A DNA stretch of 64,000 nt from Gammaproteobacteria bacterium (lineage in GTDB: Bacteria; Pseudomonadota; Gammaproteobacteria; JAJDYQ01), in NCBI GenBank assembly GCA_965214035.1, contig OZ243932.1, positions 937,215 to 1,001,214 of the forward strand, in the 5' to 3' direction. The position numbers were made by a program, and so were the translations under genes. This document shows, in pieces, positions 1 through 64,000 of the stretch (within the stretch, counting starts at the first letter, position 1; each line of letters opens with the position of its first letter). The notes under the pieces were generated by a model that saw only the letters and a program-made list of their open reading frames with translations, ran no database searches and had not been told where the DNA came from.

Positions 1-2466
1 ACAGCCAGTTATACCGTGGTACTCGATAAACAACCGACCAGTGGCGAGACAGTGACCATCACCATGGCATCCGCAATGACGACTGTCGCCACGGTAACAC
101 CGACAACTCTGACCTTCTCGACAGCCAACTGGAGCATCCGGCAAAGAATAACGGTGACAGGAGTGCAGGATAATATCGACAATGGAGAACGCAGGATAAC
201 GGTCACACACAACATATCATCCTCCCTTGGTGGCTCCGCTGCCTACAACATCCTGCCCGCACAGACAGTGACCGTAACGGTAACCGACGACGACGAAGCA
301 GGCCTGATATTCGGACAGCTATCCGGCCCCAACAGAATATCCGTCATAGAAGATAGCGACAGCAGCGCCTACACAGTAAATCTGGCGACCATACCGACAG
401 CGAATGTGACAGTGACCATCACCGGCAATGCCGGCACCGACCTGGCACTGAGCGACAACCAACTGATATTCATGGTAACCAACTGGGACCAGCCACAGGA
501 AATACTGGTGACGGCAAATAGCGACCCCGACAGCAACAACGACAGAGTGACACTGACGCACACAGCCGAAGGTGGCGGCTATGACACAGTGGCAGAGGCA
601 ATAGCGGTCAATATCGCCGATGATGAAAGCATGACCGCCGGCGTAACCACCAGCCCGTCAGCCATCAGAGTCAATGAAAACGGCGGAATAGCCAGCTACA
701 CCGTAGTGCTGGATGCCCCACCGATGGCCAATGTGGTCATCACAGTGGCCTCCTCCGATGAAGACGTGATGACAGTAAGCCCGACCAGTCTGATCTTTAC
801 CCCGCTGAACTGGGGCATAGAACAGGCGGTCACAGTGATCGGCATTGATGATGGTACCGACACACCGGTCAGCCGCACGGCAACCAGCCGTCATGCCATT
901 GCCAACAACGGCGGCGATGGTGCAGGCTACCCGGACGATGGCAGCCTGATGATTGACCCTGTGGCAGTGACAGTGACGAGTGCTGCACAACTGACCACCA
1001 ACAACACTCTGACGGCACAGGAGATGGAAATGCAGACAGCCCAACAGACCTGGTTACCGCGCTTTGGCCTGACAGCGATGCAGCATGTACTATCGGGCCT
1101 GAACTACCGATTCTCAGTGGTTGATCCGCCGCCGGGCCTGTCCGGCAACCTGAACGGCCTGCCGAACATTAGCCATGCACCGATGGCAAAAGCAAACCTG
1201 CGTGGCCTGGGTGCAGATGGTTTTGGTCATGGTCATACCAACAAAGATGGCTTTGGTGCCGGTTCAGTTGATCGCCTGTTCAACCTGTCACGGTCATGGT
1301 CGTTATCGCTGCAAAACATGCTGCGTGGCAGCCACTTCATGTACAGCGACAAAGACAGCGTGTCAATCTGGGGCAGGGTACTGTACTCACAGTACGAAGA
1401 CAAAGCGGATGGTGTTCTGGTAACAGGCGATGTAACGACCGGCATCCTGGGTGTGGACAGCGACAACGGGCGCACACTGACCGGCATGGCACTATCGTAC
1501 AGCGATGGTAAGAGCGACTGGAAAGGCACCCTGGGCCAAGGCAAACTAACGAGCACCCTGACATCGCTGATACCGTATATTCAACACACCGTAGCGGACC
1601 GCCTGCAAGTCTGGGCAGCGGCAGGCTACGGTCGTGGCGATCTGAAGCAAACCTCCACCACATCGGCAGACACAAGGCAAAGCCTTGAGCAGATATCGGC
1701 ATCGGCAGGTTTACGCGGCACACTGCTGGAACACCCCGGCCTGACACTGGCACTGATTTCGGATGCGACCCTGGTATATAACAAACTGCATGACTCCATC
1801 CATGCGTCGGGTATGGAAACCAACATACGGCGATTACGCATGGGTCTGGAATGGTCCTGGCAATTACCGCAGGAAGACGGAGGCCGGCTGATTCCGCGGC
1901 TGGAACTGGGTGTTCTGCATGATGATGGAGATACTCAGGGTGGTCTGGGTACGGAACTGGGTGGTGGTGTGAGCTGGGAATCACCCTCCAGAGGTCTGAC
2001 CCTGGAACTGCTGGCCCGCCGCCTGCTGCACCATCAAGCATCGGCGCGTCGCGAATGGGGCCTGTCAGGGGCACTGCGCCTTGACACGAGACCGGACTCA
2101 GCGCATGGCCTGTCACTCAGCCTGCATCAGGAATATGGCAACGCACCGGCATCCGGCGGGCTGGACAGACTGCTATCGGGAACCCTGTCCGACTCATTGA
2201 CCGACAACCCGTCAGAACCGGGGGCCATAGCAAGGCGTTGGAAACTCAATGGTGAATGGGGGCTTGCCCTCGATAATGGAGCCACAGGCATACCCTATGC
2301 GGGCCTGTCCTCATCCGGTTCACAACGCGAACTGAGCCTCGGTTTACGCCTGCTATCGATATCCGGTGGACTGCGTAAAGAGCTGGATATGAGAGCAGTT
2401 CAGCAACAGGAAAGCAACGGCAAAGCCAACCACAAAATCGGTGCCGAAATGAAGTTGAGCTGGTAG
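1..2466 (+). CDS. Giant repeat-containing surface protein, copy 0; only the 3' portion is in the window. Calx-beta-like and Ig-like repeats plus a C-terminal autotransporter-like beta-barrel domain.
   Basis: The frame is open from nt 1, with the repeat motif SYTVVLD at the window start. The repeats follow the form ..NW.QPQ..VTA..D.D..V.LTHTA.GG.Y. The C-terminal ~480 aa (MEMQTAQQTWLPRFGLT...KLSW) is homologous to the C-termini of the other two copies and ends in an aromatic residue, as autotransporter barrels do. Confidence 0.8.
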   Translation, partial: TASYTVVLDKQPTSGETVTITMASAMTTVATVTPTTLTFSTANWSIRQRITVTGVQDNIDNGERRITVTHNISSSLGGSAAYNILPAQTVTVTVTDDDEAGLIFGQLSGPNRISVIEDSDSSAYTVNLATIPTANVTVTITGNAGTDLALSDNQLIFMVTNWDQPQEILVTANSDPDSNNDRVTLTHTAEGGGYDTVAEAIAVNIADDESMTAGVTTSPSAIRVNENGGIASYTVVLDAPPMANVVITVASSDEDVMTVSPTSLIFTPLNWGIEQAVTVIGIDDGTDTPVSRTATSRHAIANNGGDGAGYPDDGSLMIDPVAVTVTSAAQLTTNNTLTAQEMEMQTAQQTWLPRFGLTAMQHVLSGLNYRFSVVDPPPGLSGNLNGLPNISHAPMAKANLRGLGADGFGHGHTNKDGFGAGSVDRLFNLSRSWSLSLQNMLRGSHFMYSDKDSVSIWGRVLYSQYEDKADGVLVTGDVTTGILGVDSDNGRTLTGMALSYSDGKSDWKGTLGQGKLTSTLTSLIPYIQHTVADRLQVWAAAGYGRGDLKQTSTTSADTRQSLEQISASAGLRGTLLEHPGLTLALISDATLVYNKLHDSIHASGMETNIRRLRMGLEWSWQLPQEDGGRLIPRLELGVLHDDGDTQGGLGTELGGGVSWESPSRGLTLELLARRLLHHQASARREWGLSGALRLDTRPDSAHGLSLSLHQEYGNAPASGGLDRLLSGTLSDSLTDNPSEPGAIARRWKLNGEWGLALDNGATGIPYAGLSSSGSQRELSLGLRLLSISGGLRKELDMRAVQQQESNGKANHKIGAEMKLSW

Positions 2467-2529
2467 CGACAAACACCGTTTTCCGGGGCCATAGACACCA
2501 CCGGATGGACTCATATAACGACAAACAGG

Positions 2530-2811
2530 CTACAAACCACTCTTCTGCTGCTGTAGCTTCCGGGCAAGATCAAGTAAAGCCTTACGCGCCAGCCTCTCCA
2601 GCTCCGGCATGATGATCGGCAAAGCCTGCTCGACCAGTTGACTGGCCTGAGCGTCGGCGGTTTGCTCTGTATTCGATTCACTGGCAGCCGTGTTATCCAC
2701 AGTGGCAGCAGCGGAAGACCCGGAAGAAGATGCCATGCCCGGCGCAAGCGGCCCCAGACTGACCACATCGGTCAATACCGGGATATTTCGGTTGGCAGGC
2801 TTACCTTTCAT
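2530..2811 (-). CDS. Hypothetical small protein (Ser/Ala-rich, low complexity).
   Basis: The only support is the open reading frame. Confidence 0.2.
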   Translation of the reverse strand: MKGKPANRNIPVLTDVVSLGPLAPGMASSSGSSAAATVDNTAASESNTEQTADAQASQLVEQALPIIMPELERLARKALLDLARKLQQQKSGL

Positions 2812-2857
2812 ATGGGCATTATATAGATAGTGTCGGCGGAATGATGTATTAGTGTTT

Positions 2858-3346
2858 TCAAGTTCCGCCAGTTTGGGAGATGCAATCCATCGTTGTTTTC
2901 AGATAATGCGACATAGTGGGATCGCAATGCAGGTAAATGGAGCCTGTCTGTTTCAGGAGACGCCGGCACTCAATCAGGCGAATCGCCATGTAGGCCAGAT
3001 AAGCGAAGTTATATGGCTTACCGATGCCTTTGATGCCGTTCAGGTAATGGTATAGATCGGGCTGGTCTTCCCGGATGGTTTGCACCCATTCATCTTTCAG
3101 GTCTTCTTCCCGGAAGACATCCTTGAAGCTGGCTTCCTCGGCACTCGAACCGATCGGTGCGGTAAATTTCTTGTTTTTATTGAACGGCGGGTCCAGATAA
3201 ATCAGATCGATGCACTCTGAATTGATGCCCCGCATAATGTCCAGATTGTCATCGCAGAAGACAGTGCGGTTTTTAATGTTGCATTCACTCATGCCGTCAA
3301 CTCCTGATACCCTGGCCGCTTCTGCTCCATGCCCTTTGCGAGACAA
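2858..3346 (-). pseudogene. N-terminal fragment of an N6/N4 DNA methyltransferase (DPPF motif). The C-terminal AdoMet-binding half is missing.
   Basis: The DLIYLDPPFN motif is typical of the N6_N4 MTase family. The ORF stops after 162 aa, no FxGxG motif follows, and the downstream ORF is unrelated. Confidence 0.5.
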
Positions 3347-3484
3347 GCGATCTGAACGATGGTATCGCGTCCCCGGATACTATGCCGTCCTGCAAACTCC
3401 CCTGCATATCTGTCCGGGTGTTTCTCTGACAGGTGGTGGTAAATACCATGATAGCAGGAAATCCGGATTGCCCCGCAACCTTCA

Positions 3485-3922
3485 TCAACTCATATCGTGA
3501 GACTCTGGAGAATAGCCACGTTCCCGATAAAACCTGTATCGCTGTCTGGCCATGCGGGCGACCACCTCATCGCCATCGACAACCTCGCTGACCCGTTCAA
3601 AGCGCTCGAAAAAAAGAGGGACATCACTCGCCAGATTGATCAGGACATCATGCACATCAGCGTCATATTCAGGGCGATCACTAATGACAACAGGGCAATC
3701 CGTTATCGTATCCCCGGCATAAACCTCGTGAGGGATAAAACTTCCCTGCCGCCATGTCCACAGCATATCGTCAACCACTGCGGCCTGACCGTCATCATCT
3801 GTGTGCAACAAAATCCTGTGGCCTTTACGATAAACCTTTTCGACCAGACGACAGACAAAACCCAAACGGCTATCCGGGAAACCGTCTTTCAGAATATAGA
3901 AATCAATGCGTGACATGGGCAC
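3485..3922 (-). CDS. holC: DNA polymerase III chi subunit.
   Basis: The product is 145 aa with an N-terminus like chi (SRIDFYIL...). It lies immediately downstream of pepA, as in E. coli. Confidence 0.75.
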   Translation of the reverse strand: MPMSRIDFYILKDGFPDSRLGFVCRLVEKVYRKGHRILLHTDDDGQAAVVDDMLWTWRQGSFIPHEVYAGDTITDCPVVISDRPEYDADVHDVLINLASDVPLFFERFERVSEVVDGDEVVARMARQRYRFYRERGYSPESHDMS

Positions 3923-3959
3923 TCAACACATGGCAGCACAATATATTGATTACACCAGC

Positions 3960-5444
3960 TCAGGCACAGCGGTTGATGAGAAATTGAATCAACAGAGGCA
4001 CTGGCCGACCGCTGGCACCTTTATCTTTTCCACCACTTTTCCAGGCCGTACCGGCAATATCGATATGTGCCCAGCTAACCCCCTCAGTATAGCGTGAGAG
4101 AAAGCAGGCCGCCGTAATAGAACCCGCGCCGCGGCCGCCTATATTCGCCATATCCGCGAAATGACTGTCAATCTGCTGCTGAAACCTGTCATCCATGGGT
4201 AACTGCCACACCCTGTCCAGGGCATCATCACCGGCGTCAATAACCGCATTGACCAGCTTGTCATCATTGCCCATCACAGCGGAAATATGGTGACCAAGGG
4301 CCACGATCACGGCACCGGTAAGCGTAGCGACATCGATGATCACATCGGGCTTGTATTTTCGCGCATAAGTAAGGGCATCACACAAAATCAACCGGCCTTC
4401 CGCATCAGTATTCAATATCTCGATTGTTTTGCCGGACATCGAAGTGACGACATCACCTGGGCGGGTAGCCTTGCCACCGGGCATATTCTCCGTTGCCGGA
4501 ATGATCCCGACCACATTGATCGGCAATTTCAGGGAAGCCGCCGCCTGTATAGTGCCCAATACCGAACCGGCACCGCACATATCATACTTCATCTCATCCA
4601 TGGCAGCGCCCGGCTTCAATGAAATGCCGCCGGTATCAAAAGTGACACCCTTGCCGACCAGAGCCACAGGTGGCATGGACGGCTTGCCGCCCTGATACTC
4701 CAGCACAATCAACCGGGCCGGTTCAGCGCTGCCGGCGGCCACCGACAACAACGAACCCATGCCCAGCTTCTCCATCCGCGCCTCATTCAACACCCGCACA
4801 TTCAGACTTTCAAACCTGCGACCCAGGGCGCGCGCCTGACCGGCCAGATAAGAAGGCGTAGCGACATTGGCCGGCAGATCACCCAGGCGTCTGGTCAATG
4901 TCATGCCCTCGCCAACCGCCTTACCACGAGACAACACCCTGCGCCCCGCTGCCAAATTCTTTCCGACATAAAACTTTATGGAAATCAATGGATTGGAGGA
5001 TTTTTTGAAAGTACTTTTTAACTCACCTCTGCGATAGGCAGCATTCGACATGGAGCAGGCAGCCTGCTGCAACAGCCAGCCTGAACGACGTCCCTTGACC
5101 CTGATTTCACTCAAAAATATCGCTGCATTTTTACTGCCACCGTGATTGAGCCGACCGAACGCCGTCTCGATCATTTTCACCCAGCAATCGGCATCGCGTT
5201 TATCGTCACTGCCGCATCCGAGCACCAGCACACGGGGACTTTTAATCCCCTCCAGACCATACAGATAAAGCGCCTCCCCGGCGTTACCCTTGATATCGCC
5301 CTGATTGACGGCCTTGCGAATAGCGCCCTTACAGGCCTTATCCAACTGTCTGGCGCTTGCCGTCAGACCGTCGGGGGTAAAGCCGACGACGATACAATCA
5401 GTCGTGGTTTTATGGGGAAGGGTATTGATAGCCTGAAACTTCAT
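3960..5444 (-). CDS. pepA: Leucyl aminopeptidase (M17 family).
   Basis: The product is 494 aa and carries the NTDAEGRL signature. The gene is divergent from lptF. Confidence 0.9.
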   Translation of the reverse strand: MKFQAINTLPHKTTTDCIVVGFTPDGLTASARQLDKACKGAIRKAVNQGDIKGNAGEALYLYGLEGIKSPRVLVLGCGSDDKRDADCWVKMIETAFGRLNHGGSKNAAIFLSEIRVKGRRSGWLLQQAACSMSNAAYRRGELKSTFKKSSNPLISIKFYVGKNLAAGRRVLSRGKAVGEGMTLTRRLGDLPANVATPSYLAGQARALGRRFESLNVRVLNEARMEKLGMGSLLSVAAGSAEPARLIVLEYQGGKPSMPPVALVGKGVTFDTGGISLKPGAAMDEMKYDMCGAGSVLGTIQAAASLKLPINVVGIIPATENMPGGKATRPGDVVTSMSGKTIEILNTDAEGRLILCDALTYARKYKPDVIIDVATLTGAVIVALGHHISAVMGNDDKLVNAVIDAGDDALDRVWQLPMDDRFQQQIDSHFADMANIGGRGAGSITAACFLSRYTEGVSWAHIDIAGTAWKSGGKDKGASGRPVPLLIQFLINRCA

Positions 5445-5537
5445 ATTGTTCTCCGCAGCAGTCCTGCATACCGTGTGTTATGACACCGACAAACCATTTT
5501 GCGTATCATAGCGCACTTTACCAACCTTATGTACCGA

Positions 5538-6647
5538 ATGAACCTGTTGCGACTGACAATACTGGATCGCTATCTGCTGAAAGAAATTTTACAGACACTG
5601 GCCGCCATACTGCTGGTACTGATACTGATCATTCTGAGCAACAAAGCAGCCCGTTTCCTGAAGAATGCAGCATCCGGTGAATGGCCGGTAGAGATCATCA
5701 TGCCGATGCTGGGCCTGACGGCTGTCAGCAGTCTGGCGTTGATCATGCCTGTGGCGGTTTTTCTGGCCGTCCTGTCAGTAACCGGGCGGCTGTACAAAGA
5801 CAATGAAATGACCGTGCTCAACAGTTGCGGCGTGAGCACTTACCGGCTATATCGTCCGCTGGCAATACTCGCCATTATTTTAGGGGCAATAATCGGCCCC
5901 ATGTCATTCTACGTCGTACCGATTGCCAAGCAGGCCGCCCAGATACTGCAAACACAAGCCGAGCAGAACTCAGCAATAACCGGAATAGCACCGGGACGCT
6001 TCCACCAGAGCTCAGGTGGTCGGCGCGTCATCTACATTGAACACATCGATGCCGGTCAGGCCGAAAACATCTTTATCCACGAACGGGACAGAGGCCGATT
6101 CAGCCTGATAACAGCACAAACGGCCAGCCAGCAAGGCGAAGCCGGCACCCTGATTGACCTGCAGGACGGCTATCGCTATCAGGGCGGGCAGGAAACAGCC
6201 GGACACAGCGCCATACAATTCAAGCGCCACTGGATACAGGCCGGACAAAACAGCTCCACCCCCCCCGTGCCGGATCACGAAGCGCTTCAAACCCGGCAAC
6301 TGCTCGGTTCAGACAACCCGTACCACCGGGCCGAACTGCACATGCGGACAATAACCACCCTCAGCCCGATGCTGTTCGCCTTTCTGGGTTTGCCACTGGG
6401 GCGGCTGCAACCACGGGAAGGCCGCTATGGAAAAATCATGCTTGGCGTACTCATCTACATCATCTACTTCAAACTGCTTCGAGTCGGGCAGGAGCTCATG
6501 GAACAGGAAACACTGTCGCCATGGCCGGGGCTCTGGTGGGCACCTCTCGGACTGACCCTGTACCTGCTATGGACCCTGCGCTCCGAATCCGAAGTCAGAT
6601 CGACCAGCTACCGTACCAGCAAAGCCCGCACGACAAACAAAAAATGA
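5538..6647 (+). CDS. lptF: LPS export ABC permease LptF.
   Basis: It is a multi-TM permease with the LDRYLLKEIL N-terminus. Its stop overlaps the lptG start (ATGA). The ATG at 5538 is chosen over the TTG at 5499. Confidence 0.8.
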   Translation: MNLLRLTILDRYLLKEILQTLAAILLVLILIILSNKAARFLKNAASGEWPVEIIMPMLGLTAVSSLALIMPVAVFLAVLSVTGRLYKDNEMTVLNSCGVSTYRLYRPLAILAIILGAIIGPMSFYVVPIAKQAAQILQTQAEQNSAITGIAPGRFHQSSGGRRVIYIEHIDAGQAENIFIHERDRGRFSLITAQTASQQGEAGTLIDLQDGYRYQGGQETAGHSAIQFKRHWIQAGQNSSTPPVPDHEALQTRQLLGSDNPYHRAELHMRTITTLSPMLFAFLGLPLGRLQPREGRYGKIMLGVLIYIIYFKLLRVGQELMEQETLSPWPGLWWAPLGLTLYLLWTLRSESEVRSTSYRTSKARTTNKK

Positions 6648-7708
6648 GCATCCTGGACAGACACATCGGCCGCCACATCATAACCGGCTCCATCATGGCC
6701 CTGCTCATGCTGGTTGGCATTGATCTGGTATTCACCTTTGTTGGCGAGGCATCCGACATAGGCGAGGGCGACTACAGCCTGGGCAAATCCCTGCTGTATG
6801 TCATACTGACCGCACCGAGGCGGGCCTACGACTTCATGCCGATGGCCGCCATCACAGGCAGCCTGGTCATGCTTGGCGGACTGGCCGGGCAGAACGAATT
6901 TACCGCCATGCGCAGTGCCGGCGTATCGACCCGACAGATTGCCGGTGCAGTACTGAAGGGTGGGGCAGTGCTGATTGGGATAGTCATCATACTGGGAGAA
7001 GGCATTGCGCCCTATACAGAACCCTGGGCACAGCAAATGCGTACCTTCGCACGCACCCAGAGCACAGCCCTGAAAAGCCAGCATGGTATCTGGATACGCG
7101 ACGCAAACAGCTTTATCAACATAGGTCAGGTGCATCCGGACGGAAAGCTCTACAACCTCGACATCTACCGGCTGGACGACAACTACCGACTGCAACAACA
7201 CACCCGTGCAAAGCGTGCCGAATACAAAGATGGCACCTGGACCCTGTACAACCTGACCCGCACCCGCATGCAACCGCAGCGACTCCAGACCATCACCGAC
7301 CAACAGGCACCATGGGATGTCCTGCTGGAACCCGAACTGATCAAAGTGCTGGCGGTCAAGCCGGAACAACTGCCGATATGGCGGCTGCACACCTACATGG
7401 CCTACCTGCGCACCAACGGCCTCGACACACGGGCCTACGAATTTGCCCTGTGGGGCAAAATCACCGCCCCCTTCGTCATACCGGTCATGCTGATCATAGC
7501 CATACCATTCATATTCAGCCCGTTACGCACCACCGGCTCCGGTCAACGCATTCTGATTGGCATCATACTGGGCATCAGCTACTACCTGCTATCGCACCTT
7601 ATGGTCAGGGCAGGGCAGCTATACGCCCTCAACCCCATACTCAGCAACACACTGCCCATTGCCATCTTCCTGACAGCCGGCTGGCTGGGCTGGCGAACAA
7701 TACGCTAA
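6644..7708 (+). CDS. lptG: LPS export ABC permease LptG.
   Basis: MSILDRHIGRHI... matches the LptG N-terminus. The ATG at 6644 overlaps the lptF stop. Confidence 0.85.
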   Translation: MSILDRHIGRHIITGSIMALLMLVGIDLVFTFVGEASDIGEGDYSLGKSLLYVILTAPRRAYDFMPMAAITGSLVMLGGLAGQNEFTAMRSAGVSTRQIAGAVLKGGAVLIGIVIILGEGIAPYTEPWAQQMRTFARTQSTALKSQHGIWIRDANSFINIGQVHPDGKLYNLDIYRLDDNYRLQQHTRAKRAEYKDGTWTLYNLTRTRMQPQRLQTITDQQAPWDVLLEPELIKVLAVKPEQLPIWRLHTYMAYLRTNGLDTRAYEFALWGKITAPFVIPVMLIIAIPFIFSPLRTTGSGQRILIGIILGISYYLLSHLMVRAGQLYALNPILSNTLPIAIFLTAGWLGWRTIR

Positions 7709-10482
7709 CCCGTATTCCGCATACCGGCGGCGATGGCATTAATAGTACGCAATATCGGTTCAAGCCAGCGCTCACGTCCGGCCTCCGTACTCTCGTTTTT
7801 ATACCGTCGCAGCAACTCGACCTGAATAAAATTCAGCGGGTCCAGATACAGATTGCGGCGCGTCAGCGACAACAGAATATCCGGCGTTTCCGCCATCAGA
7901 CCATCAGTCCCGGCAACAGCGACAACCATGCGCACCGTGCGCAGATACTCAGTCCGGATAGCCAGAAAAACAGCCTCTGCGCGGGCCGGATCACTATCAA
8001 GGCTGGCATAAGCCTGAGCGATATCCATTTCAGCCTTGAACAGCGCCATCTGCGTATTACTCAAAAACGAATGAAAAAACGGCCACTCCTGATACATGCG
8101 GCGACACAACGCCAGCCGCTCCGGGTCATCACCGATCCACTGCTCCAGAGCGGAACCGACGCCAAACCAGGCCGGCAATGTATGCCGCGACTGCGCCCAG
8201 CCAAAGACCCACGGAATAGCGCGCAATGAACCTCTGGAGCGATCCTGTTTTTCACGATGCGAAGGACGGGAGCCGATATTCATCAGGCCGATTTCACTGA
8301 CTGGCGTTGCCTCATAAAAATAATCAACCAGCTCCTGCGAATCCATCAACTCACGATAAACACGCTCACCGACCTGCGCCATCTCCCGGACGGTCGCTCG
8401 GAACACCGCCGGCACCGCCACAACCGGCTGCACCAGGCCGAGGCTTGCCTTAATCAAACCAGTCATACCGACACCCAGCTCAAAGACAGCGGTTTCCGGA
8501 TTATTATACTTATAGAACAACACCTCCCCCTGCTCGGTGAAGCGGGTTTCCCCCTGCACAGACCCTGGCGGATAAGCCAGCAGCGTATCATGCGTAGGTC
8601 CGCCGCCGCGTGCCATCGTGCCACCCCGGCCATGAAACAGGCGAACCCGCACACCATACCGGCCGGCGATTTCAACAATCCGCTCCTGCGCCTCGTACAA
8701 AGACCAGGCCGAGGCAAAAATCCCGCCATCCTTACAGGAATCCGAATAACCCAGCATAACCTCCTGCAAGTTACCGGCCGCCTGCAACAACCGGGTATAG
8801 ACCCGATTCGAAAACAACTGCTCCAGAACCGGCTCGACATGCGCCAGATCATCGATAGTTTCAAACAGCGGTGCAACCAGCATACGACAAAACGGCGCAT
8901 CCGGCCGGCCACCGACCAGCCCACAGACAGAAGCCAGCAACAACACCTCCATCACATGGCTGGCATCACGTGTCATCGAAATCACATAGGCACCAAACGC
9001 CGCCGGGCTGACCTCCTGCTGCAACCGCTCCATAACCGCAAACACCTCCAGAGTCTGTGCGGTATCGGCAGACAAGGCCGAAACATCCACGCCGGCACAC
9101 GCACCGGACTCAAGCCAGCCGGCCAGCAGCGGCAACCGCTGCGGTTCATCCAGCGCCGCATAATCCACCTGCAACTGCTGTCTGACAATCTCGGCAACCG
9201 CCGCCGAATGCCTCGCCGACTCCTGCCGGACATCCAGCTTGACCAGATGAAAGCCAAAAGTTTCCGCCAGCCGGATCAAATCCGACAACTCCGCATCGGC
9301 CGTTGCCTGATCACCATGTGCAACCAGCGAATCACGGATCAAACAAAGATCATCGATAAAATCCTGCGCCTGCACATAACCCCTCGCCGCCGGCAGCGGT
9401 CCGCCATGTACAGGCTGCATGACAGACTGCAAAGTCTGCTCCAGTTGCACCCGCATCAGGGCCAGCTTGCGGCGATAAGGCTCCGACCGGAAGCGATTCG
9501 GATTGCTGGCAAAAGCCTCCGCACTGAGCCGGCCCTGAGTCTCCAGACTATCGAGCAACGCCTGCGACGGCTGACACATACCGTCAGAAAACGTCAGAAT
9601 ATTACCCAGTTGCACCACCCGGCTCCGATACTCACTCAAAATGACCTCGGCGTGCAGACGCACCGCCTTCTCCGTCGTCTCCGGCAATACAAAAGGATTA
9701 CCGTCACGGTCGCCGCCGATCCAGGAACCGAAGCTCAAAAAGGAAGGAATGCGGATACCGTCACCATAAACCCGCGCCGCGGCATCACCCATACGGCGAT
9801 AAAGCAGCGGCACAGCAATAAACAACGATTCACGGAAATAATACAGACCGGTACGGATCTCATCCTCAACAGAAGGCTTGCGCCCTCGCACCTCATCGGT
9901 TTTCCACAAAGTCTGGATTTGCGCCTCCAGTTGGCGATGCAGACAGTGGCGCTGCTCACGGCTGCTGCCGGTGCCACCCAGTTGCTCGGCCGTGACAAAA
10001 ATTCGCCGCATCAACACCATAATGGAACGACGTCGGGCCTCGGTCGGATGAGCGGTAAAGACAGGCCGAAAAGCCAGTTTCCCCAGCAGAGCCTGCACCT
10101 GCGACACACCCAGGCCACGCCGGTGCAATTCACGAAAAGTGGCATCAAACGAACCCGGCCACGACGTTCCGCTGCGGCCGGCCATAGCCCGTTGGCGGTG
10201 CATAAAAGACTCCTCGGCGATATGCAGCAGGCCGAAAAAGACCGTATAGGCCCGGATTACACGCGACAACAAACCCGGCTCAAGCCGGCGGATACGGCGC
10301 ATCAAACGCCGACGCAAGGCCGGATCATCCTTTTTCCGCAGTTTGCTGAAACCACGGCGCAAAGACTGCACCGTCTTCAAAACCTCAGACTCCTCCTGAG
10401 AACTCAATACATGACCGAGCACATCCCCGAACAGCCGCACCCGACTGCGCAATACCTTGTCATACCTCAACTCAATAGCCAT
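7705..10482 (-). CDS. ppc: Phosphoenolpyruvate carboxylase.
   Basis: The product is 925 aa and contains the VFTAHPTE and FHGRGGT motifs plus the C-terminal AGMRNTG. Confidence 0.9.
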   Translation of the reverse strand: MAIELRYDKVLRSRVRLFGDVLGHVLSSQEESEVLKTVQSLRRGFSKLRKKDDPALRRRLMRRIRRLEPGLLSRVIRAYTVFFGLLHIAEESFMHRQRAMAGRSGTSWPGSFDATFRELHRRGLGVSQVQALLGKLAFRPVFTAHPTEARRRSIMVLMRRIFVTAEQLGGTGSSREQRHCLHRQLEAQIQTLWKTDEVRGRKPSVEDEIRTGLYYFRESLFIAVPLLYRRMGDAAARVYGDGIRIPSFLSFGSWIGGDRDGNPFVLPETTEKAVRLHAEVILSEYRSRVVQLGNILTFSDGMCQPSQALLDSLETQGRLSAEAFASNPNRFRSEPYRRKLALMRVQLEQTLQSVMQPVHGGPLPAARGYVQAQDFIDDLCLIRDSLVAHGDQATADAELSDLIRLAETFGFHLVKLDVRQESARHSAAVAEIVRQQLQVDYAALDEPQRLPLLAGWLESGACAGVDVSALSADTAQTLEVFAVMERLQQEVSPAAFGAYVISMTRDASHVMEVLLLASVCGLVGGRPDAPFCRMLVAPLFETIDDLAHVEPVLEQLFSNRVYTRLLQAAGNLQEVMLGYSDSCKDGGIFASAWSLYEAQERIVEIAGRYGVRVRLFHGRGGTMARGGGPTHDTLLAYPPGSVQGETRFTEQGEVLFYKYNNPETAVFELGVGMTGLIKASLGLVQPVVAVPAVFRATVREMAQVGERVYRELMDSQELVDYFYEATPVSEIGLMNIGSRPSHREKQDRSRGSLRAIPWVFGWAQSRHTLPAWFGVGSALEQWIGDDPERLALCRRMYQEWPFFHSFLSNTQMALFKAEMDIAQAYASLDSDPARAEAVFLAIRTEYLRTVRMVVAVAGTDGLMAETPDILLSLTRRNLYLDPLNFIQVELLRRYKNESTEAGRERWLEPILRTINAIAAGMRNTG

Positions 10483-10645
10483 AAAAGCAACCCGTGCGAC
10501 ACCGATCCACCGATAAAACAGCGCATTATAACCGGTAAAATCCCTTCATAAAGGCAGCCGTGACCACAAACCCCGACCCAATACACCATAAATTTCGACA
10601 AAAAATACAATTTATGCTAAAAAAGCTGTTTTTTTGCTGACCGGC

Positions 10646-10654
10646 TGCTATAAT
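10646..10654 (+). promoter_or_regulatory. Candidate extended -10 promoter element (TGcTATAAT) reading toward giant gene copy 1.
   Basis: The sequence TGCTATAAT lies ~340 nt upstream of the ATG at 10992. It is conserved at 26632..26640 upstream of copy 2. Confidence 0.3.
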
Positions 10655-10812
10655 TCAGGAAACAAAGGCCAACTGAACCGCTTGCCAGTGATGGCAGGCT
10701 GATTCAAGATAAGCCCGACCCTGTCGGCGGGCACGGTATCCGGCCCTTGCAACGGATACCACAAACAGTAACCGATAATCGGAAATTGATAAAAACACAC
10801 GACGGAGGATAA

Positions 10813-10923
10813 CATGAAATCTGGACAAAAATGGATTCTGAACAGCAACAAGGGTCATGCCGTGATATGCAAAATCATCACAGTCATAAACAATGCCTTG
10901 CGACCGGCAGGCATCGATATTGA
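10813..10923 (+). CDS. Upstream leader ORF (uORF, 36 aa) preceded by a strong SD (GGAGG-N7-ATG).
   Basis: A GGAGGATAAC-ATG context. Relative to the copy-2 uORF it has one extra C at 10859-10861 and terminates at TGA 10921..10923, before the poly-C tract. Confidence 0.3.
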   Translation, partial: HEIWTKMDSEQQQGSCRDMQNHHSHKQCLATGRHRY

Positions 10924-10940
10924 CCTGTGTAAAAATACAG

Positions 10941-10968
10941 CCCCCCCCCCCCCCCCCCCCCCCCCCCC
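10941..10968 (+). repeat. Homopolymeric tract of 28 C followed by 7 A, 24 nt upstream of the giant-gene start.
   Basis: Counted directly in the sequence. The homologous tract upstream of copy 2 has 19 C. Confidence 0.95.
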
Positions 10969-10990
10969 AAAAAAATGAGAGGGTATATCT

Positions 10991-11016
10991 GATGCCGGCC
11001 GTCGATGCCGGCCGCT
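10991..11016 (+). repeat. 13-bp direct repeat, two units (GATGCCGGCCGTC and GATGCCGGCCGCT), containing the start codon.
   Basis: Direct comparison with copy 2 (26966..26978), which has a single unit. Confidence 0.9.
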
Positions 11017-14000
11017 CTGCGGTGCATTCCTGTCGCGAGGCAGGTGCCTCTGAGCCTCCTGGCCGGCTGACGCGCCGGTCTTTTTCCGACAGTTTCCATT
11101 CTGTGACAGCCCGCACCGCCGGCTGGCTGCGCCGTGCGGCGATGGTGTCATTGCTCGGACTGCCACTGCTGTTCGGGTTGGCGACGCAAGCGGTGGCGCA
11201 GACCGTGCCGACGCTCAAGGTCGAGGGTGATTTCTCTGTCACCGAAGGCGATTCCGGCACCATCACGCTCACCCTGAGCCAGGCGGCGAGCGGCACGATC
11301 ACATTTACCACCGGCAGCTACTTAACTGACTGCGACACACATAATTGTCCCACTGATATCTCTGGAGCGTCCGCATCCGATTTCTCTTCTGGCACGGGCT
11401 CCACGCGGACAATAACTTTCAACATCGGCGATACGACCAAGTCCTTGACCTTCATGACGACCGAAGACAGCGCAATCGAGTCAACAGAGATTTTCTCGAT
11501 TGGGATTGTTGATCTCGCTTCCAGCGAAGCCACCATCGATCCGGGTACACCGGCCGACAGAATTTTCTTTGGAACTTTTATGTCTTGGTGGGTCCGCATC
11601 CTCGATGACGATGCCCCGCCCATGATTTCCATTGCCGGCGGCAGTCCGGCCACCGAGGGAGCCGGCACGCTCACCTACACACTGACGGCGAACAAACCAC
11701 CGGCCACAGATCTGACCATTAATTTAACCGTCTCTGAAGACGAAACCGATGGCCAGAACTTTGTCGCTGCCGGTGACGAAAACAGTCAGGCCGTCACCTT
11801 CCCGGCCGGCACCACCGCGGCCAGCTACACGATTCCGATCACCGACGATGAAGTCGATGAAGCCAGAGGCGAGGTCACGGTGACAATCAATGACGGTACC
11901 GGCTATACCGCCGGCACCGACACGGTTACCATCACGGTGCGCGACGACGACAGAACCATCGTCACCCTGGCCGAAAATCCGGCCGGCGACCTCGATGAAG
12001 GCGCCCGCAAACAGATTACCCTGACCCTGAACCGTCCGCTGGTTTCGGGTGAGACCCAAGTCCTCTCGCTCGAACTTGGCGGCACCGCCACGGTGAATAC
12101 GGACTATACCCTGGCCGGCATACCGGCGGACGGCGTGCGTTACGAGGATCTGGCCTCCGGGAACCCTGGAATCGTATTTACCGGCCAGACTTCCGGCTCT
12201 GCCACGACCGCCACACTGACCGTGACGGCCATCGCAGATGGTATCTCTGACCCCGGCGAGGTCATCACCATGGAGTTTGCAACATCGGAATTAGTAAGCC
12301 CGGACGGCGATGCGGGAATACAGGACGCTCGGGGCGGCGGCCCGGTCAGCGCCACCCGAACGATTGCCTTCAGGATCACCGAACAACCGGCGCTGGTACT
12401 GAATCCATCCATGCTGACCATTGACGAGGGCGATACGGCGACCTACATCGTGTCTCTGGCCACCCAGCCCAATGCGTCAGTGGCCATTACTGTAAGCGGT
12501 CAGGCCGATACCGATCTGACCCTGAGCGGTGATACCCTGAGCGGTGATACCCTCAGCTTCACCATGATGAACTGGAACCAGCCGCAGACCATCACGGTCA
12601 CCGCCGGGTCGGACGACGACGCCCAATCGGATGACCCGATCGCCCTGTTGCACACCGCCACCGGCGGTAACTATGCCGGAGTCACCGGTGAAGTCACGGT
12701 CACCATCACCGAAGACGATACGGCCGGTATCACCGTACAGCCGACCACCCTGGCCGTGGATGAAGGCGGCACCAACAACTACACCGTGGTACTGACCTCG
12801 GCCCCGGCCGGCGAGGTCATCATCGAGGTCCGACCGGGCACGGTCGCCACCGTCGATAATGACATGCTGACCTTTGCCCAGAGTAACTGGAATCAGGCAC
12901 AGACGGTCACCGTGACCGGCATGGATGACGCGGTGTACAACGCCGGCGATGCACGCTCTGGCACTATCACCCACACCATCGGCACCGCTGACGGTGGTGC
13001 CTATACCACCGATCTGGAACTGGACTCTGTCACAGTCACCGTCACGGACGACGATAATCCGACATTGACTGTCAGCTTGCCAAATGGTGAAACAACCATC
13101 GAGGAAGGAAGTGGTTTTACCAGAGTTCGAATAACCGCAGACCCTGAACCGGGGGCGGGGGATAGTTCTCGCCTTATAAATCAAGATCCGTCAAATGATC
13201 TGTCAAATGTTCTATTTTTCAGCCCTGGTTATGGATGGTCTTCTTTCCGTGCACCGGATACCAGTTTCGACCCTGATATCGATTTTGAATTTAATATTGC
13301 TGACAACGATAACGATCAGCCCAATGGTACGCTGACTATCGACGTATCCGTCCTGAGAGGCTTTGCAGCCGGTTCTCCGTCCATGGTCACGCTGACCATC
13401 ATTGACAACGACCCGACCGAGGTCAGCCTGATTCGCACCGGCAGTACGGGCGCTATTGACGAGGGCGGCACCGTCGCCTTCACCGTACAACTCAGCCGTG
13501 CCCTGGTTGCCGGCGAGATTATTGACGTACCGCTGGTCATCGACGGCACCGGCGTCACCCCCGCCGACTGGAGCCTGAGTGCGACCGGTACCGGTGTGGT
13601 TCTGTCCAATGAGAACACAATGACTCCGCTGCTGCGCTTTGAGAATGCCGGCGCACAGACGGCTGAACTGACCTTGACTGCCATCAGCGACAATACGGTG
13701 GAAGGCGGTGGTTCCGAAACTTATGTTATCGACCTGGGTCTGGGCCTAGTCATTTCCCCTGATGAGCTCAATGGCATTGACCAAGGCAGTCTGAACACCA
13801 ATGTGGGCGGTGGTGCCGACCCGCACAGCGGCAGTAACACCTTCAGTGTGCAGGTCGATGATCCGACATTGACTGTCAGCTTGCCAAATGGTGAAACAAC
13901 CATCGAGGAAGGGGGGTCGTCCATTACGGCTCGATTCACTGCGAACCCGCCGGTGGCGCAATCTTTGGGCATCCCCAGTAATTTTAGAACTCTTACCACT

Positions 14001-17000
14001 GGTTATACCTCATTTACCAGCCTTGAAGATGACTCTTTGGTAAGACCAGTGGATATTGGATACTTTATTGATGAAAACAATATGGATCAGCCCAACGGCA
14101 CTCTGACCATCCATGTATCCGATTCACGGTTTGCAGCCGGTTCTCCGTCCATGGTCACGCTGACCATCATTGACAACGACCCGACCGAGGTCAGCCTGAT
14201 TTACACCGGCAGTACGGGCGCTATTGATGAAGGCCAGGCCGTTACCTTCACCGTACAACTCAGCCGTGCCCTGATCGCCGGCGAGATTATTGACGTACCG
14301 CTGGCCATCGACGGCACCGGCGTCACTCCCGCCGACTGGGGCCTGACAGAGCAGGCGGGCATAGCCAATACCGGCGTCAGCCTGCACGACACCGATACGG
14401 CCGTGCCCTTCATCCGCTTCAGCGGCGCCGGTGCCGAGACCGCCCTGCTGCAACTGGCCGCGGCGCTGGACGACACCGATGAAGGTGGTTCCGAGACCTT
14501 TATGATTGCCTTGGGCCAAGACGGCTCAACAACCAACGGCTTTGATCTTCCCGGTCGTGCCACCAATGTCGGCGGCGGTGCCGACCCGGACGGCGACAAC
14601 AATCGCTTTGAGTTAGTCGTCAATGACGAGGGAAGCACCGTGTTGTCCATTGGCATTGACTCGGTAACCGATGCGGAAGGCGATGCCGGTGAGACGACCT
14701 TCAAAACGGTTACGGTCAGCCTGTCGCGGCCCTACAGCCGGGACCTGGTGGTGAATGTGCGTCGTTCCGGCTCAGCCACCCGTGGCACCGACTATGAGCT
14801 GGTCGGTACCGGTGACAACAATGCCCTGATCAACTTTAATCCGGTCAGGAGATTCACCATCACCGCGGGTGCCACCAGCGTCCAGTTCCGTATCCGTGTC
14901 ATCGGCGACACGGTCTTTGATATCGATGAGACGGTGGTACTAACGTTGATCGGTCTGACCACCGGTATTAGCGAGGCCGTCACGGATGTCGTCATTTCTA
15001 ATATCGTCGGTGCGGTCACCCACACGATTGAAAATGACGATCCCGGCGGTAAAGTCACGGTCAGCCGGTCGGCGCTGAGCATGGAAGAAGCCGATGGCGC
15101 GGCCAGCTACACCCTGGTGCTGGACAGTCAGCCGGGCGATGAAATCATCTTGACGGTGGCCGGTGGTGAAGCCGATACAGCCACCGTCAACACAACCGGC
15201 GGCATGGCCGGCATCGAACAGACCCTGACCTTTACCACGATGAACTGGGATCAGGCACAGACCGTGCTGGTGGCTGCGGTCAACGACGATGAAGACAATG
15301 CCGGTGGCAGTCGCAGGCTCACCCTGACCCATACCATTACCACCGGTGACGATGCCGGTTATTCGACCGGTCTGCCGGTGGATGCGGTCGTTGTCACGGT
15401 GGTGGACGATGATAGAACCATCGTCACCCTGGACGAAAATCCGGCCGGCGACCTCGATGAAGGCGCCAGCAAACAGATTACTCTCACACTGAACCGCGGT
15501 CTGGTCAATGGCGAAGAGCTGGTCGTCCCGCTGACCTTCGGCGGTGATGCCACACGGGGCACAGACTACACCCTGATGGAGGTCGCAGCGAATGGCGTGA
15601 GCTATGCCAATCTGACCGGCAGCGACGACCCCGCCGTCACATTCATCGGCCCGTCCTCCGGCACTACCGCCATGACGGCCACCCTGACCCTGAGAGCCAT
15701 TGCCGACAGTACCTCCGACCCCGGCGAGAGCGTCACCATTGTACCGGGTACCTTGACCGACACCTCTCTGGACGGCGGCGGCACGGTCACCGGCAGTCTG
15801 GCTTTTAACATCATTGAACGAGTGGCGCTGATACTGGGTCCCGACCGTTTGATGGTATCGGAAGGTATGCAAACAGCGAGCTACACGATTCGTCTGGCGA
15901 GTGAGCCGACGGCACCGGTGACGGTAGTGGTGACCGGTTATGTCGGCACCGGCCTGACGCTGGATAACGACGAATTGATTTTCACGGCGGCCAACTGGAA
16001 CATTGCCCGGCAGGTAACACTGACCACAGCGGCGATGGACAGCGACTTGGCCGGCAGCACCCTGCAGTTGCGGCACACGGCCTCGGGTGGCAATTACCTC
16101 TCGGTGACCGCCGACCTGAGTGTGACCCTGCTGGATGACACGGCCGGTGTGGTGGTCATGCCCAGTGGTGACAATACCTTGGTCAGCGAGGACGGTGCCC
16201 GCACGGACGATTACACACTGAGGCTGAGCACACAACCGGTCGGTGATGTGGTGGTGCGGGCGACGGCCGGCACCGGCCTGAGTGTGAACGATGCGGCCGC
16301 GGCCGATCTGACCTTTACCGCTACCAACTGGAATCAGGCACAGACGGTGACGATAGCGGGCATTGACGATGACATTGCCAGCGGTGCGCTGCGCACCGTG
16401 TCGGTGACCCATACCATTGTCAACAGTGCAGACAGTGGCTATCCGGAGGACGCCCTGCGCATCGCCAATCTGGACGTCATGCTGATAGACGACGATACCG
16501 CCGGTCTGCTGTTGTCATCATCGGATCTGACGCTGTCGGAAGGCGACACCATCAGCTACACGGTGCGTCTGACCAGCCAGCCGACCGCGGTGGTGTCGGT
16601 GACCATTACCAGCGACAACGAGGATCTGACAGCGGGCAATACCCCCTTGATGTTCAGTACGGACAACTGGTCCATGCCGCAGACGGTGCTCCTGACGGCC
16701 AACGCAGACGATGATTCGGACGACGAGCAGGCGCAACTGACGCACCGCGTGGCGGGGGGTGACTATGGCGCGATCAGCGAGGTCATTTCGGTGCGCATCA
16801 CGGATCGCTCGGCCGGTGTGGATATCACGCAGAGCGGCGGCAATACGATAGTCCGCGAGGATGGCGGCGAGGACAGCTACACACTGGTCCTCAATGCGGC
16901 ACCGCGCGGTGATGTGACCCTCACGGTGACTGCCGCAGCCGGTATAACGGTGGATACGGACAGCCTGACCTTTACAACCGGTAACTGGCAGACACCGCAG

Positions 17001-20000
17001 CCCGTTACGGTGACCGGTGTCAATGACGACCTGGATAATCCCGATGATGGGCGCGAGGTCATGATCCGCCATGCGGTCAGTGGTGCCGGCGACAGTGCCG
17101 GCTATACCCCGGCCCTGTCGATTGCGCCGGTATCGGTGACGGTGCTGGACGACGACACGGCCGGGCTGCGCTTCAGCCGTTCGGTGCTGGCGGTGGTTGA
17201 GGGCGGCAGTACGAGCTACGGTGTGCGTCTGACCAGCCAGCCGACCGCGGTGGTGACCGTGACCATTGCCAGCGACAACGGGGATCTGACAGCGGGCAAT
17301 ACCCCCTTGATGTTCAGTACGGACAACTGGCCCATGCCGCAGACGGTGACGGTAACGGCGGGCACGGACAGCGATATGGACAATAACGATGTCGCCCTCA
17401 GCCACACGGCCACGGGCGGCGGCTATAACTCGGTCAGCGCCACCCTGGGCGCGATGCTGCTGGAAGGCGGTACTGCCAGCGTCAGCATTGTGCAGAGCGA
17501 CGGTCGCACCATCGTCACGGAGGGGGTCAGCACGGATTTCTATGAGGTGGTGTTGAATACGGCACCGGACCGCGATGTGACCGTGAGAGTCAGTGCCGAC
17601 AGTGGTGTGACGGTCAATGGTGCGGCCACACTCGATCTGGTCTTTACCCCGACCAACTGGCATGAGGCGCAGCCGGTCATGGTAGCGGCGGTGGACAACA
17701 ATGCCGATGACGGTGTGCGCACGGCCGATATCAGCCATATCCTGAGTGTTGGGGACAATAATGACTATGACCGGACACTGACCATTGCCGGGGTAACGGT
17801 GACGGTGAACAGAGATCCAGATGATAGCCGTGGGCGGCTGGTGACTTTGAGTGGCGGTGATCAAGAAGGGTCGACGCGGTCTTTCAACTTTGTCTTCGAA
17901 AGTAGCCCAGGGCGAAGTCTGGGTGCTGACGAGGTCATGACGCTGCCGTTGATACCTGGTGGCGACGCGGTGCGCGGTCAGGATTATCAGGTGCGTTGTG
18001 AGCGCAACCCGGCAGGACGCGGATCGCACCCTGCGGTTTCCTGTGTCGAGTCAACAGACGGTCAACTGATGTTCATTCTGGATGGCACACAGATATCTCC
18101 CGGCAGACGAACATTCAGATTCACCCTGCCTTTGGAGGTGGAGTTGCTGGAGGACAATATGGCGGAACCGGTCGAGACCCTGACGCTGCGCCTTGGTGAG
18201 AACGGTCAGGACTTTCGCATCCCAATCATGGATGCGCCATCGACCGTGAGCGTGGAGTTTAACAAGTCAATCTATCGCAACAATGAAAATTTCCACTCCA
18301 TAACTCTGATACTTGAGATCAGTCCGCTACTGGGTCGTGCCATCGACTTGCCGCTGCTGTTTATTGACGGTACCGCACAGGCCGGATCAGACTTTGAACC
18401 GATCAGTTCCACCGTCCTTAATTTTACTTCTGAGGGGCGGGCATTTTTTGCTATCACACTCTTGGATGATCAGATAGCCGAAGGCGACGAGAGATTCACG
18501 GTCGTGATTGATGAAACCCGACTGCCGGACTTTATCACCGTTGGCACCAATGCCGCGGCCACAGTCATCATGACCGATAATGATGAGCGCGGGCTGGTTT
18601 TTGATTCCGATACACTGACTCTGGCGGAGGGTGGCACGGGCAGCTACACGGTGCGTCTGTCCAGCCAGCCGACCGATGAGGTGGCGGTGGTGATCGCCGG
18701 TCAGGCCGGTACCGACCTGATGCTGGACCGGGACATTCTGACCTTTACCACGGCGAACTGGAATCAGGCACAGATGGTGACGGTGATGGCCGAAGATGAC
18801 GACGATGGCGATGCCGATCGCATTGTGCTGGTGCATACGGCCTCCGGCGGTGACTATGGACTGACAGCCCGCGTGCAGGCCGACATCATCGACAGGGAGG
18901 CACCGGAGGTGCGGCTGAACAAGGAGGCCATCACGGTCAGCGAGGGCGGCAGCGGCGACAGCTATACGCTGGTGCTGCACACCGAACCGGCCGGCACCGT
19001 GACGGTGACTCTCGCTCCGGCGGCCGGCATAACGGTGCAGCCGGGTAGCGTGACCTTCACGGTGGATAACTGGAATACGCCGCAGGCGGTCACCGTGACC
19101 GGTGTGAATAGTGATGAGATTGACCGGGGTGATCGCACGGTGACCATTGTTCATACCATCACTGCCACCGATGACGCCGATGACTATCCGGAGGATCTGC
19201 GGATAGACCCGGTGCGTGTGACGATAGAGGAAGACGATGAGGCCGGCGTGATGATTGTCGAGAGCGGTGACCGTACGGCGGTCAGTGAAGACGGTGGCAT
19301 CAGGGATGACTACACGGTGGTGCTGACCTCACAGCCGGCCGCTCGTGTGGTGGTAACCGCCACGGCCGCGGCCGGTGTCAGTGTGGATACCCAGTCTCTG
19401 AGCGGTGTGCAGAACACCCTGACCTTTACCACCCTGAACTGGCAAAGCCCGCAGACGGTGACGGTGACCGGGGTGGATGTAGACACCGTGGATCGCGGGG
19501 ACCTTGATGTGTCGATCACTCATGCCATCACGACCACGGCCGGTGGTTATGTGAAAGAGTTGTCGATTGATTCGGTACCGGTGCAGGTGATTGACAATGA
19601 TGCGGCGAACCGCCTGCTGTTTGAGCTGGTTGATCCGGCAGCCGATGTGCTGGTCACGGAAGGTTCGGAGGTGGCCTACACGATGCAACTGGTGGGTCAG
19701 CCGCTGGCCGATGTCACGGTCGATATCAGCGGCCATGACGGCACGGATGTGACGCCGGCCCCGACCCGCCTGACTTTTACCACGCAGAACTGGAATGCCG
19801 GTCAGACGGTGACCCTGACGGTGGCGGCCGATGACAGCGGCGACGGCGAGCGTGTCACCCTGACGCACCGCGCCTCCGGCGGCGGCTATGATGGCACCGA
19901 GGTGGCACTGGAGGTGGCCATCACCGATAGTGATATATCGGGCGTGAGCATCAGCAAAGATACCCTCGTGGCCATCGAGAATGAGGCCGTTACCGACAGC

Positions 20001-23000
20001 TACACGGTGGTGCTGGACATACCGCCGGCCGGTGATGTCACTATCCAGGGTGAGATTCCAATTCAGGGTGGCACACTGGATATCAGACTGGTTTTCACAA
20101 CTGTCAACTGGAATCAACCGCAGACGGTCAGCATATTTGGAAGCATTTTCCTGGCAGACAACATCGACAATCCTGGTGGTGAACGCACCGCCACGACCAT
20201 CATGCATACGGTCACTTCCACGGACAGTGGCTACGACGGCATTGAGGTTGACGATGTGACCGTCACTGTGACAGATGTCGATCCCACTACGGTAACCCTG
20301 TCGGGTGCGGCGCTGGATGTGGTTGAGGGCACCGAGCGTACCCTCACCGTGTCGCTGGAGCGGGCGCTGGTGGCGGGTGAAGTGCTGCCGGTACCGCTGA
20401 CCTTTGCCGGCACCGCCACCCGCGGCACGGATTACACCCTGGAGGGTGTGCCAGCGACGGGCATTGGCTATGAGAACCTGAACAGCGGCAATGCGCAGGT
20501 GACCTTTACCGGTGGCACCGGTGCGGTCGGTACCGCGACCCTGACATTCAGAGCCACACCGGATGCGGACGATGAAGGCAGTGGTGAGACGGTGACGATT
20601 GGTCTGGGCACCCTGGATGAGAACTCCGGCACCGGTCTGAACGGCGGTGGCACTGGTACCAGCAGTCTGGCACCATTCCGCATTATAGAAAAGCCGATGA
20701 TCAACATTGCGGGCGGTCCGGCGGTGACCGAGGGCGGCAGTGTGACCTTTACCCTGACGGCCAGTGAAGCGCCGCTGTCGGATCTGACCATCAACCTGAT
20801 GGTGACGGATGCCGTGCACAGTGATTTTCTGGCGGCGGCTCGCGGAGGCAGGCAGAGTATCACCTTCGTCGGCGGCACGACCTCGGTCAGCTACGAAATT
20901 CCGACGCTGGCCGATATCGATGACGAAGCCGGCGGCACAGTGATGGTGGCGCTGCTGGACGGTGATGGTTATGTGGCGGGCAGCGCACCATCGGCCACCA
21001 CAATGGTCAATGACGACGATGCCACCACGGTGACACTGGCAGGCACAGACGATGATGTCGGCGAGGGGGCACGCAAGGAGCTGACCGTGACGTTGAGTCG
21101 GGGTCTGGTGGCGGGTGAGGTACTGCCGGTTGCGCTGTCTTTTGCCGGCACGGCAACCCGCGGTACGGACTACACCCTGATGGAGACGGTAGCGAATGGC
21201 GTGAGCTATGCCAATCTCAATGGTGGTGGCAGTGCAACGGTGACCTTTACCGGCCCGGCGGCGGGTGTCGGCGTCACCGAGGCCCGACTAAGTCTGAGGG
21301 CTGAGTTGGATGGAACAACCGAGGGCCTCGAGACTGTCATCATCGGCCTGGGCACGCTGGATGCGGATTCCGGTACGAATCTGGGCGGTGGTGCGACCGG
21401 TGTGGATGAACTGGGTGATTTCCAGATTCAGGAAACCCCGGAGATAGTGCTGGAGCGCAATAGCCTGATGCTGACCGAGCAAGGCAGTGCGACCTATACG
21501 GTCGGCCTGTCTGTATCACCGACGGCCGATGTGACGGTCAGGATCACCGGTCAGGTTGACACGGATCTGCAGGTGGATGCCGACACGCTGATCTTCTCTC
21601 AAACCAACTGGAGCACGGCGCGCACCGTGACGCTGATGGCGGTATCGGATACCGACAGCGAGGACGAGGCACCGGTGATGCTGAGGCATACGGCTACCGG
21701 TGGCAATTATGGTTTGGCGATAATGCGGACGGTAACGGTATCGATTGCGGACAACACACCGGGTCTGGTGCTGTCAACGGGCAGCCTGGATATGGAAGAG
21801 AATGAGGCCGAGAGCTATACAATCCGGCTGGCGATTCGTCCGATGGCGGATGTGACGGTGAGTGTATCTTCCGGGGATGCGCCCCGCCTGCGGGTGACCG
21901 GCGGTGACAGCCTGACCTTTACGCCGACCAACTGGAATCGGGCGCAAAGTGTGACGGTGATGGCTGAGGATGACGACGACAGCGACGCCAACCAGGTGAC
22001 GCTGACCCACACGGCGGATGCCGGCTACGGTTCGGTGACAGGAGATATCACGGTGGATATTGCCGATGACGACATACCGCGTGTGGTGCTCGGTGTTGAT
22101 GAATTGACTGTAATCGAAGGCGGCAGTGCGAGCTACACGGTAGAGCTGGGTACCCGTCCATCGGGCAATGTGACGATCGCACTGAGCGGTCAGGGCAGCA
22201 CTTTGAGGCCGGACAGGTCCGAGCTGACTTTTGATGCGGGCAACTGGGGTCAGGCGCAGACCATCACGCTGACGGCGGTCATGGACAGTAATACGACCCA
22301 TGATCAGGTGACGCTGATCCACACCGCCAGTGGCTATAGTGCGGCCCCGGCCGATCTGCCGGTGACCATCACGGACAGCACGCCGCAGTTGAGCTTCTCG
22401 CAGACCACATTCAATCTGGACGAAGGTGACAGCACGACCTACACGCTGGAGCTGTCAGCCGAGCCGGTCGGCACGGTGACGGTCACGCTGAGCGGTCACG
22501 AACGCACTGAACTGACGCCGGAACCGACCGAACTCACTTTTACACAGGACAACTGGAGTGAAGCCCAGGCCATCACCCTGACGGCCGGCACGGACAGCAA
22601 CAGTGTGGATGAGACCATCACGCTGACCCATAGCGCGGATGCCGGCTACGGTGCGGTGACGGAAGAGGTGACGGTCACGGTCCGGGATGCGGATACACCG
22701 CGCCTGATACTGAATACCGATGAATTGATCGAAGGCGGCAGTGCCACCTATAGAGTGACCGAGCAGGGCAGTGCGACCTACACGGTGCGGCTGGGCACGC
22801 AGCCTCGGGTGGATGTGACGGTCACGTTGACCGGGCATGAGGGCAGTGATCTGGTACCGACCCCGGCCCGTCTGGTGTTTGGTCGGGACAACTGGAACCG
22901 TGCGCAGCAGGTGACGCTGACGGCACGCGATGACGATGACAGCGTGAATGACGCGGTGACACTGTCTCACCGGGCCAGTGGCGGGGCTTATGCGGGTGTG

Positions 23001-24842
23001 ACCGCGCCGCCGTTGCCGTTGCTCATTATTGATAATACGCCGGCATTGGTGCTCTCGACGACAGAGGTTCTGACCTTAGAGGTTCTGACCTTGCAGCCGG
23101 GGGGCAGCAGCAGCTACACGGTGGCACTGGCGATTGCACCGACCGCAGATGTGATCGTGACGGTGATGGGGCATGAGGACCCGGGTCTGACAGTGGCACC
23201 GGAAAGTCTGACATTCAGTATGGGTAACTGGAATATGGCACAGACCATCACGGTGACGGCGGGCACGGACAGCAATGCGTTGTCGAATCCGGTGATTCTG
23301 ACCCATATGGCATCGGGCGGAAACTATGACCGTGTGACGGCCCAGGTTGAGGTCCGTGTGGGCAGCACGGAGGCGATGCAGGCCGCACAGCAGATGTGGT
23401 TGCCACGCTTTGGTCTGACGGCGATTGAGCATATGCTGGGTGGTCTGCATCATCGTTTCACGGCATCAGACCAGCCGGGTCTGTCGGGTAATCTGAACGG
23501 TCTGCCGCGCGGTCAGTCATTCAATGCGGCGCGTTTGCTGTCCAGTCGCGGCGGCCCGGATGCCAGTGTGCTGGGCATTGAGCAATTGGGTGCCGGTTCG
23601 GCGGATCGTCCGCGCAAGCTGTCACGCACGCTGTCCTTGCCGAAGCTGTTGCCGTCCATGCTGCGCGGCAGTCATTTCACATTGAGTGACGAGGACGGTA
23701 CTTCGATCTGGGGGCGTGCCTCGTATTCGAGCTATAAAGACGCCGACGATGGTACTTCGATAGACGGCGAGGTCACCACGGCCATGCTGGGTGTTGACCA
23801 CAGCAGTGGTCGGACGCTGCTGGGTCTGGCGCTGGCTTACAGCGACAGTGATGGTGAATGGCAGGGGCAGGGTGAATCGGACAAAGGTGAGTTGTCCGGT
23901 ACGCTGGCCTCCCTGCTGCCGTACCTGCGTTATGACCTGACGGAGCGTCTGCAACTGTGGGGTGCGGCGAGCTATGGTCGAGGTGATCTGGAGCAGACTT
24001 CAGAGACCGGCAGCGGCATCGAGTCGGAGCACGATCTGGAGCAGGTATCGGCGACGCTGGGTCTGCGCGGTACGTTGCTGGATCGTCCGGTGGAAGAGGG
24101 CGGTTTGAGTCTGAGGCTGATTTCGGATATGACGCTGGCGCGTATCAAGTCGGATGATTCCAATGCTGGAGTGCCGGGAGTGCCGGGTATGACGTTGGAT
24201 ACACAGCGTTTCCGGATGGGTCTGGAATGGTCCTGGCAGTTGCCGGAAGGGGGCGGTATGCGCCTGACACCGGAGCTGGAACTGGGTCTGCGTTATGACG
24301 GTGGCGATACCAGTGAAGGCTTTGGTCTGGAGCTGGGCGGTGGCCTGAACTGGCAGTTACCGGCCCGTGGTTTGACCTTTGATGTGCGCAGCCGTTATCT
24401 GCTGGAGCATGAGGCCTCCGGGCGTGAGGAGTGGGGTCTGTCCGGTTCACTGCGTTACAAGGCACGGCCGGATTCGGCGCATGGTCCGTCGTTCAGTCTG
24501 CGCCATGAGTACGGCAATGCACCGGCGGCCAGTGGTCTGGATCGGTTGTTGTCGGACTCCCTGACAGATGCGTTGAAGGAAGACAACTCTCAAACCGCTG
24601 ATGTATCGAGCCGCTGGACGCTGAAAGGCGAGTGGGGTTTTGCCCTGATGGATGATGCCACCGGTATCCCCTATGCGAGTCTGTCGGCATCCGATGCGAA
24701 ACGTGATCTGACTCTGGGCTGGCGTCTGTTGTCGAACCCGGCTGGCCTGAAGTCGAAGCTGGATATCAAGGCCATCCGCCGCGAGCAGGATGATAATAAC
24801 CCGCGCCACAGCGTCGGCGCACAGTGGAAGCTGAATTGGTAG
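10992..24842 (+). CDS. Giant (~4616 aa) modular surface protein, copy 1. It has an extended signal region, dozens of Calx-beta-like and Ig-like ~100-aa repeats, and a C-terminal autotransporter-like beta-barrel domain.
   Basis: The ATG at 10992 has an SD (GAGAGGG) 8 nt upstream. The signal peptide is MVSLLGLPLLFGLATQAVAQ. Repeats include GTATRGTDYTL motifs. The C-terminus (MQAAQQMWLPRFGLT...AQWKLNW) is shared by all three copies. Confidence 0.85.
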   Translation: MPAVDAGRSAVHSCREAGASEPPGRLTRRSFSDSFHSVTARTAGWLRRAAMVSLLGLPLLFGLATQAVAQTVPTLKVEGDFSVTEGDSGTITLTLSQAASGTITFTTGSYLTDCDTHNCPTDISGASASDFSSGTGSTRTITFNIGDTTKSLTFMTTEDSAIESTEIFSIGIVDLASSEATIDPGTPADRIFFGTFMSWWVRILDDDAPPMISIAGGSPATEGAGTLTYTLTANKPPATDLTINLTVSEDETDGQNFVAAGDENSQAVTFPAGTTAASYTIPITDDEVDEARGEVTVTINDGTGYTAGTDTVTITVRDDDRTIVTLAENPAGDLDEGARKQITLTLNRPLVSGETQVLSLELGGTATVNTDYTLAGIPADGVRYEDLASGNPGIVFTGQTSGSATTATLTVTAIADGISDPGEVITMEFATSELVSPDGDAGIQDARGGGPVSATRTIAFRITEQPALVLNPSMLTIDEGDTATYIVSLATQPNASVAITVSGQADTDLTLSGDTLSGDTLSFTMMNWNQPQTITVTAGSDDDAQSDDPIALLHTATGGNYAGVTGEVTVTITEDDTAGITVQPTTLAVDEGGTNNYTVVLTSAPAGEVIIEVRPGTVATVDNDMLTFAQSNWNQAQTVTVTGMDDAVYNAGDARSGTITHTIGTADGGAYTTDLELDSVTVTVTDDDNPTLTVSLPNGETTIEEGSGFTRVRITADPEPGAGDSSRLINQDPSNDLSNVLFFSPGYGWSSFRAPDTSFDPDIDFEFNIADNDNDQPNGTLTIDVSVLRGFAAGSPSMVTLTIIDNDPTEVSLIRTGSTGAIDEGGTVAFTVQLSRALVAGEIIDVPLVIDGTGVTPADWSLSATGTGVVLSNENTMTPLLRFENAGAQTAELTLTAISDNTVEGGGSETYVIDLGLGLVISPDELNGIDQGSLNTNVGGGADPHSGSNTFSVQVDDPTLTVSLPNGETTIEEGGSSITARFTANPPVAQSLGIPSNFRTLTTGYTSFTSLEDDSLVRPVDIGYFIDENNMDQPNGTLTIHVSDSRFAAGSPSMVTLTIIDNDPTEVSLIYTGSTGAIDEGQAVTFTVQLSRALIAGEIIDVPLAIDGTGVTPADWGLTEQAGIANTGVSLHDTDTAVPFIRFSGAGAETALLQLAAALDDTDEGGSETFMIALGQDGSTTNGFDLPGRATNVGGGADPDGDNNRFELVVNDEGSTVLSIGIDSVTDAEGDAGETTFKTVTVSLSRPYSRDLVVNVRRSGSATRGTDYELVGTGDNNALINFNPVRRFTITAGATSVQFRIRVIGDTVFDIDETVVLTLIGLTTGISEAVTDVVISNIVGAVTHTIENDDPGGKVTVSRSALSMEEADGAASYTLVLDSQPGDEIILTVAGGEADTATVNTTGGMAGIEQTLTFTTMNWDQAQTVLVAAVNDDEDNAGGSRRLTLTHTITTGDDAGYSTGLPVDAVVVTVVDDDRTIVTLDENPAGDLDEGASKQITLTLNRGLVNGEELVVPLTFGGDATRGTDYTLMEVAANGVSYANLTGSDDPAVTFIGPSSGTTAMTATLTLRAIADSTSDPGESVTIVPGTLTDTSLDGGGTVTGSLAFNIIERVALILGPDRLMVSEGMQTASYTIRLASEPTAPVTVVVTGYVGTGLTLDNDELIFTAANWNIARQVTLTTAAMDSDLAGSTLQLRHTASGGNYLSVTADLSVTLLDDTAGVVVMPSGDNTLVSEDGARTDDYTLRLSTQPVGDVVVRATAGTGLSVNDAAAADLTFTATNWNQAQTVTIAGIDDDIASGALRTVSVTHTIVNSADSGYPEDALRIANLDVMLIDDDTAGLLLSSSDLTLSEGDTISYTVRLTSQPTAVVSVTITSDNEDLTAGNTPLMFSTDNWSMPQTVLLTANADDDSDDEQAQLTHRVAGGDYGAISEVISVRITDRSAGVDITQSGGNTIVREDGGEDSYTLVLNAAPRGDVTLTVTAAAGITVDTDSLTFTTGNWQTPQPVTVTGVNDDLDNPDDGREVMIRHAVSGAGDSAGYTPALSIAPVSVTVLDDDTAGLRFSRSVLAVVEGGSTSYGVRLTSQPTAVVTVTIASDNGDLTAGNTPLMFSTDNWPMPQTVTVTAGTDSDMDNNDVALSHTATGGGYNSVSATLGAMLLEGGTASVSIVQSDGRTIVTEGVSTDFYEVVLNTAPDRDVTVRVSADSGVTVNGAATLDLVFTPTNWHEAQPVMVAAVDNNADDGVRTADISHILSVGDNNDYDRTLTIAGVTVTVNRDPDDSRGRLVTLSGGDQEGSTRSFNFVFESSPGRSLGADEVMTLPLIPGGDAVRGQDYQVRCERNPAGRGSHPAVSCVESTDGQLMFILDGTQISPGRRTFRFTLPLEVELLEDNMAEPVETLTLRLGENGQDFRIPIMDAPSTVSVEFNKSIYRNNENFHSITLILEISPLLGRAIDLPLLFIDGTAQAGSDFEPISSTVLNFTSEGRAFFAITLLDDQIAEGDERFTVVIDETRLPDFITVGTNAAATVIMTDNDERGLVFDSDTLTLAEGGTGSYTVRLSSQPTDEVAVVIAGQAGTDLMLDRDILTFTTANWNQAQMVTVMAEDDDDGDADRIVLVHTASGGDYGLTARVQADIIDREAPEVRLNKEAITVSEGGSGDSYTLVLHTEPAGTVTVTLAPAAGITVQPGSVTFTVDNWNTPQAVTVTGVNSDEIDRGDRTVTIVHTITATDDADDYPEDLRIDPVRVTIEEDDEAGVMIVESGDRTAVSEDGGIRDDYTVVLTSQPAARVVVTATAAAGVSVDTQSLSGVQNTLTFTTLNWQSPQTVTVTGVDVDTVDRGDLDVSITHAITTTAGGYVKELSIDSVPVQVIDNDAANRLLFELVDPAADVLVTEGSEVAYTMQLVGQPLADVTVDISGHDGTDVTPAPTRLTFTTQNWNAGQTVTLTVAADDSGDGERVTLTHRASGGGYDGTEVALEVAITDSDISGVSISKDTLVAIENEAVTDSYTVVLDIPPAGDVTIQGEIPIQGGTLDIRLVFTTVNWNQPQTVSIFGSIFLADNIDNPGGERTATTIMHTVTSTDSGYDGIEVDDVTVTVTDVDPTTVTLSGAALDVVEGTERTLTVSLERALVAGEVLPVPLTFAGTATRGTDYTLEGVPATGIGYENLNSGNAQVTFTGGTGAVGTATLTFRATPDADDEGSGETVTIGLGTLDENSGTGLNGGGTGTSSLAPFRIIEKPMINIAGGPAVTEGGSVTFTLTASEAPLSDLTINLMVTDAVHSDFLAAARGGRQSITFVGGTTSVSYEIPTLADIDDEAGGTVMVALLDGDGYVAGSAPSATTMVNDDDATTVTLAGTDDDVGEGARKELTVTLSRGLVAGEVLPVALSFAGTATRGTDYTLMETVANGVSYANLNGGGSATVTFTGPAAGVGVTEARLSLRAELDGTTEGLETVIIGLGTLDADSGTNLGGGATGVDELGDFQIQETPEIVLERNSLMLTEQGSATYTVGLSVSPTADVTVRITGQVDTDLQVDADTLIFSQTNWSTARTVTLMAVSDTDSEDEAPVMLRHTATGGNYGLAIMRTVTVSIADNTPGLVLSTGSLDMEENEAESYTIRLAIRPMADVTVSVSSGDAPRLRVTGGDSLTFTPTNWNRAQSVTVMAEDDDDSDANQVTLTHTADAGYGSVTGDITVDIADDDIPRVVLGVDELTVIEGGSASYTVELGTRPSGNVTIALSGQGSTLRPDRSELTFDAGNWGQAQTITLTAVMDSNTTHDQVTLIHTASGYSAAPADLPVTITDSTPQLSFSQTTFNLDEGDSTTYTLELSAEPVGTVTVTLSGHERTELTPEPTELTFTQDNWSEAQAITLTAGTDSNSVDETITLTHSADAGYGAVTEEVTVTVRDADTPRLILNTDELIEGGSATYRVTEQGSATYTVRLGTQPRVDVTVTLTGHEGSDLVPTPARLVFGRDNWNRAQQVTLTARDDDDSVNDAVTLSHRASGGAYAGVTAPPLPLLIIDNTPALVLSTTEVLTLEVLTLQPGGSSSYTVALAIAPTADVIVTVMGHEDPGLTVAPESLTFSMGNWNMAQTITVTAGTDSNALSNPVILTHMASGGNYDRVTAQVEVRVGSTEAMQAAQQMWLPRFGLTAIEHMLGGLHHRFTASDQPGLSGNLNGLPRGQSFNAARLLSSRGGPDASVLGIEQLGAGSADRPRKLSRTLSLPKLLPSMLRGSHFTLSDEDGTSIWGRASYSSYKDADDGTSIDGEVTTAMLGVDHSSGRTLLGLALAYSDSDGEWQGQGESDKGELSGTLASLLPYLRYDLTERLQLWGAASYGRGDLEQTSETGSGIESEHDLEQVSATLGLRGTLLDRPVEEGGLSLRLISDMTLARIKSDDSNAGVPGVPGMTLDTQRFRMGLEWSWQLPEGGGMRLTPELELGLRYDGGDTSEGFGLELGGGLNWQLPARGLTFDVRSRYLLEHEASGREEWGLSGSLRYKARPDSAHGPSFSLRHEYGNAPAASGLDRLLSDSLTDALKEDNSQTADVSSRWTLKGEWGFALMDDATGIPYASLSASDAKRDLTLGWRLLSNPAGLKSKLDIKAIRREQDDNNPRHSVGAQWKLNW

Positions 24843-24850
24843 GAAGTCCG

Positions 24851-24927
24851 TAGCCGGCTCTTCTCTCTGCCGGCTGTTGCGGGGCCGGATTCCATCCACA
24901 TTGTCACCGGCTTCGCTTTTTTATGGC
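24851..24927 (+). terminator. Stem-loops plus a T6 run downstream of giant gene copy 1 (candidate intrinsic terminator).
   Basis: The hairpin AGCCGGC-N10-GCCGGCT is followed by GCGGGGCCGG...CCGGCTTCGC-TTTTTT. The copy-2 homolog is a perfect 10-bp stem. Confidence 0.4.
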
Positions 24928-25014
24928 TCCAACCGTCCATGCCTGACACGCTCAGGCATAGGCGGCAGGCTGTCCAGATTGCCCGACTGGCTCAGAGATA
25001 TATTGCCTCGTGAA

Positions 25015-25252
25015 TCAGGCTGATATTACGACGCAAAAGGAATTTCTCAGGTTGTGGTTGGCTTCGCATAACTTATCCAGTAGTTCAGGGGTCGATATTT
25101 CACATACTGTCGCCGTCTCTAATGCCATAACGGTGGAATTGGGACATATACTCCCAGCCCATCCAGACCCATAATCTCGCCGGGCAGGTAAAAGCCGGTT
25201 ATCTGCTCCCGGCCCTGCTCGTTAATGATGAATGTTTTATAAGAACCTGAGC
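25015..25252 (-). pseudogene. Decayed FNR/CRP-family regulator remnant (internal frameshift, both ends lost).
   Basis: The translated pieces are FIINEQGREQITGFYLPGEIMGLDGLG and ALETATVCEISTPELLDKLCEANHNLRNSF. They match the E. coli FNR segments [24 protein letters not shown] and [29 protein letters not shown]. Confidence 0.5.
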
Positions 25253-25311
25253 TGACAGCGAAAATCCTTCATGATGCTGCTTTCTGCATTAGGATAGCCA
25301 TATCCGTTTGA

Positions 25312-26100
25312 ATGGTTATCCAGAACATGGTTTTGCCTCCAAAACGACAGGGCCGCTCGCTTTCCGAATGGTTTCAGACAACAGCAGGAGCAGACTTACT
25401 GGAAAAGGAAAATACCCTGTTGAAGAAAGTCCTGCCGGAGCTGTTTGGCTATCATCTACTGTGGACCGGGGAAGGGAATTATTGGTCGGGTGTTGCAGCT
25501 TCATCGGTCGCACACCATGTCCGCCTGCAGGCACCGGATAAATCCGCTGCCAAAGATTGTGATGTCATCGGCAGCCATACCAGCCTGCCTGTTCAGCGGG
25601 ACAGCATTGATGTTGTCATTCTGCCGCATCTTCTGGAGTATGACCGACACCCACATGCGATCCTGAGAGAGGCCGAACGTGTACTCCATCCAAACGGCCA
25701 TATCATCATTCTGGGATTTAATCCGGTCGGCTATCATGGGTTCTGCCGGGTATTATCCGGATTCCGGGGTAATATGCCGTGGCAGGGACATTTTTATCAT
25801 CCCTTGCGCATCCGAGACTGGCTTAAATTGCTTGGTTTTGTTGTTAAGTCAGTAAGTTACACTGCTTTTTTACCGTCAATTCGATATGGAAAAATGGCCC
25901 GATGCAGCAGATTTATTGAAAAGGCGGGGCAGGGGATGCTTGCGCCGTTGAGTGGTGTGTATATGATCACCGCTCGTAATTTGATCGTTGCCTCCAATGT
26001 GATCAAGCCTGGGCGGAGCAGGAAAAAGGCGGTTCTTGATGGGGTGGTAGAACCGACAACCCGCATCTGTTTGCCGAATAAGCGGCTCCGGGAAGTATGA
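25312..26100 (+). CDS. Class I SAM-dependent methyltransferase, YafS-like (duplicate copy).
   Basis: The product is 262 aa and carries the MTase motif [11 protein letters not shown]...[13 protein letters not shown]. It is 98-99 percent identical to 35770..36558. Confidence 0.7.
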   Translation: MVIQNMVLPPKRQGRSLSEWFQTTAGADLLEKENTLLKKVLPELFGYHLLWTGEGNYWSGVAASSVAHHVRLQAPDKSAAKDCDVIGSHTSLPVQRDSIDVVILPHLLEYDRHPHAILREAERVLHPNGHIIILGFNPVGYHGFCRVLSGFRGNMPWQGHFYHPLRIRDWLKLLGFVVKSVSYTAFLPSIRYGKMARCSRFIEKAGQGMLAPLSGVYMITARNLIVASNVIKPGRSRKKAVLDGVVEPTTRICLPNKRLREV

Positions 26101-26146
26101 GCAAAGTAGAAATTTTTGTCGATGGTGCCTGTCGCGGTAATCCCGG
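26097..26146 (+). pseudogene. rnhA: 5' stub of rnhA (the first ~17 codons, [17 protein letters not shown]), cut off at the duplication junction.
   Basis: The stub is identical to the start of the intact rnhA at 36555. It then runs into antisense ppc sequence. Confidence 0.75.
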
Positions 26147-26470
26147 CCACGACGCTCCGCTGCGGCCGGCCATAGCTCGTTGGCGGTGCATAAAAGACTC
26201 CTCGGCGATATGCAGCAGGCCGAAAAAGACCGTATAGGCCCGGATTACACGCGACAACAAACCCGGCTCAAGCCGGCGGATACGGCGCATCAAACGCCGA
26301 CGCAAGGCCGGATCATCTTTTTTCCGCAGTTTGCTGAAACCGCGGCGCAAAGACTGCACCGTCTTCAAAACCTCAGACTCCTCCTGAGAACTCAATACAT
26401 GACCGAGCACATCCCCGAACAGTCGCACCCGACTGCGCAATACCTTGTCATACCTCAACTCAATAGCCAT
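26147..26470 (-). pseudogene. ppc: Duplicated 5' fragment of ppc (first 108 codons). In the ORF track it is part of the chimeric ORF 26003..26569.
   Basis: ~98 percent nt identity to 10159..10482. The fragment retains the ppc promoter region. Confidence 0.8.
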
Positions 26471-26801
26471 AAAAGCAACCCGTGCGACACCGATCCACCG
26501 ATAAAACAGCGCATTATAACCGGCAAAATCCCTCCATAAAGGCAGCCGTGACCACAAACCCCGACCCAATACACCATAAATTTCGACAAAAAATACAATT
26601 TATGCTAAAAAAGGCTGTTTTTTGCTGACCGGCTGCTATAATTCAGGAAACAAAGGCCAACTGAACCGCTTGCCAGTGATGGCAGGCTGATTCAAGATAA
26701 GCCCAACCCTGTCAGCAGGCACGGTATCCGGCCCTTGCAACGGATACCACAAACAGTAACCGATAATTGGAAATTGATGAAAACACGCGACGGAGAATAA
26801 C

Positions 26802-27032
26802 ATGAAATCTGGACAAAAATGGATTCTGAACAGCAACAAGGGTCATGCCGTGATATGCAAAATCATCACAGTCATAAACAATGCCTTGCGACCGGCAGGC
26901 ATCGATATTGACCTGTGTAAAAATACAGCCCCCCCCCCCCCCCCCCCAAATGGGAGGGTATATCTGATGCCGGCCGCTCTGCGGTGCATTCCTGTCGCGA
27001 GGCAGGTGCCTCTGAGCCTCCTGGCTGGCTGA
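26802..27032 (+). CDS. Upstream leader ORF (76 aa) of giant gene copy 2. It reads through the poly-C as Pro codons and through the ancestral start ATG.
   Basis: GGAGAATAAC-ATG context. It is in frame with the ATG at 26967 and stops at 27032, because of the missing 13-bp unit. Confidence 0.3.
   Translation: MKSGQKWILNSNKGHAVICKIITVINNALRPAGIDIDLCKNTAPPPPPPNGRVYLMPAALRCIPVARQVPLSLLAG
26929..26947 (+). repeat. Homopolymeric tract of 19 C, followed by only 3 A, upstream of giant gene copy 2.
   Basis: Counted directly in the sequence. Confidence 0.95.
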
Positions 27033-30000
27033 CGCGCCGGTCTTTTTCCGACAGTTTCCATTCTGTGACAGCCCGCACCGCCGGCTGGCTGCGCCGTTGC
27101 CGGGGTTCGTCCTCCCGGCCTGAATCTTCCGCTCCTGCGTCTGCCTTATCGAATCCTGACCGTTTAACTTCATCATCCGTCATTCCCGCGAAGGCGGGAA
27201 TCCACAACCGCCGGAACACGCCCCAACCCGATAATCATTCCCCCCTTGAGGGGGAGTCCAATCCGCTTGCGGATTGGGTGGGGGGACACAACCGTCATCC
27301 TGCGCCCCAACCAGCCGTCATTCCCGTGGAAGCGGGAATCCGCAACCATACGGAGATTGCGGTTAACCGTCATCGTAGGGGCGCCCCTCTGTGGGTGCCC
27401 GCTATCGTTGATACCTGTTCCGGTGGTTGCGGGAGGGCACAGAGACCCTCCCCTACGATAACGGTTCGATCACCACACAAAACCCACCTCGCCCGCCGTT
27501 CGTGGCGTGACTTGCTTTCAGCGTTGCTGTGCCTGTCGCTGCTTTTGGTCCTCGCTGCCGGGGAGGCGCAGGCGCAGACCACCCTGTCCATCAGCGCCCC
27601 CGCGGACGCGAACGAGGGCGATGCGGGCACGCGGGACCTCACGTTCACGGTGACCCGGACCGGAGGGACGGCCAATGCGAACTATCAAGTCTGTTTCACC
27701 GGCACGGCGACCATCGACACGACCGCGGCCGGCACCATTCCCGACGCCGCCGACTACCAGCCTTTAACCATCGTCAGCGGAACCGGTTTTCCAGCGGGCA
27801 GCAATTGCCTCACCGGCCAAACCGCCGGCATCGGTTCCGAGGGCATCCGCGTGAAGGGCGACACCGACGCCGAGTCCGACGAAACGGTGATCGCGACGCT
27901 GTCCTTGCGTGGTCCAAACCCCGGCGTCACCCTCGGCAACTCCGTAGTAACCCACACGATCCTCGACGACGACGACCCACAAATCACCATTGCTGCCGAC
28001 ACCGCCTCTGTCGCCGAAGGCACCACCGCCAGCTTTACCATCACGACCAACGCGCCTCCGGCAGACGACCTGACCATTAATTTAACTGTCTCTGATGACG
28101 AAACCAATGGCCAGAACTTTGTCGCTGCCGGTGACGAAGGCAGCAAAACGGTCACCATTCAGGCCGGTCAACTCTCGGCCACTCATACCGTCGCCACAGA
28201 CGACGACAGCACGGCCGAACTGAGCGGTGCGGTCACCGTCACCCTCAACGACGGCACCGGCTACACCGTCGGCTCCACCAACACCGCCACCGTCAACATC
28301 ACCAATGACGACCCCCATGTCGTATCCATCAGCATTGAACCGGAAGAAGCAGAAGGAGATGAAGGCAATAGTGGTGGCTTGACCGATGCCGCCACACTGA
28401 CCTTTACCGTCAATCCGCCATGGCCAGAGAGATTCGGGCTTAGAATCTGTTTGGACGGTGGTACCGCCGAGCGTGGTAGCAGTGCAGACTATCAGTTCAC
28501 ACGCCTGAATGACACAGTGCCTGCTATTGCTCCTGTTGCTGGTGGTTGCGATAGCGCTGTGCTAACCCTCTTCAGCAGTAATCAGGCATCCTCCATCTCA
28601 AAAATCCGGGTCAACGGTGACAGCCTGTTCGAGGCAGACGAAACCGTCACCGTCAGCCTGCAACGAAGCAATAATTTGGGCGGCACCTTCGACACTCCCG
28701 ACGATGTCATCATCTCCCCCACGGCCGGCAGTGTCATCTACACCATCCGCAATGACGATGACCCGCCCATGATTTCCATTGCCGGCGGCAGTCCGGCCAC
28801 CGAGGGAGTCGGCACGCTCACCTACACACTGACGGCGGACAAACCACCGGTCACAGATCTGACCATTGACCTGACCGTCATGGACGTACCCGGCAGTGAC
28901 TTTATTGCAGCAGAAGGCGACCAGACCGTCACCTTCCCGGCCGGCACCACCGCGCTCAACTACGAAATTCCGATCACCGACGATGAAGTCGATGAAGCCA
29001 GCGGCGAGGTCACGGTGACAATCAATGACGGTACCGGTTATACCGCCGGCACCGACACGGCCACCATCAGGGTGCGCGACGACGATAGAACCATCGTCAC
29101 CCTGGACGAAAATCCGGCCGGCGACCTCGATGAAGGCGCCAGCAAACAGATTACTCTCACACTGAACCGTCCGCTGGTTTCAGGTGAGGGACTGGTCTTC
29201 TCGCTCACCCTTGGTGGCACCGCCACGGTGAATACGGACTATACCCTGGCCGGCATACCGGCGGACGGCGTGAGTTACAGTAATCTGGCCCCGCCGACCG
29301 AGAGCTCTGCAATCTCCTTTACCGGCCAGACTTCCGGCTCTGCCACGACCGCCACACTGACCGTGACGGCCATCGCAGATGGTATCTTTGACCCCGGCGA
29401 GGGCATCACCATAGAGTTTGCAACGGGAATAGTAAGCCCGGACGGCGATGCGGGAATACAGGACGCTCGGGGCGGCGGTCCGGTCAGCGCCACCCGAACG
29501 ATTGCCTTCAGGATCAACGAACAACCGGCGCTGGTACTGAATCCATCCACCCTGACCATTGACGAGGGCGATACGGCGACCTACACCGTGTCTCTGGCCA
29601 CCCAGCCCAATGCGCCAGTGGCCATTACTGTAAGCGGTCAGGCCGATACCGATCTGACCTTGAGTGATGATACCCTCAACTTCACCATGATGAACTGGAA
29701 CCAGCCGCAGACCATCATGGTCACCGCCGGGTCGGACGACGACACCCAATCGGATGACCCGATCGCCCTGTTGCACACCGCCACCGGTGGCGACTATGCC
29801 ACCGTCACCGGTGAAGTCACGGTCACCATCACCGAAGACGATACGGCCGGTATCACCGTACAGCCGACCACCCTGGCCGTGGATGAAGACGGCACCAACA
29901 ACTATACCGTGGTACTGACCTCGGCCCCGGCCGGCGAGGTCATCATCACGGTTGATTCGGGCACGGTCGCCACCGTCAATAATGACATGCTGACCTTTGC

Positions 30001-33000
30001 CCAGAGTAACTGGAATCAGGCACAGACGGTCACCGTGACCGGCATGGATGACAATGTCCACAATGCCGGCGATGCACGCTCTGGCACCATCACCCATGCC
30101 ATTAGTCAGGGCGACAGCGGCGATTACCCTATTGGCCGTGAGATTGACCCGGTACAGCTCACCGTCGCCGACAACGACGACCCGGCCTTGAGCATACAGG
30201 TGGTGGGCGACCATACCAGCATTGAAGAAGGCGGTGCCCGCATGATACGGATCACCGTATCGCCGGATACCGGCGAGAGCTTTATGCTGCTCGATGTCCG
30301 TCCCTTGCTGAGGATCAGCGACGGCTATGAGTTGACGCTGGTTCAGACCGACACCAGCCTGAATCCGACCCTGCAATTTGAGGTCAGCGTGACCGACAAT
30401 GATCAGGATGGGGCGGATGGTATGCTGACCATTGATGTTTCCTCCGTGACCGGCTATGCCGCCGGCAGCCCGGCCATGGTACAACTGACTGTCAATGACA
30501 ACGACCAGGCCGATATCCTGATCACCGGGACCGGTAGCGTCACCCGTGTCGCTGAAAACGGCGGCACCGACAGCTACAGGGTGGTACTGACCTCACAGCC
30601 AACCGCCAGCGTCACCGTCACCGCTGCTCCCGGCACCGGCATCACGATGACCGACACCACCCTGACCTTTACCAGCACGGACTGGAACCAACCGCAGACC
30701 CTCATCGTCACCGGTCAGGATAACAATGACGACGATGCCAGCGATCGCCGTGTCGCCATCAGCCATACCCTGAGCGGCGATAGCCAATACAGCGGCCTCA
30801 GCATTGACGACCTGATGGTCATGGTTGATGACGACGACCCGACCGAAGTCAGCCTGACCCGCACCGGCAGCACGGGCGCCATTGATGAAGGCCAGGCCGT
30901 TACCTTCACGGTCGAGTTAGGTCGTGCCCTGATCGCCGGCGAAATCATCGAGGTACCTCTGAGCGTAACCGGTACCGATGTCGAACTGACCGACTGGAGC
31001 CTGGCACTACAATCGGGCACGGGTGTGGTTCTGTCCAATGAGGACACAATGACCCCACAACTGAGTTTTGAGAATGCTGGCGCACAGACGGCTGAACTGA
31101 CCTTGACCGCCATCGGCGACAATACGATGGAGGGCGGTGGTTCCGAGACCTTCATCATTGCCCTGGGGCCGGACGGCACGGTCACCAATGGCTTTGACCA
31201 CAGCAGTCTGAACACGAATGTGGGCGGCGGTGCCGATCCGGATTCACCCGACCATTTCAGTGTGCAGGTCAACGATGTCATGGTGATGCCGATGATCACC
31301 ATCACCGGCGGTACCACGGTCACAGAAGGAATGGGCAGTGCCAGCTTTACCCTGACCGCCACACCGGCTCCGACGGACGCCCTGACCCTGATGCTCAATA
31401 TCAGCGGCGGCAGCGGTTTTATCGCCACCAGCGGCGCACAGTCAGTCACCCTGAATAGTGGTTCCAGCACGGTGACCTATTTGATTGCGACGCAGGGCGA
31501 TGCCGTGGATGAGGCGAATGGCACGGTCACCGTGACGGTGGGTGATGGTGCGGGCTATGAAGTGGGCGATCCGTCCGAGGTGTCCGCGTCCGTCGCGATA
31601 CATGACGACGATGCCACCACAGTCACGCTGGCCGGTGATCCTGGTAATGTGGCCGAAGGCGACAGCAAACCGCTCACCCTCACCCTGGGTCGTGCCCTGA
31701 CGGCCGGCGAACAACTGACCGTGCCGCTGACCTTCGGCGGTACGGCTGTCTTCGGCACCGACTACACACTGACCGGCACCACAGCCAATGGCGTGGATTA
31801 CAGCGATCTGAGCGGCGGCAGCGTGATCTTCAGCGCCGGTGGTCAGATGGCCACCCTGACCCTGATGGCACAAACGGATGCCGTGGCCGAGACCGGCGGC
31901 GAAACGGTCCGCATTGCTCTGGGCACACTGGACAGCAGTTCCGGCACCAACCTGGGCGGCGGTGCCTCTGGCACGACCAATCTGGACGAGTTTACGATTG
32001 AGGAACAACCGGCGCTGGTATTGAGCACGACCCGCCTGACCCTCATTGAAGGCGACAGTGCCAGCTACCGAGTCAGCCTGGCAGTCGCACCGAGCGCCGA
32101 TGTCATGGTGACCCTCACCGGCACCAATGCCGAACTACAGGCCGATGACACCACCCTGACCTTTACCTCACAGAACTGGGGTAACCCGCAGACCGTCACG
32201 CTGACGGCGGTCACGGACAGTAACACCGTGACGGATCAGGTGACGCTGACCCACAGTGCCGATGCCGGCTATGATTCCGTCATGGCCAGCCTGACGGTGG
32301 AGCTGATTGACAGCACACCACAGTTGAGTTTCTCGCAGACCACGATTGATCTGAATGAAGGTGACAGCACGACTTATACACTGCAACTATCGGCTGAGCC
32401 GGTCGGCACGGTGACGGTCGCACTGAGCGGTTATGACGGCACTGCGCTGGCGCCGCAGCCGCTTGAGTTGACCTTTACACAGGATAACTGGAATCAGGCA
32501 CAGACGATTACCCTGAGCGCCGGCACGGACAGCAACAGCGTGAATGAGGCTGACGTGACACTGGTTCATACGGCGGATGCCGGCTACGGCGAGGAGGTCA
32601 CGGAAGACGTGACGGTGACGATTGCCGACACCGACGCACCGCGCCTGATTGTGGGTGTCAATACCCTGAGCGTGACCGAGCAGGGCAGTGCGACCTACAC
32701 GGTCACCCTGACCACCGAGCCGAGTGCCGATGTCACGGTGACGATTACCGGTCAATCCGGTGATCTGAGAGTGGATAGCGGCACTGAGCTGACCTTCACG
32801 CAGTCCAACTGGAATGAGGGACAGGTGGTCACACTGTCAGCCATTGCCGACGATGACAGCGAGGATGAGGCGTTGATCACCCTGACGCACACGGCGTCCG
32901 GTGGTGGATACGGGACTGCCTCGGCGGAACGGTTATCGGTGCGCATTCTGGACAGCACACGGGGTTTGGTGCTCTCAGAGAGCAGCCTGGATATGGAAGA

Positions 33001-35368
33001 AAATGATACCGCGAGCTACACGGTGCGTCTGGCGCTGCGTCCGATGGCGGATGTGACGGTGAGTGTATCTTCCGGGGATGCGACCCGCCTGCGGGTGACC
33101 GGTGGTGACAGCCTGACCTTTACGCCGACCAACTGGAATCAGGCACAGACGGTGACGGTGATGGCCGCAGACGACATTGACAGTGATGCCAATCGGGTGC
33201 TGCTGACCCATACGGCGGATGCCGACTATGGTGCGGTGCAGGCTGTGCTGCCGGTTGAGATTGCCGATGACGATGTGCCGCGTCTGCTGCTGAGTGTTGA
33301 TGAGTTGAGCTTGATTGAAGGCGGCAGTGCGAGCTACACGGTAGCACTGGGTACCCGTCCATCGGGCAATGTGACGGTCGCACTGAGCGGTCAGGGCAGC
33401 GCTCTGAGGCCGGACAGGTCCGAACTGACTTTTGATGCAAGCAACTGGGCTCAGGCGCAGACCATCACGCTGACGGCGGCCATGGACAGTAACACCGATG
33501 ATGGTCAAGTGAGATTGACTCACACAGCCAGTGGTGGCTATAGTGCGGCCCCGGTCCGCCTGCCGGTGACCATCACCGACAGTTCGCCGCAGTTGCAGTT
33601 TTCACGCATGGCGATTGATCTCGATGAAGGCGGCAGTACCCGCTACACCGTGCGCCTGTCGGCTCGGCCGGTGGCGGAAGTCACAGTCATGCTCAGCGGT
33701 CATGCCGGTACCGGCATGAGCGTGAATCCGCTTGAGTTGACCTTTGGCCTGACGGACTGGAATCAGGCACAGACCATTACCTTGACGGCCGGCACGGACA
33801 GCAACAGTGTGGATGAGACCATCACGTTGACCCATAGCGCGAATGCCGGCTACGGTGAGGTGACGGAAGAGGTGACGGTCACGGTCCGGGACAGCGATGA
33901 ATCGGCCGACATGACGGCCATGCAGGCCGCACAGCAGATGTGGCTGCCGCGCTTTGGTCTGACGGCCGTCGAGCACATGCTGGGTGGTCTGGATTACCGA
34001 TTCACAGCATCGAGTCAGCCGGGTCTGTCGGGCAATCTGAACGGTCTGCCGCGCGGTCAGTCATTCAATGCGGCGCGTCTGTTGTCCAGCCGTGGCAGCC
34101 CGGATGCCAGTGCGATGGGTATTGAGCAGTTGGGTGCCGGTTCGTCGGATCGTCCGCGCAAGCTGTCACGCACCCTGTCACTGCCGAAGCTGCTGCCGTC
34201 GTTGCTGCGTGGTAGTCATTTCACATTCCGTGACGAGGACGGTACTTCGATCTGGGGGCGTGCCTCGTATTCGAGCTATAAAGACGCCGACGATGGTACT
34301 TCGATAGACGGCGAGGTCACCACGGCCATGCTGGGTGTTGACCACAGCAGTGGTCGGACGCTGCTGGGTCTGGCACTGGCCTACAGCGACAGCGATGGCG
34401 AATGGCAGAGTGCATCAGCATCGGACGAAGGTGATCTGTCCGGTACGCTGGCCTCCCTGCTGCCGTACCTGCGTTATGACCTGACGGAGCGTCTGCAACT
34501 GTGGGGTGCGGCGAGCTACGGTCGAGGTGATCTGGAGCAGACTTCACAGACCGGCAGGTCGGAGCACGATCTGGAGCAGGTATCGGCCACCGCCGGTCTG
34601 CGCGGTACGTTGCTGGATCGTCCGGTGGAAGAGGGCGGTTTGAGTCTGAGGCTGATTTCGGGCCTGACACTGGCGCGTATCAAGTCGGATGATTCCCGCG
34701 TCATGGCGGGCACCGAGGCGGATACGCAGCGTTTCCGCATGGGTCTGGCCTGGTCCTGGCAGTTACCGGAAGAGGACGGTGTGCGTCTGACACCGGAACT
34801 GGAGCTGGGTCTGCGTTATGACGGCGGCGATACCAGCGAAGGCTTTGGTCTGGAGCTGGGCGGCGGCCTGAGCTGGCAGACACCGGCCAAGGGTTTGACG
34901 GTGGATATACGCGGTCGCTATCTGCTGGAGCATGAGGCTGCCGAGCGTGAGGAGTGGGGTCTGTCCGGCTCACTGCGCTACGAGGCGTGGCCAAACTCGG
35001 CCTATGGCCCATCGTTCAGCCTGCGCCATGAGTACGGCAATGCACCGGCGGCCAGCGGTCTGGATCGGTTGTTATCGGATTCATTGACGGATGCGCTGGA
35101 GGAAGAAGACAACCGACATACTGCTGCCGTATCGAGCCGCTGGACGCTGAAAGGCGAGTGGGGCTTTGCCCTGACAGACGATGCCACCGGCATCCCCTAT
35201 GCGAGCCTGTCGGCCTCCGATGCGAAACGTGATCTGACCCTCGGCTGGCGTCTGTTGTCGAACCCGGCTGGCCTGAAGTCGAAGCTGGATATCAAGGCCA
35301 TCCGCCGCGAGCAGGATGACAATAACCCGCGCCATAGCGTCGGCGCACAGTGGAAGCTGAATTGGTAG
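26984..35368 (+). CDS. Giant modular surface protein, copy 2 (~2620-2794 aa). The domain repertoire and C-terminal beta-barrel domain match copy 1. The 5' end is rearranged, and the true start probably lies near 27500 (TTG 27512), just before the signal peptide.
   Basis: The ORF is long and uninterrupted. Its first ~170 codons translate the repeat-element insertion. The signal-peptide-like LLSALLCLSLLLVLAAGEAQAQ is at 27512..27580. The C-terminal 490 aa are ~95 percent identical to copy 1. Confidence 0.75.
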   Translation: MHSCREAGASEPPGWLTRRSFSDSFHSVTARTAGWLRRCRGSSSRPESSAPASALSNPDRLTSSSVIPAKAGIHNRRNTPQPDNHSPLEGESNPLADWVGGHNRHPAPQPAVIPVEAGIRNHTEIAVNRHRRGAPLWVPAIVDTCSGGCGRAQRPSPTITVRSPHKTHLARRSWRDLLSALLCLSLLLVLAAGEAQAQTTLSISAPADANEGDAGTRDLTFTVTRTGGTANANYQVCFTGTATIDTTAAGTIPDAADYQPLTIVSGTGFPAGSNCLTGQTAGIGSEGIRVKGDTDAESDETVIATLSLRGPNPGVTLGNSVVTHTILDDDDPQITIAADTASVAEGTTASFTITTNAPPADDLTINLTVSDDETNGQNFVAAGDEGSKTVTIQAGQLSATHTVATDDDSTAELSGAVTVTLNDGTGYTVGSTNTATVNITNDDPHVVSISIEPEEAEGDEGNSGGLTDAATLTFTVNPPWPERFGLRICLDGGTAERGSSADYQFTRLNDTVPAIAPVAGGCDSAVLTLFSSNQASSISKIRVNGDSLFEADETVTVSLQRSNNLGGTFDTPDDVIISPTAGSVIYTIRNDDDPPMISIAGGSPATEGVGTLTYTLTADKPPVTDLTIDLTVMDVPGSDFIAAEGDQTVTFPAGTTALNYEIPITDDEVDEASGEVTVTINDGTGYTAGTDTATIRVRDDDRTIVTLDENPAGDLDEGASKQITLTLNRPLVSGEGLVFSLTLGGTATVNTDYTLAGIPADGVSYSNLAPPTESSAISFTGQTSGSATTATLTVTAIADGIFDPGEGITIEFATGIVSPDGDAGIQDARGGGPVSATRTIAFRINEQPALVLNPSTLTIDEGDTATYTVSLATQPNAPVAITVSGQADTDLTLSDDTLNFTMMNWNQPQTIMVTAGSDDDTQSDDPIALLHTATGGDYATVTGEVTVTITEDDTAGITVQPTTLAVDEDGTNNYTVVLTSAPAGEVIITVDSGTVATVNNDMLTFAQSNWNQAQTVTVTGMDDNVHNAGDARSGTITHAISQGDSGDYPIGREIDPVQLTVADNDDPALSIQVVGDHTSIEEGGARMIRITVSPDTGESFMLLDVRPLLRISDGYELTLVQTDTSLNPTLQFEVSVTDNDQDGADGMLTIDVSSVTGYAAGSPAMVQLTVNDNDQADILITGTGSVTRVAENGGTDSYRVVLTSQPTASVTVTAAPGTGITMTDTTLTFTSTDWNQPQTLIVTGQDNNDDDASDRRVAISHTLSGDSQYSGLSIDDLMVMVDDDDPTEVSLTRTGSTGAIDEGQAVTFTVELGRALIAGEIIEVPLSVTGTDVELTDWSLALQSGTGVVLSNEDTMTPQLSFENAGAQTAELTLTAIGDNTMEGGGSETFIIALGPDGTVTNGFDHSSLNTNVGGGADPDSPDHFSVQVNDVMVMPMITITGGTTVTEGMGSASFTLTATPAPTDALTLMLNISGGSGFIATSGAQSVTLNSGSSTVTYLIATQGDAVDEANGTVTVTVGDGAGYEVGDPSEVSASVAIHDDDATTVTLAGDPGNVAEGDSKPLTLTLGRALTAGEQLTVPLTFGGTAVFGTDYTLTGTTANGVDYSDLSGGSVIFSAGGQMATLTLMAQTDAVAETGGETVRIALGTLDSSSGTNLGGGASGTTNLDEFTIEEQPALVLSTTRLTLIEGDSASYRVSLAVAPSADVMVTLTGTNAELQADDTTLTFTSQNWGNPQTVTLTAVTDSNTVTDQVTLTHSADAGYDSVMASLTVELIDSTPQLSFSQTTIDLNEGDSTTYTLQLSAEPVGTVTVALSGYDGTALAPQPLELTFTQDNWNQAQTITLSAGTDSNSVNEADVTLVHTADAGYGEEVTEDVTVTIADTDAPRLIVGVNTLSVTEQGSATYTVTLTTEPSADVTVTITGQSGDLRVDSGTELTFTQSNWNEGQVVTLSAIADDDSEDEALITLTHTASGGGYGTASAERLSVRILDSTRGLVLSESSLDMEENDTASYTVRLALRPMADVTVSVSSGDATRLRVTGGDSLTFTPTNWNQAQTVTVMAADDIDSDANRVLLTHTADADYGAVQAVLPVEIADDDVPRLLLSVDELSLIEGGSASYTVALGTRPSGNVTVALSGQGSALRPDRSELTFDASNWAQAQTITLTAAMDSNTDDGQVRLTHTASGGYSAAPVRLPVTITDSSPQLQFSRMAIDLDEGGSTRYTVRLSARPVAEVTVMLSGHAGTGMSVNPLELTFGLTDWNQAQTITLTAGTDSNSVDETITLTHSANAGYGEVTEEVTVTVRDSDESADMTAMQAAQQMWLPRFGLTAVEHMLGGLDYRFTASSQPGLSGNLNGLPRGQSFNAARLLSSRGSPDASAMGIEQLGAGSSDRPRKLSRTLSLPKLLPSLLRGSHFTFRDEDGTSIWGRASYSSYKDADDGTSIDGEVTTAMLGVDHSSGRTLLGLALAYSDSDGEWQSASASDEGDLSGTLASLLPYLRYDLTERLQLWGAASYGRGDLEQTSQTGRSEHDLEQVSATAGLRGTLLDRPVEEGGLSLRLISGLTLARIKSDDSRVMAGTEADTQRFRMGLAWSWQLPEEDGVRLTPELELGLRYDGGDTSEGFGLELGGGLSWQTPAKGLTVDIRGRYLLEHEAAEREEWGLSGSLRYEAWPNSAYGPSFSLRHEYGNAPAASGLDRLLSDSLTDALEEEDNRHTAAVSSRWTLKGEWGFALTDDATGIPYASLSASDAKRDLTLGWRLLSNPAGLKSKLDIKAIRREQDDNNPRHSVGAQWKLNW
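27101..27470 (+). repeat. Cluster of small palindromic repeat elements (REP or MITE-like) inserted in the copy-2 5' region. It includes two ATTCCC-N8-GGGAAT hairpins and several other perfect hairpins.
   Basis: The hairpins are ATTCCCGCGAAGGCGGGAAT (27180..27199) and ATTCCCGTGGAAGCGGGAAT. CAATCCGCttGCGGATTG, CCCCCttgaGGGGG and GGGGCGCCCC are also present. A flanking 10-bp inverted repeat ATCGTAGGGG...CCCCTACGAT is present. The whole segment is absent from copy 1. Confidence 0.7.
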
Positions 35369-35376
35369 GAAGTCCG

Positions 35377-35446
35377 TAGCCGGCACCTCTCTGCCGGCTG
35401 TTGCGGGGCCGGATCCATCCGTATTGTCACCGGCCCCGCTTTTTTA
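35377..35446 (+). terminator. Intrinsic terminator downstream of giant gene copy 2.
   Basis: GCGGGGCCGG-N17-CCGGCCCCGC is a perfect 10-bp stem, followed by TTTTTT. Confidence 0.55.
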
Positions 35447-35474
35447 TGGCTCCAACCGTCCATGCCTGACACGC

Positions 35475-35712
35475 TCAGGCATAGTACGACGCAAAAGGAA
35501 TTTCTCAGGTTGTGGTTGGCTTCGCATAACTTATCCAGTAGTTCAGGGGTCGATATTTCACATACTGTCGCCGTCTCTAATGCCATAGCGGTGGAATTGG
35601 GACATATACCCCCAGCCCATCCAGACCCACAATCTCGCCGGGCAGGTAAAAGCCGGTTATCTGCTCCCGGCCCTGCTCGTTAATGATGAATGTTTTATAA
35701 GAACCTGAGCTG
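35475..35712 (-). pseudogene. Decayed FNR/CRP-family regulator remnant (second copy).
   Basis: The degenerate pieces match those at 25015..25252. The ORF track lists 35197..35586 (MALETATVCEISTPELLDKLCEANHNLRNSF...). Confidence 0.5.
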
Positions 35713-35769
35713 ACAGCGAAAATCCTTCATGATGCTGCTTTCTGCATTATGATAGCAATATCCGTTTGA

Positions 35770-36558
35770 ATGGTTATCCAGATCATGGTTTTGCCTCCAA
35801 AACGACAGGGCCGCTCGCTTTCCGAATGGTTTCAGACAACAGCAGGAGCAGACTTACTGGAAAAGGAAAATGCCCTGTTGAAGAAAGTCCTGCCGGAGCT
35901 GTTTGGCTATCATCTACTGTGGACCGGGGAAGGGAATTATTGGTCGGGTGTTGCAGCTTCATCGGTCGCACACCATGTCCGCCTGCAGGCACCGGATAAA
36001 TCCGCTGCCAAAGATTGTGATGTCATCGGCAGCCATACCAGCCTGCCTGTTCAGCGGGACAGCATTGATGTTGTCATTCTGCCGCATCTTCTGGAGTATG
36101 ACCCACACCCACATGCGATCCTGAGAGAGGCCGAACGTGTACTCCATCCAAACGGCCATATCATCATTTTGGGATTTAATCCGGTCGGCTATCATGGGTT
36201 CTGCCGGGTATTATCCGGATTCCGGGGTAATATGCCGTGGCAGGGACATTTTTATCATCCCTTGCGCATCCGAGACTGGCTTAAATTGCTTGGTTTTGTT
36301 GTTAAGTCAGTAAGTTACACTGCTTTTTTACCGTCAATTCGATATGAAAAAATGGCCCGATGCAGCAGATTTATTGAAAAGGCGGGGCAGGGGATGCTTG
36401 CGCCGTTGAGTGGTGTGTATATGATCACCGCTCGTAATTTGATCGTTACCTCCAATGTGATCAAGCCTGGGCGGAGCAGGAAAAAGGCGGTTCTTGATGG
36501 GGTGGCAGAACCGACAACCCGCATCTGTTTGCCGAATAAGCGGCTCCGGGAAGTATGA
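35770..36558 (+). CDS. Class I SAM-dependent methyltransferase, YafS-like.
   Basis: The product is 262 aa. Its stop overlaps the rnhA start (ATGA). The yafS-rnhA-dnaQ order matches E. coli. Confidence 0.75.
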
Positions 36559-37001
36559 GCAAAGTAGAAATTTTTGTCGATGGTGCCTGTCGCGGTAATC
36601 CCGGTCGCGGCGGCTGGGGTGCATTGATGCGCTACAGAGGGCAGGAAAAATCCTTTAATGGGGGGGAAGTGGACACAACCAATAATCGTATGGAGCTGGC
36701 AGCGGCAATTATGGCACTGGAAAAATTGAAGCGCCCAAGTGAGGTTGTGCTGACAACAGATTCGCAGTATGTAAAAAAAGGCATCAGTGAGTGGATCCAT
36801 AACTGGAAAAAAAATGGCTGGAAAACCACCGCTAAAAAACCGGTAAAAAACATGGATCTCTGGCAGCGTCTTGAGCAGGCAGTCAGTCAGCATAATGTGG
36901 AGTGGTGCTGGATAAAGGGCCACAGCGGTCATCGGGAGAATGAAATAGCCGATAGACTGGCTAATGCGGCTATTGATGCACTACCCCCGGATAAGCCATA
37001 A
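36555..37001 (+). CDS. rnhA: Ribonuclease HI.
   Basis: The product is 148 aa and starts [23 protein letters not shown]. The TDSQYV motif is present. Confidence 0.9.
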
Positions 37002-37008
37002 TCCCGAT

Positions 37009-37731
37009 ATGCGCCAAATCGTTCTTGACACGGAAACTACTGGCCTGGAAGTGGGCCATGGCCACCGCATTATTGAGATTGGTTGCGTGGAGATTGTGAA
37101 CCGTCGCTTGTCAGGGAATAATTATCACCAGTATCTCCAGCCAGACCGTGAGATCGATGAAGGCGCGGCTGAGGTACACGGCATTAGCAACCAGTTTCTG
37201 GCCGATAAACCGCAGTTTGCCGATATTGCCTCTGATCTGCTGGCCTATCTCGAAGGGGCCGAACTGATTATTCACAATGCGCCATTCGATGTCGGTTTTT
37301 TGAATCGAGAGTTCAGAATGGTTTATGACACCGGGTTTGAGCTGGCGGACAAGTGCCAGATCCTCGATACCCTCGCCATGGCACGCAGAATGCACCCCGG
37401 CGTCAAAAATAGCCTGGATGCTCTGTGTAAGCGGTACGATATTGATAATTCCAGCCGTGATTTGCACGGTGCATTGCTTGACTCGGAAATCCTGGCCGAT
37501 GTTTATCTGGCTATGACGGGCGGACAGAGCTCGCTTTCACTGGATACCGATGAAGATGCCGGACAGGTACAACAACAGGTTGTTGACCGACTCAGTACCA
37601 ATCGTGCCAGTCTGCCGGTTATATCTCCCACGGCCGCAGAGACCGAGGCCCATGCCCGGTATCTCGATATGATTGAAAAGCAGTCGGGCTATTGTATCTG
37701 GCACCGCCATGAAAATGAGAATATAAATTAA
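37009..37731 (+). CDS. dnaQ: DNA polymerase III epsilon subunit (3'-5' exonuclease).
   Basis: MRQIVLDTETTGLE matches the exo I motif. The product is ~240 aa and lies downstream of rnhA. Confidence 0.85.
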   Translation: MRQIVLDTETTGLEVGHGHRIIEIGCVEIVNRRLSGNNYHQYLQPDREIDEGAAEVHGISNQFLADKPQFADIASDLLAYLEGAELIIHNAPFDVGFLNREFRMVYDTGFELADKCQILDTLAMARRMHPGVKNSLDALCKRYDIDNSSRDLHGALLDSEILADVYLAMTGGQSSLSLDTDEDAGQVQQQVVDRLSTNRASLPVISPTAAETEAHARYLDMIEKQSGYCIWHRHENENIN

Positions 37732-37797
37732 TTAGTAACTATAACTTATTGATTTATAGATAAATTAAAAATTGAAGAATCACATTCAGGTTCTATT

Positions 37798-38106
37798 ATG
37801 GTCGGCAGCATATGGATGATATTTTTATCTGCTCTATTGTTCTGGCTGCCTGTCTTTGGGCCTCTCATTGCCGACTGGGTCGGCGGGGTTAAGTCAGGCG
37901 GCCCCATGAATGGCATCATCGCGGTATTTTTTCCTGCTGTTGTCGTTGCCGTATTACTGGCATTGGGGCCGGCAGCTGCATTGACAGGCATTCCGGTTAT
38001 CGGTGTCATTGTTGGCGTTGTCGCCGCATTTGGGCTGTTCATCTTTATCGGCCTGCAAGTCGGTTTGTTGCTGGTCGGTGCCATCATTGGCGGGGTAATG
38101 TCCTGA
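37798..38106 (+). CDS. Small hydrophobic membrane protein (Gly/Ala/Val-rich, ~3 TM).
   Basis: Open reading frame with a TM-like composition. Confidence 0.4.
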   Translation: MVGSIWMIFLSALLFWLPVFGPLIADWVGGVKSGGPMNGIIAVFFPAVVVAVLLALGPAAALTGIPVIGVIVGVVAAFGLFIFIGLQVGLLLVGAIIGGVMS

Positions 38107-38175
38107 ATCGGGTTGGTGAAAATCCTCAGGGCCGAGGGACTTTGACAAGGGCAACACGGAATAATACAGCGGCTT

Positions 38176-40827
38176 ATGATTCAGGATACATTACGGTTAA
38201 TTGAGCAATGCGCTGATGTCGTCATTATTTCGGCAACGCGCCGCCTGTCACGACGCCTGCTGTTTGAGTATCACCGACAACAGCAGAAAAAAGGGCTGAA
38301 GGTCTGGCCAACCCCTGAAATACTGCCATGGTCAACATGGTTGCAGAAACAGTGGAAGCTGTTTGCTGTACGTACTCAGGATCGGCATATCCTGCTTTCC
38401 CGACAGCAATCGCTGTTGCTGTGGCAGTCCATTATCGAGTCGGATACCGATGGATTGATCAGTGTGCAGGCAACCGCACGACATGCACATGCGGCACGGC
38501 AACAGTTGATTGACTATCGGCTTGACCTGGATGATGAGCAGGCGTTGCAACGGTTTGTTCTTGACCATGATGCTTCACGCTGGCTGGAGTGGCATCGCCG
38601 GTATATTCGCAGGTTGAAAGAGAATGACTGGCTGGATGAGCCGGCACTGGCAGTAACAATGATCGATGCTGCATGGGATGGCGAATATGATATATCGGTG
38701 CCGCTTTGTCTGGTCGGCTTTGATGCCTTGACACCATTACAGGGGCAACTGCGCAAATGGCTTGCAGAGCGGTCTTTGTGGATCGAGTTGCCTGCTCTGA
38801 CCGAAAACTGTACCCGCCCGTTGCAACAGGCCTGCCTCGATACCAACCATGAAATTCGACAGGCGGCCTACTGGGCGCGGCAGCAGCTCGAAAAACCATG
38901 GAATGCCAGCGACGACCCCATCGGTATTGTTGTAGCGGGGCTTGAGCGACAGCGTGACCGGATTGAACGTGTGTTTCGGGATGTTTTTTATCCCGAGGAC
39001 CGCTATTCCATCACAGCATTGGATCGTTTCCGCAGTCAGGGGGTCCGTGAAGATGCCGTATTCAATATCTCACTGGGGTATCCCTTAAGCCGTGAACCGG
39101 TGATCGCCGCTGCCCTGGATATTCTTGCATTGTGTCGTCATCGATTTGAATTCGAGATTTTCAGCCGCGTTTTACGTTCAGACTATGTGGCAGGTGCTAC
39201 TGAATATGCCTCGGAGCGATCACTTCTTGATATGCGGCTGCGTCGTTATGTATCCGCCGAAATCAGTCTGAAAGATATTCTGGCTGGTCTGCCTGAAACC
39301 TGTCGGGCGGACTTTTCCGGGAAGCTGCAACAGTTGTATAAACGGCTGGAAAAGTGGCGAGGCAAAGCCAGCGCCTCTGCCTGGGTCGAACGCTTTCAAC
39401 AGTGTCTGGATATTTTTGGCTGGCCGGGCAAGGGGACACATAACAATGATCTGTATCAGGCTCAAAAGGGTCTGGATGATGTCTGGTTTGAGTTTGCCCG
39501 CACGGATTTTGTGCATGGGCCGGTGTCACTTGAATGGGCGCTATCCAATTTCAATTCACAGGTGACAGGCCGGATTTTTCAAGCCGGTGTCTCTGAGCTT
39601 CCGATACAGATACTCGGCATTATGGAGGCGGCCGGAATGTCTTTTTCCAGCCTGTGGGTCACTGGTATGTCCGAATCCAACTGGCCACCGTCTGCTCAAC
39701 CAAACCCTTTTATCCCATTGCAATTACAACGAGATAAAGGAATGCCGCACTGTTCGTCGCAGCACCAGTATGAATATGCTGAACTGCAGATTCGGCGATT
39801 ATTACAAGCCGCACCATCCGTCATATTCAGTTATTCATTATCTGAAGGGGAGGAGGAGTGTGCCCCCAGTCCGCTCATTGCCGACTTTCCAAAGGCCGAT
39901 GTGCCAGTGGTCATGCAAAAAGATGTGCCCGCACCAGCTTATGAGTATCTGCAGGATGAGCAGGGCCCTGAGGCTGATCGGCACCATTATCATGCCGGAT
40001 CCGGCTCTCTGCGGGATCAGGCGGCCTGTCCATTCCGCGCATTCATCCGTCATCGTCTGAAAGCGATTGTTCCTGAAGATCCGTTACCGGGCAGCGACCC
40101 CAGAAGCCGTGGTCGGCTGGTTCACCGGATCATGGAGCTGCTTTGGCAGCACTGGCGTCATTCACATCAACTCACGGCCATGAGCGATGAGGCACTATCC
40201 GAACAGGTCGCTGAGACGGTAGCACAAGTGTTGAGCAAACACAGAATGCTGAATCGAGAGATAGAAAAACAGCGCCTGATCAATCTGATACTGGAATGGC
40301 TGGAGCAGGAAAAACTACGCCAACCGTTTGAGGTGGTAGCCCTGGAGCAGGAAGTCCGCACATCAGTGAATGGATTGAATCTGCATCTTTATGTTGATCG
40401 CATCGACAGGCAGCCGGACGGTAGCTGCTGCATCATTGACTATAAAACCGGCAAAGCAAAGGTTGGCAACTGGTGGGGTGAACGACCCGATGAACCGCAG
40501 TTGCCGCTGTATGCCATCATTCAGCAGCAGCCGGTATCGACAGTTGCTTTTGCTGGTATAAGGGCAGGGGAGTGTCGCTATGTTGGACTGACCAAGGATG
40601 AAGAATCGTTCTCCATGCTGAGAACTTATCAAAACTGGGAAGCCATGTTGTCTGAATGGCGGCAGGTAATAGAGCAACTTGCAAAGGCGCATATCAGTGG
40701 CGATGCTGCAATTAATCCCAGGCAGCCACCTTTAACCTGTCGATATTGTGATGTGTATCCGGTCTGCCGGCTGTCCGAGTGGCAGCAGAGAAGGGAAGTG
40801 AAAGATAATAGCGGAGAAAAGAAATGA
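38176..40827 (+). CDS. AddB-like PD-(D/E)XK nuclease subunit of an AddAB-type helicase-nuclease.
   Basis: The product is 883 aa. The C-terminal RecB-like nuclease motif IIDYKTGK is present, as is the CxxC...C cluster (CRYCDVYPVC). Its stop overlaps the start of the UvrD-like partner. Confidence 0.7.
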   Translation: MIQDTLRLIEQCADVVIISATRRLSRRLLFEYHRQQQKKGLKVWPTPEILPWSTWLQKQWKLFAVRTQDRHILLSRQQSLLLWQSIIESDTDGLISVQATARHAHAARQQLIDYRLDLDDEQALQRFVLDHDASRWLEWHRRYIRRLKENDWLDEPALAVTMIDAAWDGEYDISVPLCLVGFDALTPLQGQLRKWLAERSLWIELPALTENCTRPLQQACLDTNHEIRQAAYWARQQLEKPWNASDDPIGIVVAGLERQRDRIERVFRDVFYPEDRYSITALDRFRSQGVREDAVFNISLGYPLSREPVIAAALDILALCRHRFEFEIFSRVLRSDYVAGATEYASERSLLDMRLRRYVSAEISLKDILAGLPETCRADFSGKLQQLYKRLEKWRGKASASAWVERFQQCLDIFGWPGKGTHNNDLYQAQKGLDDVWFEFARTDFVHGPVSLEWALSNFNSQVTGRIFQAGVSELPIQILGIMEAAGMSFSSLWVTGMSESNWPPSAQPNPFIPLQLQRDKGMPHCSSQHQYEYAELQIRRLLQAAPSVIFSYSLSEGEEECAPSPLIADFPKADVPVVMQKDVPAPAYEYLQDEQGPEADRHHYHAGSGSLRDQAACPFRAFIRHRLKAIVPEDPLPGSDPRSRGRLVHRIMELLWQHWRHSHQLTAMSDEALSEQVAETVAQVLSKHRMLNREIEKQRLINLILEWLEQEKLRQPFEVVALEQEVRTSVNGLNLHLYVDRIDRQPDGSCCIIDYKTGKAKVGNWWGERPDEPQLPLYAIIQQQPVSTVAFAGIRAGECRYVGLTKDEESFSMLRTYQNWEAMLSEWRQVIEQLAKAHISGDAAINPRQPPLTCRYCDVYPVCRLSEWQQRREVKDNSGEKK

Positions 40828-43800
40828 TAGCATCCGACCAGTTGGTGCGGGAGCAGGCTCTCGATGTCTCACAGTCTTGTATTGTGCAGGCACCTGCCGG
40901 TTCCGGCAAAACAGAATTATTGATTCAACGTTACTTGTCCCTGATGGCAGTTGTCAATGAACCGGAAGAGGTGCTGGCGATTACTTTTACCCGTAAGGCA
41001 GTGACCGAAATGCGCAACAGGGTCATTGATGCCCTGACTCGATCACAGCAGCCTGAGCCGGATTCACCACATGCCCGGCTTACCTGGAGGCTGGCTGGCA
41101 ATGCACTGGCGCACTCTGATGAGTGTGACTGGAATATCTTGAAGCAGACCTCCCGATTGCGCATTATGACTATCGATTCTCTGAATACCTCTCTGGTACG
41201 CGCCATGCCCTGGTTATCCGGCATCGGTGCGGATGCGAGTCTGAAGCAGGCACCTCAATATCTCTATGAAGAAGCAGTCTGGTATGTCATGGATGCCACC
41301 AAAGCCGATGAAAAAACCGGAGAGGCGTTACGGCGTTTGCTGCTGCACCTCGATAATAATGACCGCCGTGTCGTCGGTTTGCTTTGTGAATTACTGGCCA
41401 GGCGTGATCAGTGGCTACGCCACCTGATGCCACTGAAGCAGTTGTCCAATATGCAGGATATTCGCTGTTCACTCACAGATATGTTTGAGCGTGTTATTGA
41501 AAAGGAGCTGAACGATATGACTGAGGCATTACCGGCTTCACTGGGGCAGGATATGGTTGATGTTGCCCGTGAGAGTGCCCGGCGGCTTCTGGAGGCAGGG
41601 GAAGAGAAGGCAGAACATATTGATTGCCATGACTTACATGCTTTGCCGGGGACAGATATGGTGGATGTACCGCTCTGGCAGGCGTTGGCATGCTTGTTTT
41701 TGACAGAGGCCGGAAGCTGGCGAAAACCCGGTGGAATCAATAAGAAACAGGGTTTTGGGGCCGGCCAGGCAGGCAAACAAGATAAGGAACGATATGCATT
41801 GATTTATAATCGCTTGGTAGATAATGAAGATTTATTATTAAAATTCAATAATATAAAGAAACTTCCTCATGTCATTTACAATGAAAGGCAATGGCAGTTA
41901 CTGGAGGCGTTAGTTACGCTATTGCCGGTATGTGCGGCGCATTTACGGCTGGTATTTCAGCGCCATGGTGCCATGGATTTTGTCGAGCAGGCGTTGGCCG
42001 CCCGGCAGGCTATTGGAGATAGTGAGCAGATTACCGATCTGGCTATGAGACTGGATTACTCGATCCGGCATATCCTTATGGATGAGTTTCAGGATACCTC
42101 GCATTCTCAACTTAATCTGCTGGAAAAACTGCTTGAAGGCTGGCAACCGGATGACGGTCACAGCCTGTTTCTGGTCGGTGACCCCATGCAATCCATCTAC
42201 CGTTTTCGGGAGGCCGATGTCAGCGGTTTTCTTAAGGTGCGTGATCGTGGCATTGCCGCTATTCGTCCGCAGTCCTTGATTCTGAAATCCAATTTTCGAT
42301 CTACACCCATATTGGTCCGCTGGTTTAATGACATTTTTCCAGGAATTCTCGCTGAGCGAGATGATCTTTCTTTGGGAGGCGTCAGCTATTCGCCCGCTGT
42401 TTCTGCAGTTGAGGACAACGCCAATAGTGGTGTGCATGTTCACGCACAGCCAGACCGGAAGCAGGAGGATGAGGCCCGGCAGGTGGTTGAGATAGTGCAT
42501 CAGTATTTGAGAGATGAACCGGATAACACTATCGGCATACTGGCCCGCTCAAGAAGTCATTTGAGTCTGATCCATGATCGTTTACTCATGGAGGGTATTC
42601 CATTTCAGGCGGTAGAAATATTTTCTTTGTCGGGCCTTGCCGTTATCCAGGACTGGGTTTCTGTTACGCGCAGCCTGCTACATCGCCATGACCGTATCGC
42701 ATGGTTGGCCGTATTACGTGCGCCCTGGTGCGGTTTGACACTGGATTCTCTGCACCGACTCTGCGCCGATGAACCGGATAAAGATCTGTGGCAGCTAATC
42801 AATAATGTCGAGCGACAGAGCAGGCTGGTTGATGATGAACAACAACGATTATGGCGTGTAATCCAGGCTTATCGGCAGGTATTCAATCACGCGGGGCACT
42901 TAACCTTTCGTACCCGCCTGGAGTGGCTGTGGAAGTTGCTGGGCGCTGACCAGTGTCATGCCGGCTCAGGGCAGGACATTGAAGCCTGTTTCGACTTGCT
43001 TGAACAGTTGGAGCAGGGCAGTCAGATTACCCTGAAGTCCATTGAGCGAGGGCTGGAAGGGCTTTATTCGACGGTCGGTAACGATAGCAACTGCAGGGTA
43101 CAGTTGATGACTATCCATAAATCCAAGGGTATGCAGTTCGATACTGTCATATTGCCGGGGCTGGAGCGTGCTACACGTGCAGATAAGGAACCGTTATTAA
43201 CATGGCATGAGGAAATCTCGGCAGACTATGAAAAAAAATTGTTGCTGGCTCCCATATATGCACAGGGCAGCGATGATGCCAGCTTTGATTTTGTCAAAGG
43301 CCGGGAAGAACAAAGAAAGAATTATGAGACGCAGCGCCTGTTATATGTCGCTGCCACTCGTGCCAGACAGCATCTGCATTTGTTCGCAACGCTGTCCACA
43401 GGCCGCAAGGGAGACAAGCTGTTCAGACCCCGAGCCGGCAGCTTTCTGGGCTTTCTTGAATCGCATCTGCGGAATGAATTCACCACCGAGACAGCAGGCG
43501 AACCCGATGACGTGATAGAGGAGGGCGCTGGTCAAGCGGTCGTTTTCAACCGGGTTGCAGTGGACTGGTGTCCTGCAGTCGCTGCTGCAAACATTGATTG
43601 GCAGCAGGCGCTAAGCAGGGCACAGGATGAGGAACCTGTAGAGTTTTCCTGGGCCGGACAAAGTGCACGGTTGGTCGGTATCGTTGTGCACCAGTACCTC
43701 CGTCAATTCGCAGAAACAGGCACTGAACAGTGGAGCAGCTCCACCGTTCAGAGTCAGCATGATGCTGTTTCTGCGAGCCTGCAATCATCAGGGAGTCTGC

Positions 43801-44195
43801 CGGAAGGTCGGCTTGAAGATGCAGTCGAGCGGGTTATTAAGATATTGAATAATGTTATGCACTCGGACCGCGGGCGATGGTTGTTGGCCCCGCATAGTGA
43901 TGCACAGAGCGAATATGCTGTCAGCGGTGTACTGAATCAGCAGGTTATCAGCCGGGTTATTGACCGTACCTTTATCGACGACAGCGGGGTGCGCTGGATA
44001 GTTGACTACAAAACCGGTTCACATGAGGGCGGTAATCTTGCAGGGTTTCTCGATGAGGAGCAGCATCGCTATAGACCTCAGCTGGAAGAATATGCCGCAA
44101 TGCTGTCTGTAAGCTCCAGTCAGGAAATACGCCTGGGGCTGTATTTTCCATTGATGGATGGCTGGCGCGAATGGACATATGAATCATTTTCATAA
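40824..44195 (+). CDS. AddA-like UvrD/Rep-family helicase with a C-terminal nuclease domain.
   Basis: The product is 1123 aa. Walker A is AGSGKT. UvrD motifs are present, and the C-terminal motif is IVDYKTG. Confidence 0.75.
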   Translation: MIASDQLVREQALDVSQSCIVQAPAGSGKTELLIQRYLSLMAVVNEPEEVLAITFTRKAVTEMRNRVIDALTRSQQPEPDSPHARLTWRLAGNALAHSDECDWNILKQTSRLRIMTIDSLNTSLVRAMPWLSGIGADASLKQAPQYLYEEAVWYVMDATKADEKTGEALRRLLLHLDNNDRRVVGLLCELLARRDQWLRHLMPLKQLSNMQDIRCSLTDMFERVIEKELNDMTEALPASLGQDMVDVARESARRLLEAGEEKAEHIDCHDLHALPGTDMVDVPLWQALACLFLTEAGSWRKPGGINKKQGFGAGQAGKQDKERYALIYNRLVDNEDLLLKFNNIKKLPHVIYNERQWQLLEALVTLLPVCAAHLRLVFQRHGAMDFVEQALAARQAIGDSEQITDLAMRLDYSIRHILMDEFQDTSHSQLNLLEKLLEGWQPDDGHSLFLVGDPMQSIYRFREADVSGFLKVRDRGIAAIRPQSLILKSNFRSTPILVRWFNDIFPGILAERDDLSLGGVSYSPAVSAVEDNANSGVHVHAQPDRKQEDEARQVVEIVHQYLRDEPDNTIGILARSRSHLSLIHDRLLMEGIPFQAVEIFSLSGLAVIQDWVSVTRSLLHRHDRIAWLAVLRAPWCGLTLDSLHRLCADEPDKDLWQLINNVERQSRLVDDEQQRLWRVIQAYRQVFNHAGHLTFRTRLEWLWKLLGADQCHAGSGQDIEACFDLLEQLEQGSQITLKSIERGLEGLYSTVGNDSNCRVQLMTIHKSKGMQFDTVILPGLERATRADKEPLLTWHEEISADYEKKLLLAPIYAQGSDDASFDFVKGREEQRKNYETQRLLYVAATRARQHLHLFATLSTGRKGDKLFRPRAGSFLGFLESHLRNEFTTETAGEPDDVIEEGAGQAVVFNRVAVDWCPAVAAANIDWQQALSRAQDEEPVEFSWAGQSARLVGIVVHQYLRQFAETGTEQWSSSTVQSQHDAVSASLQSSGSLPEGRLEDAVERVIKILNNVMHSDRGRWLLAPHSDAQSEYAVSGVLNQQVISRVIDRTFIDDSGVRWIVDYKTGSHEGGNLAGFLDEEQHRYRPQLEEYAAMLSVSSSQEIRLGLYFPLMDGWREWTYESFS

Positions 44196-44447
44196 TGTGG
44201 CTTTTTGCTTCTGTGAATTAATTATGCCGAGGATTTTGGGGCGCTTGCCCGGCAGGGTACTGGGGTTGACCGCCCTGATTGTCGCGAAAGCCAGATATAG
44301 CAGGCGGCTGCTTTTGTCTCTGTTGAGAATCCCTGACCAGTTGAGCCGGGCATGATCCAGAAATGATCTGGAGTAGTGATTCACTGGTTGTGTGGGCAGT
44401 AGTTCCGCCCGTGCAATCAATACGATTTAGTCCAATGGTATTAATAT

Positions 44448-44801
44448 TTGATTATGAGCACGATGCAGACAGAGTTATACGATGCCCTTATAGAGGCTGG
44501 AGCGACTGAGGATAAGGCTCGTGCTGCGGCTGGAAGTCTTACTGATTACTGTAAAATGGACGAAGTTGCTGCGAAAGCGGATTTGAATGCACTGGAAGCC
44601 AGATTGACTTGGTGTATGGTAGTTATATCTGGAATCCTGTCCACTTTAATAATTGGTTCTGTTTCGGTTGCCGCAGGCGTTATCATTGCCTTTCTGTCGC
44701 CTAATCAAGCTGCTTTTGCTGTGTCGGATATTGACCAGGTAGCCACTAAAGCAGATGTAGCCGAGATTAGACAGAGTTGGCTAATCTTGAGACCGGTTTA
44801 A
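44448..44801 (+). CDS. DUF1640-like small coiled-coil / TM protein.
   Basis: The pattern TELYDALIEAGATEDKARAAA...KADLNALEARL followed by a TM segment fits the DUF1640 family. The gene lies in an AT-rich islet next to tRNA-Leu. Confidence 0.4.
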   Translation: MIMSTMQTELYDALIEAGATEDKARAAAGSLTDYCKMDEVAAKADLNALEARLTWCMVVISGILSTLIIGSVSVAAGVIIAFLSPNQAAFAVSDIDQVATKADVAEIRQSWLILRPV

Positions 44802-45134
44802 TTCGCTTTATGGTTGTTTCTCAGGGCATTTCTTCTGATGATATAATTTAACATAATATACATTATGCGCAATTATATTATTTGCAGGTTTGGGCTGTCA
44901 CACTGATTACAACTTCAACACTGTATATCACTACCCACTAAAACGACGATCACCAAGCCACCGTCCAGGAAGCATCTGAAATGACTTGCCTGTTGAAAGT
45001 GGCTTTGTCAGGAGGCGCAGTTATGATGTTTGCGGTAACTGAAACAGGATCGGGCGAACAGCCGCCGTTGGCTTACAGCAAAGCCGGAGCAAAGACATGG
45101 GGCCGATATGACGGCCCCACTATATGCCGGACTT

Positions 45135-45389
45135 TTAGTCCAGTTGATAACCTACACAGCGCAGCAGAATGATATAGGTTTCCAGACCGACGCCCATACC
45201 ATGCTCAAGGTGATGTACGGTAGAAACACTGATACCTGTCCGCGCCCGTACCTCTTCATGGGTCAACCCGGCTTTCAGGCGCTTTTCCTTGAAGTCCTGT
45301 CCGAGGCGAAGAAGTTCCTTGCGCGCGTACTTTTGCTCTTCAATTTTGGTTTTGTTTTTCATCATGCTCATTGTCTTAATAATCCTCAT
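45135..45389 (-). CDS. XRE-family helix-turn-helix transcriptional regulator.
   Basis: LKAGLTHEEVRARTGISVSTVHHLEHG is a HTH_3 motif. Confidence 0.55.
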   Translation of the reverse strand: MRIIKTMSMMKNKTKIEEQKYARKELLRLGQDFKEKRLKAGLTHEEVRARTGISVSTVHHLEHGMGVGLETYIILLRCVGYQLD

Positions 45390-45722
45390 TAAAAGTTTAC
45401 TGAGCAGCCTTTATAACACCTCATAATTTATGCGTCTCGTATATCGGGATTGAGATGTATTTTTTATATACAGAATCATATATGAGACACCTTGCCGGAG
45501 GCGCTGAATTTTATGCAATGATAATTATAACCCTTTATTTTATATGAAATTTATTATCTGGAGGAATAATCCCCGGCAAAACCCTTCTTATTGCATAGAT
45601 ATTACTTCCGCCATGATAATAAACATAAAATACAGGGTGCAATTATCGGCCTGTTTTTTATCGTAATAACTGGATGTCGCAGGTCAATATTGAGTGGTGT
45701 AAGTTGAAATAACTGGTCGAGG

Positions 45723-45808
45723 CCAATTTGATGGTGCCCGGGGCCGGAATCGAACCGGCACGGGGTTTCCCCCGAGGGATTTTAAGTCCCTTGCGTCTAC
45801 CAATTTCA
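45723..45808 (-). tRNA. tRNA-Leu (anticodon TAA).
   Basis: The reverse complement folds as a cloverleaf with a long variable arm. The anticodon loop is CTTAAAA, and the CCA end is present. Confidence 0.85.
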
Positions 45809-45940
45809 CCACCCGGGCAGATTGGGAGGTATTGTTGCGATATCAAGCCATATACGGCGGCATCATTTGCCCAAGAACCACCCTACCCTGTCTCTTTTTT
45901 ATCAACCCTTGAACGCATGAGAATCGGGCATTAAAAAATA

Positions 45941-46014
45941 TGGAGGCTGAGGGCGGAATCGAACCGCCGTCCACGGCTTTGCAGGCCGCTGCATAACCAC
46001 TCTGCCACTCAGCC
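45941..46014 (-). tRNA. tRNA-Cys (anticodon GCA).
   Basis: Reverse complement is GGCTGAGTGGCAGAGTGG...TTCGATTCCGCCCTCAGCCTCCA. The anticodon loop is CTGCAAA. Confidence 0.85.
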
Positions 46015-46122
46015 GGATAGCAATTTGTTTATTCCAGTGAAACCCCGGTCAAACTGGATTTTCTGCTCAGGAGGCGGGGTTTGCTTGATAAAAAACCCCG
46101 GCATGGCCGGGGTTCTATCGTC

Positions 46123-46198
46123 TGGAGCGGGAAACGAGATTCGAACTCGCGACCCCAACCTTGGCAAGGTTGTGCTCTACCAACTGAGCTATTCCCGC
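46123..46198 (-). tRNA. tRNA-Gly (anticodon GCC).
   Basis: Reverse complement is GCGGGAATAGCTCAGTTGGTAGAGC...TTCGAATCTCGTTTCCCGCTCCA. The anticodon loop is CTTGCCAA. Confidence 0.9.
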
Positions 46199-46256
46199 AG
46201 GCTGGTAGCCATCCTACAGAGCAATGACAGGACTGTCAAGTCTGTCGTTGCCTCAA

Positions 46257-46823
46257 TCAGCCATCAGTTTTTCCTTTTAAGGTCGGCCATGCGGCCATCA
46301 AGTAGCGAATCATTGACCATAGCGTCAGTATCGCGGCAATATAAAGAATCAGCAGCCCGATGGAGTAAGTCGATATCCGCCCAACAGGTGCCTCATACAG
46401 CAGTAGTGTGACCGCGGTCATTTGAGCGACAGTTTTTACCTTGCCGATCCAGGATACTGCCACGCTTCCCCGCTCCCCTGTTTCCGCCATCCATTCACGC
46501 AAAGACGAGATGGCAATTTCCCGTCCGACAATCACAACAGTCGATAACATGAGCAGGAATGAAGGATCCTGCTGTAATAACATGATCAATGCTGTGGTAA
46601 TCATCAATTTATCGGCGACCGGGTCCAGGAATGCACCAAACGGCGATGTCATCGCCAGCTTTCTCGCCAGGTATCCATCAAGCCAGTCACTGAGTGCTGC
46701 AAGCATGAAAATCACGGCGGCAACAGTTCTGGCCCCCGGAATCGGCAGGTAGAATATAACGATTAACACTGGTATCAGAATAATTCTGAATAATGTCAGC
46801 ATCGTCGGTATATTCGGCTTCAT
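46257..46823 (-). CDS. pgsA: CDP-diacylglycerol--glycerol-3-phosphate 3-phosphatidyltransferase.
   Basis: The product is 188 aa with the CDP-alcohol phosphatidyltransferase motif DWLDGYLARKL...FGAFLDPVADK. The uvrC-pgsA-tRNA(Gly-Cys-Leu) order matches E. coli. Confidence 0.85.
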   Translation of the reverse strand: MKPNIPTMLTLFRIILIPVLIVIFYLPIPGARTVAAVIFMLAALSDWLDGYLARKLAMTSPFGAFLDPVADKLMITTALIMLLQQDPSFLLMLSTVVIVGREIAISSLREWMAETGERGSVAVSWIGKVKTVAQMTAVTLLLYEAPVGRISTYSIGLLILYIAAILTLWSMIRYLMAAWPTLKGKTDG

Positions 46824-46838
46824 ACGTTGCTCAGGCCG

Positions 46839-48683
46839 TTAGTGTGAATGTAAATGATCATAAATTCTTTGGGCTAAAGATGAGCTTATACCTCTTATCT
46901 GCTGAATATCTTCAACTCCCGCACGCTTTATACCATGAATGCCTCCAAAGTACTTAATCAGGCTTTGTCGCCGTTTCGGACCAAGACCTTCAATCTTTTC
47001 CAGTGATGATCGGGTGGCCTTTTTGCGGGACCGTTGCCGATGTGCTGTAACGGCAAATCGGTGTGCCTCATCCCTTATCTGTCGGATCAGGAGCAGTGCC
47101 GCCGAACGGGGACCGGGTTCCAGAGGATGTGCCATATTCGGAATATACAATCGCTCCATGCCAGGTTTGCGATCTGGCCCTTTGGAAACACCAACCAGCA
47201 AAGGCCCGTCTGATATCAGTGCCTGCATGGTTTCTATCGCTCTGGAAAGCTGCCCTTTACCGCCATCAATAAAAATAATGTCAGGAATGGCACCCTCTTC
47301 TTTTAATACCCTGCTGTAACGGCGCTCCAATACCTGAGCCATAGCAGCATAATCATCTCCCGGTGTAATGCCCTTGATATTGAATCGCCGATAATCGGCT
47401 TTCACCGCACCAGTTTCATCAAATACCACACAGGATGCGACAATTTGATTTCCCTGGGTATGACTGATATCGAAGCATTCCATCCGCTTTGGTATCTCAT
47501 CCAGATTCAGCAGTTTCTGCAGCTCCGACACTCTTTTCTGCTGGCTGCTGCGTTTGGTCAATCTGGTTTCAAGTGCTCCCTGAGCATTATGGATAGCACT
47601 TTGCCGCCATTTTGCCCGTTCGCTACGAACTCGATGTTTGATGCGCACCCGCCGGCCTACACGTTCGCTCAAAACTTCTTCAAGCACTGCCCTGCTTTCT
47701 GGTTCATGGCTGACAATCAGTTCATCAGGTATCCGGTTGGCCAGATAATACTGGCTTATGAAAGCATCCAGTATCCGCACCTCGTCTATATCCTGTGAAG
47801 GTATTTTAGGGTAAAAGGCTTTATTACCCTGATTGACTCCTTCCCGAAAGTAAAATACCTGCACACAGCATTGCCCACCTTTTACGGCACAGGCAACGAC
47901 ATCAATGAATGTTTGTTGCATACCACCAATATATTGCTTTTCGAGCACTTGTCGTAAGTGGCTGATTTGGTTTCGGTAAATAGCCGCCTGTTCAAACTCC
48001 AGATTGACTGAAGCCTGCTCCATTCTGGCCACCATATCGGTGATTATCTGATCCGTTTTCCCTCTTAAAAACAATAAGGTATGGTTGATATCTTGTGTAT
48101 ATTCTCTTTCCGATATGAGACCAACACAGGGAGCACTGCAACGCTTGATCTGGTATTGCAGGCAGGGGCGGCTGCGATTCCTGAAATAGCTATCGGTGCA
48201 TTGTCTTAGTCGGAATAGCCGATGTAACAAATGGATAGATTGTCTGACTGCGGCTGAACTGGGGAATGGACCTAAAAATGTCCCTTTCTTTTTTTTGGTT
48301 GAACCTCGATACGACGATAGCCGGGGAAATGTCTGATGCGTGGACAGATAGATATAGGGGTAACTTTTATCATCGCGCAGCAGAACATTATAGCGCGGCT
48401 GGTATTTTTTGATCAGCCTGTCTTCCAGCAGTAATGCCTCCCCTTCTGTGCGGGTTACCGTGACTTCAATATGGTGAATCTGATTGACCAGAGCGAGAGT
48501 TTTTGAATCATGTGCCTTGTTGAAATAGCTGCTGATACGATTTTTCAGGTTCCGCGCCTTGCCGACATAGATGACAGTGTCCTCACCGTTGTACATGCGA
48601 TATACGCCGGGATGAGTACTGAGTGATCGAAGAAATTCCTTATCTTTGAAACCTTCCGGCTTCTTGCTGTTTATGTCTCGCAT
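46839..48683 (-). CDS. uvrC: Excinuclease ABC subunit C.
   Basis: The GIY-YIG motif is PGVYRMYNGEDTVIYVGKARNLKNRISSYF, and a C-terminal HhH region is present. The likely start is the internal Met at MRDINSKK, not the ORF-track start at 48704. Confidence 0.85.
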   Translation of the reverse strand: MRDINSKKPEGFKDKEFLRSLSTHPGVYRMYNGEDTVIYVGKARNLKNRISSYFNKAHDSKTLALVNQIHHIEVTVTRTEGEALLLEDRLIKKYQPRYNVLLRDDKSYPYIYLSTHQTFPRLSSYRGSTKKKKGTFLGPFPSSAAVRQSIHLLHRLFRLRQCTDSYFRNRSRPCLQYQIKRCSAPCVGLISEREYTQDINHTLLFLRGKTDQIITDMVARMEQASVNLEFEQAAIYRNQISHLRQVLEKQYIGGMQQTFIDVVACAVKGGQCCVQVFYFREGVNQGNKAFYPKIPSQDIDEVRILDAFISQYYLANRIPDELIVSHEPESRAVLEEVLSERVGRRVRIKHRVRSERAKWRQSAIHNAQGALETRLTKRSSQQKRVSELQKLLNLDEIPKRMECFDISHTQGNQIVASCVVFDETGAVKADYRRFNIKGITPGDDYAAMAQVLERRYSRVLKEEGAIPDIIFIDGGKGQLSRAIETMQALISDGPLLVGVSKGPDRKPGMERLYIPNMAHPLEPGPRSAALLLIRQIRDEAHRFAVTAHRQRSRKKATRSSLEKIEGLGPKRRQSLIKYFGGIHGIKRAGVEDIQQIRGISSSLAQRIYDHLHSH

Positions 48684-48834
48684 ATCAATAAGATAGAAAT
48701 ACATTGTAAACCCGACTACAAAATATCGGCTACCCGCTTACTTGATTGCAGGCGTTCACAGATACCTCAGGCGCCAGGTGTCATAACTGATAAATCCAGG
48801 ATCGATATTAGTACACTTTTAATCAGGGTATTCG

Positions 48835-50898
<2,064 letters not shown>

Positions 50899-52887
50899 TT
50901 ATTTTAAGCGGGCAGTAAAGTTTTGAACACGCTTGATAAAATGCTTTTGCTGTGCCGGAGACCAGGCCGTTCCATATCGCAGCGCAGTATAGCGGTCGAT
51001 GATGTCTCCGGCTGTTTGGGCTGAGGCCGGTGCCAGTTTACCTCGCAGACGTAAAAAATATTCAGAGGGCCCCTCGGTATTATTTCGGCCAATGCCTGCT
51101 TTTGCCAGTTTATAGCAAAAGCGGTCATAAGCCCGTTTCACCGGATCCTGGTAGATACCTTGGCCCTGTCGAAATATCCAAAAACCCACAAATGCTCCCA
51201 CCAAAGCGAACAGTATGACCATTCCTGTCACCATGCCTTGCCAGTCGATATTTTTAAAACCCAGTTTCCGAAACAGTTCAAACTGGCGCTCCCGATTAAA
51301 GCCAACTACCCATTCGTCCCATCGGTAACTAAAGCTGTCCCAGTGATACCGCGCCTTGAGAAATATACTGTCTCCAGCCAGCAATATACCCGGTAGCTGA
51401 TCACGCTCCTCTATCGCATCCTGTATGCCGCTTTCTATGCGGTCAGGCGAAACGGCTGCTGTCGGATCAACACGCACCCAGCCCGCATCATCCAGCCAGA
51501 CTTCAGCCCAGGCATGTGCGCTGGATTGCCTGACAATCAAATATTGATCGACCGGATTTTTTTCTCCGCCCTGATATCCGGCCACTATGCGCGCCGGTAT
51601 GCCGGCAGCACGGGCCAGATAAACAAAGGCGCTGGAATAATGTTCACAAAACCCCCGCCGAGTCTCGAACAAAAAGTCATCCATGGCATTATTGCCGAGC
51701 AATGGCGGATCCAAGGTATAAACAAATGGTTGCTCTCTAAAATAACGCAGGGCTTCCTCAATAACACGTCGGTCATTGTCACCCGCCAGAGTGCGCCATC
51801 GTCGTGCCAGGGCAATCGTCTTTTCATTCAGATACCCTACCCCAGGCAGCCTTAGATTTTTCAGGCGCTCGGATTCAAACAGGCTGTAATTACGGAGCTT
51901 ACGATCCGATGTCACAGAATACCGGGTCACGCTGTTGACTTTCTTCGGATTTAGTAGCTGCAACTCTCTCGTCAATCGATAACCGCTGCCTTGCAGGTTA
52001 GTCGGATAATTCAGGGCAAACAGCCATTTTCGCCGATGGGGTTCAAGGGTGACGGTATATTGGATAATGTCGGTTTCGCTCTCGCTGCCGATCAGATTGA
52101 CTTTGATGTGCCGGGATGTATTGTCTGCCCTCCATGTTTGTCCATCGTATCGGCTGAAGATCGGACCGCGCCAGTATAGATCGGCGTGTGGCGGAATCTC
52201 GCCTTCAAAGCGAACCCGAAATGCAATTTCCTCCGATTGAATCAAACTGCTGACTGAACCAGGGGACATATCATTACCCAGACCTGTCACCGCAGTCTGT
52301 GCATCTTCAGGCAAACCCCATAATGGCCCAGGGATACGGGGAAATAATAAAAACAGGATTAACATCAATGGCGTGGCCTGAAAAATCATACGGCCCGCCA
52401 TCATTAATCGCTTCCGAGTATCGAGAGTAGATGCCTTGTCAGTGAATATTATGAGAACCGAGGTCAGATAAATCACAGCAGCAAAGACGTAAACAGTTAT
52501 CCATGGGCTTTGAGTATGAAAAAAATGACTTGCTATCAGGAAATATTCCACATATACGACAATATACATATCCCTCTTATCATTGATTTCGAGCATCTTC
52601 AGAAATGCCAACAGGATAAGAAACCCCGTACCAGCATCTCTTCCCAGTAGTGTCCCAAATGACAGGTTCATAATCAGCACAGCCAGCAAAAGCAGACCTA
52701 TCCGCTGTAGCTTGTCGGGTTGCCGCGCCTTGTTAAGTATTATGGCAACAATCCATAAGGTCATTATCAGGCTCAATGCCGTAACGGGTAGTGGGATGCG
52801 TGGAAAAAAAGGTGCGGAGACAAGCAGTATGCCAGCCAGCAGCGCCCATAACTTTCGACCCTCAATCGACATGGTTTGTATCTTCAA
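50899..52887 (-). CDS. Transglutaminase-domain inner-membrane protein (TgpA-like, DUF3488).
   Basis: The N-terminus has multiple TM segments. The transglutaminase core GFCEHYSSAFVYLARAAGIPARIV carries the catalytic Cys. Confidence 0.7.
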   Translation of the reverse strand: MKIQTMSIEGRKLWALLAGILLVSAPFFPRIPLPVTALSLIMTLWIVAIILNKARQPDKLQRIGLLLLAVLIMNLSFGTLLGRDAGTGFLILLAFLKMLEINDKRDMYIVVYVEYFLIASHFFHTQSPWITVYVFAAVIYLTSVLIIFTDKASTLDTRKRLMMAGRMIFQATPLMLILFLLFPRIPGPLWGLPEDAQTAVTGLGNDMSPGSVSSLIQSEEIAFRVRFEGEIPPHADLYWRGPIFSRYDGQTWRADNTSRHIKVNLIGSESETDIIQYTVTLEPHRRKWLFALNYPTNLQGSGYRLTRELQLLNPKKVNSVTRYSVTSDRKLRNYSLFESERLKNLRLPGVGYLNEKTIALARRWRTLAGDNDRRVIEEALRYFREQPFVYTLDPPLLGNNAMDDFLFETRRGFCEHYSSAFVYLARAAGIPARIVAGYQGGEKNPVDQYLIVRQSSAHAWAEVWLDDAGWVRVDPTAAVSPDRIESGIQDAIEERDQLPGILLAGDSIFLKARYHWDSFSYRWDEWVVGFNRERQFELFRKLGFKNIDWQGMVTGMVILFALVGAFVGFWIFRQGQGIYQDPVKRAYDRFCYKLAKAGIGRNNTEGPSEYFLRLRGKLAPASAQTAGDIIDRYTALRYGTAWSPAQQKHFIKRVQNFTARLK

Positions 52888-53890
52888 TATTGTACAGCGC
52901 CAGCGTTTTCAGACATTCGTGTCGATGCTGCGCACCATTATCCGGCTTTATTTCGATGTTCGGCATACGCAAACCATACAGCCTGCCAGCCTTCTGAGCG
53001 TCCAGAATCATCGCAGACATGATCGAAAGACGCCTTTCAACAGATGCCTCATCCAAAGCGAACCAGTCAATCCATTCCAGTTCGGGCTGGCCACCTGTGA
53101 ATTTCTTGCTGAACAGCTCATCGGTTCTTGCGACCATCTTCCAGGAAATACGCTGCCAGGGGTCACCTGCCTGATATTTATGCAAGCCGGCGAAATCTTC
53201 CAATCCACTTCCTTCAGCTTGCCCTTCACCACTCTGGCCATTCACGGGCATAATCATATTTTTTTTACCGGAAGGGGCCGGGTAGATCAGTGCCCGCATA
53301 TCCAGATCAACCCAGGTCCAGGCCACAAACAGGCCGACCGGAAACTCTGTCTCAATACGAATTCTGCCTGGATTTAACGTCCCTCTGTTTTTTGCATGAC
53401 AGTTAAAATGGAGCAAAGCCAGCGCACCGGGAGGCATATCCGCTGTTTCACCCGGTAGCGAATCATTTGGCAAAGTGATGGCATAGCGCCGGTCGTTAGT
53501 ATCATTTTCAAGCTGGATAGCGAATTTGGCAACTTCTCCTGCAAATACCGGTTTTGCACCCATGCCTTTTAGTTTTAGCCCGGCCATGTTGCGCCAGGTC
53601 ATCAACATCGCGACATTACCTAACCCTGCCAGCAGAAAAGTCAGCATAAATCCGAGGCTGATGGTGTAATTAATAGAACCGATGAGCAATACCAGCAGCA
53701 AAATGGCAAATATCATCCCGGCTCGGGTCGGCAATATGTAAACCAGAGAGCTATGTAGCCTTATCGACTCAGAAAATGGCCCGCTCCGATTGGCCAAAAA
53801 TCTGTCAAGAAGGCGGTGCCACTCCCGGCGCAGAAATACAACCGGATACAACAGCGGCGCAATCAGCCGATTCGCCATGGGTAGGGCCAT
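52862..53890 (-). CDS. DUF58-family protein (MoxR partner).
   Basis: The product is 342 aa with N-terminal TM segments. It sits between the MoxR ATPase and the transglutaminase gene, the classic three-gene arrangement. Confidence 0.6.
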   Translation of the reverse strand: MALPMANRLIAPLLYPVVFLRREWHRLLDRFLANRSGPFSESIRLHSSLVYILPTRAGMIFAILLLVLLIGSINYTISLGFMLTFLLAGLGNVAMLMTWRNMAGLKLKGMGAKPVFAGEVAKFAIQLENDTNDRRYAITLPNDSLPGETADMPPGALALLHFNCHAKNRGTLNPGRIRIETEFPVGLFVAWTWVDLDMRALIYPAPSGKKNMIMPVNGQSGEGQAEGSGLEDFAGLHKYQAGDPWQRISWKMVARTDELFSKKFTGGQPELEWIDWFALDEASVERRLSIMSAMILDAQKAGRLYGLRMPNIEIKPDNGAQHRHECLKTLALYNIEDTNHVD

Positions 53891-53892
53891 AG

Positions 53893-54915
53893 CTATGGAA
53901 TAGGTACGGTTTGCGAAATGATGTCCGCGGCAGTCATGTCAGATTCCTTGCCGTGGCCTGCAAGCAGACGGTGATTGACTATCGACGGTAATACCGCTTT
54001 GACATGTTCCGGCACGACAAAATCATGCCTTGAAATGAACGCCCAGGCTCTGGCTGCGTTTAATAATGCCAGCCCGCCTCGGGGCGATAGGCCGAACTCA
54101 AAACTGTTTGAATTGCGACTGAACTGCAATATCGCTTGTACATAATCAAGCAGTGCATCAGATACATGTAACTCCTGTGCCTGACTTTGCAGCAGCTTAA
54201 GTTTTTTCGAATCAAATACTACCGGCATCTGCTCAATCATGTCTCGCCGATCCGCTCCAGACAGCAACTCTCTCTCCGCCTGTTGGCCTGGATACCCCAT
54301 GTGTATGCGCATTAAAAACCGGTCTAATTGTGATTCAGGCAATGGAAATGTGCCAATCTGATGCACAGGATTTTGAGTTGCGATGACAAAAAACGGGTCT
54401 GGTAGAGGCCGAGTGGTGCCTTCAACAGTAACCTGATGCTCTTCCATGGCCTCAAGCAACGCGCTTTGTGTCTTTGGTGTTGCCCGGTTGATCTCATCTG
54501 ACAGAATCAGGTTTGAGAAGACTGGGCCGGGATGAAACTCAAACAGGTTATTTTCCCGATCAAATACCGACAAACCGAGAACATCCGTGGGCAGCAGATC
54601 GCTGGTAAACTGAATCCGCTGAAAATCCAGCCCCATCACATGAGCAATAACATGGGCAAGCGTGGTTTTTCCAACGCCCGGCAAATCTTCAATGAGTAAA
54701 TGCCCCCGTGCAATCAGGCAGGTCAAGGCCAGACTTACCTGTTCTTCTTTACCGAGAATGATTTGGCTAATAGCCGATAAGGCATCATCCAGCGAGTCAA
54801 TCAATCTGGCATTTTGCTTAACAGGAGTACCCATAATTTTTCTAAGCCTCCCTGTTTTACCGGGAAAATAACTACTACAGAGAATATTTGTCTTTACAGT
54901 CAGGTCAGTGACCAC
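53893..54915 (-). CDS. MoxR-family AAA+ ATPase.
   Basis: Walker A is PGVGKT, and the sequence reads LIEDLPGVGKTTLAHVIAHVMG. The true start may be the internal Met at MGTPVKQ (~54834). Confidence 0.75.
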   Translation of the reverse strand: MVTDLTVKTNILCSSYFPGKTGRLRKIMGTPVKQNARLIDSLDDALSAISQIILGKEEQVSLALTCLIARGHLLIEDLPGVGKTTLAHVIAHVMGLDFQRIQFTSDLLPTDVLGLSVFDRENNLFEFHPGPVFSNLILSDEINRATPKTQSALLEAMEEHQVTVEGTTRPLPDPFFVIATQNPVHQIGTFPLPESQLDRFLMRIHMGYPGQQAERELLSGADRRDMIEQMPVVFDSKKLKLLQSQAQELHVSDALLDYVQAILQFSRNSNSFEFGLSPRGGLALLNAARAWAFISRHDFVVPEHVKAVLPSIVNHRLLAGHGKESDMTAADIISQTVPIP

Positions 54916-55647
54916 CTGAGTTTTCTGAATTTTACAACAACTGGCTCCGTTCAGACAAATACCATATCAAATGAAAGCGATAAACGGGCATGAAGAGCAG
55001 ACTGACTGTTAAACATCCTCCGGTTTTGGGCAATATCTGCTGATTTGTCTGGACTGAATGCCTGGAAACATCAACTGCCAATACAGATCAGCGAATATTC
55101 ATCCAGTCATAATGAAATACAGGGCAGACCCGGGTATTTTTGTCGGGTATCAACCAACACTCTGGCTGACAGTCGGGTTGATATAGCAGGTAACGCTTTC
55201 ATCCAGGTTTGGATGATCGGATAAAGCATGGTTGCGGCCCGCTCTTGAGCTTGCTTAACTCTTGATGTCAGCACTTATCCAGACTGCCTTCTGGAAAGCC
55301 ACTTGACAAACAAATAATCAAAGCACTGTAAAGCGCTTTCCAGATTTCCAGCACCACATGGCAGAGAAGCAGGCTCATTCAGGACATCTTATTTCCTGCT
55401 TAAGTAAATCTGCTGATTCCTGACATCCTCAGGGAGATTTACCCGGATAGCTTTCATAAATCGATATTACTTTTCGTGTTTAAGACAATTTCAAGGCATA
55501 TTCACCCCCAATCAATACTCCCACGATTGAAACTCTTGTATAAAGAAGCAGTATCAGAAGTGAGACACCTTTTATTTTCAGAGGATTTTTTTCTGTTTTG
55601 CCGGGTGACGAGCTGTTTTTTATTTTCTTTATGGAAGGAGAGTCAAC

Positions 55648-56652
55648 ATGTTGGTTAATGGGCACACTAATATCATAGGCATCGGTAGCTACATGCCGGA
55701 CCAGATCGTTAAATCGGAGCATCTCATGGCGGAAATTGATTCGGCTGAAAAGTTTGGTATCAGTGAAAGCTTTATATCTGATGTCGTTGGAATCGAGGAG
55801 CGCCGGGTAGCCGCACGGGAGCATAAACCCTCGGATCTGGCTATTTTTGCCTCCAAGACGGCATTGAAGCATAGCGGTATAGATGCCAGTGAAATTGACC
55901 TGATAATATTCTGCGGAATTGAGCGGGACTGGATTGAGCCGGCGACCGCACATCGAGTTCAACAGTTTATTGACGCGAAAAATGCGTCATGCTTCGATCT
56001 GAGTAATGCCTGCCATGGGTTTATGAATGGAATATCAGTGGCTGACGCCATGATTGCTACGGGCAGCGCTTCGACTGCCCTGATCTGCACCGGGGAAAAA
56101 CCAAGCAATATCATGTATGAAGCCCTTAGGAGGCTCGCCAAATCCGACAGTAAATCTGATGTAAAACGCTGGCTTGGTGCCTTTACGGTTGGAGATGCCG
56201 GTGGTGCCGTTATAATACGCCGCTCCCAACACCAAAGCGGTTTTCAGAAGTTTAATTTTTCATCGAATGGTGAGCACACCAGCCTTTGCTATTATGAGTA
56301 TGATGTTGACGGGCGTATAGAAGGCCAGATGTTGATGAAGTCAATCAGTATCGAAATCGTAGATTTTCACCGCTGTATGATCGGGGATACCTATCGCAAG
56401 CTGGCATGGAAGCCGGAAGATGTTGACTGGCTGTATTGCCATCAGGTAGGTGCCAGACCACATCGGCAAATGGCGGAACTGGCTAAAATTGATACACAAA
56501 AAGCCCCGATTACCTATCGGAAGTTTGGGAATATTACCAGCGCGACAATACCTGTAAATTTTCACTTTAATCCGCCTCAAAAAGGAGATAAGATACTGAT
56601 TCTGGGAACCGGAAGCGGTTTGTCTATCAGTCAAACAGGAATGGTATTTTAA
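55648..56652 (+). CDS. 3-oxoacyl-ACP synthase III (KAS III / FabH) family protein, divergent.
   Basis: The Cys-His-Asn triad is conserved: NACHGF, CHQVGARPH and FGNITSATIP. The SD is GGAAGGAGAG. Confidence 0.7.
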   Translation: MLVNGHTNIIGIGSYMPDQIVKSEHLMAEIDSAEKFGISESFISDVVGIEERRVAAREHKPSDLAIFASKTALKHSGIDASEIDLIIFCGIERDWIEPATAHRVQQFIDAKNASCFDLSNACHGFMNGISVADAMIATGSASTALICTGEKPSNIMYEALRRLAKSDSKSDVKRWLGAFTVGDAGGAVIIRRSQHQSGFQKFNFSSNGEHTSLCYYEYDVDGRIEGQMLMKSISIEIVDFHRCMIGDTYRKLAWKPEDVDWLYCHQVGARPHRQMAELAKIDTQKAPITYRKFGNITSATIPVNFHFNPPQKGDKILILGTGSGLSISQTGMVF

Positions 56653-56654
56653 TC

Positions 56655-57566
56655 ATGAATATATTAGCATTACCCTCGTTAGTCGCTCTGCTCATAAAAG
56701 GCATACTATTCGCCGTGGCCAGAGGCAGATTGTTCCGAAGAAATACGGCCCTGGCTGTCTTTCTGGTAGCGCTGTTCGCGCTTAATCTGGCGGAATTTAT
56801 GCTGTTAATAAACAGCACTTCCAGCAGCGCATCTTTATGGATCATGAAGGGATATTATACCGCCGCAATGTTTGCTGCGGCAGCCTTCCTGGTCCTAACG
56901 CTGTCGCTCTCCAGCCCGGATAAACTTGCTTTCCCCGTTCTTTTGTTCACCGCGGGTCTTATGTCTGCATTTATCATTGCCGGCGATAGCCTGATTGCAG
57001 GCACCCGGCTCATCAGCTATTCCGTCACGAAAGTGCCCGGTGACTATTACTGGGTGATTCAGGCTTTTATTTTGCTTAATGTTATTCCGGGTTTAATCAT
57101 ACTTGGTATCAATGCTTTCAAATCACCTGATCAGATTGTACGCCAGAAAAGCACTGTCACTCTTATTGCTGCTGCGCCCATGGGTATCTTTACTATAAGC
57201 ATTATGGCTGCCATGGCTTATGGTTACAGCATCAATGCAACGGTTGTTCAGCCATTATTGTCATCCCTTTTGCTGGTCATTCTCGTTTTAACAGAAGCGA
57301 AATACCACCTTTTCCGATTTCTGTCTTACATCCCGCTCACGCCTGAATACAAGGTTCGTACCAGAGCACAAAACATGGTCAATCAGGCCATCTCCGAACT
57401 CTATACCAATCATAAACTGGCATTGAAGGATCTGCGTTCAGAGTTCGAGACGGCCCTTATTGAGCTTGCCATTCAATCAACCAATGGTAATAAAACCCAT
57501 GCGGCCAGGGTGCTGGGCATCGGCAAAGCAACACTGCATCGAAAAATTGAAAGACTGGATATATAA
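56655..57566 (+). CDS. Polytopic membrane protein (~6-7 TM) with a C-terminal Fis-type helix-turn-helix (HTH_8).
   Basis: The hydrophobic N-terminal 230 aa precede a C-terminal NGNKTHAARVLGIGKATLHRKIERL. The start lies 3 nt after the KAS-III stop. Confidence 0.6.
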   Translation: MNILALPSLVALLIKGILFAVARGRLFRRNTALAVFLVALFALNLAEFMLLINSTSSSASLWIMKGYYTAAMFAAAAFLVLTLSLSSPDKLAFPVLLFTAGLMSAFIIAGDSLIAGTRLISYSVTKVPGDYYWVIQAFILLNVIPGLIILGINAFKSPDQIVRQKSTVTLIAAAPMGIFTISIMAAMAYGYSINATVVQPLLSSLLLVILVLTEAKYHLFRFLSYIPLTPEYKVRTRAQNMVNQAISELYTNHKLALKDLRSEFETALIELAIQSTNGNKTHAARVLGIGKATLHRKIERLDI

Positions 57567-57614
57567 TGAGGGCTGTCGTGGTCATCAGACCATTTCCTTA
57601 ACAATATATATAGC

Positions 57615-58523
57615 GTGGATTTGATAATGAACAGAGTTGTTACCACTATTTTCTTTTTAGGCTATTTCCTGACTGTATTTGCCGAAACCAACCAACCCGT
57701 TGTACGAATGACAACAAATTACGGGAACATCGATCTCGAACTCTATGAAGACAAGGCACCTGAAACGGTCGCTAATTTTCTAAGCTATGTTGATAGCGGC
57801 TTTTATACCGATACCGTGTTTCACCGTATTATTGATAATTTCATGATTCAGGGTGGCGGTCATTCCATTGATTACCAGAAAAAGAACACGCAACCACCTG
57901 TCAGAAATGAATCCGACAATCGTCTTTCCAACAAGTCAGGCACTATTGCCATGGCCCGTACCGGCGAACCACACTCCGCCACATCGCAGTTTTTCATTAA
58001 CGCAAAGAACAACTTGTTTCTTGATTTTGAAATGCAGGAAGCAGGAGCTGTGAACACCGTACGGCAAAGTAAGCTCGGCATACAGGACACAGTCAGCGGT
58101 AAATTGACGACCAGTGATTGCCGAGGCAAACCGATCCGGCGCGATACTCTGAGTCAGGCAGCAAATTCCAGCAGCAATGATTATATTTGCCTGATGCAGG
58201 CTATATTGCATGACGATAGTTATTCTCTGGACCATGCGATTGAGGAATGTCACAATAACCTTGATGAGCTCAGGCAGGCCGGAATCATCAAACCTGATGG
58301 CACCTGTTCCGAATATATAAGCTCCCGGCATGCTGCTCTGAAACCGGTCCATGTCAGATGGGGCTATACCGTATTTGGCAAGGTTATTCAGGGCATGGAC
58401 ATCGTCACTCAGCTTCAAGCCGTGCCAACCGGTGCCAGTGGCCCGTTCAGCCGGGATGTTCCACTCGACCCTGTTATCATCCAGTCCATAGAACGTATCT
58501 CTCCCCAGCCAATACCACAATAG
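57615..58523 (+). CDS. ppiA: Periplasmic cyclophilin-type peptidyl-prolyl isomerase carrying a ~100-aa insertion.
   Basis: A signal peptide is present. The cyclophilin motifs FHRIIDNFMIQGGG and GTIAMARTG flank a Cys-containing insertion that is absent from PpiA and PpiB. Confidence 0.7.
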   Translation: MDLIMNRVVTTIFFLGYFLTVFAETNQPVVRMTTNYGNIDLELYEDKAPETVANFLSYVDSGFYTDTVFHRIIDNFMIQGGGHSIDYQKKNTQPPVRNESDNRLSNKSGTIAMARTGEPHSATSQFFINAKNNLFLDFEMQEAGAVNTVRQSKLGIQDTVSGKLTTSDCRGKPIRRDTLSQAANSSSNDYICLMQAILHDDSYSLDHAIEECHNNLDELRQAGIIKPDGTCSEYISSRHAALKPVHVRWGYTVFGKVIQGMDIVTQLQAVPTGASGPFSRDVPLDPVIIQSIERISPQPIPQ

Positions 58524-58532
58524 GAGTCCGGC

Positions 58533-59033
58533 ATGGTCACTCTGAAAACCAGCAAAGGCGATATCATCATTGAACTTGATCATAAAAATGCCCCCGAAAC
58601 AGTGCATAATTTTGTGCAATACGTCAGGGATAAGTTTTATGATGGCACTATCTTTCACAGGGTCATTGACGGCTTTATGATTCAGGGCGGTGGCTTTGAG
58701 CCCGGCATGAAGCAAAAACAGACGCGCAACCCAATTAAAAACGAAGCTGACAACGGCCTGGAAAACAATCGAGGCACGATTGCCATGGCCAGAACTGCCG
58801 ACCCGCACTCGGCCACAGCTCAGTTTTTCATCAATATTTTTGATAACCATTCCTTGAACTACAGCTCCCCTACTCCACAGGGATGGGGATACTGCGTCTT
58901 CGGACAGGTCGTTCAGGGGATGGACATCGTTGACATTATCAGAGACGTAGAGACCGGTAACCGCACACCCCATGCTGATGTGCCTGTAGAAGATATTATT
59001 ATAGAGTCGGCCACAGTTACCGATGAGGACTAA
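58533..59033 (+). CDS. ppiB: Cytoplasmic cyclophilin-type peptidyl-prolyl isomerase B.
   Basis: The product is 166 aa ([14 protein letters not shown]). It lies upstream of lpxH, as in E. coli. Confidence 0.85.
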
Positions 59034-59054
59034 CGATAGTTAGCGGCTATCCGC

Positions 59055-59774
59055 ATGTCGCTCACCCTCTTTGTATCGGACGTACACCTGCACCCGGAAC
59101 GACCGGCTATCCAGGATATTTTCAGCCGCTTCCTGCTTGACACTGCCCCCTCAGCGGACGCCCTGTACATTCTCGGAGATCTATTTGAATACTGGCTGGG
59201 GGATGATGATGTTGACTCACCTTACAGTGGCACCCTTGAGCTGCTGCATAAAGCCAGCCGTTCCACCCTCACCTACTTCATTGCCGGTAACCGTGATTTT
59301 CTGGTCGGCGAGCGATTCCAGAAGGAAAGTGGCTGCCGACTGCTGCCTGAGTACGAAACAATCGACCTGTACGGGCGCAATACCTTGATAACACATGGCG
59401 ATACCCTGTGTATCGATGACAGGGATTATCAGCGCTTTCGCGAGATGGTTCGCCGTTCAGAGTGGAACGACAAAGTAATGCAAATGCCTCTTGTACAACG
59501 CAAGGCCTATTTTCATTCCCTGCGCCAGGAAAGCCAAGACTTCAATGCCGTCAAGCCCGCTGAAATCATGGATGTCAGCCAACAGGAAGTCGAGCGCGTC
59601 ATGTCAGAGGCACATGTCGATCTGCTCATCCACGGCCATACTCACCGTCCAGCGATACATCACTTTCAGGCCAACGGCATCGAGAAAACCCGTATTGTTC
59701 TGGGTGACTGGTATAAACACGGGAATGTCCTGTATTACTTCGATAATGGAAATTATAAATTGATTGAGTTATAA
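59055..59774 (+). CDS. lpxH: UDP-2,3-diacylglucosamine pyrophosphohydrolase.
   Basis: The product is 239 aa with calcineurin-like metallophosphoesterase motifs (DVHL, GNRDF, GHTH). Confidence 0.85.
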   Translation: MSLTLFVSDVHLHPERPAIQDIFSRFLLDTAPSADALYILGDLFEYWLGDDDVDSPYSGTLELLHKASRSTLTYFIAGNRDFLVGERFQKESGCRLLPEYETIDLYGRNTLITHGDTLCIDDRDYQRFREMVRRSEWNDKVMQMPLVQRKAYFHSLRQESQDFNAVKPAEIMDVSQQEVERVMSEAHVDLLIHGHTHRPAIHHFQANGIEKTRIVLGDWYKHGNVLYYFDNGNYKLIEL

Positions 59775-60039
59775 TAACTTATTGGTTATCGAATTTTGGA
59801 CGCCATCAAAAAATGAAGACTTCCGATATTGAGTTACCGTCCAATAGAACATTTGGATTTTTCTTTGCCGCCGTTTTTGCTTTGGCGTGTGGCTACTTTA
59901 TTTATCAGGGTGCCGAGATATTTGCCTGGATACTGGGCGGTCTGGCTGTCATTTTTTTGTCGTCGGATTAATAAAGCCTCTTTTATTATCTATTGCTACA
60001 ATTATTGCTGGAGTAATAGCACTTATTAGTTTTTGGATA

Positions 60040-60438
60040 AAATCCGGGAAATCCAGCGCATCACAAGAGTGGTGGTTCTTCCATAGACGAGCGATATAGG
60101 CTTCTTAATGATTATGACAATGCGTTAAACAACGTATTCATTTCTACGATCATCGCAATCCAGAAGCTGATTGAAGACAAAGGCGGTAATGCCCACTTCA
60201 TCTATTACCCGGATGTTAATTCCATATCCATCAATGATCCACGTCACCTTATATGGAAGAATTTCATTTTCAAGGTGAGAGAGCAGGAGGGGATACAAAT
60301 AAGCGACCCCTATCCATACTTTATAAGGAACTCAACCTCCAACTCTCTGGTGTGGTCCACTATAGATCACCATCCGAATTATGAAGCCCATTCAATAATG
60401 GCCGATCACATTATTTCTAATATCTTGAAACTGGATTG
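60040..60438 (+). pseudogene. 3' fragment of an SGNH/GDSL-hydrolase-like gene with no start codon. The short hydrophobic ORFs just upstream (59829..60099) may be its frameshifted remainder.
   Basis: The open frame runs ...IDERYRLLNDYDNALNNVFIST...WSTIDHHPNYEAHSIMADHIISNILKLD* and contains the SGNH block-V-like DHHPN motif. An in-frame TAA lies at ~60037, and no ATG follows it until near the end. Confidence 0.3.
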
Positions 60439-60496
60439 ATAAGCAAGTAGATTAGAGCTTGCCTCAAAGCTAACCTGGCAATTTATACAAGAGACA

Positions 60497-62071
60497 TTAC
60501 TCCCACTCAATCGTTGCGGGTGGTTTGCCGGATATGTCATAAGTTACCCTGGAGATACGTGGAACTTCATTGATGATACGGCGCGATAAGCGATCCAGTA
60601 GATCGTATGGCAGACGGGCCCAGTGCGCCGTCATAAAATCAACGGTCTGTATCGCCCTGAGCACCACCACATGATCGTAACGGCGGGAATCTCCGGTGAC
60701 ACCAACGGATTTTACCGGCAGGAAAACAGCGAATGCCTGACTTACTTTGTCATACCAGCCTGAGTCCCGCAGCTCCTGGATAAAAATATCGTCGGCCAAG
60801 CGTAGAATATCCGCATATTCTTTTTTAACTTCACCCAGAATACGCACACCGAGACCCGGGCCGGGAAAAGGATGTCGATATATCATCTCCGGCGGCAGAC
60901 CGAGCTCGACACCGATTCGATGTACTTCATCTTTGAACAGTTCACGCAGCGGTTCGATAAGTTTCAGTTTCATATATGCCGGCAGGCCGCCTACATTATG
61001 ATGGGATTTAATAACCTTGGCCTTGCCTGTTGTGGAACCCGCAGACTCAATCACGTCCGGATAAATCGTGCCTTGCGCCAGCCATTTTATATCCCTGAGC
61101 TTTTTCGACTCTTCTTCAAATACTTCAATAAACAGGTTGCCGATAACTTTTCGCTTTTCCTCCGGCTCAATCTTGCCGGCAAGCCCGGCAAGAAAGCGGT
61201 CCTGTGCATTGACCCGAATAACCCGGACACCCATGTGCTCGGCAAAAGTCGCCATCACCTGATCACCTTCATTCAGGCGCAGCAGGCCGTTATCGACAAA
61301 AACACAGGTCAATCGATCTCCAATCGCCCGATGCAGGATTGCCGCAACTACCGATGAATCGACGCCACCGGACAAACCCAGCAGCACCTGATCATCACCT
61401 ACCTGCTCACCAATCCATCGTATAGCATCTTCAATAATGTTTTCCGGTGTCCACTCGGCAGCGCAACCACAAATATCATGGATAAAACGATTCAGGATAC
61501 GTTCACCCTGCGGGGTATGCGTGACCTCAGGGTGAAACTGAATACCGTAAAGCTGCCGCGACTCATCGGTCATGCCGGCCAGTGGTGCATTATCGGTACC
61601 GGCAATGACTTTGAAACCTTGCGGCAATGACTCGACCCGGTCACCATGGCTCATCCAGACATCCAGCATGGTGCCGCCTTCTGGAGTGATTTCGTCTGCA
61701 ATATCCTTTAGCAGTGCAGAATGCCCATGGCAATGGACGCGGGCAAAACCGAATTCATGCTTCAAGGCATTGGCTACTTCGCCCCCTAATTGTGCTGCCA
61801 TAACCTGCATCCCGTAACAAATCCCCAGTACCGGGACACCTGCCTCAAACAACCACGGGACAGCACGTGGTGTTTTATCATCCGTAACCGTTTCCGGCCC
61901 ACCAGAAAGAATAATTCCTCTGGGCGCAAAATCCTGGAAACGCTCAACATCAGCATCCCAGGGCATGATTTCACAATAAACCATAGCCTCGCGCACGCGG
62001 CGTGCGATAAGCTGGGTATATTGCGAACCAAAATCCACAACCAGAATGCGGTCCGAATGGATGTCACTCAT
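60497..62071 (-). CDS. guaA: GMP synthase (glutamine-hydrolysing).
   Basis: The product is 524 aa. The GATase catalytic motif is GICYGMQ, and the ATP-PPase motif is SGGVDSSV. Confidence 0.9.
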
Positions 62072-62094
62072 TACAAGCGTCCCGAAAAGAAGGA

Positions 62095-63555
62095 TTATTT
62101 GTGGTAGTTGGGTGCTTCTTTGGTGATTGTTACATCATGCACGTGACTTTCTTCTACGCCGGCCCCGGTAATTTTCACAAATTCGGGCCGAGTGCGCATT
62201 TCATCCAGCGTTCGGCATCCCACATAACCCATGCTGGCGCGCAACCCACCAATGAACTGATGTACAATAGGGACCAGCGAACCTTTATAAGGCACACGGC
62301 CCTCAATACCCTCAGGCACGAGCTTTTCTGCTTCGACCGAATCTTGAAAATAACGGTCGCTCGAACCCTCCCTGTCAGCCATTGCCCCCAGCGAACCCAT
62401 GCCGCGATAGGATTTATACGAACGCCCCTGATACAGCTCGACCTGACCGGGGGCCTCTTCCGTACCGGCAAACACACTGCCCACCATTACCGTAGAGGCA
62501 CCGGCAGCAATCGCCTTCGACATATCCCCGGAATAACGGATGCCACCATCAGCAATGACCGGAATACCCCTGTGCTCCAGTGCCCGAACTGCCTCTGCTA
62601 TAGCCGTTACCTGAGGAACGCCGACACCGGCAACAATGCGAGTAGTGCAAATTGAACCGGGCCCTATACCTACCTTGACCGCATCTGCACCGGCATCAGC
62701 AAGTGCCAGTGCGCCGTCATGGCTGGCAATATTGCCTCCGATGACCTGCACATGAGGAAACTTCTTTTTTACCCAGGCAACACGGTCCAGCACACCTTTT
62801 GAGTGACCATGGGCGGTATCAACCACAACCACATCAACGCCCGCCTCTACCAGTGCTTCAACACGTTCATCCGTGCCCTCCCCTGTGCCAACTGCAGCCC
62901 CCACACGCAGACGACCTTCTCCATCCTTGCTGGCCATGGGCTTTTCACGAGCTTTCTGAATATCCTTGACGGTAATCATTCCACGCAGCCGGAAATCATC
63001 GGTGACCACCAGAATCTTCTCAATACGGTGTGCATGCAACAGATCAATGACCTCAGCACGATCAGCTCCCTCTTTCACTGTTACCAGCCTGTCCTTCGGT
63101 GTCATAATGGCTGATACCGGTTCATCCAGACGTTTTTCAAAGCGCAGGTCACGACTGGTAACAATACCCAGCAGCTCATCACCCTTAACCACCGGCATAC
63201 CGGAAAATCCTTTGTTGCGGCGCAAGGCAATCACCTCTCCTGTTTTCATATCGGGAGTGACCGTGACTGGATCGGTGATAATCCCGCTTTCAAATTTCTT
63301 GACCAGACGGACTTCTCTGGCCTGCTGCTTAATCATCATATTTTTGTGAATGACACCTATTCCTCCCTCCTGAGCCAGCGCAATAGCCAGCTTGGACTCT
63401 GTTACCGTATCCATAGCGGCAGAAATTAACGGGATGTGCAAACGTATATTGCATGTTAATCGAGTCGATAAATCGACATTGCCCGGCAACACCTCCGAAT
63501 AGGCCGGCAGTAATAAAACATCATCAAATGTCAGGGCTTCATGGGAAATACGCAT
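62095..63555 (-). CDS. guaB: IMP dehydrogenase.
   Basis: The product is 486 aa with CBS domains and the catalytic loop [11 protein letters not shown]. Confidence 0.9.
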
Positions 63556-63667
63556 TGGCTACCGGTCTCCTGTAGTGTGACGTGGCAGGATTGAACCGCT
63601 ATTATAGCAGCTCAATTCACCCAGTGATATGCCCAGTACAAGGCTGTACCACCTGCAAATATTTTCC

Positions 63668-64000
63668 ATGCGCCACATCTATACCGTAACCGAAATAAAC
63701 AGCATCACCAAAACCATGCTGGAACAGTCGCTGGGGCTGATATGGATCGAGGCCGAAATATCAGGCATCGTTCGCCCTGCCTCAGGCCATCTCTACTTTT
63801 CTCTGAAAGATGCCTCGGCACAAATCCGCTGCGCATTTTTCAAACAACGTAACCACCTGTTGAATTTCAGACTTGTGGACGGAATGAAGGCACTGGTACG
63901 TGGCAGAATCAGCCTTTACGAACCGCGTGGTGATTACCAGCTCATTGTAGAGTACATCGAACCAGCCGGCGAAGGCGAACTCCGTCAGGCATACGAATTA
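63668..64000 (+). CDS. xseA: Exodeoxyribonuclease VII large subunit, 5' portion (continues past the window end).
   Basis: The N-terminal OB-fold sequence is LGLIWIEAEISGIVRPASGHLYFSLKD. The gene is divergent from guaB, as in E. coli. Confidence 0.7.
   Translation, partial: MRHIYTVTEINSITKTMLEQSLGLIWIEAEISGIVRPASGHLYFSLKDASAQIRCAFFKQRNHLLNFRLVDGMKALVRGRISLYEPRGDYQLIVEYIEPAGEGELRQAYEL

Follow-up and report, generated by a model that had tools for sequence, protein, structure and literature searches.

Among the closest described systems, the NTS motif (28 nt, CGTCATTCCCGCGMAVGCGGGAATCYRG) is the target of the Ssn GIY-YIG single-strand DNA nucleases, for which the three nucleotides 5' of the palindrome are critical in cutting and the C 3' of the palindrome in binding (Nat Commun 2025, PMC11893778). 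NTS sequences were searched in that paper with a tolerance of one mismatch, and the words 'in-frame', 'intergenic', and 'open reading' are absent from it. For the REPIN-RAYT system of Neisseria, ATTCCCGCGCAGGCGGGAATC is given as the REP seed (bioRxiv 10.1101/2021.07.10.451892). The NIMEs lie between genes in hundreds of copies and are linked to Neisseria and to the integrase of a filamentous phage. Palindromes that enter genes are also on record: the Rickettsia palindromic elements (RPEs), an account of 2000 by Ogata and colleagues, are reportedly inserted in frame into genes. For the biological role of NTS/Ssn-related repeats outside Neisseria, the window (the whole stretch of 64,000 nt analyzed) offers a compact test case, containing two tandem mosaic adhesin paralogues (copy 1 and copy 2), each with a phase-variable tract and one of them, copy 2, with a block of repeats.

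The repeat-derived DNA occupies positions 27174–27466 (plus strand, as for all oriented features below) and is a mosaic of hairpin modules. The palindrome ATTCCC-N8-GGGAAT occurs twice in the 64 kb, both times within this interval, as compared with 0.00 expected from 100 shuffles, and the dRS3 palindrome is exact at 27182–27201 (ATTCCCGCGAAGGCGGGAAT) and 27320–27339 (ATTCCCGTGGAAGCGGGAAT). These two hairpins, the further hairpins CAATCCGCTTGCGGATTG (27259–27276), CCCCCTTGAGGGGG (27241–27254), and GGGGCGCCCC (27378–27387), and the 10-nt inverted repeat ATCGTAGGGG/CCCCTACGAT (27372–27381 and 27450–27459) were all found where the original prediction had placed them; its statement that they are confined to a single locus of the 64 kb was likewise confirmed, with no occurrence elsewhere in the window even when one or two mismatches were allowed. 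Because the 64 kb contain a single cluster, and 22 kb from another genome (93% identical in DNA) contain none, the repeat family may be rare or inactive in the source genome. The GC content of the block, 58–63% against about 50%, hints at passive arrival together with adhesin DNA. The description of the extra DNA as almost entirely hairpins is overstated in view of the flanks, which are a unique spacer at 27101–27173 (no repeat matches; structure z = 0.0; in-frame product RGSSSRPESSAPASALSNPDRLTSS) and a second unique spacer at 27467–27511, likewise free of repeat matches and of excess structure.

Within the mosaic, the NTS-type unit A1 (27176–27209) is composed of a CCGTCAT head, the hairpin at 27182–27201 with a stem of 8 bp and a loop of 4 nt, and the tail ATCCACAACC. 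Behind it, the A1 tail (27210–27232) shows complementarity to the module D loop, CAACCGCCGGAACA (27205–27218) pairing with 27414–27429, and is possibly what remains of a D unit in inverted orientation. Module B (27233–27288) contains adjacent hairpins (27241–27254 and 27258–27277) and a G-rich tail (GGGTGGGGGGAC), and module C (27289–27314) is a half unit with the CCGTCAT head and without the hairpin, which is kept in the Arenicellales composite copies described below. The second NTS-type unit, A2 (27315–27347; hairpin 27320–27339), has the same orientation as A1 and lies 138 nt apart from it, so that the two are direct repeats. Module D (27366–27466) is a compound 100-nt hairpin with a CCGTCAT head, whose stems are the outer pair ATCGTAGGGG/CCCCTACGAT and the inner pairs CTCTGTG/CACAGAG and CCCGC/GCGGG. 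All CCGTCAT heads (n = 4) are on the coding strand. In comparison with shuffled sequences, 27165–27475 is strongly structured as DNA (z = −4.6), and the individual modules folded alone give z = −1.8 to −5.4. The hairpins are stable as single-stranded DNA, that of A1 folding with −8.9 kcal/mol (z = −4.2) and that of A2 with −7.4 kcal/mol (z = −2.1).

As RNA, 27101–27530 also folds better than its shuffles (z = −3.7), which would agree with a cluster that acts as a structured 5' leader or as a small RNA of the whalefall-1 kind and alters the stability or translation of the copy 2 mRNA. The Rfam family whalefall-1 does match 27237–27287 (E = 2e-4 in a 600-nt search), and a copy of module B is located in the 5' untranslated region of one related adhesin gene (L024). 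We nevertheless consider an RNA function improbable. The match scores 25.6 bits, below the gathering score of 37, and homologous modules from eight related loci gave none at E ≤ 0.1, so that membership in whalefall-1 (RF01762) was rejected. Moreover, the stems are kept by sequence identity and not by covariation, and the copies occur in both orientations, which suggests an element acting at the DNA level. The cluster has no terminator-like site (a GC-rich hairpin with a T run behind it) either: a scan of 26500–27700 gave a single site, at 27023–27042 in the shared leader, and the proposed role as transcription terminator was dropped.

The designation as dRS3-like was borne out by the exact palindromes, and by its sequence the cluster is of the NTS/dRS3 kind of hairpin repeats, a known and widespread type. 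NTS/Ssn-related motif is the more exact name, because the palindromes with their flanks fit the 28-nt NTS motif. A1 (27178–27205) matches the motif at 27/28 positions with 1 mismatch and fits the degenerate SRM pattern as well; A2 (27316–27343) matches at 25/28 with 3 mismatches and is a variant. Both units read CGTC-ATTCCC...GGGAAT-C, with the critical GTC and C present. The 31-nt unit was found in >119 genome stretches from many phyla, many of them from sponge-symbiont genomes, and a 235-nt composite is present in several copies with 82–86% identity in one Arenicellales genome, in agreement with the expectation that the hairpins form a repeat family. Modules B and D were found only in loci of Arenicellales and Candidatus Poriferihabitaceae, where their order is kept and some are arrayed in tandem; in JGI metagenomes, module B gave a single match, and no orthologues of the N-terminal domain were found.

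The non-NTS modules are multi-copy in sponge-associated Arenicellales genomes, which also have an ssn-like gene with NTS units at its flanks. In three loci (L027, L047, and L052), a single-domain GIY-YIG gene of 95 aa adjoins NTS units, and in a fourth (L125) this gene is located between inverted NTS units on both sides, adjacent to a giant Calx-beta gene; in two of these cases (L027 and L125) the genome also has the composite modules. No ssn-like gene was found within the 64-kb window, and among the best 120 ssn-like homologues none could be assigned to the source contig. The NTS-flanked genes bear on a different assignment of the repeats, to REP/REPIN elements spread by a RAYT (IS200/IS605-type Y1) transposase instead of being linked to Ssn. 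REPs carry GTAG heads, which the beginning of module D (GTAGGGG) resembles. The identical Neisseria 21-mer has been treated as a REPIN (bioRxiv 10.1101/2021.07.10.451892). However, the two NTS units form a direct repeat with a spacing of 138 nt and not an inverted pair within 130 nt, the associated gene of the related genomes is ssn-like, and a jackhmmer search seeded with an E. coli RAYT sequence, a test of low power, found no RAYT-like ORF in the window or in 121 loci. We therefore hold a REPIN-RAYT origin to be unlikely. The suggested association with a phage integrase of the dRS3 type also received no support, with 0 matches of the extended NTS pattern in 2.9 million viral contigs and no integrase near the cluster.

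The cluster is set in the front end of copy 2, behind a leader common to copy 1 (26984–27100; VHSCREAGASEPPGWLTRRSFSDSFHSVTARTAGWLRR). Homology to copy 1 and to the related locus L001 ends at 27097–27100, forming a sharp left junction at 27100/27101, whereas there is no right junction: copy 2 realigns with copy 1 only from 28744, and the 1.65-kb segment 27101–28743 is entirely non-homologous to copy 1. The cluster is thus 74 nt from a breakpoint of copy 1/copy 2 homology in a mosaic gene pair. The extra DNA that the original prediction had put at ~370 bp is present, but it measures 411 nt (27101–27511) when counted from the end of the shared leader up to the signal-peptide hydrophobic core. 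An empty site was sought in L002, the closest relative of copy 2 in the signal peptide and N-terminal domain, and was not found: L002 aligns only from 27489, where homology sets in between the window and the DNA immediately preceding the L002 adhesin start, and the L002 DNA further upstream is unrelated. Hence, of the proposed insertion into copy 2, the sharp left edge stands, but the missing right edge, the non-homology of 27101–28743, and colinear clusters in adhesin genes elsewhere do not fit; the cluster looks like an old, frame-preserving part of the front end of a switchable giant adhesin gene and not a fresh insertion. An alternative is a misassembly in which a copy-1-type 5' cassette was joined to unrelated DNA: a pair of near-identical 5' cassettes together with long homopolymer tracts makes assembly difficult, and a related draft assembly does break near this region. 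Such a chimera is very improbable, as the frame is continuous over both junctions, independent assemblies have the same layout of cluster followed by signal peptide, and copy 2 downstream is a coherent mosaic paralogue.

The long ORF 26984–35368 reads the cluster as ...VIPAKAGIHNRR...VIPVEAGIRNH..., and continues into a signal-peptide-like segment (27512–27574) with a hydrophobic core and an AQA cleavage motif (LLSALLCLSLLLVLAAGEAQA, followed by QT) and into a giant body of the Calx-beta/fn3/LapA type, which extends to 35368; the body of copy 2 is an intact 8.4-kb ORF. The 411 nt of extra DNA correspond to 137 codons with 0 in-frame stops. Two giant Calx-beta adhesin genes in one genome (L024 and L031; Candidatus Poriferihabitaceae/sponge-associated Arenicellales) carry the modules in identical order, after a phase-variable repeat tract and ahead of the signal peptide. 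The main frame is free of stops in the window, L024, and L031 alike, against 2–8 stops in the other two frames. The distances between anchors in the three genes (92/116/116, 190/208/208, and 331/274/349 nt) are congruent modulo 3 despite length differences of 6–75 nt; this agreement amounts to four independent comparisons, with a chance probability of ~(1/3)^4, subject to the qualification that L024 and L031 are paralogous and hence not fully independent. In five intergenic copies, on the other hand, indels of 1–2 nt and a stop are found in the equivalent frame. The in-frame translation of the cluster had been called probably spurious, which is doubtful: because the genic frames are stop-free with spacing that agrees modulo 3, and the intergenic copies have frameshifts and stops, the translation is, as far as the sequences indicate, probably not spurious. 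Peptides suitable to represent the cluster, if it is translated, are those spanning AGIHNR or GAPLWVPAIVDTCSGGCGR.

The stop-free frame was not retained as proof of translation and is in itself weak evidence, because dinucleotide shuffles give such a frame with P = 0.05, 0.19, and 0.14, and because in L075 a cluster upstream of a gene with its own ATG is open by chance. Both facts suit a view of the cluster as a neutral or selfish extragenic repeat in an untranslated leader, in which the frame is open by chance and the start lies in or after the cluster (GTG 27395 or TTG 27512), or the gene is a silent or decaying paralogue. NTS copies elsewhere are mostly extragenic, 17% being located inside long stop-free stretches as compared with 61% of random positions, and the big Arenicellales clusters lie between genes. 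In copy 2, furthermore, ATG 26967 lies in another frame, none of the in-frame starts has a ribosome-binding site, and the ancestral TTG start codon of L002 is TGG in the window (27503). With translation, the hydrophobic signal core would come ~190–240 residues after the start codon, an unusual position for Sec export, which counts against it. An untranslated leader is possible, though in our judgement less likely, given the modulo-3 agreement of the three genes, the frameshifts and stops that are confined to the intergenic copies, and the 8.4-kb body of copy 2 that is still intact. It is also difficult to reconcile with the layout of L024 and L031, in which the ATG preceding (CAAG)21 or (CAAG)13 would need a shift by one repeat unit to come into frame, and the adhesin frame stays open through the repeat tract and the modules beyond it, the classical arrangement of translational phase variation.

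A comparable arrangement precedes the cluster in copy 2. An upstream short ORF (26802–26928), with ATG 26802 after GGAG, runs into a poly-C tract of 19 C (26929–26947; 28 C in copy 1, 10941–10968). The short ORF is in frame 0 and the adhesin ORF in frame 2, the latter being open from 26921 on and across the poly-C tract. With 20 or 17 C in the tract, ATG 26802 would be continuous with the adhesin ORF, and with 18 C, ATG 26881 would be. Downstream of the tract, a Shine-Dalgarno-like GGGAGGG with ATG 26967 (26952–26969) corresponds to the start used in the copy-1-type gene. In copy 2 this ATG is out of frame because one 13-nt direct-repeat unit (GCCGGCCGTCGAT) is missing, both units being kept in L001/P0034. 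As sequenced, every upstream ATG is out of frame with copy 2, which a one-base change in the 19-C tract would fix. The claim that the cluster uncouples the copy 2 body from its start is only partly right, in that the cluster does stand between the copy-1-type start and leader on one side and the signal peptide on the other, but the separation of copy 2 from its ATG is mainly due to the 13-nt deletion upstream. Module D also contains candidate internal starts: GTG 27395 for the window, and for both L024 and L031 a TTG that is in frame and lies 7 nt after AGGGG. Sigma-70 promoters recognized by eye in L024/L031 and upstream of the poly-C tract had spacings outside the 16–18 nt rule, and none is claimed.

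The explanation that we prefer, and hold to be somewhat better than an even bet, is that the cluster is an inherited NTS/dRS3 (BIME/NIME-like) mosaic in the front end of an adhesin gene, translated when the gene is ON, and bearing hairpins that are cut by Ssn and modulate recombination. It builds on the demonstrated repeat identity, the family that is multi-copy in other genomes beside NTS-flanked ssn-like GIY-YIG genes, the colinearity of the adhesin genes, and the open frame. In this mechanism, the cluster belongs to the 1.65-kb segment 27101–28743 that is not shared with copy 1, and copy 2 as sequenced would be switched off. With a poly-C tract of a length that sets copy 2 in frame, the cluster would be translated as a basic, proline-rich stretch before the signal peptide. 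The hairpins would extrude from single-stranded DNA, and a Ssn-type nuclease encoded elsewhere in the genome may bind and cut them and so modulate how the mosaic adhesin paralogues recombine, in the way that SsnA acts on NTS-bearing DNA in Neisseria; this recombination role is assumed by analogy. A bolder form of the preferred explanation, which we find conceivable yet rather doubtful, is that Ssn-target hairpins have been co-opted as coding sequence. They would then form a frame-constrained dual-use module, consisting of DNA hairpins and a basic pre-signal peptide, between phase-variation tract and signal peptide of giant adhesins, conserved in at least two marine, probably sponge-associated, gammaproteobacterial lineages, where the hairpins could also bound cassette exchange between adhesin paralogues. 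If the block is translated, it would exemplify palindromic repeats under constraint as DNA and as protein alike, and annotators and gene callers should stop calling peptides of the 'VIPAKAGI' type spurious here; if it is untranslated, it is a repeat cluster of the ordinary sort within a leader.

In comparison with the known systems, the locus extends the link of NTS/Ssn repeats with variable surface-protein genes to marine symbiont-type gammaproteobacteria. It shares with the NTS/SRM elements (PMC11893778) the oriented 28-nt motif with its critical flanking bases, the single-stranded hairpin, and the clustering of units beside surface-protein genes, and related genomes show the NTS-ssn-NTS layout with the 95-aa GIY-YIG protein. 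It differs in its host, a marine gammaproteobacterium and not Neisseria, in the lack of an ssn gene in the window, in an apparently low copy number, in the embedding of the units among other module types, and in its location in a frame-preserved part of a gene. The dRS3/NIME elements likewise have the exact palindrome, form mosaics with other short repeats, and are found beside variable surface-protein genes and recombination breakpoints; unlike NIMEs, the present repeats form one cluster inside an ORF, with zero matches in viral contigs. The short GC-rich hairpins in mosaics and tandem arrays, mostly extragenic, also recall REP/BIME/REPIN elements, from which the locus is set apart by the absence of an inverted pair and of a detected RAYT, and by a GIY-YIG gene, not a Y1 transposase, as the associated gene in related genomes. 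The resemblance to whalefall-1 (RF01762; Weinberg et al. 2010, PMC2864571) consists of paired adjacent hairpins, CUUG-type loops, a G-rich 3' tail, and a marine host-associated setting, against a score under the gathering threshold and homologous modules that do not match the model. Similar in behavior are the RPEs, palindromic repeats within ORFs that leave the frame unbroken and add a peptide segment (here predicted): in the window, L024, and L031, the repeats are located within an ORF, the frame is kept, and there is no stop. The RPEs, however, are an unrelated sequence family scattered across many housekeeping genes, whereas here one conserved block, with predicted translation, precedes the signal peptide of phase-variable adhesins. 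Altogether, the repeats are of a known kind, and their putative coding-embedded role is possibly new.

The window carries two giant adhesin ORFs in tandem, copy 1 (10893/10992–24842) and copy 2 (26984–35368), the product of the latter containing fn3, Calx-beta, and LapA-type domains in a Pfam scan, and a near-identical methyltransferase-like ORF lies 3′ of each copy. The duplicate behind each giant gene spans 1.14 kb (25015–26154 and 35475–36612; 98.4% identity), with the 262-aa methyltransferase-domain ORF inside. Both copies share a 5′ cassette of ~420 nt (26681–27097 versus 10693–11135; 92% identity), composed of a short ORF, a poly-C tract (28 C at 10941–10968 in copy 1; 19 C at 26929–26947 in copy 2), a GGGAGGG ribosome-binding site with ATG, and a 38-residue leader. 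A terminator-like hairpin followed by TTTTT is located within the shared leader of both copies (27023–27042 and 11061–11080), and could attenuate transcription ahead of the gene body. In copy 1, the leader directly adjoins the hydrophobic core of the signal peptide; in copy 2, the two are separated by 411 nt (27101–27511), in frame throughout and containing no stops. The two genes are mosaic relative to each other (28744–30102 versus 11597–12979, and 33756–35484 versus 23227–24961), blocks of 86–90% identity being interleaved with those of 65–77% identity or dissimilar sequence, the pattern to be expected if paralogues had recombined repeatedly. In a related metagenome contig (L001, 10977–12185), the copy-1-type leader gene ends early at 302 aa, with an IS256-family (Transposase_mut) gene directly behind it and several IS1595 genes close by.

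The 411-nt segment of copy 2 contains a cluster of repeats (27174–27466), the modules of which were delimited by comparison with 119 stretches of other genomes, retrieved with its 31-nt unit as the pattern. Between an unstructured unique spacer (27101–27173) and a second unique spacer (27467–27511) lie A1 (27176–27209), a unit of the type of NTS, the target motif of Ssn nucleases; B (27233–27288), with two hairpins and a G-rich tail; C (27289–27314), with a CCGTCAT head and without a hairpin; A2 (27315–27347), a second NTS-type unit in direct orientation; and D (27366–27466), a compound hairpin of 100 nt with a CCGTCAT head. All four CCGTCAT heads are on the + strand, and the predicted fold of the region is far more stable than those of shuffled sequences. 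The hairpins of the original prediction are all found where it placed them and occur nowhere else in the 64 kb, but the ~370-bp insert that it described as made almost entirely of hairpins contains only ~290 nt of repeat-derived DNA.

These repeats are hairpins of the NTS or Ssn-related motif (SRM) type. In 2025, roughly half of the dRS3 repeats of Neisseria (ATTCCC-N8-GGGAAT palindromes) were redefined as the oriented 28-nt NTS, CGTCATTCCCGCGMAVGCGGGAATCYRG, which the single-domain GIY-YIG nuclease SsnA binds as a single-stranded DNA hairpin and cuts just upstream, and ssn genes of many phyla are flanked by NTS-like Ssn-related motifs (PMC11893778). A1 matches the NTS at 27 of 28 positions and A2 at 25 of 28, both keeping the bases reported as critical (PMC11893778). 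The earlier label of dRS3-like was thus correct, NTS/SRM in a mosaic cluster now being the better name. Another study has treated the same 21-mer of Neisseria as a REPIN that is spread by a RAYT transposase (10.1101/2021.07.10.451892), and the repeats of the cluster could be read likewise; however, A1 and A2 are direct, not inverted, and a search of the window and 121 loci for a RAYT-like ORF, a weak test, found none. More than 119 genome stretches contain the exact 31-nt unit with the ATCCNCAACC tail; they belong to Chloroflexota, Pseudomonadota, Acidobacteriota, Cyanobacteriota, and other groups, and genomes of sponge symbionts (Dehalococcoidia, Arenicellales, and Candidatus Poriferihabitaceae) contribute many of them. 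Modules B and D have a more restricted range: among the fetched stretches, they are present only at loci of one Arenicellales genome (OZ220677) and one from Candidatus Poriferihabitaceae (CBDBQH01), where the B-C-A2-D unit is repeated at 82–86% identity, in part as tandem arrays. Module B also overlaps a match to the Rfam model whalefall-1 (27237–27287; 25.6 bits, below the gathering score of 37), with the same layout of two hairpins and a G-rich tail; the model gave no match in the homologous modules of related loci. Whale-fall metagenomes are the only source of whalefall-1 known to date, and the motif might thus belong to this repeat family as one of its modules.

Both genomes having the composite encode 95-aa GIY-YIG proteins, 94% identical to each other and with PF01541 as the only domain, adjoining NTS units, so that the repeat family co-occurs there with NTS-flanked ssn-like genes. 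In the Arenicellales genome (L125; OZ220677, 2486290–2492577), one NTS precedes the ssn-like gene by 72 nt and a second, inverted one lies 31 nt past its end, giving an IS-like NTS-ssn-NTS layout (2902–3346 of the stretch). Modules D and B and then a giant Calx-beta/He_PIG gene come directly after it. The protein is unusually conserved, the best 120 matches (P0173–P0292) all being 71–94% identical over the full length. Horizontal spread of the ssn-like gene along with the NTS unit is suggested. No such gene is found within the 64-kb window.

The cluster had been taken as an insertion into copy 2. The 411 nt are indeed extra relative to copy 1, but homology between the copies stops at 27100 and resumes only from 28744 (90% identity to 11597–12979), the whole of 27101–28743 (cluster, signal peptide, and first domain) being foreign to copy 1, which weakens the reading as a simple insertion. 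From 27489, the signal peptide and first domain of copy 2 resemble an adhesin gene in another genome stretch (L002; 74% DNA identity), which has its own 30-C tract upstream (9877–9906) without the cluster; no empty site could be reconstructed from this upstream comparison. The repeat block may have arrived together with adhesin DNA, because the giant-gene region (11000–35000) has 58–63% GC versus 44–52% in the flanking housekeeping DNA, and because no NTS is present in the 22 kb compared from a genome that is 93% identical at the DNA level. The GC content suggests a foreign origin of the adhesin block, repeat cluster included. Proteins of two draft assemblies, one being GCA_022825085.1, share 95% identity with the UvrC encoded in the window, and those of named Gammaproteobacteria ~57%.

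Two giant adhesin paralogues of one Candidatus Poriferihabitaceae genome (L024, + strand; L031, − strand) have a common order: AGGAAC, ATG, 26 codons, a (CAAG)21 (L024, ~3541–3624) or (CAAG)13 (L031, ~4800–4851) tract, a cluster of 300–400 nt with NTS, a D fragment, B, NTS′, and D, and directly thereafter a hydrophobic signal core and a Calx-beta protein. The three clusters, including that of the window, align colinearly. A further copy of module B (L024, 3341–3392) falls within what is presumably the 5′ untranslated region, with TTGACA/TATAAT-like hexamers on one side and the adhesin ribosome-binding site on the other; the hexamers are 19 nt apart, and a promoter tool called no promoter there. 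Long simple-sequence tracts are present upstream of all giant adhesin genes examined.

The adhesin frame of either paralogue is open backward through the cluster and the repeat tract, and the ATG is off by one repeat unit, as in textbook translational phase variation by the tetranucleotide tracts of Haemophilus influenzae. In copy 2, the frame is open from 26921 across the 19-C tract; a tract of 20 or 17 C would bring ATG 26802, with its GGAG site, into frame, and one of 18 C would do so for ATG 26881. Copy 1 (10992–11020) and L001 (10001–10030) each contain two 13-nt units GCCGGCCGTCGAT as a direct repeat; copy 2 (26967–26983) lacks one of them, which puts the ribosome-binding site and copy-1-type ATG 26967 in a different frame from the giant ORF. 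Copy 2 would thus be off as sequenced and on after one slippage event. These reading frames suggest translational phase variation of the giant adhesins in the window, L024, and L031, although the L002 gene has a stop behind its tract and the open-through-tract rule is therefore not universal.

Whether the cluster itself is translated was judged from its frame. The adhesin frame has no stop in any of the three genic clusters, versus 2–8 in the other two frames, and the spacings between four anchors (A1 head, B tail, D head, and signal core), which differ between genes by 6, 18, 24, 57, and 75 nt, are always congruent modulo 3 (four independent comparisons; ~0.012 by chance). In five intergenic copies, the corresponding frame is interrupted by a stop, and indels of 1–2 nt occur. 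Against translation, the probability of having no stop is only 0.05, 0.19, and 0.14 in dinucleotide shuffles of the three genic clusters, chance alone has kept one cluster open ahead of a PstS-like gene, NTS copies generally avoid long open stretches (17% lying inside them versus 61% of random positions), the start codon would be ~190–240 residues away from the signal core, and internal starts are possible in module D (window and L024). Translation of the cluster in the ON phase is, on this comparison of frames, about an even bet; the original view that the in-frame translation is probably spurious is no longer the safer one, weakened by the stop-free frame, the modulo-3 spacing, and the frameshifted intergenic copies. 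The cluster may be a block of repeats, frame-constrained and possibly coding, that belongs to the phase-variable adhesin genes of marine symbionts.

Several giant Calx-beta genes have such a cluster next to them, at the 5′ end in L024 and L031 and at the 3′ end in L125 and another comparison stretch (L036), and that of the window is 74 nt from the breakpoint of paralogue homology. By analogy with the work in Neisseria (PMC11893778), an Ssn nuclease would cut the CGTCAT strand when single-stranded, and such cutting could modulate recombination of the adhesin cassettes.
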